Positions 1-64,000 of a stretch of DNA of 64,000 nucleotides are shown here, piece after piece. The stretch spans positions 16,802,001 to 16,866,000 of the forward strand of contig CP075493.1 of assembly GCA_021613535.1 (NCBI GenBank), given 5' to 3'. Under the pieces are notes generated by a model. The model ran no database searches. It was not told the DNA's origin and saw only the letters and a list, made by a program, of their open reading frames with translations. The number at the start of each line of letters is the position of its first letter. The first letter of the stretch is position 1. The DNA comes from Adineta vaga (lineage: Eukaryota; Animalia; Rotifera). The position numbers were made by a program, and so were the translations under genes.

Positions 1-503
1 CGATCAAACTATTATTTGTTTTCTTCGGCAAATATACTATTTTATCAAAGAAAGAAAATGAAATTATTTTGTGTCAATATTTATTGATTTCTCGAGTATT
101 TTTAAGATTAATAGCACCTGCATATGGAAACCATTGTTCTCAAGGGGAAAAAAGCGATACTTCAAATACTTTAAATACTTTTTGAAGTACGAGTGAAGTA
201 CGACTGAAGTACGGTGGGTGTGGGTGTGACTATGCTCTTAATCCACACCCACACTTTCAAATCGATTTTATTACTATTCTTATTTTCATCAACGAAACTT
301 ACACGATAAAATCAAAACAATGATAACGGTTTTCTATGTATATAGTGCACCAGGTAGTTTTTGTACAAGAAATAAATTCAATATGAATTTGATTTGTATA
401 GTATCAGATATTCCAACGGATAAACTCTCAAATGTAGATATTAAAATAGTAAATTCTCTTTCTTTTTTTAATTCAGTTGAATTCTATAGTTTTCTTTGAA
501 TAG

Positions 504-647
504 ATTCCTTCATGTCCACATATTTTGCGTCCAGAAATCGAATGTGAAAATTCTATACCAACTTTTTTGACATTTAATAGCAAATTATGTCGAGGATGCC
601 CACGTTGTGATTTACCAATAGGCGAACAAACCAAAGAAGATGTTTAG
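504..647 (+). CDS. Possible terminal exon of a small Cys-rich peptide gene
   Basis: Pyrimidine-rich acceptor (tttctttgaatag, ending 503), then open frame IPSCPHILRPEIECENSIPTFLTFNSKLCRGCPRCDLPIGEQTKEDV* with 5 Cys. Candidate short upstream exons lie near 346-448, but no clean start exon was found. Confidence 0.3.
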   Translation: MPSCPHILRPEIECENSIPTFLTFNSKLCRGCPRCDLPIGEQTKEDV

Positions 648-1227
648 AATTATTAATTAAAATAAAAGATTTTTTCTTTTAATCAGAAGAAAAAATAGAA
701 TAGTTTTCTTATTTTTTCTTTAAAGTACGTCAGTAATGTATGTTTATAATAATAATACATTCTTCATGTGCTTTCGTTCGTCACAATTCATTGCCAATAT
801 CTATGAATAGATTTAATCATTACAGGTTATAATTGCAATTTTTACGAGTAATAAATCATACATTATTTTCAGTATACCGAGTCATTAGATAACATTGAAT
901 ATTCTGTCGAACTATTTCGTGAGGATGTGGAGTTTAGGTGAAGATAAAACAGAAAAATCTATATCTTGATTATCAGTGATAAATATTATGCAATGTGTCA
1001 TACTTCCTAAGAAGTACTTTGAATAATCTCGGTTTTTACTGTCTAAAATACTTTCGTGATGATAATACATTATGATTTATTGCAAATCGTAAATGGATTA
1101 TAAAATTTATTGCTTCTTGTAAGCTTGGAAACTTTTAACAATTAATCATTCCGTGTATGTATATATAAAGTATGCCAATTTGAGAAAAATTTCAATATTC
1201 ATACTTTTATACAACGAAACACAAGAA

Positions 1228-1648
1228 ATGCAGTTTTTAACAATACTTTTTCTTTTGGCGGCAGGTAATTACATTATTTGAATTCTTTTATAACGAACTA
1301 TAATTAGAATTCGTTCTAATGTGAAATACATAGCCAATATTCACTTTTGTTTTATTTGCAGGTCTTTTATGTTTTCATAAATATGCCGCCGCTAATGCAA
1401 TATATCCAACATCAATGGAAGTTGACTCTATTCTGAACACGTCTGAGACAACGACATTGAATCAAACAATTAATTGGACATTAAGTGATAATTATATTCA
1501 GGCAAAAGAATCAATGGTAGTTAGAAGTGAATCGAATCAATCACTTTCAGTCGGAGCAATTATTGGAATTGTGATAGGAACAATGGCCGGTTTTTGTATA
1601 TTCTGTTGTTTCTGTATGTTTTGTTTGAAAGGTTTCTGTTCAGACTGA
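1228..1648 (+). CDS. Small secreted/type I single-pass membrane protein (2 exons: 1228-1264, 1362-1648)
   Basis: ATG 1228 gives the signal-like MQFLTILFLLAA. A phase-1 GT-AG intron 1265-1361 joins in frame to the 1415-1648 ORF. Ser/Thr-rich ectodomain with N-x-T sequons, TM GAIIGIVIGTMAGFCIF, Cys-rich tail. TATA-like tatatataaa near 1160. Confidence 0.7.
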
Positions 1649-2511
1649 TTACCATTAATAAGTAAACCCCAAATATAAGAATTGAAATGCATCATTCTGA
1701 TGCGAAAGATCAAACAGAGATATAGTTGGCATTAGTCATATAATTTGGATCAAGTCGATTAGTAGAGAGTACATAAGCATCTAGATTGCTTGATGATATT
1801 GAATTTTAATCAATGATGGTGATGTACCATCTTGAGGGTGTGGGTTAAGAGCAAAGCCACAATCTCATCCACCCACACCCTTGATATGTCCGTAGATCGT
1901 CACTACAACACCGTAGAAAGCAATTATGAAACTTATAAAGATTGACAAGAATTCTTATAATCCAGTTCCTCATTGAAACGTTATTAAAGCAGAGATATCC
2001 ATCGCAGTTGAATATGTGTCACTGTCGCGATGGTATTTTTGAAAATCTCTGGTTTTCCAAGACTCTGATCCATTTAAGCGGAAGCTGCTGCTACTAATCG
2101 ATCAAATTCATCAAATTTTGAGGGGATGGGTGGGGTATATTTATTGATCAATCTCAATCACACCCATCGTTTGCGGGGATATGTTTTGTTTGGAAATAAT
2201 GGACAAGGAAATGAATCATATCAATCTGATTGAGCTAGAAGAATGTGTTTTGATCAACTGGGAAATCTTTATGTAGCTTTATATGAAAATCATCGAATAC
2301 AAAAATTTGCAATCGAATAAACAAAGACCAATGACAGCGAAAATGAAAATCTGCACAGGTCTACGATAAATAAAATTTGTTCTCTTTTATATTTGAGGGT
2401 GAGGATATGGTTACGATAAATATTTTTTATCCACACCCGCAAACGCTACTTATTTATTTTATTTTTAATAGACAAGTCTTTTATTTTATTGATTTTCTTT
2501 GTTCATTTCAA

Positions 2512-3581
2512 TTATTGAATTTGAGCAGTTTTATTTATAGTTATACCTGTTCGTGAATGAATCATTATTTTTGGTTTCTTCAATCGAATTGCTCGTAAAA
2601 GTTGATCACGAAAACCAGTCAATGAAATGATTGAAACATAAAATGAAGTACTAAAAAATGTATAAGATAATAAATTAATAATTTCACCGATAATATTTTC
2701 CCAAGCAACTTGTAATGCTGATTTTGACCAATTTCCTGTAATATTTCCATATATTAAATTTGCTGCATATGGTAAAAATGAAATCATTGCAACAAATATA
2801 TCCAAGAAGAGCATAATTGTCAATTGTACATCCATCTTTTGTATAGCAGATTGTTCCCCATGAGTTCCTCCATCATTTGTTACTGCTGGAACAACCCGTC
2901 GTCGTTGAGCAACAAGATGAACACTTCGTCCAATTAAAATTCCAAGTATAGTTAAAACAATCATTGGAAAAAGACAGGTGACAATTGCACCGAATAGATT
3001 ATCGAAATAAGCATAGAAACCTGGTTGAGCTTCACATTTTCCGTTTGCTGCTCCGCCATACCAAATTAATTTATGAAAAAGTGCAATTAACCATATGAGA
3101 TAAGATATAATCACGAGCTTTTTAGCTAAAGGAACACGATTTCCCCATCGACGAAAGCCTAAAATTAAAGAAAGAGCTTTTGAGAAAAAGAAAAGAATTC
3201 ATTCGACTTACCAGGTGATCGATGTGCTAAGAAAATTCGATCAAGTGTTGCCAATGCTAAGAAAGTAAAAGCAAGTTGATTACCATAACTCGAACCGAAT
3301 TGACGAATTTTACACAAAAATTCATATCGTGTCATGATGGGAATTTTAAAACCTTTCTGTAAAATTCGTGTTAAAAGAATCGAATTCATATAAATAAAAT
3401 CAACAACAGATCGCCAAAATAAATAAACAGAACAAGCTCGACCACGTAATGATCGAGATCTGTAAATAATTATATTACCAATACTACCAAGAACACCAGT
3501 CACATATATAAATAATCCAAGATAAATATTCAATTGTATTGGAGCAATTAATAGGCCAGAACTTATACTATTCGAAGACAT
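2512..3581 (-). CDS. Rhodopsin-like (class A) GPCR, 2 exons (3581-3212, 3158-2512)
   Basis: TM1 GVLGSIGNIII, CKIRQF at the start of TM3 and a DRY-like ATLDRIF. A 53-nt GT-AG intron 3159-3211 joins both ORFs in frame (SP-G-FRRWGNRVPLAKKL). TM6 FLPY, TM7 FYVS and helix-8 FR. Confidence 0.85.
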
Positions 3582-4258
3582 GTTAGAAATGGAAATGAGA
3601 AAGATCTCAAATTTTTTTTTCTTTTTATAAAAAAGAGTTAGGCATGAAATCATGATGACAGAATTTGTTTCCATCTCGTAGAATTGGAAGTAACTGAATG
3701 CCTACTTTATAATGTTTTTTTAACGTGAAATAATTTTGTAGTATATTCAGAACAAAAGAAATCGAGGATAAAACAAATGTAGATTAGTTTAATGTGACAA
3801 AATCATGAATAGTTTCTTTTCAAATTCTTTCGGTATCTTATTAGTTATTCAAGCAAACAACTTCACACTTCGATAATCCATAAAGATTGATGAGAAACAA
3901 ATTATCAGATATGAAGAACTTGAACTTAATTATTATTTTCAAAGACATTTCTCGGTCATATATGACGAGTGAATTTGCGAAAAAGTACATTTTTTAACTC
4001 ACATTATGTTTAATTATGAATCTTTTTTGTGAATGAATGTATAGATTATATCTTCTTCTTCTATCGTCGTACATGTATTCGATTATTCACAGTTATTCGT
4101 GTAACTATTGTCTTGATCAATCCTTGATACGAAGTTAATATATTCTTGACTCTTCGTCGAAGTGTTGCTAAAGATGAAAGAAAAACGAACGGAAAAAGGT
4201 CGTGTGAGATAATGTTAGCGTCATCCACTGGACCCTTTATTCTCAGATTTCTCTTTCT

Positions 4259-4289
4259 ACATATATATATATATATGTGTGTGTGTGTT
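4259..4289. repeat. (AT)n(GT)n compound microsatellite
   Basis: acatatatatatatatatgtgtgtgtgtgt read directly. Confidence 0.8.
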
Positions 4290-4529
4290 TGTTTTTGTGT
4301 TTATGGTGAGATTAAATTAATACGAAACAAGCTCGACAGGAGCTAACAGAGTTATATGAGCTTCAGAATATATTAGAAAAGAGGTCAGTCAAAAGGTAAA
4401 AATGGTATTTGTGGCGACTGGAATTGGATTTGACCAACTAAGTAAAAATAAGCTACTTAGTAAATCATGATTAAAGAGGAGGTCGTCATTTTTCTGTTGA
4501 ACAAAATTCGTTTTGTTGTCACGACACAC

Positions 4530-4790
4530 AGAATTTGATTCTGTCATTGTATTCAAATCACCAACATAAATATTCGATTCATCATTATTAACAATAACTG
4601 AACATGGATGATTCAATTGATTTATATTCAATCTAACATTATTTTCACCACAGACTGGACACCATTTTTACTATCAAATGACTATAATATTGAACGTGAT
4701 AAATTGAGATAATCTGAAAAATAGATATTACTCATTTTTTTCGTAACAAAAAGTCCTGCTCGATGATCCAATTCAGATTTGGAATCAGAC
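4530..4790 (-). pseudogene. NHL-repeat (beta-propeller) protein remnant
   Basis: Two NHL-like units on the minus strand, ELDHRAGLFVTKKMSNIYFSD and NQLNHPCSVIVNNDESNIYVGD, separated by a stop or frameshift. Confidence 0.5.
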
Positions 4791-5496
4791 CGGTGGACCG
4801 GTGTATACTGATTTAATTGATATTTTTGTTAAATTTTCGATATCCGGAGGATTTTCGATGTTAGTCGTTTCATAAATAATGGGAAATATTTTCATTGAAT
4901 CTTGGTTACCAATAGTAGAGATACAACATAACTACTAAAAGTAGCGAAAATGTCGGGGGAATTTTGTTATGAAAACGTTTCGCATACTGGAAATAAGTCT
5001 TTATCTCTTCCAAAGAGTTGATATAATGAAAAAAATAATAAGAGTGATTATGATAACGATAATTGACCAAAAATGCACCTAAGACTATCAGTGTCGATCC
5101 GTATGGTCAATATATATTTAAATGCGGCGTTGAAATTAAAATTCTGCTTGTGTAGCGAGAATATATATATGGTGGGAAAATATAATATAATAAAGAAACA
5201 ATGAAAGAAAGAGAATCATAAAACAAAATGGGGTCCATCAGAAAAAGACATTGCAAATATGATAGTGAAAGAATGATGCCAGTATTAACAAATTTGAATC
5301 TATGCAGAAATAACGTAGTGTCACTAAAGCACTTTTAATGACTGAACGAATAAGAGCAATAAAGAGAATTACAACATTTTTAAACTGATTTCAAATTCAA
5401 AGTTAAAATGTCACTTCTAATTATTTTCTTTTATATTTATTCAAATTATTTCCATTGTAAATAGATATTATCATTTAAACAATTCCTTTTTATAAT

Positions 5497-6400
5497 CTAA
5501 GAGAAGTTTTTTTTATTATGAATCATTTTGTTTAAGTTATTGATCATCTTATCATCTGTCATTGGATTATAAAAACACAATGAATTAAGATAAGAATTTA
5601 ATGTAATATTGATTTTTTTAAGAATAGATCGAATATCTAAATGAGGTATAGATGTTGAAATAAGATTTTCCCATGGAAAAGCATTGAGATAATCGATATT
5701 GTTAGAACGAGTATTTAACGAATAAACTTTCAATGTTGAGCCTATATTTCTAATTAACACTTCAAAATCAAACATTCTTTCATTGAAATACATAAAAAAT
5801 GTGTTAAATTACACCATAGGATAGGACGAACGTTTTGAACTGTTGGATAATAATAAAAATGTTTCTTGAGAATAAGACAACAAAGATATGGTGTATATGA
5901 TAATAGATTTCAAATATCAAAGAAAGAAAAACTATGATTAATAACAAGATGTTCTAAATTCTCTGTTTGTATTAAAAGGTAATAATTCGAATCGATATAA
6001 ATGATTATCTATTGATAATTTGAAATATTTCAATGTTTGTAAAGTAAAAATAAATTTATAAATTTGAGCAATATTGACATTATTATCTAATATTTCGATT
6101 GTTATAATGATTTGAGACAAGGTAAAAGTTGTAAATTTGAAAAAAATTAGTTAAATTAACATAAAGTGATTCGAGATAAATAAATGATGAATCAATTGTA
6201 TTTAATGGAAATATTAAATGAAGTGAATCGATTTGTTGTTTATTAGATTGAATAATTTCATTATAATTATTCTGGAAATGCTCGTCGAGAATATTTAAAT
6301 AAAATGAGGTTTAAGATTTCATAGAAAAGTTCATTGAATAAATCTTCAATTGAAGATCTAGAAAATAAAAAGAATTATTTTCATTTTCATGAAACTTACA
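5497..6400 (-). pseudogene. Degenerate F-box-like/LRR-like protein gene
   Basis: F-box-like start SSIEDLFNELFYEIL (about 6315-6357) after a short intron-like segment. Fragmented downstream frames IFTLQTLKYFKLS and DYLNAFPWENLISTSIPHLDI, with multiple stops and shifts. Confidence 0.45.
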
Positions 6401-7176
6401 TGTTTTCTTTCATATTGATATGACGTTGTATTTCAATCATATATCAATATCATATATAAGAGGGTTAACTGCGGAATTGGTGGACGGCGATGATAACTGA
6501 CAAAGACGTTTGTTTTAGCTGAAATTTAGAGTATCTTGTCGATTTTATTATACGTAAAGAATGTCAATGTGAATATTTGTTCTATTATTCATTGTAAAAT
6601 ATTTCTATAAGAATTAAAATTTTACATTCTACTAATGAATATTTTCTAGTACAGGGTCCTGATGTTCGTACAGTATATGGTGAGAATATCAATGAGAATA
6701 TCTTCTTTCAGTCTCTAAAAACACGTGACTTTGTATTTTCCGTTACAATATTACAATTCTTTTACTTGTTCGTAACGCTTCTCTCGATCTTGGAATGGTT
6801 GCTACGCATTAATCATCTATTTTTTTCCAACATCAGATAACTACACACTAGTCACCGAGACGAAAAAAGGGAAGAAATAGTAACACTCTTTTCTAGATAG
6901 CGAAGCCTCATTTTACTTGGAAACCAACTTTTTTCACACGATACCATCATCAATCATTATTCAGTCTAGATACAATAAAATATTGACACTCAAGAACCAT
7001 ATCTTACTGTTATTTGGATGTAGGTGTAGTATATTTATTGATCCATCTCACTCACAGCTAAACCCACACCCTCAAGATGGTTGTTACAACAATTATATTA
7101 TATAGATCATTATATAATTCAATCAAATTCATGAAGTTACATCTATTCTTTTTCATAGTTTTCTTTTCTTGTTCAA

Positions 7177-10100
7177 TTAAGATAGTTGTGGTCTAATACG
7201 CATTCGATTATTTAAAAGAAGTATTATACGAATAAAATGCGGAATAACCAAGTAAAGTACAAGTGAGATGGCCATGTAAAAACTAAGGAATACAGTCAAT
7301 ACGTATAAGAAATCAAATCGATCTGCAACTGGATATGTACAATAACGAGGAGCACATTCCGTAAAAAATAATTCATATGATATATTCGTCAACCAACTGT
7401 CAATAAAAAGTTCATTGATAATCGTAGTAAATGTATCCTCTGTAGAAAAGTGTTGTAATAATGATGCATTTAATGGAGAAAAATCTGGCCGAGCAAATGG
7501 ACTATACCATGCAGTGTTCGATCCATATGGAGATCCGAGTTTAGTTGACAAGAAAAATGAAGTTAAACATGAATATGAATAAAAACACGAGAGCGATGTT
7601 GCTAGATATGATTCCAATAGAAAACAACCATACATAACACTATCAATCGTATGAAGTAATGTTCCATTCCATGAATAGATACCAGCAAGCTGCATACATT
7701 TACGCGAAGTAGCACAAGAACATGATGAATTGTATATCACTGGTTCAGTAAAAAATAATTTCTCGCTAACGTTTGAATATTGTTTGACTTTGAGTAACCA
7801 ATTAGTACTAAAGATAGACATGATAGCATTACCTTGTACAATATCTTGATTAAGTTGTAGAGTATGTATAAAATTTTTACGCATATTAATTAATAGTTGA
7901 TTAATTTTTATCGTAGTTTGTGATTCAAATTCATTACGATCTAATAATTGAACAGTAATAAATGATGTCGATTGAAAACTTCGAATTGAGTTCGATATGG
8001 TTGAATTGGCTAAGTTACAGAATGATCGAATCCAAATAAAAAGACTTGTTCCCCAACGACGAAAGTCTATCGGATAAACCCACGCAATATTATCTGGAAC
8101 ATTGAGAGCGCCGAGCCAATTTATCCATTCAGAACGCTTTATATAATCACTGTTGCATATAGGATGTAGACTTGCATTCAATCTTGTAATAAATAAACGA
8201 TGAGAAATTGCAATTTTTGAACAAGGACATTGAAGTGTATTGCTATACATAGATTTTAATCGTTCGAAATCTTGTATAGATGGATTGTATAAATATTCAG
8301 AATGATATCGTTTTATTAAACTTGTATACATCACAAGTCCAATAATTGACAGAGAAAATAATATAATATAGAGTTTTGTTGAAAGTCGTTCTTGATAGAC
8401 AGTATTAACTGTACTGGATCGTTTTGAAAACCAATTAACTAATAAAAATTTTGACCAGAATTTTTTATATGCAGAAATTGATCGAGAAGTATCAGATTCT
8501 CTAGGATTTGTTTGAATGTAATTCAGACGCAAACACCTTAATATAAATCGTACAATCCATGGCACAAGAATTCTTAAGCCTTTATTCAAACCACCATATA
8601 TAGCAATAATAGTTAGGATAGTTAAAATAATGTCATATCGTATTTTTTCCGTATAAGTACACGTTTTCGGTGAACAACCATAATAAAATTTTTCATAAGA
8701 GACATGTACAGTCCAACTTTCAAGAAGAAGTTGAGTCATTAATTCCCTCATTGTTGTGTTTGGATAAAATCGACTGGTTAAACTGACATTCAACGGTGTA
8801 ATATCAAACATATCTTCTATACCTGTCATCAAAAATGAGTTACGAATATATGTTAAACATGATTTATTAAACCAACATTCTAATGTAGAAATAAGTGCAT
8901 CATCCATTCTTAAACAACCAGAAAATAATCCACGAGGAAAATATTGTACCGATGATGAATTATAATAGAACCATACGGCTGTACCACAAAGAGAAGTATC
9001 ACCTGCGCACGAACAAAAAGTAGCACTTCCATATGGATGATTGTAATCGATAATGAACGATAGTTTAGACACCATGATAATTTGTCCGTTTGGTTTTAAA
9101 TAAATCTGTGCATTTGAACTAGGTTCTGTCACCAATTGGTTAGCAATCGTAACACTTTGTAATAGAGCAAACATGTTTGTAAAATCACTTAAAGTTGTAT
9201 TAGTAAATGTATCAATGAATAATTGTGTTTGTTCCTCAAATTGCCACTGAGGTAAAACATCATTATTAATAAATTGAGTAGCATTGAATATACGTAATGA
9301 ATCACTAATAGTGTTGTTAGCTAAAGCACAAAACGATTCAAGTACTGCAAAATTGGATGGCTTTATTCGACGAGAATTATAATATAAATTTTGTGTAGAG
9401 AAATTTCCATCAAATAATCGATTATACCAATTAGATGAGATAAATTGACTTGAACAAAGTTGATGTAACGTAGGTGTAATTTCAATAAATTCATTTTGAG
9501 CTATTGATAACTGAGAACATTCACATTTAAGAGAATCTGAATGGCTCTGATATAAATATGTATAAGTACTTAATGATGGATTCATAACTGTAATATTCTG
9601 TAATTGTGAAGAAAAAAATGTATAAACTCCAAGACCACTGATACAAATAATAAGACAAATAAAATAGACACGAGTAGAAATGTGTTGACGATAAATAACA
9701 TGTTCATCACGAGAATATGTATTAAAGATATTCAAGTTCAACAGTAATATATAGATTTTATTTGGTACAGAACGAAGGAATAACATGAACTTTTGTTTCA
9801 TGTAATTTTGTTCTGACTGCGTTGCTTGAACATTTTCCATCGTTTGTCGACGTCGATGATAAACAAGCAAAACTAATTTCACAATAAATAATGTAACAAA
9901 TTTTAATATAAAAACTAAACCTCCAAATACAGCGAGTATAGTAGTGAACATGAACCGAAAATCAAATCGTTCAGTAGAAATATAAGTGCATAATGATGGT
10001 TTACATTGTGAATAATAAAGATTAAATGAAGTGTTGAGTCGTATTTCTTCAATAAATAATTCATTAAGCATGTTTTCAATTGATGTATTCATGTGAGGAT

Positions 10101-11103
10101 ATCTATTGGATATTGATAAAAATAAAGATGTTATATTTAAATTTGGATGTAATATATCTAAGCAAGTTGATTGATAATAACATTCAAATGTAGAACGGAG
10201 AAGTGCATCAAGTGGATAACAATCAAAGAATATTCCTGGTATAGTTCTGTTGGCACTGATATCATTATAAATACCTTTTGTATTCCACATGGCAAATTCA
10301 AAGAAACCAGATAATTTTGAACAACCAATAGAACTGGATTTACCACACAAACAATCATCGTATATATTACTTACAAAATTTAGACCTGGATATCCTTCAG
10401 TTAGAGTATAGTAAATAGGAAAATCCATATGAGCATTTATACCTAAACCAGAAATAAGTTTCTCATTAGATGTAATATAGCGAATAGCACGAAGATTTCG
10501 TGCAAATGTAGTTTTAGCAGTATTAATCATGAATTGAAGGGCAGCTTCTGTTCGTATTTTAACTTCAACAGCGGACATTAATTGTAGACTAAGTATTGTT
10601 GAAATATTAAAATTATCAATTGTATTTGCGATGATATCTTGAAAATTTTGACAAAATGCAGCAACTAACTGCCAAAATGCATTTAATATTGTGCGAATAT
10701 CCATTGGCCAAATATAAGTGACATTAGCTGCATAAAGTGATTCAATCCATTTCAATGAAATAAAATGACTCGAACAAACTGAATGAAAACTAATATTGAT
10801 TTGCACAAATGTTCCATAGGGTATTGCTACTCTCCAACAATCACATCGAAGACTAGTGAATGATTGTTTGAATATGTCTTCAAATTGCCTATGATTTGGG
10901 TATTCAACTGTGATAGTGTTCGTGTGAACACTAAAACCTGTATATATAATTAATGCAATAAATGCAATAGTCATTAAACTTAAATAGACACGAGTAGATA
11001 GACGTTCGCGTTGTATAGTGTTGATATCAGTTGAATCTGATTCGAATACATTCAACGTGACTAATTCTTTTTGAATCCAATGAATGATACGCATAATTAT
11101 CAT
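7177..11103 (-). CDS. Intronless 1308-aa multi-pass membrane protein made of three ~430-aa Cys-rich repeats, function unknown
   Basis: Long uninterrupted ORF. Each repeat has LN.F...(E/Q)(R/H).ST(R/K).Y plus a TM helix, C-x-C, H..C(S/N)S, a large glycosylated Cys-rich loop, C.P..CTY and a second TM helix. Confidence 0.85.
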   Translation of the reverse strand: MIIMRIIHWIQKELVTLNVFESDSTDINTIQRERLSTRVYLSLMTIAFIALIIYTGFSVHTNTITVEYPNHRQFEDIFKQSFTSLRCDCWRVAIPYGTFVQINISFHSVCSSHFISLKWIESLYAANVTYIWPMDIRTILNAFWQLVAAFCQNFQDIIANTIDNFNISTILSLQLMSAVEVKIRTEAALQFMINTAKTTFARNLRAIRYITSNEKLISGLGINAHMDFPIYYTLTEGYPGLNFVSNIYDDCLCGKSSSIGCSKLSGFFEFAMWNTKGIYNDISANRTIPGIFFDCYPLDALLRSTFECYYQSTCLDILHPNLNITSLFLSISNRYPHMNTSIENMLNELFIEEIRLNTSFNLYYSQCKPSLCTYISTERFDFRFMFTTILAVFGGLVFILKFVTLFIVKLVLLVYHRRRQTMENVQATQSEQNYMKQKFMLFLRSVPNKIYILLLNLNIFNTYSRDEHVIYRQHISTRVYFICLIICISGLGVYTFFSSQLQNITVMNPSLSTYTYLYQSHSDSLKCECSQLSIAQNEFIEITPTLHQLCSSQFISSNWYNRLFDGNFSTQNLYYNSRRIKPSNFAVLESFCALANNTISDSLRIFNATQFINNDVLPQWQFEEQTQLFIDTFTNTTLSDFTNMFALLQSVTIANQLVTEPSSNAQIYLKPNGQIIMVSKLSFIIDYNHPYGSATFCSCAGDTSLCGTAVWFYYNSSSVQYFPRGLFSGCLRMDDALISTLECWFNKSCLTYIRNSFLMTGIEDMFDITPLNVSLTSRFYPNTTMRELMTQLLLESWTVHVSYEKFYYGCSPKTCTYTEKIRYDIILTILTIIAIYGGLNKGLRILVPWIVRFILRCLRLNYIQTNPRESDTSRSISAYKKFWSKFLLVNWFSKRSSTVNTVYQERLSTKLYIILFSLSIIGLVMYTSLIKRYHSEYLYNPSIQDFERLKSMYSNTLQCPCSKIAISHRLFITRLNASLHPICNSDYIKRSEWINWLGALNVPDNIAWVYPIDFRRWGTSLFIWIRSFCNLANSTISNSIRSFQSTSFITVQLLDRNEFESQTTIKINQLLINMRKNFIHTLQLNQDIVQGNAIMSIFSTNWLLKVKQYSNVSEKLFFTEPVIYNSSCSCATSRKCMQLAGIYSWNGTLLHTIDSVMYGCFLLESYLATSLSCFYSYSCLTSFFLSTKLGSPYGSNTAWYSPFARPDFSPLNASLLQHFSTEDTFTTIINELFIDSWLTNISYELFFTECAPRYCTYPVADRFDFLYVLTVFLSFYMAISLVLYLVIPHFIRIILLLNNRMRIRPQLS

Positions 11104-12528
11104 TACTAATACTTGATGGAATGGACAAAAATTAAGAGTTTTGCAACTGATCGATTGAAAAGTAATATATAATATGTCATCTTGCTTGCGTATATATTTG
11201 AAAACAAAAATTTTCTATAATATTTTTTCAGTTAAATTAAGAAAAACAGATGGCAATCAGAAATAAATGTAACAGCTATTTTATGTAAAGTCATAAAATG
11301 TAACCTGGACGGGATAATATTACTTTTTTGTACTATAATCAATCTTTTTCACAAAAAATGATACGATGAAAATATCTAAATAACAAATAGAATTATATAT
11401 TTAACGTTACATTCATTATTTTGAAATTTTCATTTTAGGTATTATACATCATCATATGGCTATTTATATGTGTTCCGGCACAACTTTTTATACTTGAATT
11501 TTTGAAAATTGAATATCGCGACAAAAATCGACAAATGAAACTGATAGTATAAGTCGAATTTTTAGTATAACATTATGTTCTTGAGAAGGACTTTCAGTGA
11601 AATACATAAGATATTTCATTTTAAAAGTATTTTATTAGAATGATGTTTTTATTCTGTGCAATATTGAAATGCATTTCTTTTTTTTCAACAACGTTCATAA
11701 TAAAACAGCAGAAACAATCATTTGGATTGTTTATCATATAGAAACTCAAGGTAAAACATTCTTAGAATATTATTAAAACAATTATATTTTAAATTAGGAA
11801 CAACGTTTTATTTTCTTTTTCACTTTCCGTTAACAAATGGTTCTATAGAAATTTCTATACGTAGAAAGTGAGCAGATGAAAGTGGACAAACATATCGTCA
11901 GAATACATACTAATTTTCTTTTCAAATCTCGAAGATTATATCCAGATTATAATCACTAATTATTAGAATTCATTACGATAGTTTTAGAACCAAGTATTCC
12001 AATTGTGAGGTAGGTGAGTATGTTGCTAACAGGAAGGTCAATATATTCGTACCCTAGTCGATCCATACCCACATAATTAAGATGGATAATATGACTGCTC
12101 AGAAAATCACAAGTTCTTCTCGGATATCAAATAATTGTGTTGTAAAAAAATGGATGAAATTTGCTCATAATATATCATAGTTTCTTTCCATCGATCATTC
12201 GTTGAAAAGAAGAAAGATGAATGCAGTTAACTTGAATTCTTAATCATATATAAAGTGTTTAAGGTAACCAAATGTTCATGCTTCGTCTCCTAGTATTTGT
12301 ATTTGCGTTTCCTAGGCTAGCTTCTAATTAGAAGAATGGTGCGCTTTGCGTGTACGGCTCCCGTCTCTCATTAGTTTTCTGTAAGATTATATAAACTACA
12401 CAAGAATAAATTTGTTTTTAAAATACATATGAAACATAGTGAGGATATCGTTGACAGAGTGAGTAACTTGTTTATCTGTACTATCATCCACATCCATCAA
12501 TCCAACTGATAAAATTAGTATTATTCAA

Positions 12529-12850
12529 TTGAGAAATAGTACTAATTCGATTTCTCGAGATATTTATCAAATAACATCGAAATTTACTTATCATGCTGGT
12601 CTTTATACATCTAGTGATCAAAACTATGCATTTGTAAGTCAATCACAATATTGGGATAATACAAATCAACAATGGATATTTGAACATCTCGATGGTGATT
12701 TCTATGTAATAAATGGAGATACGATACAGTTATATGACTGGATCAATTCTGAGTGTGAAAAAAGGAAATTTGAATTTCTTTCAAACGGTTATAATCGTAT
12801 AAAACAAAAACATACTTTAAATCAATGTCTTGAATTACAAATGTGTTCTA
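12529..12850 (+). pseudogene. Ricin-B (beta-trefoil QxW) lectin-like fragment
   Basis: DNTNQQWIFEHLDGDFYVING, DTIQLYDW and RIKQKHTLNQCLE resemble ricin-type lectin repeats. No proper start; truncated. Confidence 0.4.
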
Positions 12851-12909
12851 ATGGTTGTTCTATTTTCAAAATCGCGTCGATTCTATTCGATTCGATGATG
12901 CGGTATATT

Positions 12910-13153
12910 TGATTGGTATAATTTTATCATCATCAGATACTTCTTTCTTCATTTTCATGTAAATTTCAACAGGTGATAGTTTATGAAATATATAATATAA
13001 ACCTCCGCTAATAATTATACCGAGGAAAAAATTCAATTGATACATTTTAATAATCACTGATGGAACAGATACACCGAGAGCATCAATAAAACCAAGAGTC
13101 CTTGTTAGTATTCCAGCAACGTAAGCAACATATGCTCGCTAATTGATACCACG
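12910..13153 (-). pseudogene. C-terminal fragment of an NCS1-family (Fur4/Dal4-like) nucleobase/allantoin permease
   Basis: RGIN*RAYVAYVAGILTRTLGFIDALGVSVPSVIIKMYQLNFFLGIIISGGLYYIFHKLSP matches the GxNWRAxxAY...GF...YxLNFFxG..S..xY terminal helices. The Trp codon has become TAG at 13139-13141. The 5' part is missing. Confidence 0.65.
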
Positions 13154-13229
13154 AGGGTGTGGATGGATGGATGGATATGAATGTGAATGTGGACATCCTC
13201 TCCTCTATCACCCTCACTCATCATCCACA

Positions 13230-14440
13230 CTCTTTCTGTATAGATACTAAAGGCGACAAATTTACAAATTATCCATCACTTCTTCAAATTTCATATATTT
13301 CGTCATCAAAAGAAACTACTTCATTATCATCACCACTTTTCGAAAAATTTCGATTGTTATTTCGGCAAATCTTTCTTGATGGTGTTTATATATATTGTTG
13401 GGGTGGTCCATTACGAGAATTAACAGCATATTTAGAATTTATTTTATTTTTACTTCCAATTCCTAGTCATTTATATAATGTTCAAAGTATCTTTACGAGG
13501 TAGTTTAACGATTGGATCCATTCTCAATTGATTAATAATCTTCGTACAGCTGATAATTTCGATGGACTAGAAATACATGCGCCTGAACATGACCCAGTGC
13601 TATTCTTAGCACCACATATATTTAATGAAAAAAAAAATGTCAACTGGAAATCTTTGGAGCAATCAGAATGCTGTTGCATACCTGTTTCAACAATATTTAT
13701 CAAAACGTGAAACTCTTCAGAGTAATCAAGCAGACTTGATACTAGATTAACAAACAAAGATCCACATGTATCTACATTTCGTCGAAATCGTATGATTACA
13801 TACGCTTCAAATTATCGTGAAAACATATAAATCGGTTGATTCATGTGCTGATCTATCAATGGGAGAGTATTTTTTGTATTTACATAAGAAAATATTTTTC
13901 TTTTTCTTCTTCAATCAAGCATTAACCACTCTACGACTTGATATTTAATGATAATGAAGATGACGAGAGTAGTAGAGAGTCGATGGCTGCCCATGAATTG
14001 TATTAATGTCGTCCGATCTCTTTCGAACCTCGAACAACTGAAGAATCAATCGATATAAATCGTCATTCATCATCGCGACTATCTCCACCACCTGATGTTA
14101 CTTTTTCAACAACTGCTTCAATTTATGAATCATCTTCACCAGTTGCTGACGTGACACAAGTTGCTCAAATTACAACACCTATATGTGATACAAACTCACA
14201 TCTCTTTAGTACATCTAAACGAAAAATCCAGTCTATGCCATTGACACAACCGACATATTTTTGAGCTTCAACGTTCAATCAATCTTAGTGATACAGTAGA
14301 AAAACGAATCCTTCGTGAACACAAGATTAAAGTCAAGAATATCAACATCGTCAAGTCTGTCCTTTATATTGGTCTGAAATCTGAACAGGATCAACAGCTG
14401 TATGACAAGTTATTGCCAATGGAAATGTTCATCTAAACCA
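13230..14440 (+). pseudogene. Decayed DEDD-type 3'-5' exonuclease-like ORF, possibly mobile-element cargo
   Basis: ExoI-like FCIDTKGD...PSLLQI, IYCWG...EL, ExoIII-like RRNRMITYASN (about 13780-13812) and a C-terminal RILREHKIKVKNINIVKSVLYIGLKS. Broken by stops and frameshifts. Confidence 0.4.
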
Positions 14441-15403
14441 TATGAAGGGCGGAGGTGTCAGAATCGCCATCTATATCAGATGGGCGATCCTTCTTCTCTC
14501 TTTTCTCTTTCATCACCGTCATTGGACGAAGGTTTTGATGTTGTTATTGTTGTTGTTTTTATTTTCTTCTCTTCGTTGTTTTACCTTTTTTGGGTGTGGG
14601 TCTGCGTCTCTTGTATTCACCCACACTCATGCCATCATAATCGGAAGACATCTGAGGACCTTCCGTTGTAAGTTGTTCTTGTCATGTTATAACGAAGAAA
14701 ATTTTGTTAAAACTATGCATTAAAGAATTTAAAAACATAAACAGTAAAATAGACAGAATAAAAAGAAAAAAAAGCTTTTTCACTCAAAAAATGAAATAAG
14801 TTCTGTTTGTATTCAGTTCAACAAATTGATGTTATTCTTTTAAAATGAAGGTGTAAGTGATTTCTGCAACGTCTACATTTACCATTCTTCATGGTAACTC
14901 GTTTTTTGTTTTGAAACTAAACAATGATAAGAAAATTTTTCACGATTTTATTTGAGATTATCAAAAACGTATATCATCCAGTATACATGCACAAAATATC
15001 AAAAATAACACAGATTCGGTAATAAAAATTAAAAATTTGAATTGTTTTTCTTTGCTTTTGACGTTTTATCTAGGAAGAAAAAAAAACTTTTGTTTCTTGA
15101 TCTCAGAACAGTTTTTCAATGATCTATACACATAGATTTTCTTAATAGATCTCAATTACAATGTTATGTCTTTGTAATTAAGTTATGTAATGTATTTGAG
15201 ACTTTCTCATATGCAAAATAGAACTATATATCGAAGGAATTAATAGGAAGAACTTCAAGATATATGTAGCAACAATTGTTTAGTTTCTTACTGTTACATT
15301 TTTCTTAATGATTTCTATTATTATTCGAAACCTATTTTACAATAATGGACAGTTATTTATATAAAATACTAATTTAGATATATCATTCAATGATTTTTTA
15401 CTA

Positions 15404-16413
15404 ATGTCAATTCATGAAAACATCAAGAAAATGAAAGCATATGCACATTTTGTTTTTGGTCTTCTCGTTGGAATTCTTATGTGTTTATATATGACGTATC
15501 GTGTAAGATTTTTCGTACCATTGAAAAATATATCAATTAACAATGCTGATTCTGTATCTACATTGAATTTAGATGTATATAATAAAACATTTAGTGTTCA
15601 ATATTGGAAAAAAAAGAAGAATTTTGGAAATCAAGATGATATATTTTTCTTTCCTATCCTAAGCACTATTTTGGTTCCAACAGAAGGAGAAATAATTATA
15701 ATAGAATTTGGAGCAAATATTGGACAATTTAGTGAAATAATCTTAAGTACAGTACATAAGATCCCATATGTTGTATATTCTTTAGAACCTGTTGAATCAT
15801 TATTTCAACTGATGAAAAATCGATCGATATCATTGCGAAAACAACCAAATGATAAACATTTTCTTTATAATATTGGTATTAGTGATCGATCAGGCCGATT
15901 TCCAATTTATACACATGTACCGAATCAACCTGGAGCAGCGTCAACGTTAGGAAAAGGTTTAAAATCCAATTTTAAATTGATAGGAGAAGTTCCAATTAGT
16001 ACATTACCCGAATTTATTAAAACTAATAATATAAAAACACCAATATCTTTTGTTAAATAGATGTCGAAGGATTCGAACCAGAAGTAATTCTAGGCATGAA
16101 TTTAACAGTAAATGCTGCGATATATCCATTGTTTTTATTTGAAACTGGTGGTACATGGCTAGATGATCGTTCGGTTCTAGCTAGAACTTATACAGTAAAA
16201 TCATTTGTACAAATGTTGAATAATTTTGGATATGATTGTTTTTATATTGGTAATCCATATCTTTTACCTCTTACTGGACCAAACTGGGATGATTCATTTG
16301 ATAATATGAGCAGAAGTACTAATATTTTAGCAGTATTACGTGCTTCACAAACTTGGAAAAATCTATATGCATCACTCACGCACATTTCACTTAATTCTTA
16401 TCAATGGCTTTGA
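15404..16413 (+). pseudogene. FkbM-family SAM-dependent methyltransferase with N-terminal membrane anchor; 1-nt frameshift (pseudogene or sequence error)
   Basis: Motifs IIIEFGANIGQFS and YSLEP. Adding one A at 16055-16057 restores FVK-I-DVEGFEPEVILGM and fuses both ORFs. Later GYDCFYIG. Intronless. Confidence 0.8.
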
Positions 16414-16548
16414 AATATTTATTATATATCAATTATCAAGAAATGAATATCATTATATCGATTTAATCAGTTAACCTTAATATGCTTTTCTCATAATTAT
16501 TTTTATTTTGTTTATCTAGAGGTATTAATACAAAAAATATACTTTACA

Positions 16549-16749
16549 GAGGTTGTGTGGATGGATGATGGTGGGTGTGGGTGTGGTTATATAGTTTTGA
16601 GTTTGAGAACTGATTTGCTTGAGAGATCGAAATCACAGATAGGGTGGGTGTGGGTGAGGGTGTGGGTTTGGGTGAGGGTGAAGATATTAAGATTTGAGCG
16701 ATTATATTCTTGATATACCTACATTCATACCCATACCTTCATCCTCAAA
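16549..16749. repeat. Largest copy of a dispersed telomere-repeat-like (TGTGGG/TGAGGG) inverted-repeat element
   Basis: gggtgggtgtgggtgagggtgtgggtttgggtgagggtg followed by a C-rich arm ending catcctcaaa. Related copies at 213, 1828, 2118, 2393, 7016, 13153, 14591, 24615 and 58567. Confidence 0.65.
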
Positions 16750-17249
16750 TTACATTAGAGTAGAGTCTCGTATGCGTTTAGCTAGAAAAAAGTGAAATGA
16801 TTAGTTCTATAAAAATGCGTATTTGAGAGTGGGCCGGTTATAATTTCATAATTATTCGTTGAAAGAGCTCTTTCTGCTAGGTTTTTTAAAGAATTGCATG
16901 GGCTATCTTTCCTGAAAAACTCAAATATATACATCAAAATCCTGAGAGGAACATTTATCATGGGACATCCGTTAGTTTTTTACACGCGCTAGCTTATTGA
17001 TGCCTTCTTTAAACCATACTTGCATCTTTAAGGTTTGTATTACTGAAGTTTTTAATTTAAGATTTTTCTGAACATTTTCAAGTTGAAATTCCAAGATAAT
17101 TGCTTTTCGGCTTTGAAAGAACCTGTATTAAAGACGAACGTCAGGTTTCCACAAAAAAGTGAAAAAACTCGAAAAAATAGTGGGGAAAACTCCAAAAACC
17201 GGAAACTGTTCGCGAAAAGCTGAACAGGTGTCAGCTCGGAATAAGACAA

Positions 17250-17480
17250 CTAAAGTCCATTCATTTCGACGAACAGTGAAATATATATTCGTATTTCAAT
17301 ATGCACGGTTATCCATGGGTCCTCAAGTCCTATGCTAGGGGAGTACCCTCCTTATATGGTATATGAACACCCTAGGGTAACCCCCCACCCCCTAGTATAG
17401 GACTTGAGGACCCATGGGTAACCGTGCATATTGGAATACGCATATATACTCCAATGTTCGTCGAAAGGGATGGACTTTAG
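17250..17480. mobile_element. MITE/foldback element with ~90-bp inverted arms
   Basis: ctaaagtccat..ttcgacgaaca..caatatgcacggttatccatgggtcctcaagtcctatgctaggg is mirrored by ccctagtataggacttgaggacccatgggtaaccgtgcatattg..tgttcgtcgaa..atggactttag. Confidence 0.8.
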
Positions 17481-18924
17481 AGTTCACATCAGTTTAGTTG
17501 ATCGATTAATTCAGTTTGTTGAGCTGAAGTCGTGAGTAAAGTGAACTGATCGGAACTAGAACTGAGCTATGTGTGCTCCTAATGATAGGGGTCTTAAAGT
17601 TATGTACAGGAAGAAAAACAATCAAATTTACTTTTTTCCATATAGATAGGCAAAAGATTGCGTTTGGCTAAATACACGATCAGGATAAGCATAAACACGC
17701 GTATTCATAATACGATAACTAGCTGCTTCAGTCTACCATGACGGTCTTGCATTTATTGTAGAAAGAAAAAATGAAATACTCTGCATACACCCTCTGTCTA
17801 TATATACAGGTAAAATGACAGTATACAATTCAGTCAACGATTATAACCCGCGTAGGTATCAGTGTAAGTAATAAGGTAACCAATTTTGCATCAACTTATG
17901 ATGAATACTTTATATTTAATGTTGTGAAGAAAACTGTAATATATTTTTATTGATTTTTAAGACATCTTAAACGTAGTGATCTAGGACTAAGTTTACCCGT
18001 TAAGAAGATAAAAATATTAACAGATTGGATGCGTAAAGAAAAATTGTGCATTATTATATCAGATAAATGAAAGGAGACCGGATAATAGGTCAAGTATAGA
18101 AGAAAAATTACTAGATGCAGCACTAAAATGTCTCTGTCAAATTCAGCAAAGCACATAATGACTTTCTCGTTGGATACTGTTACTGACAACGAAATCTTCC
18201 CATCTGTTCTCGCTTCATTCTACTGTAGTCTACCGACAAATCAGAATATACCGAATCTTTTTCCTTGTCGAAATTTTATGGGCCTTATGGATTTAGAATT
18301 ATCGTTATGAATATTTAAACTTAATGAGATTGGGAAGACCCATCGAATTTTTAATATTTTAATGCTCTATAGTTTTCTGGAAAGCTACAGGCTTTTGGAA
18401 AAATCATATTTTCGAATTTTGATCTAGATTGCAACTACTTAGGAAAAAATATACTTTATTCGTAAGAGTTTCACAAGAAATGAAAACTATTTCAGTCTGG
18501 CAAATCATATAACGTTATAATCACCGTTTATTCCCTTTACTCCTTGGAGTCCCTTTACTCTGTTTATCCCTTTTAGTCGTTTTGGTAGACTAGGATGACT
18601 TTAACTATTTTTGGGCTAATGAAAATTCATGGGATCCTATAAAGACTTTAGAAGACCCATATGGTGTCTGAAAAATTTTTCGAGGTTGGTTCCTTTCACA
18701 AAGTCATTTTTCGGTCTTCTGTACCACATATATTGTTTCCGGGTAGTGTAACACCTCATATAGCTTAGCTTTTTTAATGTATTTCAGGATTTTCAGTTCT
18801 TGTCCTTGTGAAATACGAGCTCTGCAAAAAACAGACACTGTTTCAAGCCTATTGGGCATTACGAGGATATTTCAAAAACAAACGATAAGTTTTGTGTCAA
18901 ATCAGTCTAACCCAAAAACATAGT

Positions 18925-19295
18925 AAGTTTGACGCGAAACTACAAGCAATTAAAGACCTCAGAGTTAGTAGTAAATTCTATAAATTTCAGCTCGATGGGC
19001 CACGCTTCTGCCGTAGTTTGAAACCCGGGCGATTATATCCACTTCTGATTTCGGTCTAACTACTAAAAGTGGAAGAATTATCCATTTTTCGAAGACAATT
19101 TTTTACACACTTTTCTATAGGAGAAATCTTCGAAAAGCGAATGGTTCATTTACTCTCAGTCGTTAGAAAATAGCGATAAAGGGGTATACAAAGCTGAATA
19201 CCATAGTACGGCAAAACCGTGACCGACGCAGCTAAAAGTTATAGAAATGAGTATTAACTCTGGATCCTTTATGTGCCAAAAGTTTCACGTCAAAT
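18925..19295. mobile_element. Degenerate foldback/MITE (~370 bp)
   Basis: Left arm ttgacgcgaaact..cagagtta..ttctataa..cagct..ccacg..tgccgta..ttttcgaaga is matched in reverse complement by tcttcgaaaa..tacggca..cgtga..agct..ttatagaa..taactctg..agtttcacgtcaa. Confidence 0.55.
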
Positions 19296-21699
19296 TGCTT
19301 GTATTTTCTACTCGGATCAGAATGACTCTATAACGTCCCCGTCATTTACAGGAAAAGCATGAATACAAGAAAGCACTCGTTAGAGAAAATTCGAAGTTAC
19401 ATATCACTAGTCAATGCACCCCATGAATTCTCCCGTCGAGCCTACCAAAAGTTTACTACATGAAGTAGGCAAATGGAAAGCGTTTAATATGAACCCCATA
19501 GTTGTAATAGGGACAGCACTGAGCTTTAGAAAGAAGGGTTGGATGCCGTGAGATTTAATTCTTATCATAAGATATTCTCTTTGGCAGGAAACATTCGTGT
19601 GGTCTATTAGCTCCTCTGTTTGAAAACCGATCAAGTCCTTATTGGTTCTTGCGATCAGCTTTCATTGAGTTCTCATTATGCTAAAAATATGAACCCAGAC
19701 GGTTTGGGTTTTGATAGTTTTCAACTGGTAGTGAGGCTTTTGCGACTACTGCACCCTACATTTGAAAAAATAAAGAGTTTATGAGCTTACAACGAGTAAC
19801 AAGCCCTTTTCTTTCCTTCATAAAATAGCTAATAAATCATTACTGCAAATCTTAAACCGAAAGACCATTTAGTATGTTCGCCCTATCCAGAAGAAAAGAA
19901 TTTGTCGCCCGTTTCAAACTCATAAATCTATTTTCAGTGTACTATTCTCAGTTTTTGCAGTCTCCTCATAATACTCGCCAACCGTAAGTGAGCATAATTT
20001 CCTCTGTAATAAAAGATTATGTAATTCATTATCCGTTGGACAATATCAATGTGTGAGAACACTATCCGCTAGATGCACTAAACTTTAGTACAAGCAGAAC
20101 AGCTAGCAACCTATTCCAAATTGTTGCAAATTTACATGACTAAAGCCCGTTGGGTCCAAGAATTTTAGACCCAGATCCAGACCCTGACTTTCTATCTGAT
20201 TCTGGACACGGCCCTAACTTCAATTACACTCAAATTTAGAGTACATCTATACAAATGTCGTGATCGTTCAGCTAATGCATGTTTTAATTTATAAGTTACT
20301 GCTACCGATGACTAATGCATTTTACAAATGTAAGAATTCTTCATACTGACTTTTATAAGGAGAAAAAGTAAAAATTAAAAAAAATTTCTTATATTTAATA
20401 ATTTGCTCGGAACCGATAAATGTAACTTTATGGACCACATCCTAAAACCATTCTACAACAAAAGAATCCTGCGTTTCTAGTATAGAATGCAAAATCACAA
20501 TTACACAAATCATCTACAATGCGAATAATCCACCTATCTTTAACAGAAATATTCCAAGGCGACAACTCCGCCTCAAAAGAGCAAACAATATCAGATCATA
20601 CATTTAACGCCGTACAGATTTTAAGGAGTTAGCTATCCTCTAAACCGTTTCTAAATCATTAACGAAAACTAATCTTCAACAACCAGTATGAAGTATTATA
20701 AAAAAAAAGTAATAAACTTCGAATTACGGCGAGGCTGCCGATTAAGGCCAGTAACAGATCATGAATGACAAATGCATACAGGTAAGGCTATTGAAGAGTC
20801 GTTTTAAGTATTCGAGTCTAAGACTATTCGAGCAGACAACTTGAGCATAGGTGAGCGGAGGATCAAGTTGAGAATGAGGAGACCAATATATATAGGTGGA
20901 GGGTGGAGGGGGCAATAGTATTTGCTGTGGATGCCTAATTGAATGTTATAGATATGTACTGCACTAATTTAATATTAAAGACAAACTATATCTCATAATA
21001 ACTGACATTACATCAAAGAAATATGTAATATATTGAAGGACCTATCATAGTTTTGACATATCAGAACAATGATGCTTCTCTTTTTTTAATCATATATAGA
21101 TTATTAAATGATTTATTTCTGCATATCCCTTTACTTTAATCGTTTGTTTAATCTATTTTAACGAACGAATTTTATTTTAAAATATGTTTATTCTATAGCT
21201 AAAAATACTTCGGCCAATTTCGTAGACCTTTTGGTCAACTTATTTTCATTTTTCTTGAAATGAGAATAATAGAATGCATTGATATGGAGAGAGAGAAATA
21301 TAATTTTTTATTATTTGTTCTCATTCTTAGCGGATCGATACATGAGCTAATTATACTGATGGTATCTATTAAGCATTATCATAACAACAAAAAAGTCGCT
21401 GACTATCGAATAAGTTAAGTAGTGTTCGATTCGAGTCGTTTTCGGTCTCTAGTAATTAGGTTATTATTTTAGAAAAATTGATATTTTTTTCGATTTAACC
21501 CGATTTATTCAGAACTTTGATAAAAGGATTTTTTTATGTCATTGCATCCTCTGATGTCTATATGTAGAATAAACAATAAATAATCGGTTATGAGTTCATG
21601 CCGGAAATGAATTACAAAATAATTCAAAATTCCTATATAATATTGTTAAGTATTTTATTTTATTTTATCTTTTCGTAAATTCTTTTTTCCCTTTCTTCA

Positions 21700-21741
21700 T
21701 CTATCTATCTATCTATATATATATATATATATTTTTTTTTT
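21700..21741. repeat. (TCTA)n(TA)n poly-T simple repeat upstream of the NRPS
   Basis: Read directly. A TATA-like cctatataa sits near 21632. Confidence 0.7.
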
Positions 21742-22052
21742 CTTTACTTAACACTTAGAAAGTTTTACCAGAGTCTACCAGGGTCTAGCATGCTTTTCGC
21801 TGAAAGAAGATGAACGTGATTAGGGTCCAAAAGAGATATTTTTCACCCCCGCCTCAAGATGAAACCCGCACCCTCAGGATCGTATGTAGTTAAGTAAGTC
21901 TTGATCAAAAACTGAATTATTCTGTAATTCGTTTACTGCACCCAGTGAATAGCTCTAGTGATTGTTATATCTTACTGAATATTGTTTCTCTTCAGATATC
22001 TTTATCTTTCACATTACTCTCTCACTCAAATTTTGCGATTCGTAAAGTTTAA

Positions 22053-23634
22053 ATGTCTATGAACATGGAAACTGTACTATTGCAGAAGATACAAAAGCAG
22101 GAAACGATGCTTCTGTTGTCATCAGGTACCATTCCAATCACTGGACGTTCGCAGAGCATCACTTCTTTTGCTCAACAACGTATCTGGTTCGATGAAAAAT
22201 TGTATCGCGATGCTGCGACATCATCAGTTACAAACAATCTTTTATTACCCTTAGTGATCAAGGATGGCTCAATGTCAATTGAACGTATTCGCTCAGCAGT
22301 AGTTACTGTTCTCGAAAGACATATGGTTCTTCGAACAGCCATTCACTTTGATAATGACTGTGGAAAGCTGATACAACAGGTGCAACCTATTGTGGATAAT
22401 TATAGTTATTCCTTTGAACTAACAAAGAAAAATCTTCACGCTCAAAATGAGATCGATGATTTACTCAAAAATGAACGTATCAGTCATTTTGCTAAATTAG
22501 AACAAGGTTTGGTTGTCCGTTGTCAGCTAGTAAAGATAAGATTTGATGACGACATGGAAAGTCTTCATCCAGATGATCTTATTATTTTTATATTTCACCA
22601 CATTGCTTTTGATTATAATTCTGCTGGCTCATTTATTACTGCATTTACGCGAGCATATGATCAAACAGAATGCAATATTGCGAAATTACAATATATTGAT
22701 TTTACTCAATATGAAGATCAACAATTAATCAATGGAACTGAAAATTCTGAGATAGGAAGAGCTCAACAGTTTTGGTCCAGAATGATCGATGATTATAATT
22801 TAAATGAAAAATATCCACTGCCAATCACTTCTATGCTCAGAAACAAAATACGCTCTGGACGAGCCTACAGCACATCGTTTGTTCTGGATTCAAATTTAGT
22901 GGAAGCTCAAATTAAATTTGCAGTCTCACATAATGTGTCTATGTTTCATCTTGGACTAGCATGTTATTTTCTTCTTATCTATGAATTAAATGATGGTAGC
23001 ATCAGTGATTTATGTGTGGCTTGCCCTACAGAAAATCGACCAGTAGTCGATACGAAATCAATGATTGGTACATTTGCGAATATATTACCATATCGTATTC
23101 GAATCAATGCAAATGATAGTTTCATTAACTTGGTAAAGCAGATTTGTCAATTGGACACGGATATTCTTAATCATTTTCAACTGCCATACCAGCAGATCAC
23201 AAGTGGAAACAAGGACTTACGTTCAAGAAAGATTCCATTTCATTTTTCTCATGATTCAGTTTGCTCATTTCCAACAGATGAAATGACCTTAAAATCAAGA
23301 ACAAAGGATGCAACATTAAGTTTATATACTGATCGTCCATGGCTGCATGTTACCGGCGTTGCTTTCAACGATTTTACGCTGAAAATGATCCATAATCAGT
23401 CTAGTCGAACGACTTCCTGTATCTTTGAATGTACAGCTGATTGTTATGATGAAATGGCAACATCCAGTATCGGTCAACACTTTCAAAATCTTCTACTATA
23501 TATTTTCGCTAAGAAAACCGAAACTAATGGATTCGATCCAACACGTGAGAAAATTGGAAATCTTTCTCCTCTGCAGATAGTCGTTCCAAATTTGTCGGAA
23601 GTCTCTCAACATCTACCGAATGTAACAGAAACAA
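22053..23634 (+). CDS. NRPS first coding exon: N-terminal (starter-like) condensation domain C1
   Basis: SFAQQRIWF and HHIAFDYNS. Phase-1 donor gtaagt at 23635, matching acceptor ending at 25168. Confidence 0.85.
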
Positions 23635-26600
23635 GTAAGTTTTTCGAAGAGAATTGCTCCAAACTCCTCGCTTATAAATCTATATGAGTTAAAACTTATA
23701 TATAGCGACAAAAAGACTACAATAAGATTAAGCATCCTTGCCTGCAGCAAAAGAAGTGTAAATTCGCCTAAATTCTTCCAGTAATAGAAGTTCAAGCCCT
23801 ATCCCCCTAATCAATAAGCTACCCAAAAATTCGTGAATGATTGGTAAAAATAGGAGGTCTGGGCTTTATATTACGTACGTGTTTGTTTTTTCTTATGTTC
23901 ATTACTGTTTGGAGAAAAGAAGATTATTGTTCTCTTTTTAATGGTATACACATGGGTAATGTTATTTCATGTTTTTTTCTTTCGTATTCTCAAGATCAAT
24001 TTAGGCAAAGATTAGGAATAAAAACTCCTTTTTTTTTAGAAACAACACGAAATATCGCAAGGAAAACATTTTCGACTTTTTTGAATGTTCACGACTGTAA
24101 AAAAGACAGTTTCTTATAAGATACGACATCGGCGAGATTTGCATTAATTGTGGTTCAATTTTTATTGTAATTTTATGAGGAAGAGTATACGGGAGGATGG
24201 AAACCGACAATCCCAGATTCAGTCACGGAAACTGTTCGCTCTACTACTTTGAAATTTAGCAATACTTTGTTATAGTATACATTTTGAGTACGTTCTAGAT
24301 ACAAAAATACAAAATTTAAGAATTTCCCGGTGCATATCTAGAACGGTTCTGACCTAACTAAAAGATCCCATAATATGACTACAGATCCAAACATGTAAAT
24401 AAATTACATGTACCTTTCTATTCATACTAGAACATATCTATTTCAATACAGGTCATCTGAGATCGTAAAGGGAAGGCTGAAGATGATCATGACTGCTAGA
24501 AATAACAAAAAATACTTGATTGAGTAGTAACTATATACAAAATCATATAGCATACAGAATAATTGTATTGAACTAGATATTTTACTCGTATGAATATACA
24601 TAAGAGTTTGATTAGAGGGTGTAGGTGTGAATATGAATATCAGTGTGGCTCCTATACTCTCACCTTCACCCACACGCACACCCACCCTCAAGATGAAGTG
24701 TACGACGATTGGCAAAACCATTTAAAACGTGAAAAATTTTATTTATCGAATCATCATTTTCCTACTTAGGAGGTACGAGTTTCTGGAAGTCTTTACTCTT
24801 CATCATCTAAAATACACTCAGAATGTATATAGAAAAACCAAATACAAATTTATAAAGAGAGTTGGAAGGCGAATCTTTCAGTAAAAAAATAGGTTGATAG
24901 CTTCTCAATTCAGTAAAATAATTAGAAAATAAAATGCGACATTCCTCATGAAACACCTGTTAATACGTAATTTGTTGGGTAGTTTTGTAGTATTACATAA
25001 AGCCCTAATAAAGATTTGTGAAGTATTTACGGAATTGTTGCGACAGTTTCGTAGTATTACGTGACACTAAAAAAGATTTCAACTGTATTGGAAATGTTGA
25101 AATCCTTTTTAGTCTCTATAATCTAAGTTTTTTTTGCAGTGTATAAAGATAGTAATTGATTATTCCAGGCCCAGCATCATATATGCAAACTAAAATTTGG
25201 TACGATGAACGACGCCGTTTCGATTCCGATGAAGTACAAATAGCAACTTACAATATGCCATTTCTTTATCGTCCTTTCCGTTGTCATACTTTGTCAGCAG
25301 GACAGCTTCGTCATGCTCTTCAACTCATTATCAACAAACATCAATCACTTCGTACATCATTTGTCTTCGACACTGCTAAGAATTTGCTCACACAGCAGAT
25401 CATCGATCAGAAAGCTAACAAAGACAACACGTCTTTAATCATCGAAAGCATCTATGAAACCGATGAACAATTAACTAATATCATGCATGATGAACAGACT
25501 AACTCTGAACTCTTCGATATGTCTCAAGGTCTTGTATTTCGATGTCATATTGTATATTATAAAGAAATCTCCGGAAATGGTCTAATTGGTGAAAAAGATG
25601 CTCTTATTTTCAATTTTCATCATGCTTCATTCGACCTTCCATCAATGGACGTGTTTATTGATGATCTTAATCAAGCTTACACAACAAATCAACTACGAAC
25701 CAATGACGACACTTCGCTACGTTATTTAAATTGTAAATATAAATCATTCGCATACTTACTTTTCATGAAATATCGTTTTTTCTCTGTTTTGTTTAGATGC
25801 TCTCATTGAACAACAAATAACAATGCATGGTGCTAGTATATTTTGGCTTGATACACTTCGTGGATACAATATTGATCAATCTCTACCATTACCATTTGAT
25901 CGGTATCGCCTTTCGACTGAGCCTCGAACAGATCGTGGAACATCTATTATTTTCACTTTTGATCAAGATTTGTCACGTAGTTTTCTTGCTTATGCATTAT
26001 CAAACAATATCAAACCTGAATATCTGACACTAACTACTTATTATGCATTTTTATTCAAGTTAACAAACGGAGAAAAAGATTTGTGTATTGGAATGAATAC
26101 AGATGGGAGATATAGAGATGAATTAAAATCAGTGATTGGAATGTTTGGTAATGTTACTCCATTACGATGTCAATTAGATCCTTCTTGGTCTTTCTCTCAA
26201 TCAACCAATTCTGTTTGTGAAATGGTAACAAATTGTATGAGATATTCTTATTTTCCACTTCAACGTATTCTGAATCAACATTCAAATACTTCAAAACTTA
26301 CATTTCCTGATACATTTTTCGAATATCAGTCTATTGAAAATGAAATGAACAAGAATAAAATAAGTATCGGTGGTTGTTATTTGCATGCTATGCCTTTCTC
26401 AATTAAAACTAGTGAACATGAAATAATGAGTGAACATGATTTTATTCTTAGTATTAAACATGATATGAATATTAATCAACTTTCATGTACAATTAAAGCA
26501 TCACGCGATTTGTTTAATGTAGAAACAATTGATAAAATCTCTCAACGATTTCATGTAATGCTAAATCAATTATTTATATCTGGTGACATTCAAATGAAGA

Positions 26601-29600
26601 AGTCACTCTATGAATTGTCATTGCTAGCATCAGATGAACGATTACTAATGCAATCAATCAATGATACACAAGTATTACTTCCTCCTGTCGTTTGTATACA
26701 TCATCAATTTGTTTATCAAGCAATGAAATATTCACAAAAACTAGCTGTTGAACTTGATGAACAGTCTTTGACATATTCTGAACTTTTACATTATACACAA
26801 TTGTTATCTATGAATCTTTTAAATAATCATTTTTTCACTCCAGGTAAAATTATATGTCAATGTGTAAAGGAAAGTATATCAATGGTGAGTTGAGCGACGG
26901 GATGATTATTTAATTCAGATGAATATTATTGTTTATTAGGTAATTGGTATGATAGCAATCGAGATGGTTGGCAATGTCTATTGTCCCCTTTCACCTCAAG
27001 ATCCTCTAGACAGATTGCATTCATTAATCGAACAAACTCATTGTTGTCTAGTTCTTGTTCACTCAATGACACGAAACAAGTTTGACGATGATTATCTCAC
27101 ATTCAACATTGATACAACGATTAGCATTGACAAGATCGTGAATAATGATTATCTCGATCGGCTGTCGAGTATAAAAGTCACTCCGGAAAGTGTTGCGTAT
27201 GCGGTCTTCACTAGTGGTTCAACCGGTACTCCGAAAGCTGTGAGTTCATGATCCTTTTTATGTAATTGTATGCTATCAATGCCACTCTCTTTGTAGCCTC
27301 AAGTGCGTCATAGAAATTTTACATGCTATATTCATTCACTCATGTTGGCCACTTCTCTCAGCGACATGAACATAGTGATACAATTGGCTGGCTGTTCTTT
27401 TGATTCTCATATCGATGAGATTCTAGGAACACTGATTACTGGCTCCACACTTATCATGCTCCGGCCCGAAGGAAATATGGATTTTGAATACATAGCTACA
27501 GTGTTGACGAAAACGAAGCTCACACACTTGGCTTGTGTACCGAGTTTTTTCGATGGTCTTCTTCTTTTTCTTAGAAATAACGATCGCATAGCTGCTCTGG
27601 AATGCCTTCAGTCACTTTGTAGTGGCGGTTAGTATTTTTTAAAATCAGCTGTGTCCGCATGAAATTTCTGTAATCCTTTTGTTGTAGGTGAAGCTCTTTC
27701 TGTTAAACTGGCAAGTCTTCTCAAAGTCAGTGTGTCTCACAATTGTCAGGTTCTAAATGTCTACGGACCAGCTGAGGCAACAATTGGTTGTACTTCTTAT
27801 CTGATTGATAATACATCCAGCATAATGAGTATACCTATCGGACGACTACTGTCCAACTATACTTGTTTTATTTTCGATGAATTTTCCCAACCTGTCATTG
27901 TAAATCAAGAAGGTGAGCTGCTCGTTGGTGGTGAGGGTATCTTTGTTGGCTATCTTGGCCGGGAAGATTTAAACGACAAAGTACTTTTCGATTTCAACGG
28001 GTCCATATACTATCGTACAGGTGATCTAGTTAAAATAGATAACAATGGTCTTCTTTATTATATTGGTCGAAAAGATTTTCAAATTAAATTACATGGGCAA
28101 CGTATTGAACTTGGTGAAATTGAACGGTGTTTACTCAACACATCCATCTCAGCCTGTGTTGTCATTAAGTGGGGAGATGATCATTTAATTGCTTATGTTC
28201 AAAGTTCTACTATTGACGAGAAACAATTACGTGAATATTGTCAATCTCATTTACCACGGCACATGGTTCCATCAATGTTCATTATCCTAAAACAACTACC
28301 GTTAAATAGTAATGGAAAAATAGATCGAAAACGTCTTCCTTCACCTAATTTGTCGTTATTGACTTCGTCATTACCAAGTGCATCTGATATTCCGCTAAGT
28401 CATTTGGAACAACGTGTGCACGATATATGGTGTGAAATTCTGAAATGTGACGGGCGTTATATGGCAACAAACAAAAGCTTCTTTGCTATCGGAGGTCATT
28501 CTCTTTTGTTTATTAAACTATATAATCGCTATCAAACTTTGTTTGAGTTTGACAGTCGTACATTGTCTATTGGTTTATTTCTCCAAGAATCAACTATTAC
28601 CCAACATGCAAAATTATTGGAAGCAGTCACAACTGAAGGTATCCAAACGAAACAAAGGCATACTTCCGATATAAATCAAATTCAAAAGTTTCAACCCTTT
28701 CCTGTTACAGAAATGCAGCAAGCATATCTTATAGGACGAAAAGGTTTTCTTGAACTTGGCCATGTTTCTTGTTTTCACTATGAAGAATATGACTTGCCAT
28801 CAACATTTGATATTGAACAATTGGAGAAAGCATGGAATTATTTAATTCAACGTCATGAAGCGTTACGTATCATCTTTCCATCTAATACAGAACAAAAAAT
28901 TCTCGAAACAGTGCCTTATTACACTATATCTATATTGGATTTAAATGATATTATGACGGTAGAAGAATTATTAAAAGAACGACGAGAACAACTATCACAC
29001 CAAGTTCAACCAGCGAATCAATGGCCACTTTTTAATATCCAGGTGACTTGTTTTAGTATTGATAACGAATACTATAAACGTTTGCATGTCGGTTTGGATT
29101 TTCTCATCCTGGATTTATGGAGTTTAAAGTTAATTATGAATGAATGGAGTCAATTGTATTTTATTCCAAATATTCCTTTGAAAAATATAAATCTTTCTTA
29201 TCGAGACTATATTTTGATTGAACAACAATTTAAAAATACGACTGATTATATAAATGATAGAAAATATTGGATTGATCGTTTAAATTCCTTTCCATTAGGT
29301 CCTAATTTACCATTACAATGTTTGCCAAATGAAATACATATACAAAGACATTGTAGTTCATCTTTAATATTAGACGGACCAATCTGGCAGAAATTAAAAC
29401 AACGTATTATTGATCATAAATTGACATCAGTTAGCTTTTTAGTATCTATTTATGCTATGGTATTATCTAAATGGAGTGAAAACAAACATTTTGCTTTGAA
29501 TTTACCAATTTTTAATCGATCATCTATTCATCCACAAATAAATGATATAACAGGAGATTTTACAACAACTCTATTATTAGAAATCAATCTAACTGAGTCA

Positions 29601-32600
29601 ATTAATTTCGATCAATTCATTAAAATTGTACAAAAACAGTTACGAAATGATCTTGAACATATATCTTACAATGGTGTATCATTTATTCGTGATTTGATGC
29701 AAATACATCAAACAAGAGAAATAATATTACCATTTGTTTTCACATCTGGAATAGATATACGCGATACAAATGAAAATAATATTCAAGAAAATTTTTTTTT
29801 AGATGAATTACTTGTGTATTCGATTAGTCAAACACCACAAGTTTTTCTCGATCACATTGTATTTGAAAAAGATGAACAATTATTAACCAATTGGATTTAT
29901 GTAGAACATTTATTTCCATCAGAAATAATTAATGACATGCATCGTACATTCATTGACTTACTTCAACAATTGGCGTTGTGCGATGATATGTGGTACAAAC
30001 CTCTTTCGATCTCGTTACCAATTAAACAACTAGAGAGAAGAGTCGATTTTAATCAAACGCAATGGAAATCAAATGTCAAAGAACAATTACTTCATTCATT
30101 CGTCATTGAACAAGCTCAGCAAATACCTCAAGCTTGGGCTGTTTGCACTACAAGCCAAAACTTAACATATGAGCAGCTAATGAATCGCGTTTATTCCTTA
30201 GCATATTATTTACAACAACAACATGACATACAATCTAATCAACTAATTGGTATTCTAATGAAAAAAGGTTGGGAACAAGTCGTTGCTTGTTTATCTATTT
30301 TAATCTCAGGTGGTGCTTTTTTACCTTTGGATATTGATTCACCGTATGATCGCCTTTCTTCAGTAATTCAACAAACTAATGTCAACATTATTCTTACACA
30401 ATCTGATTGTCCTCATAAATTTACACATTTAACAACTATTTCAGTTTCAACATTCTCCAATAATAATTATCCTAAACCATTTCCCTTGAAACAACAATTA
30501 TCAACTGATTTAGCTTATGTTATTTATACATCGGGTTCAACTGGTCAACCAAAAGGTGTTATGGTTAGTCATCAAGCTGTTCTAAATACAATTATTGATA
30601 TGAATTCAAGATTAGAAATTTCTTCTAATGATAGAATATTTGCATTATCTCATTTAAATTTTGATTTATCTATTTATGATATATTTGGAATGTTGATCAA
30701 AGGTGGAACTGTCGTTATTCCAGATCATGGACACTATAAAAATCCTAAACATTGGTATGATATGATGATTAAACATCATGTAACTATTTGGAATAGTGTT
30801 CCAATATTAATGCAAATGTTAGTTGAACATTTAAAACAGAATTATAATCAAACACAATTAAGACATATTTTACTAAGTGGTGACTTAATATCATTATCTT
30901 TACCAAAATCAATAAAAAACACATTTGGTGAACAATTAACGATAACAAGTTTGGGTGGTGCAACAGAAGCATCGATTTGGTCAATTGCTTATACATTACC
31001 AAAAACGATTCCACAAGAATGGAAATCAATTCCATATGGATTACCACTAAGAAATCAACATTATTATGTTTATGATACAAATCTTGATGATTGTCCTGAA
31101 TGGGTCAATGGGGAATTATATATTGGTGGTATTAGTCTTGCTCATGGTTATTGGAATGATCGAAAAACTACAGAATTAAGTTTTATAATTCATCCACGGA
31201 CTGGTGAACGTCTTTATCGAACAGGTGATTATGCGAGATTTATTCCTGATAGTTACATTGAATTTATCGGACGAAAAGATTTTCAAGTTAAAATTCATGG
31301 TTATCGAATTGAACTTGGTGAAATTGAATATCATTTACAACAACATCCAGATATTTATCAAGCGATTGTTACTCAAGATAAAAATTCTCAACAGTTAATT
31401 GGATATATTTTACCACAAACACATTCTCATCATCATAATAAATTTGCTCAATTAGAAACTTTAATTACTGATCCTGTTGAACGTACTAATTTTAAACATG
31501 CAAGACATGGAACGAAACATCATTATGCAGGTGAGCAGAGTCTTGTCTTAACAAAACCGAAACTGACAGAAACATTAATCAATTCATACTATGGAAAAAA
31601 AACATATCGACAATTCACAAATGAAATTATTGAAAAATCGAATATTGAATATTTATTCAACAAATGTTGTATTAATAAGAGAAATATCGACCAAATATAT
31701 GAATGTGGTGTCAATTTCGATACTCTTAGTCACTTGTTATCGTTATTAACACCGATCAATATTTCCACTAAATCTTTACCTAAATATCGCTATGCATCAT
31801 ATGAAAGTCTTTATCCTGTTCAAGTATACATTGAACTTTTCACATCCTTACATAATATATCACCTGGTCTCTATTATCATAATCCAGATCAACACACTTT
31901 AGAATTAATTGATACTTATATCAACTGTAAGAATATCAATACACGTCTACATCTTATTGGACGATCATCTGCTATTGCACCTTTATGTGGAAAAACATTA
32001 GCTAGTCAATTTTGTGTGCTAGAAACAGGTTATATTATGGGATTATTGAAACAAGAGGCAATTAAATTAGGATTGATGTTTAAAAGAACTAATCACGATG
32101 AAATGAAAATGTCCACTTTCAACTTAGATCAGAATGATACTCATTATTGCTTCGAACTTTCATCTGTTAATCAATATGTTTCTGATAATGATTATCCGCG
32201 TTGTATTATTTATCAAAAGTTTACTCGTAAGAGCAAAGATCAATGGTTTACTTACGATGAGAAAAATGAAATTGTCATCCCTCTTGAAGTTGAAGAAGCA
32301 ATAATAGAAGACGATATGCCATTGTCCTTTGATACTGATGATCATAACAAAGCCATATTTCATGAATGTCAAATTGCAATTTTTTTCATCGGACAGTCTA
32401 CAGACAGATTAAATACTGGTATAATATCGCACTTATTGATGGATAGTGGTTTGGAAATGAATATTGGTATGTGTCCAATTGGTGTATCGACGAGTTTACC
32501 AATCAATATTCTTAATGCATTAGATATTGCTCGAGTTCGTAATGTTTCGGATAGGCAGAACATATTATTGCATACACTACTCATCGGAAAAGTGACTAAC

Positions 32601-35600
32601 GAACAAAAATATGAACGCACGATTTCAACCGCTAAATCAATGCCAAATTATAATATACTTCTGAAAACATATTTAAATAAAAAACTTCCAACTTATATGA
32701 TACCGTCATACTTTCTGACTGTCGAGGCATTTCCATTAAGTTCAAATGGTAAAGTTGATCGAAAATCATTACCTAAAACATCGATGACAAATTTGCAAAA
32801 AGAAGATACCTATAGAGCACCAAGTACTAAGTTAGAAAAGAAAATTGCAAACATTTGGTATCAGATATTGGGTAAAGATCAATTATCCCATGATTTGAGA
32901 TCAAACAAATGGGATCGATTACCAATAGATACAAATAAACGATTATCTTCAGATCTTTTCCAGTTAAATGCTCCAACATTTTCTCATCAATTGGGTTCAG
33001 CTAGCTTCTTCAGTGTTGGTGGTAACTCTCTTCTACTTCTTCATTTGTATCAACAATACCAATCACTCTTCAATTTTGATCCTGAGATTCTAACGATCCG
33101 ATCATTCTTTGAATATAATACCATAGCTGAACATGTAAAACTACTGCAAACAGTTGTACCACGTGACATTGAACCAATGCAATGGCAAACGCTGCATATT
33201 AATCAAGGTAAGGTATTGAATGTGGTGCGAAGCACAGCGTTTCCGTATTCTTTCCTGAGTTTTCTTTTTACTCAATGTTGTCAACGTACGCGTCAAAAGT
33301 CTTCATTTAATGTCGCGATCATCTGGAGAAACAAAACTTAGCGAAACTGTGTTGAAAGGCGACCCGAAACTAGGAAGATCAAACCGGTTATATCCGTTTT
33401 CTGATGTTCACTAGGGGAGTGTTTGATTTACGAATAGTTCAGGAAAACAACGAAGTTGAAAGAATTTACGCCTCGAGTGCTTAAAATTATGGTAGAAAAC
33501 CTTAACCGTCACCCATTGGAAACAATTATTTTTATATATCTCAGCTGATTGCTAATACTAAATGAGTCATTTAAATAATTAATCAATCAATCAATAGTGC
33601 TCATTAGAAGCAACTTGATAAGTAACAAGAAACGTTCGTCATTTCTACTCACTGGACTCTCGACATCAGAAATTCTTTTTTCTCTCCGCAATCTCTTTCT
33701 TAAGTAGAGGACGTAGATGTTCCTGTGCCTGTCGATAAAATTCAGTAGTAAATACACCACTCACACTCACATCTATCATCCAATAATCAAGTTCATCCCT
33801 CCACCCATGATTTCATCCATCACCCAGATCTATACCCCAGCTTTCATCGATGTTTTTCTGACCTTTGGCCCTGACAGAAATATACGAACAAACTATTTCT
33901 TTTCATAGGACCCTCCTTACAGTCAAGGAAATAATAGAGTTCTTGTAGCAACGGATTTTGTTATGTCAGTACGTTAAATTTTTCGACAATTTCACTCAAC
34001 AGATTCAGTATAATGTAATCTACTTAATAGAATCGGCAGATAGGAAATTCCATCTGTAGACTGTCAAGTGGCTAATGACAGTGTTCTTTTCATGTTCAAC
34101 TGTTGTAACGAACACTCTTTTTTTACAGCACACATCGATTTCTCGATAACCTATGCTTATAGTATCGCATTGTGTAGCCGACTTTTCAATACCATCAAGT
34201 TAGTTCTGAAACATTTTTTGAAGAGAAGCTCAAAACAAAGTTTGACAGAATATTATTTCCGTTATATGTATCCGAACGATTTTTACTCTTATCAAAAATA
34301 CATAAGATATTATGTGCTATTGCTCCACTTTCTTTAGCTCCATTGCCATTGACCACGTATCAATGGAAGAATCAAAGCTATACCTTGCTGATTTCACAGA
34401 TTTATAATACCCATTCTTCTGCTCTCTCTACATAGTATAGGTAAAATAGGAATATCGGTCAAAATATAGGATTTATCAAAAATATAGGAAATATAGGTCG
34501 GTCCGATCCCAGATAATTGTATATTGATTTATTTGCAACATATTAAAATATTCGATGATATAACATTTAGGTCTTGCATCTTTTGCTCAAGAGCGTATCT
34601 TCCTCGATGAACAAGTTCGCTTCTCAAATGAAGTTGCCATCTACAATGAATTATCAGTTCTACGACTTGTTCAAGGTTCATTATCGATCGATCGTTTATT
34701 AAAAGCACTTCGATATATAATAAGCAAACATAATATATTACGATCATCTCTCATTTTTGACAATGAAGATAGTACTTTAAAACAATATGTTACTCAAAAC
34801 CATCTATCATTCTCATTAGTCAATGAACAAACATTTGAAAATGAAAGTGAACTTTTCGATATTATCCATAAAGTTACAAGCAATCCAACTTTATTTAATT
34901 TGTCCGAAGGCCGAGTGTTTCATTGTGAGATTATTCGACAACAGAACTTAACTAATGAAAATAATGATAAGGAATTGATTAGAGAATCCGATGTTGTTAT
35001 ACTGGCTTTTCATCATGCAGCATCTGATCGATCAAGTTTCGCCGTCTTTTTCGAAGATTTGAGTTTTGCTTACAATAATAATAATGACACAACATGGTTT
35101 GAAGATGAGGATTCAATACAATACATTGATTATAGTGTACATGAACGTTTAATGGATATGACATTGTCTCGTGAATTTTGGCATTTTCAACTTGACGGTT
35201 ACAATCCCGAGCGTCCTTTAGCATTGCCAGTTGATCGACATCGTTCATCTGCTGATCAACGATCAGGTTTATCTTCTACAACTTACATATCGTTCAGCAA
35301 AGAAATTTCGAAATCATTTCTCGATTATGCATCTTCACATCAAGTCACACCATTTCAGTTAGGATTGGCTACATTTTATATATTTTTATTCAAGTTAACT
35401 CATGGTCAAACTGATCTATGTGTTTCTTGTCTTAATGCCAATCGATACAGAAATGAAATACAGAATATGTTTGGAATCTTTTTTTCCACATTACCATATC
35501 GATTTCAACTCGACGGTAACTGGTCATTTGATGAAGTTGTAAAACGTGTGCGAGAAATATGTTTATCAATTCTTGAACATTCTCACTATCCAATACAGTC

Positions 35601-38600
35601 TATTTTTGCTAATTTTCATTTCAATCCGTTACATATTCCGTTTGTTCAGTCGACGTTTGATCTTATAACTGTTTCTCCAGAAAACATTAATTTATCTTTA
35701 AACGGCGCAAGTTTAGAAGACGTACCAATGAAACTATCGTCCGAAGTAGCCAAAGTTGATTTCTCGGTTAGATTTGTTTACAATCCAGTTTCGGACGATA
35801 ATCAATTGTCGTGCTCATTCATCGGCTCAAGAGATTTATTTGACCGAACGGCAATTGTAACTATGGGTGTTAGATTAAAACACCTTTTTAACCAACTGTT
35901 TTCATCTGATTCAACTAGTACTTGGATTGATTCAATGTATATGCCTGTCACTAAATTTGATCTCATCTTACCCGAAGAAACCGAAGAAATCAAAAATGTT
36001 GTTTTTTGTCGACAGTCCATTGTTGTTAACGAAGGTATGTTTATGTGCTTTACTGTTGAAATATTTCATATACGTAAGGTACATTTAAATTATGTGGAGT
36101 TTTTATTCTAGGGAAAAAAACTCAAAAATATTATGACAAGCTGTCATCTTTTGAAGAGAACATTATACTTTGACTAGTTTTTACTTTGAGAAGACATTGT
36201 AAAAGATTCTGTCTGTAATTGCTCAATTTATTAGGTTCTTAAAATTGCTGAAGTTACAAAATATCAAATAATCTCGTGCGTAAAACACGAAAGCTTCCTA
36301 AGTCATAAGTTTAATCAAACATTTTGTTGGCTAAAACGTACATAAAATTCCATACTTTTGAGTTGAAACAGCAGCAGCAGTAGGACATACTAACTTGATG
36401 TTCAATGCATTTGAGTTTTATTAAAATATATTATTCAAACGATAGGCATTGAACAACTACTATCGCCATACTTTGTACAAAAGAAATACTACGAATATCA
36501 GCATTTCTCATAATTTTCTCAATAATAGACTAGTTCCGGCATACGATTAAAAATCAAGAGCTATTGATAGAATCGATAATATCCCATTTTTTTAGCATCA
36601 GCATCCTATGCTCAAGCGCGTATTTGGCTTGATGAACAAACTCGTTTCGGTTCTAACAAACCACAAGTAGCAATCTACAATATGCCATTTCTTTATCGTC
36701 TCTCATCCACACATACTTTATCAGTTAAACAATTTTATCAAGCTCTTCAGCTCATTATCACTAAACATCAAGCACTTCGAACATCATTGATCTTTGATTC
36801 AAACAAGAATCAACTCTTACAACGAGTCAATGACTTGAACGATAGTCACAAACCATTGTTTACGTTTACAGAAAGTACTTTTCAAACAAATGAACAACTC
36901 GATGAGATAATGTATGACGAGAAACGCAATTCTCAATATTTCGATCTTACTCAAGGACTTGTCTTTCGATGTCATCTCATTTACTACAAACAAATATCTT
37001 CAAATGATCTTCTTTGTGATAAAGATGTTATTATTTTCAATTTTCATCATGCATTGTTCGATTTTCCATCGATGGATATCTTTCTTCGTGATCTCAATCA
37101 AGCTTATACAACAAATCAACTATCAACTGATGATAACATGAATCTACGATATCTTGACTGTAATGATCAATATTCTTCTTTTCTATTTGATTTCATCTAT
37201 GTGTTTTTGTTCAACTATTTAGACGCTGTTATCGAACAAGAAATGTCAATGACTGGTGCAAGTCTATTTTGGCAAGATGTTCTTTATGATTGTAATTTTG
37301 ATCGATCTTTACCATTACCATTTGATCGACATCGTCTTGCTAATGAATATAATACTGGTCGTGGAACATCTGTCTCTTTTGATTTTGGTGAAGATCTTTC
37401 ACAAGCATTTCTTAATTATTCGTTATTGTACAATATTAACCTTGAATATCTGATACTTTCTTGTTATTATGCTTTCTTATTCAAATTATCAAATGGAGAA
37501 AAAGATCTTTCTATTGGAATTAACATTGATACTCGATCTAGAGATGAACTTAAATCGTTGATCGGAATATTCCAAAATGTCATTCCATTACGATGTCAAT
37601 TAGATCCTCATTGGTCTTTTCATCAATTAATTATATACTCTCAAGAGATAATGAGAAATAGTTTGAAATATTCATATTTTCCTCTTCAACGCATTCTCAA
37701 TCAACATGTCAATAGTTCAAGACCTGCATTTCTTGATATATTCTTTGAATTTCAATCAAATCAAAACAAATCTTGTAAGAATGAGATTATCATTGATGAT
37801 GTTCATCTCTATCCTATTTCCTATTCGAATCAAATCAATAGAAAGGAAGTTGTGAATAAATATGATTTCTCTCTTATTATTCAACATGATTCGAATATTA
37901 ATCAACTATCATGTACAATTAATGCATCACTTGATCTATTCAATGAAAACACAATTGACAAAAGTACACAACGATTTCATTTTATGTTGCAACAATTATT
38001 TAGATCTACCGATGAATGGATGAAGAAACCAATCTATGAATTATCATTCATATTGTCAAATGAAAGACTACTCGTGGAATCTTTGAATAACACACAAATA
38101 TTATTTCCTTCTTCCACTTGTATACATCATGAATTTGTTTTTCAGGCAATGAATTATTCACAAAAACTAGCAATTGAACTTGATGAACAATCTCTAACTT
38201 ATTCTGAACTTTTACATTATGTTCAATTGTTTGCTATTGATCTAATAGACAATCTATCATTCCAGGTGACATTGTTTGTCAATGTGTAGAACGAAGTCTA
38301 TCGATGGTAGGTTGATTGAAAAGTAATTTTTACTAAAATCGATCGAATATTGATCTTGATTAGGTAATTGGTATAATGGCAATCGAGATGAGTGGTGGTA
38401 TCTATTGTCCATTATCACCTCGAGATCCACCACATCGTTTGTGTGCACTTGTTCAACAAATTCAGAGTTGTCTTGTTCTTGTTCATTGGTCGACAAGAAC
38501 TAAATTCAACGATAATATAATTTCACTTGACATCAGCTCGATGATGGCTGACATTGATATCAAATGTGACATTGATGTCGATCGACTCTCAAATGTGCTA

Positions 38601-41600
38601 GTCACATCGAACAGCGTATCCTACACTATTTTTACAAGTGGTTCAACTGGAACACCGAAAGGAGTAAGTACATTCTACATCTAGTCCACAATCGACAATG
38701 TAACTTTTTCTTTAGGTGCAAATTCGACATTCTAATTTTCTTGGATGTATTCGATCTCTGGTTGATATAGAACTTTTTACATGCAATGATACAATTATTC
38801 AAATGGCAAGTTGTTCGTATGATGTACACGTACAAGAAATCGTAGGAGCACTGATTGCCGGTTCAAGCATTGTGATGCTTCGTTGTCAAGGGAATATGGA
38901 TCTAGAATATGTCCTTAGGGTTTTAGATGAAAAACAAGTTTCATACATGCAAAGTGTTCCAGCTTATTTCAGTAATATGTGTAATTTTCTCCTGGAACAC
39001 AAGTATGAAAATCTTGTTGCATTACGCACAATTGATATCGGAGGTAGAATGATTTTAAAATTTAGTCAGAAAGTGTCAATTTTTATGTTTTCTAGGAGAT
39101 GTTAGTACTATTCAACTGTTCAAGAAATTAACTAGTAATATCTTCGAGAATGTGAGAGTAGTGCATTTATATGGGCCGGCAGAGACAACTGTTGACTCCA
39201 CTTTTCATGTCGTGAATCTTCAAATAGATACAACGCATGTTTCACTCGGATGCCCATTACCTAACTATACGTGTATGATTCTGGATGAATTGTCGCAACC
39301 TGTTGTAATCGATCAAGAAGGTGAGCTAGTTGTTGGAGGAGTAGGTGTCTCTGCAGGATATCTTGGACGTGATGAATTGACTGCGAATGCATTTTTCAAT
39401 TATGACGGATACAAATATTACCGAACAGGTGATCTAGTTCGATTGGGTAGCAATGGTCTTTTATATTATCAAGGAAGAAAAGATCATCAAGTCAAACTTC
39501 ATGGACAACGAATTGAATTAGGAGAAATTGAGCGATGTTTACTTCAGACATCTGTTACAGCTTGTGTTGTCATCAAATGGGGCGACGACCATTTGGTTGC
39601 TTATGTTCAAAGTTCTACTATTGATGAGAAACTATTACGTGATCATTGCCAATCTCATTTACCGTCTCACATGATTCCATCGATGTTCATCGTTCTGGAC
39701 AAACTACCATTGAATGCAAATGGAAAAGTTGATCGGAAACTTCTTCCTGCACCTAATTTCTCTCAACTCTCATCAAAATATCTAAAACATGATGTTCAAA
39801 TTTTAGCACCAAATAGTGAAGTTGAAATTATCATTCATAAGATTTGGTGTGATATTTTTCATCAAAATCAAATCTCAATTGATACAGATATCTTTACTAT
39901 TGGTGGTCATTCACTACTTCTTATGCAGATTAATCAGTTATATAAAGCTGCATTTCATTTGGAAAAAAAAACTTTCTCTATTGCTGATCTTTTCGGACAT
40001 CCAACAATTGTCGGCCATGCTCGCCTCATTGATCAGGCTGCTACTAGAACGATAATGTTGAGTGATCAATGGACATCGTTAAAACTCATTCAAGGTAAAG
40101 AAACAAGCTTTCCTAAATATTATTCTGTTCTACACTTCATTAATATCTAGCTAGAGCATCATTTGCTCAAGAACGTATAATTTTGGATGAACAAATTCGA
40201 TTTTCTTCGAAAGATGACAATAACATGTATATTATTCCATTACTTTATCGTATTTCATCTTCTACTACCAACATATCAATCGTTCGATTGCAACAAGCGC
40301 TTCAGGCTGTCATTATCAAACACAGTATTCTACGAACAGCATTTTATCTTGATACAAATGGTACTATTATGCAACATTGTTTAGATGCACAAGTTATCTT
40401 CGATAAAATGATATCCAATAACGTTTCACTATTAAATGTTTATGATGTAGATAATGATATTCGTAGTATCACTGTGAAAATAAATGAAATCTTAAATAAT
40501 TCTGATTTATTTGATTTATCAAAAGGACGTGTTATTTCTTGCCATATTCTTCGTCAATATCATGCCTACGATGACCGTTCATTCGGCAACGATGATCGAT
40601 TGACGAAAAATGATTTTATTTTATTTAGTATTCATCATTCTGTATTTGATGGAACATCAGTATCAACCTTCTTGCGTGATCTTTATCTTGCTTATGACAA
40701 TAATGCTAACTTACCTATAGATGAGAACATGCTTCAATATGTTGATTATTCAGTTTATGAACGTCTAATAGATATGACATCTTCTCGTGAGTTTTGGCAC
40801 TCTCAATTCCAAGGATATAATATCCAACGTCCCTTATCATGGTCATTTGATCGACATCGATCATCCATTGGTCAGCGATCAGGTTTAGCTTCTATAGTCT
40901 GCATCTCATTCAACAAAGAAGTTGCTTCATCATTTCTTAACTATGCATCTTCACATCAAGTCACACCATTTCAGTTAGGATTGGCTACATTTTATATATT
41001 TTTATTCAAGTTAACTCATGGTCAAACTGATCTATGTGTTACTTCTGTCAATGCTAATCGATATCGAAGTGAATTACAAAATCTCATTGGAATGTTTGTT
41101 TCAACATTACCTTGTCGTCTACAATTAGACTCTCATTGGTCATTCGGTGAAGTTGTAAAACATGTTCGAGAAAAATGTTTATCAATTCTTGAACATTCTC
41201 AATATCCATTACAGCAAATGCTCGCTGATTTCCATCTTAATCAATCAAATGTTCCATTCCTTGAAACAATCTTTGACTTTATTACTTTATCTTCAAACAC
41301 CAGTCTAATATCTTTTGATGGTGCAACCGTTGAACAAGAGTCAGTGGAAGAATTTTTTGAAGTAGCTAGGTTTGACTTTCTAATGAGATTTATTTATGAT
41401 CCAACATCAGGTAATGATGAACTGTCTTGTTCTTTGGTGTGTTCACGTGATTTGTTTGACCAAACAACCATCAAACAAATGGTTCGAAGATTTCAAAATC
41501 TTTTTGAGGAAATTTTTGCGGTGAACTTTAATATTACGTCGATTGAGAAATTTTGTATTATCTTACCAGAGGAAGCAGAAGAAATGCAAACAACAGTCTT

Positions 41601-44600
41601 TTCTAGGCTTGAGAATAATGTCAACGAAGGTACGTGAATAAGTAATAATTTACGACGAATTAACACTTACATCAGAATAAGAATCTATATCGATTATGCA
41701 TAACTAAGACAAGAATATCATGAAGATGATAGATAGCGTTTTTCTTGTCATTGCTTCACCATTAAAGAGTATCTCCAGATTACGTCCTAATATATTCTTA
41801 CCTTTAAAAACTCGGTTGATACTAATCCTGTAGGATGCATATGCAAGTTACAGAATAGAAAGACAGATCTTGCAACATACAGTCGTGGCAATCCAAATGA
41901 TTGTACACTTCCTCTTTTTTCCTCACACCACAGTATTTGTAATTGATGTACACTTCTCTCTCTGCTCTCTTCTTCCTTTCTGTACTCATGTTAGTAGCAG
42001 AAGAAGAACATGCAATTATCATACCATAATACATGGAAGATTATATTACTCTCTTCTCATTTATTCCCTTTTCTGAAAGAAAAGCTTACAGACTCGATAA
42101 AAATTGTTAAAGTTGATTGGTCCAAACCAATCAGAAAATAGCACTGGTTAAATTCGTGAAAACTTATACATAGTCATTAGAATACAATTCACCAAAGGGT
42201 AATCCAGATCGATGAACATGAATCTGCTGTTAGTTTTTTCTTTATAAAAAAATTCTATTACTTTTTTGAGACAAAGTACCATTTTTTTACAAAAAATCTT
42301 TCATATCAGGGTTGAGTGAAAGCCAATCGAGATCAAAGATTATGATTCTCATATTAGCTCTCAATATTATTTTAAGTACTTTATCAATTTTTTGAGGAAG
42401 CAACTGGATCTTAGAAAAATCAAGATTTCTTATAAGCGCTCACTAAAGAGTAATCGAATATGTTATATCTGTATCATGTTTTCGGATGGTGGTTTCTGTT
42501 CAGTGTTTGTTATCAGTCATCATAATAACGCAAACTGTTAATGTGGCGGAAAGAGACAGGAAGAGTAACTAGATTAAAATCAAAATGCTTTTGAAGAAGT
42601 GGGCAAGTGATTTGATTCAAGAGCTGAGGAAATCTTTATTGTATCTTAAGGTTGGTGACCAATATGATTGCATCCTTTGAGTATAGAAACAGCAGCATTG
42701 CGCTGCGTTGATTGTTATTAAGGAATTTATCAGCCATACCGTCTAAAGAAATAAGAATCAACATTATTGAATAATAGCCCGATTGGTGGTTAGTGAACCT
42801 TTCTCTACGAGAACGAGAGTATTCTGTTATTTGTATTTCGCAGATATCGATTGTTTTGTCGTATTGAAAACAGACGAAGACTATCAGAATACTAATGTTA
42901 TGTAATCAGCAGCAATTTATAAAATTGTTGCCTTCTTTCTCAGCTTCTGCTTTACATTTTATGATCGATGGCTTAGAAACGTTTCCTGAATAGTTGAGAT
43001 GAATGCACTTTGTTGTCTCGAAACGTATGTGACATTATAAGGCTGAACATTGAGTGAAAATGACCAGCATATGTCATATTAGATATAAGAGGTATATATA
43101 TTCTTATAAAACATATATAGCTAAAAAGGGTGCTTTTCCTTTTCCGTTTTCTTGCAGCTAAGAAACCTCTGACATCAAAATCATAATTCTAAATCGGTTG
43201 TTTTTTATAAAACTTAATCTGAATTTTCTTTCAGAAAAGGGTCAGCGAATCCCTCGAATGAGCTCAACTTGTTTATATACTAAAACATACATGATATCTT
43301 GATATCACACCCCATATTTATTACGTATCCTCTTCTGTTTACATTAACCCCCATAAATTCCTATCTTATTCCATTATCTCATCGAGTGTTATTAACATTA
43401 TAACCATCATTTTTGGACTTAGATATTTTTATATTAGCGCGCGACTGTACCTTTCCAGGTACCATATAAAGGACGAGAGAAATACAGTATAGCAGCGATT
43501 TCTTATCAAGAATAAAAGTTGATACAAACATATATTCTTATACAGTTCTATACGAACTCAGAAATTGTCACAATAGCATTTTTCAAAATGATGTATTTTT
43601 TAGCAATCGAGAAGAAGAACTCAATATGATGATCATGTAGTATGATTACGTATGAGTGATAAGCGAGCTTGAGAGTGATGATATTATACGGATGCGACAG
43701 GTTGAGTAGCTGTCCTATGCATTTGATTTTCCATTAAGTTAACACTTTGTATGCAGCTAACAAAAAATGTTAGAAGATTTAGCATGAAAAGCTCGATAGT
43801 TTATGAGGCCACTTTTTTTTCAAGTTGCACTTTTTTTGTTTACAAGAATAGGCAAACTTTTGAGCGACTAGATTTCGATACTGCAAAAAAATATTATTAC
43901 TGACCTGCCCATGTACCGCTCCACTCATTTTCGCAAAGTCAGAAAAATAGATGATTATCGCTTTCGTGAAATAGTTTTTATGTTATGAGAAGAATTACTT
44001 ACGGTGTTTTTCTTAATTATTTCGTCAGAGATTATATTAAATTGTTCATTCAGGGAAACTATGGTTAACTTCCTGCGAAAATCAATTTTGACGGAATACA
44101 TAAACATTTTAAAAATGTGATTCCGTCACGAAGGTACAGGTTCCGTCTTTTTCACAGTACTGAAATTCAGTTGTTTCGAGTTTGATTGATATCGTAAACA
44201 AATTGTACGTTTGTAAGAAAGTGATCTTGTGTAAATGGTGGAGTTTTTTCCAGGTCAACCAATCCGATGTTAGATCCGATCGGACACGATGATCCGACGA
44301 AATCCTATCGGATTCCTGGCGACGGAAGCCGAAAGAAATCCGACTGTCGGATTCCAATACACTTCCGATAATATCCGATGAATTAACAATAATCTGCGAA
44401 TACCTAATTTCTTTTGATTTTTCTCGGATTAAAAATCCTTTAATTATATTTTGTATGTTTTCGATTAGAGTTTGACTCGTTTGGATTGGTTTAGGATGGA
44501 AAGCTCATTGTGTAGATTGTATAGTGGCTTAAGGAAGGGATAGATGAACAGTATCGATGGATGAATATGAATTATTATTGTGGGTGTCAGAATCGTATGA

Positions 44601-47600
44601 GATGAAATATAGGAAAAAAAAGTCAACTTCAAAGTTGTTTTGTGGAGAATTAATCGAGTGTTTCACTGAAAACTAAACATTTTTCAGGGATATAGGTGGA
44701 AATGGGAGTTGATGTATACGTTTCTTTTGGGTATGTTTTTCTGAATTGTTGGTAATGCGTGGCAGTGTTAATTAGTTTCATAAACAGTATTTATACATCA
44801 GTAGGTAGTGTTGCTTTAGGGGAAAGCACTAAGCTGGCAGTTATATTAGCTAAGCAGATGTTTTTGGTGGAAATTTGTAGTCATAGAATACGACAAAGGA
44901 CGATATTTGTTGTTCTGGTATGTGTAGTTTTTTGAAGAACACTCGCTTTTGTCGTTGCTCTCGTTATCAAGGTGATGGATGTCGTAGATTTTTGCTTATA
45001 ATACTTTCTGATGGAGTTATGAGGTATTGAAATAAGCAAAATACTATCTGCTTAATATGTGGAGGATTTAAAAATACGAATTTTACTGGGAGTTAGGTAA
45101 TATATATTCATAAACAGCGACAAATAATTTGAATATAGTGTTTCACGCTCATCTAATACGTCTTTTTGGTTGTTCATAATATTTATTTTACGATTTATGT
45201 CGGAGTATGGTGAAAATCGTTTTCAATCACCAAATAAAATAGAAAATGGAAAAAATTTTTAATAAATTGCTATGGAGACTGATCTCTTTTACTGATATTC
45301 ATAATTTTTGGATAGTTTTACCAAAACTAATTAGACAAGGTTAGCGATAAAATGGACAGATGCAGCATGTTCTTTACGCGATTTCTAGTCAACCTGACCT
45401 CTAGTTTTCCAGCAGTCACGACTCGACCATAGGATTCAATTGAACAATACGGAATGTTAGAACAGATAGGTTCTTTTAAAATGAGACGTCAGCAAGCTTT
45501 CTCCCAAGTGTTTCGGCTGAAAAACATGAGACTTACGGAAGTTTCTAAAAGAACTTTCACGAAATTATGAAAGTATCTCTAATGAATCTGTACCTATCAT
45601 CGGCATATCCTAGAGTCACCAATACTATTTTTTCAGTAACTGTTTTATTCACAAGACTTTTGAAACCGTCGTAGAAGATGGCGGTTAGATATTTAGTGAT
45701 CAACGTCTATCGAGTTATTGCTGAACAACCTTAGAAATATCCATCCTCTTGAAATAATCATTTTCAACAATTTCCAAAGAGAACCATCGACCAAACAGCT
45801 ATCTTAAATGTGCTATGATTCACTATGTAAACAAAACTTCATTCATGTCTATTCGAGCAGCAAAGTCATTTTTTTAAAGTTCCATATACACTATAAATAA
45901 ATCAAGATAACTCCTGTTTCAGTAATTATAAAAAATAAATTCTTGTATCTTATAGGATTAGCATCCTATGCTCAAGCTCGTATTTGGTTAGATGAACAAG
46001 TTCGATTCAATCTCGATCATTCACAAGTAGCAATCTACAATATGCCATTTCTTTATCGTCTCTCATCCACACATACTTTATCAGTTAAACAATTTCATCA
46101 AGCTCTTCAACTCACTATCACTAAACATCAAGCACTTCGAACATCATTGATCTTTGATTCAAACAAGAATCAACTCTTACAACGAGTCAATGACTTGAAC
46201 GATAGTCACAAACCATTGTTTACGTTTACAGAAAGTACTTTTCAAACAAATGAACAACTCGATGAGATAATGTATGACGAGAAACGCAATTCTCAATATT
46301 TCGATCTTACTCAAGGACTAGTCTTTCGATGTCATCTCATTTACTACAAACAAATCTCTTCAAATGATCTTCTTTGTGATAAAGATGTTATTATTTTCAA
46401 TTTTCATCATGCATTGTTCGATTTTCCATCGATGGATATCTTTCTTCGTGATCTCAATCAAGCTTATACAACAAATCAACTATCAACTGATGATAACATG
46501 AATCTACGATATCTTGACTGTAATGATCAATATTCTTCTTTTCTATTTGATTTCATCTATGTGTTTTTGTTCAACTATTTAGACGCTGTTATCGAACAAG
46601 AAATGTCAATGACTGGTGCAAGTCTATTTTGGCAAGATGTTCTTTATGATTGTAATTTTGATCGATCTTTACCATTACCATTTGATCGACATCGTCTTGC
46701 TAATGAATATAATACTGGTCGTGGAACATCTGTCTCTTTTGATTTTGGTGAAGATCTTTCACAAGCATTTCTTCTATACACATTGTCAAATCACATCGAA
46801 CCAATACACATAGCACTAGCATGTTATTATACTTTCTTATTTAAATTGACCAATGGACAAAGGGATTTATGTATTGGAACAAATACAGATGGTCGATACA
46901 GAGAAGAGTTGATGTCAGTGATTGGAATGTTTGTCAATGCTATCCCACTACGATGTCAGTTAGATCCTCATTGGTCTTTTCATCAGCTTGTCGAACGCGT
47001 TGTAGAAATAGAGACAAATAGTATAAAATATTCATATTTTCCTCTTCAGCGTATTCTTGCACTACATCCCAATACATCAAAAGCGGCATTTCTTGAGATA
47101 TCTTTTGTTTTTCATGCTATTGAAAATGAAAGTATCAACAATGAAATAATGATTGGTGAAAGTCAACTGGATTCTTTGTCAACAACGTCGATCAAAATTA
47201 GTGAAAATGAAATAATGAGTAAGTTCGATTTTTCTCTTAACATTCAACATGATCTCAATACTAATCAACTATCATGCACAATTGATGCATCACTTGACTT
47301 ATTCAATCTGGATACAATTCATCAGATTACACAACGATTCCATTTAACATTGGAACAATTATTTGCCTCTCTTGATGATCGCATCGACAAACCAATATGT
47401 AACTTATCATTAACATTATTGAATGAAAGGCTGCTGATGAGTTCTATGAATAATACACAAGTATCATTTTCTTCCATGTCTTGCATTCATCATGAATTTG
47501 TTAGACAAACAGTGAAATATCCACAAAAACTAGCAGTTGAACTTGATGAACAGTCTCTTACATATTCAGAATTATTATATTGTATACAGAGATTATCGTT

Positions 47601-50600
47601 ACATCTCCTAATTAACTATAATATCGTTCCAGGTAATATTATTTGTCAATGTGTAGAAAGAAGTTTATCAATGGTAAATTGATCAAAGAGAAAGTAATAT
47701 TAATGTAGATATATATTGTTGTTCCTTTAGGTGATTGGTATGATGGCAATTGAGACGGTCGGTTGCGCATATTGTCCATTATCACCCCAAGATCCTCTAC
47801 ACCGTTTATATTCACTTATTCGACAAACTCGAAATTCTGTTCTTCTAACACACTATTTGACCAAAACAAAATTTAATAGCGATATTGTTTTATTTGATAT
47901 TGACACCGTATTGATTGATAATGGCATGGAAAACGATGACAAAATTTATCCACTATTAGATGTTTTAGTCGTACCTGACAACGTAGCTTATGTCATTTTT
48001 ACAAGTGGCTCAACTGGAACACCAAAAGCGGTTAGTAATAAAAATCGATATTGTGAAAAAATAATGAACTTTTCTTCATCATTTGAAGGCTCAAGTTCGA
48101 CATAAGAATTTCACTAAATGTATACAGTCTTTGATTCTTAACGACATATTTAATATATATGATATAGTTGTTCAAATGTCACGTTGTTCATTCGATATTC
48201 ATGTTCAAGAAATATTAGGTACATTAATTAGTGGTGCTTCATTAATCATGCTTCATCCTAGAGGTACTTTGGATTTTCAATACATATCAGAGGTTCTTAA
48301 TGACAAACAAATTACATACATGCACTCTGTACCAAGTCTTCTTTACAGTTTCTTCACTTTTGCTGCACAACGAAATAATCAGTATGCTCCAAAATATCTT
48401 CGATCACTTTGTAGTAGTGGTGAGTTAAGATTCAATAGTTTTCAATTTTCTAATTGATTTTTGTTCTACTCATGCAGGTGAAGCATTTGCTATTAAACTG
48501 TTTGATGTAACTAAAAACATCGATATAAGAAACTGCCATATATGGAATCTCTATGGTCCAGCTGAAACAACCATTGATTCCACTAGTCGTCGTGTGAATA
48601 TTATAGCTGATAGAGAAAGCATACCGATTGGTGATCCACTGTCTAATTATATATGTCTAGTCTTAGATGAATTCTTACAATCTGTTGTGATCGATCAAGA
48701 AGGTGAATTAGTTGTTGGAGGAGTTGGAGTCTTTGCAGGATATCTTGGACGTGATGATTTGACACAGAAAGCACTCATTGAGATCGATGGGGAATTATTC
48801 TATCGAACAGGTGATCTTGTTCGAATGGATAAGAAAGGTCTTTTATATTATCAAGGAAGAAAAGATCATCAAGTCAAACTTCATGGACAACGAATTGAAT
48901 TAGGAGAAATTGAGCGATGTTTACTTCAGACATCTGTTACAGCTTGTGTTGTCATCAAATGGGGCGACGACCATTTGGTTGCTTATGTTCAAAGTTCTAC
49001 TATTAGTGAAAACAATTTACGTGATCATTGTCAATCTCACTTACCACCTCACATGATTCCATCGATGTTCATCATTCTTGATAAACTACCGTTGAACATA
49101 AATGGAAAAGTTGATCGGAAACTTCTTCCTGCACCTAATTTCTCGGTAAACTTGTCTCCATCAGCTAAACTTCATACTCCGCAAAATCACTTAGAAGAAG
49201 CCGTGCACGATGTATGGTGTGAAATTCTTCAGTGGATTGGAAAAGAGATATCAACTACTGTCAGTTTCTTTAGTATTGGTGGCCATTCACTTCTCTTCAT
49301 TAAACTTTATCATCGTTATCAATTTATATTTAATTTTGATAACCATGCACTTTCTATTGCACCCTTTCTCCAAAAGCCAACTATTGTTCAACATTCACAA
49401 TTGCTCCAGACAATCATAATAAAAAACATTCGCTCAATGAAATGGCATCCACTCCACATTAAACAAGGTAATAATTTTCTTTTCATATGGATATTTTTTT
49501 CAATCGATTGAAATATTCAATAATAAAACATTTAGGTCCTGCATCTTTTGCTCAAGAGCGGATCTTCCTCGATGAACAAGTTCGCTTCTCGAATGAAGTT
49601 GCCATCTACAATGAATTATCAATTCAACGACTTGTTCAAGGTTCATTATCGATCGATCGTTTATTAAAAGCACTTCGATATATAATAAGCAAACATAATA
49701 TATTACGATCATCTCTCATTTTTGACAATGAAGATAGTACTTTAAAACAATATGTTACTCAAAACCATCTATCATTCTCATTAGTCAATGAACAAACATT
49801 TGAAAATGAAAGTGAACTTTTCGATATTATCCATAAAGTTACAAGCAATCCAACTTTATTTAATTTGTCCGAAGGCCGAGTGTTTCATTGTGAGATTATT
49901 CGACAACAGAACTTAACTAATGAAAATAATGATAAGGAATTGATTAGAGAATCCGATGTTGTTATACTGGCTTTTCATCATGCAGCATCTGATCGATCAA
50001 GTTTCGCCGTCTTTTTCGAAGATTTGAGTTTTGCTTACAATAATAATAATGACACAACATGGTTTGAAGATGAGGATTCAATACAATACATTGATTATAG
50101 TGTACATGAACGTTTAATGGATATGACATTGTCTCGTGAATTTTGGCATTTTCAACTTGACGGTTACAATCCCGAGCGTCCTTTAGCATTGCCAGTTGAT
50201 CGACATCGTTCATCTGCTGATCAACGATCAGGTTTATCTTCTACAACTTACATATCGTTCAGCAAAGAAATTTCGAAATCATTTCTCGATTATGCATCTT
50301 CACATCAAGTCACACCATTTCAGTTAGGATTGGCTACATTTTATATATTTTTATTCAAGTTAACTCATGGTCAAACTGATCTATGTGTTACTTCTGTCAA
50401 TGCCAATCGATATCGAAGTGAATTACAAAGTCTCATTGGAATGTTTGTTTCAACATTACCATATCGATTTCAGCTGGATGGTAACTGGTCATTTGATGAA
50501 ATTGTAAAACGTGTACGAGAAATATGTTTATCAATTCTTGAACATTCTCAATACCCATTACAGCATATGCTCGCCGATTCGCATCTGAATCAGCCGAATG

Positions 50601-53600
50601 TTCCGTTTCTTGAGACAATGCTAGACTTTATTACTTTATCTTCGAATACAAGTCAAATATCTGTTGATGGTGCAGCTCTAGAAGAAGTAGCGCTAGTACA
50701 ATCATTCGAAGCAGCTAAGTTTGATTTTTCAATAACATTTATTTATAATCCAGCGTTAGAAGATGATGAACTGTCTTGTTCTTTCGTTTTTTCTCGTGAC
50801 ATATTCGAAGAAAAAACCATTAAACAAATAGTTTCAAGAATAGAAATACTATTTGAGAAACTTTTTGCAACAAACTCAAATACTTCACCGATGGACCAAT
50901 CTGTCACGTCAATTAACAAACTTTCTATTATTTTACCAAGCGAAGTGAATGAAATGCAAACAGTACACTTCTCTAGACTCAAAAATCTTGTTAACGAAGG
51001 TACGTGAACTAATACGAACATGAAAATGAAATTTGATCGGAACTATATTCCACTTACAAAATAGTGGCACGGAAATGAGAATTAATTGCTTGGTTAACAT
51101 CGTTATATTAGCAGAAAATAACTGCATTTGTGATCCTGGTCTTTTCGTTACTCTAAAGATTTGAATATGAGCCGTAGCGTTTTGTTCTATCTGAAACAGA
51201 TCGATTTGTTTCAGATAGAACAAAATCAATATATGTGATAGTTTCATGAGTGGACGTGTCATCAAACAGATATTTCATCCCTTCATGAAAAAGTAATTTA
51301 ATTCTTGTATCTTATAGGATTAGCATCCTATGCTCAAGCTCGTATTTGGCTTGATGAACAAACTCGTTTCGGTTCTAACAAACCACAAGTAGCAATCAAC
51401 AATATGCCATTTCTTTATCGTCTCTCATCCACACATACTTTATCAGTTAAACAATTTTATCAAGCTCTTCAGCTCATTATCACTAAACATCAAGCACTTC
51501 GAACATCATTGATCTTTGATTCAAACAAGAATCAACTCTTACAACGAGTCAATGACTTGAACGATAGTCACAAACCATTGTTTACGTTTACAGAAAGTAC
51601 TTTTCAAACAAATGAACAACTCGATGAGATAATGTATGACGAGAAACGCAATTCTCAATATTTCGATCTTACTCAAGGACTTGTCTTTCGATGTCATCTC
51701 ATTTACTACAAACAAATATCTTCAAATGATCTTCTTTGTGATAAAGATGTTATTATTTTCAATTTTCATCATGCATTGTTCGATTTTCCATCGATGGATA
51801 TCTTTCTTCGTGATCTCAATCAAGCTTATACAACAAATCAACTATCAACTGATGATAACATGAATCTACGATATCTTGACTGTAATGATCAATATTCTTC
51901 TTTTCTATTTGATTTCATCTATGTGTTTTTGTTCAACTATTTAGACGCTGTTATCGAACAAGAAATGTCAATGACTGGTGCAAGTCTATTTTGGCAAGAT
52001 GTTCTTTATGATTGTAATTTTGATCGATCTTTACCATTACCATTTGATCGACATCGTCTTGCTAATGAATATAATACTGGTCGTGGAACATCTGTCTCTT
52101 TTGATTTTGGTGAAGATCTTTCACAAGCATTTCTTAATTATTCGTTATTGTACAATATTAACCTTGAATATCTGATACTTTCTTGTTATTATGCTTTCTT
52201 ATTCAAATTATCAAATGGAGAAAAAGATCTTTCTATTGGAATTAACATTGATACTCGATCTAGAGATGAACTTAAATCGTTGATCGGAATATTCCAAAAT
52301 GTCATTCCATTACGATGTCAATTAGATCCTCATTGGTCTTTTCATCAATTAATTATATACTCTCAAGAGATAATGAGAAATAGTTTGAAATATTCATATT
52401 TTCCTCTTCAACGCATTCTCAATCAACATGTCAATAGTTCAAGACCTGCATTTCTTGATATATTCTTTGAATTTCAATCAAATCAAAACAAATCTTGTAA
52501 GAATGAGATTATCATTGATGATGTTCATCTCTATCCTATTTCCTATTCGAATCAAATCAATAGAAAGGAAGTTGTGAATAAATATGATTTCTCTCTTATT
52601 ATTCAACATGATTCGAATATTAATCAACTATCATGTACAATTAATGCATCACTTGATCTATTCAATGAAAACACAATTGACAAAAGTACACAACGATTTC
52701 ATTTTATGTTGCAACAATTATTTAGATCTACCGATGAATGGATGAAGAAACCAATCTATGAATTATCATTCATATTGTCAAATGAAAGACTACTCGTGGA
52801 ATCTTTGAATAACACACAAATATTATTTCCTTCTTCCACTTGTATACATCATGAATTTGTTTTTCAGGCAATGAATTATTCACAAAAACTAGCAATTGAA
52901 CTTGATGAACAATCTCTAACTTATTCTGAACTTTTACATTATGTTCAATTGTTTGCTATTGATCTAATAGACAATCATCATATCATTCCAGGTGACATTG
53001 TTTGTCAATGTGTAGAACGAAGTCTATCGATGGTAGGTTGATTGAAAAGTAATTTTTACTAAAATCGATCGAATATTGATCTTGATTAGGTAATTGGTAT
53101 AATGGCAATCGAGATGAGTGGTGGTATCTATTGTCCATTATCACCTCGAGATCCACCACATCGTTTGTGTGCACTTGTTCAACAAATTCAGAGTTGTCTT
53201 GTTCTTGTTCATTGGTCGACAAGAACTAAATTCAACGATAATATAATTTCACTTGACATCAGCTCGATGATGGCTGACATTGATATCAAATGTGACATTG
53301 ATGTCGATCGACTCTCAAATGTGCTAGTCACATCGAACAGCGTATCCTACACTATTTTTACAAGTGGTTCAACTGGAACACCGAAAGGAGTAAGTACATT
53401 CTACATCTAGTCCACAATCGACAATGTAACTTTTTCTTTAGGTGCAAATTCGACATTCTAATTTTCTTGGATGTATTCGATCTCTGGTTGATATAGAACT
53501 TTTTACATGCAATGATACAATTATTCAAATGGCAAGTTGTTCGTATGATGTACACGTACAAGAAATCGTAGGAGCACTGATTGCCGGTTCAAGCATTGTG

Positions 53601-56600
53601 ATGCTTCGTTGTCAAGGGAATATGGATCTAGAATATGTCCTTAGGGTTTTAGATGAAAAACAAGTTTCATACATGCAAAGTGTTCCAGCTTATTTCAGTA
53701 ATATGTGTAATTTTCTCCTGGAACACAAGTATGAAAATCTTGTTGCATTACGCACAATTGATATCGGAGGTAGAATGATTTTAAAATTTAGTCAGAAAGT
53801 GTCAATTTTTATGTTTTCTAGGAGATGTTAGTACTATTCAACTGCTGAAGAAATTAACTAGTAATATCTTTAACAATGTAAGAGTTGTGAATTTCTATGG
53901 GCCGGCAGAGACAACTATTAACACCACTTTTCATATCTTCAATCTTCAACTAGATACGATACACGTTCCACTCGGATGCCTATTACCTAACTATACGTGT
54001 ATGATTCTGGATGAATTGTCGCAACCTGTTGTAATCGATCAAGAAGGTGAACTAGTTGTTGGAGGAGTAGGTGTCTTTGCAGGATATCTTGGACGTGATG
54101 AATTGACTGCGAATGCATTTTTCAATTATGACGGATACAAATATTACCGAACAGGTGATCTAGTTCGATTGGGTAGCAATGGTCTTTTATATTATCAAGG
54201 AAGAAAAGATCATCAAGTCAAACTTCATGGACAACGAATTGAATTAGGAGAAATTGAGCGATGTTTACTTCAGACATCTGTTACAGCCTGTGTTGTCATC
54301 AAATGGGGCGACGACCATTTGGTTGCTTATGTTCAAAGTTCTACTATTGATGAGAAACTATTACGTGATCATTGCCAATCTCATTTACCACCTCACATGA
54401 TTCCATCGATGTTCATCGTTCTGAACAAACTACCATTGAATGCAAATGGAAAAGTTGATCGGAAACTTCTTCCTGCACCTAATTTCTCGGTAAACTTGTC
54501 TCCATCAGCTAAACTTCATACTCCGCAAAATCACTTAGAAGAAGCCGTGCACGATGTATGGTGTGAAATTCTTCAGTGGATTGGAAAAGAGATATCAACT
54601 ACTGTCAGTTTCTTTAGTATTGGTGGCCATTCACTTCTCTTCATTAAACTTTATCATCGTTATCAATCAATATTTAATTTTAATAGTCAGTCACTTACGA
54701 TTGCTCCTTTTCTTCAACAGCCAACTATTGTTCAACATTCACAATTACTCCGGACGATCGTAGTAGAAAATATCAGCTCAATGCAATGGAATTCACTACA
54801 TATTAAGCAAGGTAATAATTTTCTTTTCATATGGATATTTTTTTCAATCGATTGAAATATTCAATGATAATACGTTTAGGATACAATCCCTAATATAAAA
54901 AATTAATTAATTTGTCAAAAAACTGACAGCTGTTAGCATTATGAATGTAGGGCTTTACAGGCTTAGGAATCTTTTAGTACAATATAGGGCATGTCCAAAC
55001 TTGACGTTGTGACATTTCGGAGATATTGCATGTTAATTGTTTTGAGGACTAAAAAAGCGCTATAGCTCAGTGAAACGCCATTCGATACAGCTCTTTATGT
55101 CTTAGTTATCGTATAAAAACAATTGAGTTCAATAGAAGTCTTCAATTTCTATCAATATTTATTAGTCGCTTGCCGCTATAACATAAAAGGTCCTTGATGC
55201 TGTACTCGCTATTGTCTCTCTCTGTTTTCCTGCCAATATGACGTCGACCAATGAAAATATCTTATAGACGATTTTTGTAGAGCTTTCGGCGAGGATTCTA
55301 ATGGTAAAGAAATGCTCTTATAGAAACTTCCATTCGTACAAAAAAGTCAAAATGTCAACGTAACGCTGTGACAGTCAGATTTGTCAATTATTGTTACGAC
55401 GATATCTCGATATCAAGCAAAGAGCAGAAGGCATATGATGCCTTATAGCGATTTCCAGGAAACTGTATTTGTTTTGGATAACAAACAAATCTCCGAAAAT
55501 TTAATTTATTCTTCATTATGGGCATGCCATAATGGATCAGTTACGTATGCTATATAATTTCTAGGAAAACACAATGTATCTATTCCACGGGTATTTTTTA
55601 ACTCGCCGCAGTTTTATAATAAGTCACTGCCTACTGGATTGAGGGTGCTTCGAAACGCGATGAGGATATATGTTCGGCGCCCAACTTTCATTTATTTCTC
55701 AAAAGAACTATAACACCTTTCAGGACTTTTTCTTCTTAGTGACTCTATGATTCTTTCATCTGAATCGAAACCTCACCAACGTCCCGTATAGGGCATATTA
55801 GGCACATAGAACTTATTTGACATAAAAAGATCAACACTATGGCTGTTTCTAACATGTCCAATATGCCTACGCTCAGATCTTGTCTTAATATATATGTGAT
55901 GAAAATCGATCTCCCGGAAATCGCTAAAGCACATCAAATCGTAGAAGTTGGTTCATTTGGGATGAGAAAGGTCTCACTTTATAAGTTAGAAAACATTTGG
56001 CAGCTCGACTCTACAATACATTTTCGATGTGTATGATGAATTAGAAAGTGCAGAATGAGAATGTGCTATTATTAATGCGCTGACTGGGACTTCTTATCTG
56101 TACTGGTCAAGATCAAAAATCACACTTTTTTGAAAAACAAAATATATTTTCTGGCACTTTCGGACATGCTCTACAACATGATGTATGCATCCGCTTTCAA
56201 CTCTGAATACAATACTTAATGTCCGAAGTGTTGCATTGCGTGAACAGGATATATAGTGGTATAGAAATTTAACATAGATGTGTAACCCCTTATATCACTA
56301 TACCATAAATAGCGTTCGTCGAGGGTAACTAGCTAGAATTTCGACTGAAGAATTAACAGAACGGAGTTCACTGATTATTTTCGCTGAAATAGTTTTTGTT
56401 TTGAAAATTAATTTTTTGTGATCTATGGAATATTTGAGAGAATGAATCGATAGACAATAAGTAACGCTAATTCTTTGTATTCGTCAAGCCTTTTCTGGAA
56501 GAGTTAGAAGAGTGTTCTGAGCGTTCCTATACTCAGAAACATCATGATTTCCCACACTATCCTTATTACCACATAGTATCGTTTTGTTTTCATCTTCTCC

Positions 56601-59600
56601 TTGTAAATATTTGTTGTTATTATTATAATATTCAAATACATTAACTCTGTGAATTATATGATGTTCTCAACTGAGATTCACATATGGATAAGAAAAGTAC
56701 AGTAATTATATTATGCAAGAAAATGTGAAATAAACAAGCAAAGACACAAAAATTTATGACTTTCTAAGCACAATCATTATCGCTACATTGCTGTTTATAC
56801 AAAAAAAGGGAATTAAATCTTTCCAATGATTTAGTATTTATTGCACGCTTATTGGTGTAGTCATAGTGATGGCATATAGCTCAAATCACACAAACCCACT
56901 ATCTTAAATAATAATATTTTTCGAAACAGAGCAGCTCGAGGTGCTAGTTGCAAGTTTTAGTTCCGCACAATCAAATAAATATACGTGAGTAGCATTACGT
57001 TCGCGTCAATCAGTAGATTTCGTTACGTCCAATTTTTTCACTAGAATTATTTTCGCTTATGTATCGATTCACTCGATAGCTTCTCAGACATGAAGACTCT
57101 CAGCTATTATATTACTGATTAATCTCTTAGTTCAACGTCTAGTCGGTCAGAAATTCACGACTAGCCGTTCCGGTTCTTAGTTTGTTGAGGGTCAACCATG
57201 AGTTAAACTCGAGTTTTAGCACACAAGAACTAATTCGCCTATCGTAAATCGATATGCATCTAAATATCAGGATCTAGTTTCTAGCTTTGGGTTCATTTTC
57301 TCTTTTATTTTCAGAAACTGATTAGGGCTGTACAGTTTACGCTCACACTCATGAGCTTCACATAGATGTAACAGCTTGCTCGGTTGTCAGGGTCTTTAAT
57401 GGCGGTTTTTTATGTACAACTAGTTAGAAATAAGCAAAAAAGACTTCATTTTTATAATATATCTAAACGAAAATTATGACGCTCATCGGCGCCCGTTGCG
57501 AATGAGCGTAAGCTGTATAGTCTTAAAACTGGTATTCTACGCAATTCGTCATCTAAAGAGAAATAATTTAGTTGCTTTGAAAAATCGGATGAACTACGTT
57601 TCGTACCACCCTTTACGAACGCCTGACAGCATCACCAGATGTTCGGTATCAAAAATTCTTTTTGACAATTATTCGCAGGAGTTCGTAAACGGCCTGTCCA
57701 ACCGTGGCGGAATCACATTTTTTCATTTTGTTTTTTCAATATTTAAATAAAGAGAAGTCAGAATCACCGAGATATATTTATAAATTATGTAAGGGTGGTC
57801 TTGCCTCTACACCTGCACTAAGTGTCACGAGAATTCATACGTCTATCTTTGTTGTATCGAAGAAATAATGACACGTTAACCCTTTCCAGCCGGGTGTATC
57901 CATATGGATACATTTTGCCGTAGGGGGTACGGCATTTTCCAAATAGCCGGCCGGGAAGGGTTAAGAAATCACACAAAACGGAAGTGTATATCGGAAGTAT
58001 TGGAAAGAAATAAAAAACTTAGCTCAATGGGAAGTGTGACGAAAAAACTTTTTATACAAAATTCTTAGCTTTGATGACTATCTATGCATATAATAAAAAA
58101 CAAACTTCCGAAATAAAACAATCGTTATCCAATATAAAGAAAATTTTTTCTTTACGGAATCACTTTTGAGGAATGACTGATTTTTTTACGTGTATTCTTT
58201 TTTCAAAGTACTTATTAGTACACTATATTTCAAACACTATTGTTTGACAGAGATAAGCATGTGAGAGAAGGAGTAAAACAAAATATTTTTGAAAAAATAA
58301 AGCACTTCACATAAACATACTACATACATATAAGTTAAAATCTATAGAGATTGATTGTCACCCGCAGCATATTGTATAACATATTTATGGAAAGCTTGAA
58401 AATGGTATTGTTTTCTGAATATTAGATATACTATTAATTTGAGAAGACGTTTTTGCATGTTTAACAAAATTCGATGCTAAACAAAGATTAATCATAATCA
58501 CTACTTCCACTCATACAAGGATATGCCGTAGTCTGAGAAAAGGTTTTTTGTCGCAGCGAGCAGATTTTGAGGGAGAGGGTGAGTGTGGGTATACGTTCAT
58601 TCCAAATTTTCATCCACGCCCTTGAAAGAGAAACTCTAGTTCAAACTTTTGTGTTAGCTGACGGACATTTGTAACTATATTGTTATGAATAATGATGCGA
58701 ATTACATGTCTGTACTTGTGTCGTATATTATTAATTCAAAGGAAGAAAAAAACTATAGAAGGAATAAGTTAATTGAATGATAAAAAGAATCTTTAAATAA
58801 AAAAAAGTAAAATGTTCACTATGACAAAGACCAAATCAGTAGCATTCACCATGCGTATATAGATTTTTAAAACAGTCTCTCTTGACAGTCTAAAACATGA
58901 AATCATTGTTTCTTCACATGAAGAATATACCTAAAAAATACTTTCTTATGATTAGATTTTAGTTTGAAGTAAGGTTATAGGAAAATAATGATCTTTTTAT
59001 TATGTATGATAGAAACTGGGATCATTGGAGGTGATTCCGTCACATTACACATAACTCCCTAAATCATTTCGAAAACTCGCGAACTAAAGCAACGCATAGA
59101 GCATGAAAAAGTGTCTGTAGAATACCACTTTTGAGAAAACGAAATCACTCATATTTTACCAGAAATGAATTATGATGAGTATCGTAGCGGCATCGCCATC
59201 ATCATTGTACTATGTTTATAAACGTAGATAACTTCACGAAGAAAAGACTGATCAAACTTTTCTTTTCATGAACACATAGTCTGTCGGTCGTAATACTACT
59301 TCATAGAAAGAGTTCCAAAAAAGCACATCTATTTGCAAAAGAACATTTCAAAACTGGAATGTATCCTAATTTTGTTCATTCGAGATTTCTGAGACCCACA
59401 TCTTTTGGATGATAGATTTTCACACGATAATGCAGATCTGTGAAGTAAAAAAACATACTTGAGAATGATTTCAACCATACTCTCTACGATGGTAATATTT
59501 GTTTTACTTAAAAGCGTTGGTCATCTTCGCCCACTAATACACGCAGTTACGTGGATCGGCCGACATCGAATCTGAGTTCTATGTAAAGAACTCAAACATT

Positions 59601-62600
59601 CTACAGTAAAACCTCTCTAATATGAACACCATTCGGACTTTTCAAAAGTGTCACTTTAGAGAGGTGGTGCACATTCTACTGAGAAAGCCGTGATGATATT
59701 TTTAATGAATAATTGACTGAGTTTATTGGGAAAACACAAAGTATACATAGGAGAGAGATAATTAGACGAACGAGAAAAAATCGAGAGGCTTTTTCGTCTG
59801 TTTAGACAATAAACAAGAAGAAGAAATGAGTCAATGATGGTCGATAACCCCAATTCAATATGAAGAGTCGCTGGCGAACAATAACGATGTTCTGCAACCA
59901 TAGTCCACAATAATGAGTAGTAAGCCTTATTGGCATTTTGAGACTCCCATCCAGAATACGAGCTAAACTAGTATAAGAACATAGTTCTTCAAACACCGGT
60001 TTTATCATATCTAGACATGGTTGAAAAATAGGCACTTTCGCACGGGAAAAAGGTTGACCAATTGACTGCGCCTGAAGGTATTTGCATCGGTAGAAATTGC
60101 ACCAGTCACGCATTAGCTCTTCAGTTGTTGAATAATGATGATTAAAATTGCGAATGAACTTTGATACAATCTATTCAAATTCGTTTTCTTTTCACCTATC
60201 GCTTTAGCAAAATATATCGTGAATTTAATGGCTTGAGCATCAATCATACAACCGTTCTCGCTAAAGCACTTCCAATCGCTGAAAACCACGTTCTTATTTT
60301 CTCGTTTGATCTTCATAATACGATTTAACATTTTTTTGCAAAAGGATTTGTATCTTCTAATTTTTAAATATCAATATCAAGATATCGGCACGGCCAGCCA
60401 TCGGTCCCCTTCGTTGGGGAAGGTTCGAATTCAATATCACAGGAAAATAAGCATATTTTGAAATAGAGTACATGTCATAGTGTACAAAAAAAAGTGTCGT
60501 AAGTAACGGAAAAAGTAATCTGTGAATGACAGTAGCGCTGTTCTGTTCTTTGATGAACATCTCATATAGTGACATCTCCAGATCACAATAATTTAACGGT
60601 TAAAAAGTATTCATATAAAAGTTGAATTGAACCAAATACTACATGAACTTATAGAAGAAGACATTCACTTTCAGATAGCAAGCTTTGAGAAAAAATCTGT
60701 GTGACGCATAAATAAATCTATTAACTACAAAACTACTGAGTTTTTCATGAAATTCCGTAACGAAAATAGACCATAGTATGTTTCATTTTGTACCGTTACG
60801 AGTTCAAGTTTTGAAAATCACATCACCTGATAGGTCTTTTCGAAAGCTATCGATTGGACTAGTTTTTAGTAATTATCAGTGCTATTGTTGTCTATCTAGA
60901 TTCAAAATACTCCGTTACGGAATTTCATTTAATAGTGTTGAATAATGAGTGTGCTTTGAAATAAAGACAGAAGTTTTTATTCTAGAAAGAAATCTATATT
61001 GATATTATTCTAATATGCGTATTCTATACATAATTAGAGGTGTAAGCCGTTCAGTCGAGCTGATGCTGTGGGCAGTTTGTAGGAAAAAACATAGCTGCCG
61101 CCGTCGCGTCACTTATATATATCTCGGGTTTTGAAAAATTTTCAGAATTTACAACGGATTTCAAGGTTTTCCCCGTAGTATCTCATTAGTGTTCTCGAAT
61201 CATGGCAAGAATGTTCTGTAGAAAATGTCCTCGACGGAATGTCCTCAAATTTTGGTTCTCACAAAAAATGTCGTTTATCATAATCATGCGGACGAGGCTG
61301 AAACCAAAGAAATATTACCTGTCCATATATTCTGGATTTTTGCAACTTCCATAAACTTTATACTATCGTCCTCGCCTTCAAGATGCCTCAAAACCCCTCT
61401 CAAACGATATTTTATGAAGTTTTAAAAATTTATTAAAAGTCTTGACCTTTGACCCTCACAAACACAAACATGCAACCTATTTTTTTCGTACAACTCTCCT
61501 TTGAGTCGAAGGAAAAATGCTTTAAAACTCTCGTTTTCAATAAAAATTATCATTTTTGTGAAAAATTAATTAAAAATTCAGTTGATCAAACCTTCTGAAT
61601 TGAAACTGCAAAAAAAGGTGAAATTCCGTAACGATTGAAATTCCGTAACGGTCAATCTTTTAAGTTGCCCTGTTCAAAGGTAAACTTATACTGCAAAAAC
61701 GACCTAATATTGTGACAGCTGGCGAAAAACTGAACAACTTTTGTGTAAAGCGTTTATTTGTAGCTAGCTTAGTTTCGTTGAAAAATGATAAAAAATGAGT
61801 GACCTGCGAAGTGTTTGTCCATTTTTTGAAATTCCGTAACGGAGCATGTTTTTTAAATAACTCCATTATGGTTAGAGATAACTTAATGAAACTTTGCACG
61901 TTTATAGAGCTAGTTGACCTTCATATGCACCAGACGTTTCATAAAGATTCCTCTTACTGTTCAGAAGATATAGGTCTCAGAAGTTAAAAAAATGCAATTC
62001 CGTAACGCTTGGTCGTGCCGATATAGAGGAGTATCGATCAAATATTTGTGTACTCTAGCATCTCCAATAATAATAGAAGAAAAATGTGTTGTACAGTAAA
62101 ACCTCCCTATAGTGAACATTAACGTAACTGTTCAAAATGTGTTCACTATGTAGAGATGACTTATTATATGAACGTTAACGTATATATAGTGCACAACGAG
62201 TGTCACAAACTAACGAGCGTGTGTTTTTCTGGTTTGAACTTCCTCTAACTATATAGTGCATAGAATAAATAGGTTTTTCTTCGATCTAATACGTATATTG
62301 AGGATAAGATCTCTAGGTCTTTCTTACGTTAGTTCTATGCATGTGTACATGCCCATCTTCGTCATCAATCCCTAGTTTTTCATTAATGTTAATATGTTTA
62401 GTTGCCATCTCATAAGTGTAAATAGAAAAGAACAATACTGTTGTATGGCACAATCAATCAGTCCGTCAATGACTCTCCATTTTCATTTTTTTTGTTCTAT
62501 AATTAGACAGATAAATTTGATATGAACTTTTACTTGTCATTGCTCTTTTATTTAAACTGTGTGACGACATTTTCACGTAATGAACAGACCGTCAAAGAGT

Positions 62601-64000
62601 TTTGTTGTGACTGCTTCAAAACTTGAGATCTATTCTCTTATCTGGGATTTTTTCCTTCACATTCACCTATTTTATCCCACATGTGTTCACTATATAGAGG
62701 TACATTTTATGATTGGGACTGAAAAAAATCGTTCACTGTTCAGAGTTGAGAGGTGTTCAAAATGTAGAGGTCTGTTTACAGCAAAAATCGATCGGGCGGA
62801 TTGAAACATGCGTTCAAAGAGGCGGTGTTCACTATCGGAGATTTTACTGTATCTTTCTATGTGATAGAATAATTCTTCAAATAACATTCTGTGCAAAAGA
62901 AAAAAAGATTTAATCATTGTAACTTGAAATGCATAAAATAATGAAAAAATGTCGTTTTCTTCAGTAGATGTTTCTAGAAAAAACCTTTGTAAAACTCTTG
63001 AAATCCATCATAAAATAAATAAGCTGTAGTTCATTTGATAACGGACTTGATGCTCTACTGAATGTGATATAGAAGAAAACAATGAATCTGAGCAAAATCA
63101 AATTTTTCTGCGTGGGTAAAGGACCTTAAAAAAAGGCTTTTGTAACCTATGACCTGTGACAGACACACAAACGCGTTTTCGGTTTTTTGATATTTCCCTC
63201 CGTTCATTCGAGGAAACTATATTACTATGCTAAATTCATAGAGCCACATACTACTATACCATCATACCACTGGGACAAGCTTTAGTAACTGTATACTATT
63301 ACCTTAGTTTAATACTATATAGTTAGGTACTTGACTTGTTCATTTTGCTCCCTTATGCCACAAGGGAATAACTTGAATTTGTTACATGTATACCGAAATA
63401 AATTCAAATTTGTTCAAAATCAAATTTCCCATGAAATCACATTTAGGCCCTGCATCTTTTGCTCAAGAGCGCATCTTTCTTCATGAGCAAGTTCGCTTCT
63501 CGAATGAAGTTGCCATCTACAATCAACTATCAATTCTACGACTTGTTCAAGGTTCATTATCGATCGATCGTTTATTAAAAGCACTTCGATATATAATAAG
63601 CAAACATAATATATTACGATCATCTCTCATTTTTGACAATGAAGATAGTACTTTAAAACAATATGTTACTCAAAATCATCTATCATTCTCATTAGTCAAT
63701 GAACAAACATTTGAAAATGAAAGTGAACTTTTCGATATTATCCATAAAGTCACATTCAATCCAACTTTATTTAATTTGTCTGAAGGCCGAGTGTTTCATT
63801 GTGAGATTATTCGACAACAGAACTTAACTAATGAAAATAATGATAAGGAATTGATTAGAGAATCCGATGTTGTTATACTGGCTTTTCATCATGCAGCATC
63901 TGATCGATCAAGTTTCGCCGTCTTTTTCGAAGATTTGAGTTTTGCTTACAATAATAATAATGACACAACATGGTTTGAAGATGAGGATTCAATACAATAC
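22053..64000 (+). CDS. Giant spliced multi-module non-ribosomal peptide synthetase: C1-C2-A1-T1-Cy-A2(Cys)[Ox]-T2-C3-C4-A3-T3-C5-C6-A4-T4-C7-C8-A5-T5-C9 (continues beyond window; frameshift in module 3)
   Basis: Every ORF piece can be joined in frame through GT-AG introns. HHxxxD in nine C domains, FTSGSTGxPK / YRTGD / NGKxDR in A domains, and GG(H/N)SL in five T domains. No thioesterase or reductase inside the window. Confidence 0.85.
25169..28679 (+). CDS. NRPS module 1: C2-A1-T1
   Basis: HHASFDLPS. Introns 25733-25796, 26885-26939, 27240-27296 and 27628-27687 restore the frame. YAVFTSGSTGTPKA, YGPAE, YRTGD, GGHSL. Confidence 0.9.
28680..33207 (+). CDS. NRPS module 2: heterocyclisation (Cy) - Cys-specific A with embedded oxidase (Ox) - T2
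   Basis: PFPVTEMQQAYLIGR, DxxxxDxxS (DFLILDLWS, 29097-29123), SQTPQVFLD. A-domain pocket residues read DLYNLSLIWK. Nitroreductase-like insert about 31440-32600 (KKTYRQF, YASYESLYPVQVY, LETGYIMGLL, GMCPIG). GGNSL at 33018-33032. Confidence 0.9.
34571..40094 (+). CDS. NRPS module 3: C3-C4-A3-T3 (4-bp deletion frameshift at ~38254)
   Basis: C3 exon 34571-36034 (HHAASDRSS). C4 from 36596 (HHALFDFPS). Introns 37160-37222, 38307-38363, 38664-38715, 39044-39095. GGHSL near 39902. Confidence 0.85.
40151..49467 (+). CDS. NRPS module 4: C5-C6-A4-T4
   Basis: C5 exon 40151-41629 (HHSVFDGTS). 4.3-kb intron 41630-45955. C6 HHALFDFPS. Introns 46520-46582, 47674-47730, 48031-48088, 48420-48477. GGHSL. Confidence 0.88.
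49536..54811 (+). CDS. NRPS module 5: C7-C8-A5-T5
   Basis: C7 exon 49536-50999. Introns 51000-51317, 51882-51944, 53033-53089, 53390-53441, 53770-53821. Intact A motifs and GGHSL. Confidence 0.88.
57880..57960. mobile_element. 81-bp piggyBac-type MITE
   Basis: TTAA on both flanks (57876-79, 57961-64). TIRs CCCTTTCCAGCCGG / CCGGCCGGGAAGGG. Internal palindrome tgtatccatatggataca. Confidence 0.8.
59604..59665. mobile_element. Fragment of a pogo/Tigger-like MITE terminus
   Basis: ta-cagtaaaacctctctaatatgaacac matches the left TIR of the 62094-62849 element, followed by tagagaggt. Confidence 0.5.
59800..60340 (-). mobile_element. Decayed DNA-transposase fragment (Kolobok/'Mutator-like' type)
   Basis: KMLNRIMKIK..SDWK..AIKFTIYFAKAI..NL, DWCNF, IKPVFEELCSYTSLARILDG(fs)SQNAN..LLW follow the motif order R..LK..DGK..YYG.AIR..WC..IKP.F..LS..LL..CL.G.TQN.NES..W. 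Frameshifted. Confidence 0.6.
60748..62008. repeat. Dispersed 13-bp motif AAATTCCGTAACG (subterminal-repeat-like), both orientations
   Basis: Copies near 60750, 61621, 61638, 61829 and 61996, plus a reverse complement near 60913. Confidence 0.6.
62094..62849. mobile_element. Non-autonomous Tc1/mariner (pogo/Tigger-like) element
   Basis: TA on both flanks. TIRs CAGTAAAACCTCCCTATAGTGAACA / TGTTCACTATCGGAGATTTTACTG. Internal gtgttcactat repeats. Confidence 0.8.
63447..64000 (+). CDS. NRPS C9 exon (start of module 6, truncated by window edge)
   Basis: Acceptor catttag ending 63446, then (G)PASFAQERIFLHEQVRF...HHAASDRSS. Near-identical to the C3 and C7 exons. Confidence 0.85.

Follow-up and report, generated by a model that had tools for sequence, protein, structure and literature searches.

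The locus considered here raises the question of whether an animal encodes, within its own genome, a synthetase module that would convert cysteine into a thiazoline or a thiazole. The window, a stretch of 64,000 nucleotides from the bdelloid rotifer Adineta vaga, had been described in a sequence-only reading as containing a Cy-A(Cys)-Ox-T module inside a spliced animal NRPS. The features named there, i.e., the heterocyclization (Cy) signatures, the code DLYNLSLIWK and a nitroreductase-like insert between the adenylation motifs A8 and A9, are all present where that reading placed them. The domain matches, the GT-AG introns and the evidence for the host support a true Cy-A(Cys)[Ox]-T module within an intron-bearing bdelloid NRPS, as far as sequence can establish it. 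The gene is laid out as follows, in window coordinates.

22053..23636, + strand: C-type domain C0, the first NRPS exon seen (HHxxxD present; Pfam Condensation 6e-34)
25168..26886, + strand: C-type domain C1 in two exons, ~25168-25733 and ~25798-26886 (Pfam Condensation on both pieces, tblastn of the A. ricciae orthologue P0003, splice sites)
26940..27629, + strand: N-terminal part of A1 in two exons, ~26940-27243 and ~27303-27629 (Pfam AMP-binding on both pieces)
27688..33207, + strand: intron-free exon with the end of A1, T1, Cy, A2[Ox] and T2 (open frame, splice sites)
28377..28631, + strand: T1 carrier domain (GGHSL, Ser257 at 28500-28502; Pfam PP-binding 3.4e-9)
28680..30050, + strand: Cy heterocyclization domain (matches to solved Cy domains in the PDB, motifs, trees)
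30108..31328, + strand: A2 adenylation core (A3 YTSGSTG at 30525; A8 at 31269-31313; Pfam and TIGR01733)
31332..32681, + strand: Ox insert, two-lobed nitroreductase/azoline-oxidase fold (BmdC matches, AF2 model, fold matches, residue table)
32685..32765, + strand: remaining part of the C-terminal subdomain of A2 (A9 LPTYMIP at 32685; A10 NGKVDRK at 32745; Lys1674 at 32751-32753; tblastn)
32907..33161, + strand: T2 carrier domain (GGNSL at 33018, Ser1766 at 33027-33029; partial Pfam PP-binding, 0.0034; tblastn of T1 vs T2)
33208..34570, + strand: 1.36-kb phase-1 intron separating T2 from the following C-type domain (GTAAGG donor, TTTAG acceptor)
34571..41631, + strand: downstream part with C, C, A3, T3 and C, and short introns (Pfam, tblastn domain map, splice sites)

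The C0 exon is collinear with residues 1-524 of P0003, its PDB matches are C domains, and it is followed by a 1.5-kb GT-AG intron of which both donor and acceptor were read. The positions of the A1 introns match those in A3, A4 and A5. The central exon is preceded by an acceptor AG ending at 27687 and followed by a phase-1 donor (G/GTAAGG) after 33207, and it is collinear with A. ricciae P0003/L017 at 73-75% identity. The extent first proposed for the module, 28680-33207, thus ends correctly at the last exon base, but since the exon begins at 27688, position 28680 marks the start of Cy and not of the exon. Pfam finds Condensation, AMP-binding and PP-binding domains on the single open frame 27732-33341 (1869 aa). 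The GGxS serine is kept in both carrier domains, and T2 has about 30 residues more than T1 between A10 and this serine. The 1.36-kb intron is supported by A. steineri P0005, which continues from 33209 directly to 34570. The downstream block ends at a GAAG/GTACGT donor, 3 bases ahead of an in-frame stop, and its C domains match C and not E domains in the PDB.

Such a layout sets limits on the predicted product. Three modules are linked by introns of at most ~1.5 kb; the remainder of the peptide of at least five residues that had been proposed needs a putative 4.3-kb splice, from 41631 to 45955. The gene starts with two C-type domains, and therefore the placing of cysteine as residue 2 assumes that nothing is loaded upstream of A1. 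Two PPTase-family loci are present in the genome.

The identity of the Cy domain is clear from its comparison with solved structures. It matches the Cy domains of BmdB and HMWP2 at 2e-71 and that of EpoB at ~1e-66 to 1e-67, whereas the best ordinary C domain reaches 6e-13 only; in the trees it likewise groups with Cy and not with ordinary C domains. All seven Cy core motifs are readable in the translation, among them PFPVTEMQQAYLIGR at 28695-28739, DFLILDLWS (DxxxxDxxS) at 29097-29123, GDFT at 29553 and SQTPQV at 29826. The Thr/Asp dyad of Cy domains (defined in PMC9547227) corresponds to Thr671 at 29742-29744 (VFTS) and Asp707 at 29850-29852 (TPQVFLDH). In GrsA-PheA numbering order, the A2 pocket is composed of D978, L979, Y982, N1021, L1047, S1049, L1074, I1082, W1083 and K1674, that is DLYNLSLIWK. 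Of these residues, the first nine do not vary among the six A. vaga copies, and almost every A domain linked to Cy in rotifers and bacteria has them too, whereas the A domains of the same bacterial proteins that are not linked to Cy have other codes. By single-domain score, the best solved-structure match of A2 is the A2 domain of BmdB (321 bits). Cysteine would thus be the predicted substrate of A2, and heterocyclization the predicted reaction of Cy.

The oxidase is the part of the module that departs from expectation. The distance from A8 (aa 1180, window 31269) to A9 (aa 1652, window 32685) is 472 aa, compared with 62-70 aa in uninterrupted A domains. The comparison with EpoB/MtaD made in the sequence-only reading holds for the domain order and the insertion point; the insert is, however, not of the short type (~240-280 aa) but a two-lobed unit of ~450 aa. 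It matches BmdC at 2.5e-5 as a single sequence and at 1e-23 as a profile. Its AF2 model (pLDDT 76, pTM 0.77) resembles 3eo7, ThcOx, BmdC and McbC in Foldseek and VIA-align, with the best Z for the tandem nitroreductase 3eo7 (19.9 over 307 residues), followed by ThcOx (16.2) and BmdC (15.8).

Several residues of the active site differ from the family. The segment KKTYRQF at 31596-31616 (family consensus RKSYRQF) has Lys in place of the first FMN-phosphate Arg (Arg1289), and YASYES within 31782-31820 (consensus YASAGS) has YES where BmdC has the FMN-contacting SAG. Cys1419 (codon 31986-31988, read identically in independent contigs) replaces the catalytic Tyr (BmdC Y260, McbC Y202; BmdC numbering from PMC8795117), which in the profile alignment falls on the Y of the consensus APLYGK. 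All 8 long-Ox modules from bacteria keep this Tyr, as do 15 of 17 aligned rotifer inserts; the exceptions are the Cys of the window and a Phe in the paralogue L012. Cys occupies the same position in the A. ricciae orthologue P0003. The insert retains Arg1293 of RxSYR (equal to BmdC R149, which contacts FMN N1/O2, and invariant), LETGY, IGMCPIG at 32463-32483 and LHTLL. The Asn236 loop of BmdC is absent from lobe 1 of all rotifer copies, so that the residue-by-residue transfer from BmdC is imperfect.

These observations are probably best explained by a thiazoline module with a non-oxidising Ox in a host-encoded NRPS of bacterial origin. From what is known of the family, A2 would adenylate L-cysteine and load it onto T2, and Cy would take the acyl or aminoacyl chain from T1, form the amide with Cys-S-T2 and cyclodehydrate it to a 2-substituted thiazoline via Thr671/Asp707. 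The Ox would represent a pseudodimer-like FMN-oxidase fold inherited from bacterial modules of the Cy-A[long Ox]-T type. In the orthologue group of A. vaga and A. ricciae it has lost the Tyr acting as catalytic base, with the Arg to Lys change of the FMN-phosphate motif in A. vaga. The intermediate would most likely stay a thiazoline and be handed to the downstream C-A-T modules, and the role left to Ox would be mainly structural, within the A domain. Since Cys is found at the catalytic position in both species, thiazoline is the safer part of the thiazol(in)e originally proposed, and the combination of Tyr to Cys with Arg to Lys makes the thiazole doubtful. Ox may still bind FMN, as its retained motifs and purifying selection (dN/dS 0.385) suggest.

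Alternatively, the module could be a fully active thiazole former of the EpoB/BmdBC kind, in which Cy makes the thiazoline and Ox with FMN converts it to the thiazole on T2. Bacterial modules of this Cy-A[Ox]-T arrangement produce thiazoles (PMC8795117). Here, Ox has an intact, confidently predicted fold, its dN/dS is not 1, and Arg1293 is preserved. The Tyr to Cys change is also common to two species and could mean a working replacement and not decay; conceivably, the Cys thiol serves as the base and gives the thiazole after all. This reading is nevertheless rather unlikely. Elsewhere, the Tyr is found in every bacterial long-Ox module and in 15 of 17 rotifer inserts, the McbC mutant without it (Y202A) accumulates the azoline (PMC6395948), and the changes at SAG and Arg1289 add to its loss. 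In the paralogue L012, the Tyr and the Arg have independently been replaced by Phe and Ser, respectively, which suggests a relaxed oxidase constraint in the subgroup. Better candidates for thiazole formation would be the A. vaga paralogues elsewhere in the genome, which keep all Ox residues.

The thiazoline reading also has to be weighed against a silent or decaying relic in a subtelomeric, duplication-prone region, without a product and with a frame left intact by recent origin or gene conversion. Almost none of the 31-mers of the exon are present in same-species RNA-labelled runs, and the few perfect short contigs from runs of presumed RNA type contain none of the splice joints. The 64-kb window yielded no release domain of either the TE or the R type, gaps of 1.4, 4.3 and 8.6 kb part the exon blocks, and very recent internal duplications reach 98.8% identity over 3.2 kb. 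The identity to L012 is mosaic, which points to recombination, and the catalytic residues of Ox are eroded. Against this, the exon holds ~1,840 codons without a stop in DNA of 31% GC, and the orthologous 1,893-aa frame of A. ricciae is also open at dS ~0.34-0.50, with dN/dS of 0.19-0.51 in every domain. Cy, A and T have all their catalytic motifs intact, the splice sites are canonical with conserved phase, and bdelloid NRPS clusters are reported to have low baseline, pathogen-induced expression (PMC11258130). The relic is therefore an improbable explanation.

Bacterial contamination or an assembly chimera outside the animal genome is very unlikely, although the nearest non-rotifer relatives are bacterial, because spliceosomal GT-AG introns lie within the same gene, the exon has the GC content of its flanks (30-35% across the whole window), A. 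ricciae has a syntenic exon-intron structure, the best bacterial proteins reach 36-43% identity against 55-74% for proteins from four other bdelloid assemblies, the contig also carries GPCR-like exons at 2512-3674, and sequences from an independent run of 2013 cover 27290-33280 evenly (depth ~58-68) with zero differences. One contig of that run bridges T1 to Cy, and another spans A2 into the intron. Homologues occur in A. ricciae, A. steineri and Rotaria, and the NCBI-named A. vaga protein P0015 is the paralogue L013. The host of the NRPS exon is Adineta vaga.

Nested among bacterial Cy domains, the 20 from rotifers group in a single clade (SH-aLRT 100). In a Cy+A tree built without the Ox columns, the 16 rotifer Cy-A modules again form one clade, whose sister (SH-aLRT 97) consists of bacterial modules with the long two-lobed Ox, e.g., that of Pigmentibacter ruber, and not with the short EpoB type. 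No donor is nameable among the sampled bacteria. On balance, the NRPS appears to have been acquired from bacteria; it is now intron-bearing, host-like in composition and conserved across bdelloid genera.

The horizontal acquisition of bdelloid NRPSs, also pointed out in the sequence-only reading, has been published: Nowell et al. 2024 (PMC11258130) and Suring et al. 2023 (PMC10531068) described NRPS/PKS clusters of this origin, ~40 of them in A. vaga, many subtelomeric, intron-bearing and of low baseline expression. The contig of the window measures 18.1 Mb, and the window is located 1.3 Mb from its end. The novelty is thus narrower than that reading implied. The main texts of both papers make no mention of heterocyclization, thiazol(in)e or oxidase domains, no paper on Cy or thiazole modules in bdelloid NRPSs was found, and NCBI holds the homologous proteins as 'unnamed protein product'.

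Among the known systems, indigoidine synthetase (IndC/BpsA) is similar by description in its large A8-A9 Ox, which is pseudodimeric, as if the two subunits of a BmdC dimer were fused (PMC8795117), but IndC is without Cy, activates Gln and oxidises a piperidinedione. EpoB and MtaD (Cy-A[Ox]-PCP; epothilone, myxothiazol) have the domain order, the A8-A9 insertion point and the Cys code in common with the window. The short embedded bacterial Ox, however, is one nitroreductase unit with an A8-A9 distance of 309-349 aa in the aligned inserts, compared with two lobes and 466-480 aa in rotifers; the EpoB insert is described as smaller than the pseudodimeric IndC insert (PMC8795117). The bacillamide synthetase BmdB (A-PCP-Cy-A-PCP-C) and its oxidase BmdC (PDB 7ly4, 7ly7, 5t3e) give the best solved matches for Cy (2e-71), A (321 bits) and the oxidase (profile 1e-23, VIA Z 15.8). 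Both Cy domains have the Thr/Asp dyad and lack the helper Gln, and both oxidases have the RxSxR FMN motif. BmdC, however, is a protein of its own, dimeric and equipped with an RRE-like domain. The Ox of the window is part of the A domain, inserted between A8 and A9; it comprises two lobes, the first of which is missing the Asn236 loop, and Cys takes the place of Tyr260. The bacterial Cy-A[long Ox]-T modules, found, e.g., in the Pigmentibacter ruber NRPS WP_158996978.1 and in proteins of Vibrio profundum and of one gammaproteobacterial MAG, differ in being prokaryotic and intron-less, in keeping the Tyr, and in an identity to the window of only ~36-43%. Their Ox aligns full length with that of the window in one stretch at 36% identity; their A8-A9 distance is 415-483 aa, and RKSYRxF, KYxYxSAGSLYPV, PLYG and IGxCPIG are common to these modules and those of rotifers.

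The exon under study belongs to a series of NRPS pieces which occupy 22053 to at least 54855 on the + strand and resume at 63446, continuing to the window edge, separated by short GT-AG introns, with a GC content of 30–35% across the whole window. The features on which the following description depends are these:

27688-33207, + strand: exon encoding the end of the first adenylation domain (A1), the carrier domain T1, the Cy domain, the second adenylation domain (A2) with its oxidase-like insert (Ox), and the carrier domain T2
27732-33341, + strand: open frame of this exon, 1,869 aa counted from the first start codon
28680-30050, + strand: Cy stretch compared with solved structures
31986-31988, + strand: cysteine codon at the oxidase active-site position
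32766-33017, + strand: part of T2 between A10 and its GGNSL motif

Exons were searched singly, so domain assignments refer to individual exons and not to the joined spliced protein. In the 1,869-aa frame, Pfam recognizes AMP-binding_C, PP-binding, Condensation, AMP-binding, and a second, weak PP-binding domain. The domain order is Cy-A-T, with the Ox inserted between motifs A8 and A9. The sequence-only reading had placed a thiazoline- or thiazole-forming Cy-A(Cys)-Ox-T module at 28680-33207. All of its sequence strings were found at their coordinates, and its end point stands, since a GTAAGG donor directly follows this final base of the exon, but 28680 is the start of the Cy domain and the exon begins upstream of it. 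The carrier sites are GGHSL at aa 254 (T1) and GGNSL at aa 1763 (T2); T2 matches the Pfam PP-binding family partially, with 18 bits at a cut-off of 20.8. Relative to T1, T4, and T5, the stretch from A10 to its GGNSL serine is longer by about 30 residues, and resemblance to the resident T domains is confined to the C-terminal half (about 50% identity vs 34% overall). This pattern fits a junction inside the T domain at which the Cy-A[Ox] block would have been attached. The PPTase family PF01648 is represented by two loci in the A. vaga assembly. An exon-by-exon search of the genome with a 53-position model found no MbtH-like partner, which is weak evidence.

The possibility that the segment is a contaminant or a chimeric join, which the sequence-only reading had named as fatal to its claim, is very unlikely on the following evidence. 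Named homologues occur in A. steineri, A. ricciae, A. vaga, and Rotaria sp. with 55–74% identity, and the best bacterial proteins reach 36–43%. Exon order is shared with the A. ricciae orthologue, whose T1-Cy-A2[Ox]-T2 exon is likewise intron-free. Finally, an independent A. vaga run from 2013 tiles 27290-33280 at a depth of about 58–68 without a single difference; the passage from T1 into Cy is bridged by one of its contigs, and a second extends from A2 across Ox and T2 and into the intron. Upstream of the A. ricciae orthologue, a gene (L017:1-1749, minus strand, contig CAJNOJ010000413.1) encodes arylsulfotransferase and PLP-dependent decarboxylase (Pyridoxal_deC) domains. The latter recalls BmdA of the bacillamide pathway; no counterpart of this gene was found in the A. 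vaga window.

Almost none of the exon's sequence words are present in the RNA-labelled A. vaga runs. Three runs of uncertain type and with labels of other organisms yield a few perfect contigs of 151–357 nt at a depth of 2–11, and no splice joints occur in these contigs. Bdelloid NRPS clusters are described as having low baseline expression and being induced by a pathogen (PMC11258130).

The Cy domain carries DxxxxD(xxS) in place of HHxxxDG (DFLILDLWS at aa 456, window 29097), and HHxxxD is kept in all eight C-type stretches of the window that were checked. When the Cy stretch is compared with the PDB, eight distinct solved Cy-containing sequences match at 1e-71 to 1e-50, including BmdB and HMWP2 (2e-71), EpoB (1e-66), and HMWP2-Cy2, PchE, and FmoA3 (1e-50 to 1e-55), and the top ordinary C domain reaches just 6e-13. 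Thr671 in VFTS and Asp707 in TPQVFLDH correspond to the Thr and Asp described as the putative cyclodehydration dyad (T1830/D1862 in HMWP2-Cy2) (PMC9547227). Like BmdB, the domain lacks the helper Gln. A tree of 69 domains places the 20 rotifer Cy domains in a single clade (SH-aLRT 100) nested within bacterial Cy, and the gene's own C domains are separated from Cy by a branch of 3.77 substitutions per site. The domain therefore does not group with ordinary LCL C domains, the outcome that would have spoken against the earlier assignment. The Cy of the named A. vaga protein P0015 forms a row in this tree identical to that of the A. vaga paralogue L013. By motif, similarity, and dyad, the Cy domain is a member of the NRPS heterocyclization domains, and the formation of a thiazoline is predicted.

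The substrate prediction depends on A2, which matches TIGR01733 at 7e-156 and contains the core motifs A3–A10. Its top solved structure by single-domain score is the Cys-activating A domain of BmdB. The ten pocket positions by PheA numbering read DLYNLSLIWK, the first nine being taken from an alignment of 42 A domains. In the Stachelhaus scheme this is the established cysteine code, and A2 is accordingly described as a predicted cysteine-activating domain. The nine-position code does not vary among the six A. vaga copies and hardly varies among Cy-linked A domains from rotifers and bacteria; the neighbouring A domains of the same bacterial proteins carry unrelated codes. The A1 code, read by eye from separate exons as approximately DSDACGVIGK, matches no assignable code.

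The insert in A2 is large. The distance from A8 (aa 1180) to A9 (aa 1652) is 472 residues, compared with 62–70 in plain A domains, and the insert itself comprises two lobes and about 450 aa. Its matches as a single sequence are faint (BmdC 2.5e-5, TIGR03605 1.4e-5, PF00881 0.22), and it falls short of the curated family thresholds (PF00881 12 bits at a cut-off of 23.5, TIGR03605 24.6 bits at a cut-off of 78.4). A profile of 25 inserts, in turn, finds BmdC at 1e-23. The AlphaFold (AF2) model of the insert (pLDDT 76, pTM 0.77) matches BmdC, ThcOx, McbC, and nitroreductases, with a Foldseek value of 9e-8 for BmdC and VIA-align Z scores of 15–20 for 3eo7, ThcOx, BmdC, and McbC. By profile search and fold, the insert is clearly homologous to azoline oxidases of the nitroreductase superfamily despite its sub-threshold family scores. 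Two lobes are recognized because the top match, the tandem nitroreductase 3eo7 (Z 19.9, 307 residues), spans model residues 53–443, whereas BmdC and ThcOx cover only residues of about 63–303, that is, the first lobe. In HMMER alignments, the C-terminal IGxCxIG...H.L.G part of BmdC aligns to both lobes.

Six short bacterial embedded Ox domains first suggested that the Ox expansions (+26 aa and +130 aa) were a rotifer innovation; this was ruled out by full-length long bacterial Ox domains which form the sister group. An exhaustive HMMER search recovered bacterial Ox domains aligning over the full length in one stretch, from Pigmentibacter ruber (WP_158996978.1, 36% identity), a gammaproteobacterial MAG, and Vibrio profundum. 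Such long-Ox bacterial modules have an A8–A9 spacing of 415–483 aa and motifs as in rotifers. In a Cy+A tree built without the Ox columns, 16 rotifer modules form one clade (SH-aLRT 100), sister to the long-Ox bacterial modules (SH-aLRT 97), so the module was acquired whole.

The active site of the oxidase bears on the nature of the product. In BmdC, the FMN ligands are R145, R146, S147, R149, N236, and G294, and Tyr260 is a conserved active-site residue (PMC8795117). The index of the PDB sequence equals the paper numbering plus two, which places Y260 on the Tyr of the family consensus APLYGK. The residue aligned with BmdC Y260 and McbC Y202, the conserved catalytic-base Tyr, is Cys1419 (APLCGK) in the window, and its codon is confirmed by independent contigs. 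The same position is Tyr in 8/8 bacterial long-Ox modules and in 15 of the 17 aligned rotifer inserts; Cys also occurs in the A. ricciae orthologue (P0003), and Phe in the A. vaga paralogue L012 (C1:17.96 Mb). The FMN motif reads KKTYRQF vs the consensus RKSYRQF (RRSxR in BmdC). Its last Arg is kept, the first, otherwise invariant Arg is replaced by Lys, and Ser by Thr, both conservative changes; a further segment reads YASYES vs YASAGS.

The dN/dS against A. ricciae is 0.385 for Ox, near that of Cy (0.28) and A2 (0.31), which counts against simple decay of the insert. A Y202A mutant of McbC halts at the azoline (PMC6395948). Judged from its residues, the oxidase chemistry was probably lost or altered in the orthologue group of the window with the insert retained, and a thiazoline is thus the more likely predicted product, with thiazole holding a distinctly smaller share. 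Every compared oxidase residue (FMN1 motif, SAG segment, catalytic Tyr, and IGxCPIG) is kept in three A. vaga copies, at C5:10.19 Mb and in the tandem pair at C1:8.5-21 kb.

At least six close copies exist in A. vaga, including one tandem Cy-A[Ox]-T-Cy-A[Ox]-T pair, and homologues occur in Adineta and Rotaria. Our tentative view, held a little below even confidence, is that these constitute a bdelloid family of Cy-A(Cys)[Ox]-T modules of one bacterial origin, spliced and duplicated, which if expressed would yield thiazoline or thiazole, possibly bis-azole, peptides from nuclear genes, with paralogues tuned to thiazoline where the Ox Tyr is lost or to thiazole where the Ox is intact. The presence of the oxidase Tyr in some paralogues and its loss in others offers a natural experiment in which the role of this residue in embedded NRPS Ox domains is testable.

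Several observations concern individual copies. The tandem pair (L015 and L016; G000:C1:8500-21000, minus strand) lies near the start of the window's own contig in a single long open frame of 3,293 aa and is a candidate bis-thiazole former, because its Ox catalytic residues are all intact. Identity between the window exon and its nearest paralogue, L012 (G000:C1:17963500-17970500), is mosaic: about 80% in Cy and the A2 core (dS 0.31–0.47) vs 53% in Ox and 48% in T2 (dS 0.94–1.34), a pattern suggestive of exchange between paralogous modules by recombination or gene conversion. A distant Cy-like domain with 32% identity (L007; G000:C3:6822635-6823930, minus strand) lies inside an uninterrupted frame of 7,164 aa, a very large intron-less NRPS-like gene.

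Along the window, the domains are arranged as C-C-A1-T1-Cy-A2[Ox]-T2 / C-C-A3-T3-C / C-A4-T4-C-C-A5-T5 / C..., and introns of at most about 1.5 kb join the pieces up to 41631. A perfect donor (GAAG/GTACGT) stands at this position, with a stop three bases further on, and an acceptor lies ahead of the next C domain at 45954; the T/C phase-1 pattern repeats at 54808 and 63446. The two gaps, 41637-45943 (4.3 kb) and 54856-63445 (8.6 kb), contain no ORF of 90 aa or more, and each lies between a conserved T/C-type splice donor and an acceptor that matches it. Long introns, which may carry inserted elements, and spacers between genes are both possible readings of these gaps. The gap from T2 to the next C domain is 7.4 kb in A. 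ricciae vs 1.36 kb in the window. A single giant gene is possible, and the previously proposed peptide of at least five residues is conditional on it. No TE or R release domain was seen in the window.

Near-identical C-A-T duplications, introns included, occur within the gene: 36590-39762 vs 51312-54488 (98.8% over 3.2 kb), and 34521-35598 vs 49485-50563 and 34546-35124 vs 63422-64000 (96–97% over 0.6–1.1 kb). These duplications are very recent. As modules 3 and 5 are nearly identical, assembly collapse or expansion could alter the downstream module counts; the window contains the Cy-A[Ox] exon only once. Tandem C-C pairs follow T2 and T4 and also precede A1 (34571-38286, 40183-47616, 49535-52975), and the C domain of T3 and the next C lie on opposite sides of the 4.3-kb gap. 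The first member of a pair carries HHAASDRSS or HHSVFDGTS and the second HHALFDFPS. The C domains after T2, T3, and T4 were suspected by position to be epimerases; this reading is rejected, since their PDB matches, like those of the first member of each pair, are C and not E domains, and all have HHxxxD. Elsewhere in the window, an ORF of 1,308 aa (7177-11103, minus strand), unusually long for DNA of 30% GC, matches no Pfam family at E≤0.01.

Bdelloid NRPS/PKS clusters are already published (PMC11258130, PMC10531068) and have been linked to resistance against a fungal pathogen (PMC11258130). The main texts of both papers contain no mention of heterocyclization, thiazol(in)e, or oxidase domains, and a full-text search for rotifer or Adineta together with thiazole or heterocyclization found nothing relevant. 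The rotifer homologue proteins are present, unnamed, in public databases. The module leads to a prediction traceable by MS: a Cys-derived heterocycle with a shift of −18 Da on cyclodehydration and of another −2 Da where oxidation follows.

Thiazoline and thiazole rings are a hallmark of siderophores and antibiotics from bacteria, including yersiniabactin, pyochelin, bacillamide, epothilone, and bleomycin. We know of no animal that makes them from its own genes; if the reading is true, this would be, to our knowledge, the first case of an animal genome encoding azol(in)e NRPS chemistry. The earlier comparison with EpoB-type thiazole modules holds for the order Cy-A-T with the Ox between A8 and A9, but not for the oxidase itself. 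The EpoB type has a short, single-unit Ox, whereas that of the window is long and two-lobed, of about 450 aa, and lacks the catalytic Tyr. The two-lobed long Ox marks a distinct bacterial module type, inherited as a unit by rotifers, and what is added to prior knowledge is a module of this long-Ox bacterial type in which the catalytic Tyr was lost in the window lineage.

What the first reader, a model, noticed from the sequence alone, without database searches (positions are those of the whole stretch)
27688..33207. The Cy-A-Ox block is intron-free and begins where other modules have their T|C intron: a second-wave graft
Seen: modules 1, 3, 4 and 5 share four short introns at the same positions (RYL(D/N)^Y, SM^V, TPK(A/G)^, (G/S)^G). 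Module 2 has none of them and sits in a 5.5-kb exon. The other T domains end ...(I/N/K)Q-G^intron, while T1 ends ...SDINQ and runs directly into IQKFQPFP at ~28680. The C-terminal half of T2 reverts to the host T-domain style (YQSLFNFD...LHINQG^). Inference: a bacterial module was recombined into an already domesticated, intron-bearing NRPS, implying layered HGT and module-level engineering.
Basis: partly seen in the sequence, partly recalled or inferred. Interest (0 to 1): 0.82.

Follow-up and report, generated by a model that had tools for sequence, protein, structure and literature searches.

The report
Intron-free thiazole module in rotifer NRPS
A bdelloid rotifer peptide-synthetase gene carries a bacterial-type thiazole-making module in one 5.5-kb exon between intron-bearing modules, but this cassette is old and shared across rotifer genera, so it is not a fresh bacterial graft.

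Summary
Modules 1, 3, 4 and 5 share four short GT-AG introns plus one after each carrier (T) domain. Exon 27688-33207 is one open frame: A1 tail, T1, then Cy-A-Ox-T.

- The cassette is old. This Adineta vaga genome has at least six copies, and A. ricciae, A. steineri and Rotaria have it too. All seven copies read as DNA (five loci here, two Rotaria contigs) are intron-free and end at the same T|C' intron.
- Codon usage matches the host. The best bacterial identity is 37-43%.
- T2 has a seam: cassette-type helix 1, a 28-84-residue filler, then a family-type core. The seam occurs in all five T2 domains read (three A. vaga loci and both Rotaria contigs) and points to one ancient fusion at the known T-domain breakpoint.
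- The left junction at the intron position occurs only in this orthogroup, so it is a later internal rearrangement.
- In ML trees A2 sits among bacterial Cy-linked A domains and the intron-bearing A domains form one rotifer clade. AU tests do not reject a single rotifer clade (p 0.14, 0.18).

The introns show that A2 is not a copy of the amplified module. They do not show when it arrived, so layered HGT stays unproven.

The scan noted this cassette before (s1-494308) and homogenised NRPS modules elsewhere in this genome (s1-502044, s1-482554).

The parts
25156..27687 (+). Module 1 C domain and A core in four exons (25156-25732, 25797-26884, 26940-27239, 27297-27627), separated by introns i1 25733-25796, i2 26885-26939, i3 27240-27296 and i4 27628-27687
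   Evidence: Pfam Condensation and AMP-binding on the pieces. GT-AG junctions restore the conserved peptides.
27688..33207 (+). The 5,520-nt exon: A1 tail, T1, Cy, A2 with embedded Ox, T2
   Evidence: Open frame 27663-33338. Acceptor at 27687/27688 and donor GTAAGG at 33208. Pfam AMP-binding_C, PP-binding, Condensation and AMP-binding.
27688..28679 (+). A1 tail (A10 motif at 28311) and carrier domain T1 (FFxxGGHS at 28479), family type, ending ...DINQ
   Evidence: 63-88% nt identity to modules 3-5 in places.
28680..30000 (+). Heterocyclisation (Cy) domain. The Cy1 motif starts at 28698 and DxxxxD lies at 29097.
   Evidence: BmdB 7LY7 E 3.9e-179 over Cy-A; Cy structures 5T3E, 5T7Z and 7RY6 also match.
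30100..31390 (+). A2 adenylation core. Motif positions: A1-type at 30162, A3 at 30525, A8 at 31269.
   Evidence: Pfam AMP-binding 1.7e-81. Placed among bacterial Cy-linked A domains.
31392..32744 (+). Ox (FMN oxidase-like) insert between A8 and A10. The BmdC-like core is about 31710-32150, and the A10 motif follows at 32745.
   Evidence: A profile of six rotifer copies matches the BmdC NRPS oxidase at E 1.3e-11. Pfam Nitroreductase reaches only E 0.17.
32790..33207 (+). T2: cassette-type helix 1, a filler of about 34 extra residues (about 32872-32990), and a family-type core (FFxxGGNS at 33006) ending ...HINQ-G
   Evidence: Helix 1 to GG distance is 52 residues, against 17-19 in ordinary T domains. 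The core is at least 50% identical to family T domains.
33208..34570 (+). T2|C' intron, 1,363 nt, swollen by dispersed-repeat fragments
   Evidence: Donor shown and acceptor ...TTTAG|GT. Dispersed-repeat matches elsewhere in the genome (41 places listed, one the query itself). The same intron is short in P2 and in Rotaria.
34571..36030 (+). C' condensation domain that follows the cassette in every copy
   Evidence: Pfam Condensation 1.6e-40. HHxxxD motif. 93-96% nt identity to the C' at 49504 and 63415.
36580..40150 (+). Module 3 (C-A-T) with i1, i3, i4 and the T|C' intron at 40095-40150. A 4-nt deletion near 38255 shifts the frame.
45901..49535 (+). Module 4 (C-A-T) with i1-i4 and the T|C' intron at 49468-49535
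51302..54878 (+). Module 5 (C-A-T) with i1-i4 and the T|C' intron from 54812. An 8.6-kb insertion sits at its acceptor.

Best explanation
Exon 27688-33207 encodes the end of module 1 plus a complete thiazole-forming module. Its steps, inferred by homology to bacillamide BmdB/BmdC, are: Cy condenses and cyclises, A2 loads cysteine, the embedded Ox oxidises thiazoline to thiazole, and T2 carries the product.

The Cy-A-Ox cassette is an old, bdelloid-wide unit that moves and duplicates as a block and has never acquired introns.

The surrounding C-A-T modules belong to a different family. They all descend from one module that already had the four introns and the T|C' intron. That module was then amplified and kept similar by gene conversion.

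The intron contrast therefore records genealogy: the cassette is not a copy of the amplified module. It does not record order of arrival.

The cassette is joined to the family by one ancient recombination seam inside T2, in loop 1 next to the FFxxGGxS motif. The seam is present in all five T2 domains read, in both genera.

The left junction, exactly at the intron position, arose later within Adineta. A family-type carrier domain replaced the cassette's own upstream carrier and most of its linker.

Status of each step:
- Shown: the anatomy, the age, the seam and the derived left junction.
- Inferred: the chemistry and the direction of the rearrangements.
- Undecided: whether cassette and family came from bacteria in one transfer or two.
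For: Copies and age:
- At least six Cy copies occur in this genome, each in an open frame of 1851-3293 aa.
- Paralogues P3 and P4 show all four upstream introns, P2 shows i2-i4 (its i1 exon was not found), and all three share the same exon end.
- Two Rotaria contigs show the same long exon, which starts at i4 and ends ...HISEG^ before C'.
- Identity is 73% to A. ricciae, about 65% to A. steineri and about 56% to Rotaria. The best bacterial identity is 37-43%.

Composition:
- GC3 is 0.14-0.22 in the cassette and 0.21-0.28 in the family modules.
- RSCU correlation is 0.92 with the family modules and 0.95 with an unrelated host ORF.

Family modules:
- They form one rotifer-only clade: 125 A tails at support 0.984, and SH-aLRT 98-99.
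- Modules 3-5 are 92-100% identical in stretches, introns included.

A2: 40 rotifer sequences form one clade (0.993), inside a group of 199 made of bacterial Cy-linked A domains plus this clade (0.971).

T2 seam:
- The distance from helix 1 to GG is 45-101 residues in all five T2 domains read, against 17-19 in the ten other T domains tabulated.
- T2 helix 1 matches the cassette-type carriers and lacks the family VH..WC signature.
- The T2 core is family type.

Left junction:
- Only the window copy, P2 and A. ricciae P0002 have ...(I/V)NQ plus 5-6 residues before the Cy start.
- Most other copies that could be read show a DE..RY.P-like linker behind a different carrier.

Chemistry: Cy-A matches BmdB at 3.9e-179 and Ox matches BmdC at 1.3e-11.
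Against:
- The locus looks battered. There is a frameshift in module 3, TE-laden gaps of 1.4, 4.3 and 8.6 kb, and tandem C'-C domains. This copy may not be expressed as one gene.
- The seam argument rests on short segments, a helix 1 of about 16 residues and a core of about 65. The filler could be a simple loop expansion.
- In the A tail, the cassette is closer to bacteria (62%) and less diverse internally (minimum 69%) than the family (45%, minimum 20%). That would also fit a later arrival of the cassette.
- AU tests leave the position of the family clade open.
Confidence: 0.55

Rival explanations
1. A separate, later transfer brought a Cy-type assembly line into bdelloids, and it was then recombined into a member of the already intron-bearing family (layered HGT).
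For: - Cassette and family have different A and T lineages in ML trees.
- The T2 seam places a family-type core and the T|C' intron behind a cassette-type helix 1. The simplest reading is that the intron was already there.
- The cassette is nearer to bacteria and shallower than the family.
- C' has no close non-rotifer relative: the best is about 116 bits, 29% identity, among 1.84 billion representatives.
- Bdelloids are known to have acquired some NRPS/PKS separately (PMC11258130).
Against: - No donor can be named for either part. Identities are 33-43% for both.
- AU tests do not reject one rotifer clade for both A types (p 0.136 and 0.176).
- Cys-specific A domains are constrained, so smaller divergence need not mean a younger age.
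- Gene conversion is rampant in this family and could have spread the T|C' intron after a fusion.
- Both parts are present in Adineta and in Rotaria.
Confidence: 0.25
2. One transfer of a bacterial hybrid NRPS that already contained both module types, with no later fusion. T2 is native and its filler is only a loop expansion. Introns happened to arise only in the module that was later amplified.
For: - Bacterial NRPSs often mix Cy modules with ordinary C-A-T modules (domain lists).
- Long intron-free stretches are normal in the family modules too: C' is 1.5 kb and A tail plus T is 1 kb.
- The AU tests allow a common rotifer origin of both A types.
Against: - T2 helix 1 is of the cassette type while its core is of the family type, and the filler lies exactly between them in all five T2 domains read.
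- The tandem cassette gene has an inner carrier domain joined at the same loop without any filler. This shows that the loop is a real recombination point.
Confidence: 0.12
3. Module 2 once had the shared introns and lost them, for example by recombination with a reverse-transcribed mRNA.
For: None beyond the bare absence of introns.
Against: - All seven copies read as DNA, in two genera, lack them.
- A2 is not a member of the intron-bearing A clade.
- The neighbouring introns i1-i4 and T|C' are retained in the same genes.
Confidence: 0.03
4. Bacterial contamination or a chimeric assembly.
For: The domain types are bacterial.
Against: - The same exon contains the family-type A1 tail and T1 and is bounded by spliceosomal introns.
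- GC is 30-31%.
- The same layout occurs at five loci of a chromosome-level assembly and in three other species.
Confidence: 0.01

Closest known systems
Bacillamide synthetase module BmdB (Cy-A-PCP) with its oxidase BmdC (PDB 7LY4-7LY7)
   Same: Cy-A aligns end to end with BmdB (E 3.9e-179). The Ox insert matches BmdC (E 1.3e-11). The implied chemistry is the same: cysteine to thiazoline to thiazole.
   Different: Here the oxidase is embedded in the A domain between A8 and A10 rather than being a separate protein. The host is an animal, and the module lies in a gene with spliceosomal introns.
Bacterial Cy-A-Ox-PCP modules with an oxidase inside the A domain (EpoB, MtaD type; architecture recalled from memory)
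   Same: Same domain order and same position of the Ox insert. The EpoB Cy structure 5T7Z matches at 5e-66. Bacterial hits with Nitroreductase plus Cy plus A domains reach 37-41% identity.
   Different: Identity is only about 40%. T2 carries a long filler, and its core belongs to a rotifer-specific carrier family.
Horizontally acquired NRPS/PKS genes of bdelloid rotifers (Nowell et al. 2024, PMC11258130; PMC10531068)
   Same: Same organism group. These genes are subtelomeric, duplicated and recombining. Most condensation domains form one bdelloid clade, and no such genes are found in monogononts.
   Different: Searches of those papers for the word stems 'heterocycl' and 'thiazol' found no relevant hit, and 'intron' occurs only once, in another context. 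So they do not appear to describe a Cy-A-Ox cassette, its intron-free state or the carrier-domain seam.
XUT recombination breakpoint inside T domains (Evolution Inspired Engineering of Megasynthetases, bioRxiv 10.1101/2022.12.02.518901)
   Same: A natural breakpoint at or next to the FFxxGGxS motif, in loop 1 before helix 2. The T2 seam and the seam of the inner carrier in the tandem cassette gene lie in that loop.
   Different: That breakpoint was described in bacteria. Here the junction is imprecise, with a 28-84-residue filler, and lies in an animal gene family.
Homogenised NRPS modules elsewhere in this genome (scan notes s1-502044, s1-482554)
   Same: Modules 3-5 here also share 92-100% identical stretches, introns included, with diverged islands between them.
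   Different: Those genes were described without a Cy cassette. Here a cassette that takes no part in the homogenisation sits among the homogenised modules.

Membership tests
NRPS heterocyclisation (Cy) domain | DxxxxD motif in place of the HHxxxDG of condensation domains | tested here: met
   The motif is read at 29097. The neighbouring C and C' domains have HHxxxD instead.
NRPS heterocyclisation (Cy) domain | N-terminal Cy1 motif FPxTxxQxAYxxGR and full-length similarity to solved Cy domains | tested here: met
   The motif starts at 28698. Matches to BmdB, 5T3E, 5T7Z (EpoB) and 7RY6 (HMWP2) range from E 1e-54 to 1e-179.
Cysteine-activating A domain of Cy modules | Groups with A domains that follow Cy domains | tested here: met
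   The rotifer A2 clade lies inside the bacterial Cy-linked group: FastTree 0.97 and SH-aLRT 99-100.
Cysteine-activating A domain of Cy modules | Specificity-pocket residues for Cys, and activation of Cys | not tested
   The pocket code was not extracted with a tool. Activity needs an ATP-PPi exchange assay.
NRPS-embedded FMN oxidase (Ox) domain | An insert of about 400 residues in the C-terminal part of the A domain, homologous to nitroreductase-fold NRPS oxidases | tested here: met
   The insert lies between A8 (31269) and A10 (32745). The profile of six copies matches BmdC at 1.3e-11. Pfam PF00881 alone is below its cut-off (E 0.17).
NRPS-embedded FMN oxidase (Ox) domain | FMN-binding residues and oxidase activity | not tested
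   No fold or residue check was run. Activity cannot be tested with these tools.
Recent (second-wave) horizontal transfer | Foreign composition or codon usage | tested here: not met
   GC is 30-31% and GC3 is 0.14-0.22. RSCU correlation is 0.95 with a host ORF.
Recent (second-wave) horizontal transfer | Absent from related species and from paralogous loci | tested here: not met
   Present at five loci here and in A. ricciae, A. steineri and Rotaria.
Recent (second-wave) horizontal transfer | High identity to a donor lineage | tested here: not met
   The best bacterial identity is 37-43%.
T-domain (XUT-type) recombination seam | Breakpoint in loop 1 next to FFxxGGxS | tested here: met
   The filler lies between helix 1 and the motif in all five T2 domains read. 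Spacing is 17-19 residues in the ten other T domains tabulated.
T-domain (XUT-type) recombination seam | The two sides have different nearest relatives | tested here: inconclusive
   Helix 1 resembles cassette-type carriers and the core resembles family carriers. The segments are too short for a supported tree.

The most novel reading that the evidence does not exclude
Bdelloid rotifers shuffle whole NRPS modules among resident genes at a few fixed joints: loop 1 of the carrier domain and the exon end before the T|C' intron. An intron-free thiazole cassette of separate bacterial origin has been plugged into different intron-bearing assembly lines several times. This would be a natural animal counterpart of XUT-style engineering, layered on more than one transfer.
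Probability: 0.25. Interest if true: 0.7.

Novelty: new member of a known kind. Interest (0 to 1): 0.45.

Why it matters
- It places a full thiazole-forming NRPS module in an animal genome. In the two papers on rotifer NRPS genes that I read, searches for the relevant terms found no description of such a module.
- It shows that shared intron positions can serve as a pedigree of NRPS modules. Modules with the introns are copies of one founder, and the cassette is not.
- It corrects an attractive but unsafe inference. An intron-free block inside an intron-bearing gene need not be a late arrival.
- The carrier-domain seam is a natural example, in an animal, of the recombination point that engineers now use in bacteria.

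Tried and rejected
The intron-bearing A domains were analysed only through their last exon (148 and about 225 residues). That limits the power of the trees and of the AU tests.
- Donor hunting: word searches with both halves of the long exon gave only 33-43% bacterial identities from many phyla.
- Closest relatives of C': the exhaustive search found no close non-rotifer relative, and none of the listed best-scoring C domains has a Cy motif within 1,700 residues upstream. The idea that Cy-A-Ox-T-C' came as one recognisable bacterial unit could not be tested.
- Recent gene conversion of T1 from modules 4/5: rejected, because nt identity is only 0.53-0.71.
- A hidden in-frame intron in the T2 filler (32872-32928): rejected, because it is not conserved in P2 and the filler frame is open in all five T2 domains read.
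- Epimerase identity of the post-T domains: rejected.


Full report
**What the window is**

The window is 30-36% GC. It lies on contig 1 of a six-contig, 100.8-Mb assembly. Protein hits and earlier scan notes identify the organism as the bdelloid rotifer Adineta vaga.

From about 22 kb to the window end, the plus strand carries a chain of NRPS domains split by short introns:
- C' (22053-23684)
- C-A-T (module 1)
- Cy-A-Ox-T (module 2)
- C'
- C-A-T (module 3)
- C'
- C-A-T (module 4)
- C'
- C-A-T (module 5)
- C' (from 63447)

The domains after each carrier domain have the HHxxxD motif and match condensation regions, not epimerases. I call them C'.

**The observation**

- In module 1 the introns are i1 25733-25796, i2 26885-26939, i3 27240-27296 and i4 27628-27687.
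- Modules 3, 4 and 5 have introns at the same codons.
- T2, T3, T4 and T5 are each followed by an intron right after ...Q-G.
- The long exon is 27688-33207, open from 27663 to 33338, with donor GTAAGG at 33208.
- T1 ends ...DINQ at 28679 and the Cy domain follows without a break.

Module 3 has a 4-nt deletion near 38255, so its i2 site cannot be read in frame.

**What module 2 is**

- The Cy domain has the DxxxxD motif and the N-terminal Cy motif.
- Cy-A aligns end to end with bacillamide BmdB (E 3.9e-179) and with other solved Cy modules.
- A 450-residue insert lies between A8 and A10. It matches the NRPS thiazoline oxidase BmdC when a profile of six rotifer copies is used (E 1.3e-11). Pfam alone does not reach its threshold.

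By homology this is a cysteine-loading, thiazole-forming module. The chemistry is inferred, not shown.

**The cassette is old and is always intron-free**

The genome holds five further Cy copies:
- 80% identity, 1.1 Mb away on contig 1 (P2)
- 62% and 56% identity on contig 5 (P3, P4)
- two copies in tandem inside one 3293-aa open frame, 14-20 kb from the end of contig 1 (P5)

P3 and P4 have the same upstream introns i1-i4; P2 shows i2-i4, and its i1 exon was not found. In all three, a long exon starts at i4 and ends ...(Q/E)G before a C' domain.

Predicted proteins of A. ricciae (73%), A. steineri (about 65%) and Rotaria (about 56%) contain the cassette. Two Rotaria contigs fetched as DNA show the same long exon with the same start and end. 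So the layout predates the Adineta/Rotaria split.

The best bacterial matches are 37-43% identical. Codon usage does not differ from the host: GC3 is 0.14-0.22, and the RSCU correlation is 0.95 with an unrelated host ORF and 0.92 with the other modules. Nothing marks this as a recent arrival.

**The intron-bearing modules are copies of one founder**

- Modules 3-5 share 92-100% identical DNA stretches, introns included. Module 1 is 65-88% identical.
- In a tree of the last-exon part of the A domain, 125 tails form one clade (0.984): 123 rotifer tails plus two from one unnamed metagenome protein. IQ-TREE gives SH-aLRT 98-99.

Shared introns are therefore inherited by duplication or spread by conversion. 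They say that A2 is not a copy of that founder. They do not say when A2 entered the genome. Long intron-free stretches also occur inside the family modules: C' is 1.5 kb and A tail plus T is 1 kb.

A2 and 39 other rotifer sequences form one clade (0.993). It sits inside a group of 199 made of bacterial A domains, mostly Cy-linked, plus this clade (0.971). IQ-TREE support is 99-100. The predicted result is obtained.

It does not separate the hypotheses, because a Cys-specific A domain would sit there after one transfer or after two. The family clade also hangs on a long branch. AU tests do not reject a tree with all rotifer A tails together (p 0.136 on 150 columns, p 0.176 on 227 columns).

Only single-exon segments were used.

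**The right seam**

All ordinary carrier domains have 17-19 residues between the end of helix 1 and the GG of the FFxxGGxS motif. Every T2 that could be read has 45-101.

T2 helix 1 is of the type found in the cassette's own carriers: the upstream carrier in Rotaria and P5, and the inner carrier of the tandem gene. It lacks the family signature VH..WC. From a few residues before FF onward, T2 is a family-type core, at least 50% identical to family carriers. The T|C' intron follows.

The inner carrier of the tandem gene is joined at the same loop without any filler. This matches the natural T-domain breakpoint described for bacterial NRPSs.

The seam is present in all five T2 domains read (three A. 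vaga loci and both Rotaria contigs), so one ancient fusion is the simplest reading. The segments are short, so I rate this as good but not conclusive.

**The left junction is derived**

Only the window copy, P2 and the A. ricciae orthologue have a family carrier ending ...(I/V)NQ followed by 5-6 residues and the Cy start. Most other copies keep a longer linker ending in a DE..RY.P-like motif. This follows a second family carrier type in P3 and most A. steineri proteins (P4's linker is more diverged), and a cassette-type carrier in Rotaria and P5.

So the coincidence with the intron position is real, but it belongs to one orthogroup within Adineta. It reflects a later swap of the upstream carrier among rotifer genes. 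It is not the entry point of bacterial DNA. It is not a recent conversion either: nt identity to modules 4/5 is only 0.53-0.71.

**One transfer or two**

Both parts look bacterial and equally distant:
- A1 tail plus T1: 33-39% identity
- cassette: 37-43% identity
- C': no close non-rotifer relative among 1.84 billion representatives; the best single domain scores about 116 bits at 29% identity

In the A tail, the cassette is closer to bacteria (62% against 45%) and less diverse (minimum 69% against 20%) than the family. This fits a later arrival. It fits equally well the tight constraint on Cys-specific domains and the diversification of the family.

The literature reports that most bdelloid condensation domains form one clade, that a few genes are separate recent gains, and that monogononts have none. 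I could not order the two arrivals.

**State of this locus**

- The T2|C' intron is 1,363 nt and contains dispersed-repeat fragments.
- The 4.3-kb gap at 41.6-45.9 kb holds a repeat of about 0.9 kb with many copies.
- An 8.6-kb insertion sits at the acceptor of the T5|C' intron.
- Module 3 is frameshifted.
- The deposited gene model starts at a methionine inside the Cy motif and skips the first 135 residues of C'.

This copy may be decaying, or it may be several transcription units.

**Verdict**

Module recombination, a separate pedigree for A2 and no intron loss all hold. A recent second wave does not, and layered transfer remains unproven.

Noticed in passing
window 38250-38265 versus 52970-52990: Module 3 lacks 4 nt relative to module 5 just upstream of intron i2. 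This shifts the frame at the C-A linker. It is either a dead module or an assembly error.
   Followed up: partly
window 54812-63446: The T5|C' intron has a normal donor and an acceptor-like TTTAG at 54878. After that, 8.6 kb of unrelated sequence follows before a second TTTAG and the C' exon at 63447. It looks like a large insertion at the acceptor, with the acceptor motif duplicated.
   Followed up: partly
window 41634-45901, mainly 44250-45220: The gap between C' and module 4 holds a dispersed repeat of about 0.9 kb with at least 17 copies at 75-85% identity across all contigs.
   Followed up: partly
window 34571-38286, 49536-53032 and 22053-26884: Two complete condensation domains, both with HHxxxD, stand in tandem (C' then C) before each A domain. 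In paralogue P4 and in Rotaria, C' leads directly into an A domain. So the tandem looks like a product of module insertion.
   Followed up: partly
G000 contig 1, about 5000-30000, minus strand (L017-L019): A subtelomeric gene has a 3293-aa exon with two near-identical Cy-A-Ox units in tandem. Its loading A domain lacks i3 and i4 but has its own intron in the A6 region.
   Followed up: partly
L007 (G000 contig 3, 6821183-6825430): A weak Cy-like match (32%) lies inside an open frame of 7164 aa. This is a giant NRPS reading frame without introns, at 36% GC.
   Followed up: no
L023 9062-9600: In one Rotaria copy the A tail upstream of the cassette has decayed core motifs. An example is the A8 region. 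It is only 29-37% identical to anything else and may be a dead loading domain.
   Followed up: no
window 28713-33206 plus 34981-36108: The deposited gene model (1873 aa) starts at a methionine inside the Cy1 motif and joins T2 to the middle of C'. It is probably mis-annotated.
   Followed up: yes
window 7177-11103, minus strand: An open frame of 1308 aa has no Pfam match.
   Followed up: no
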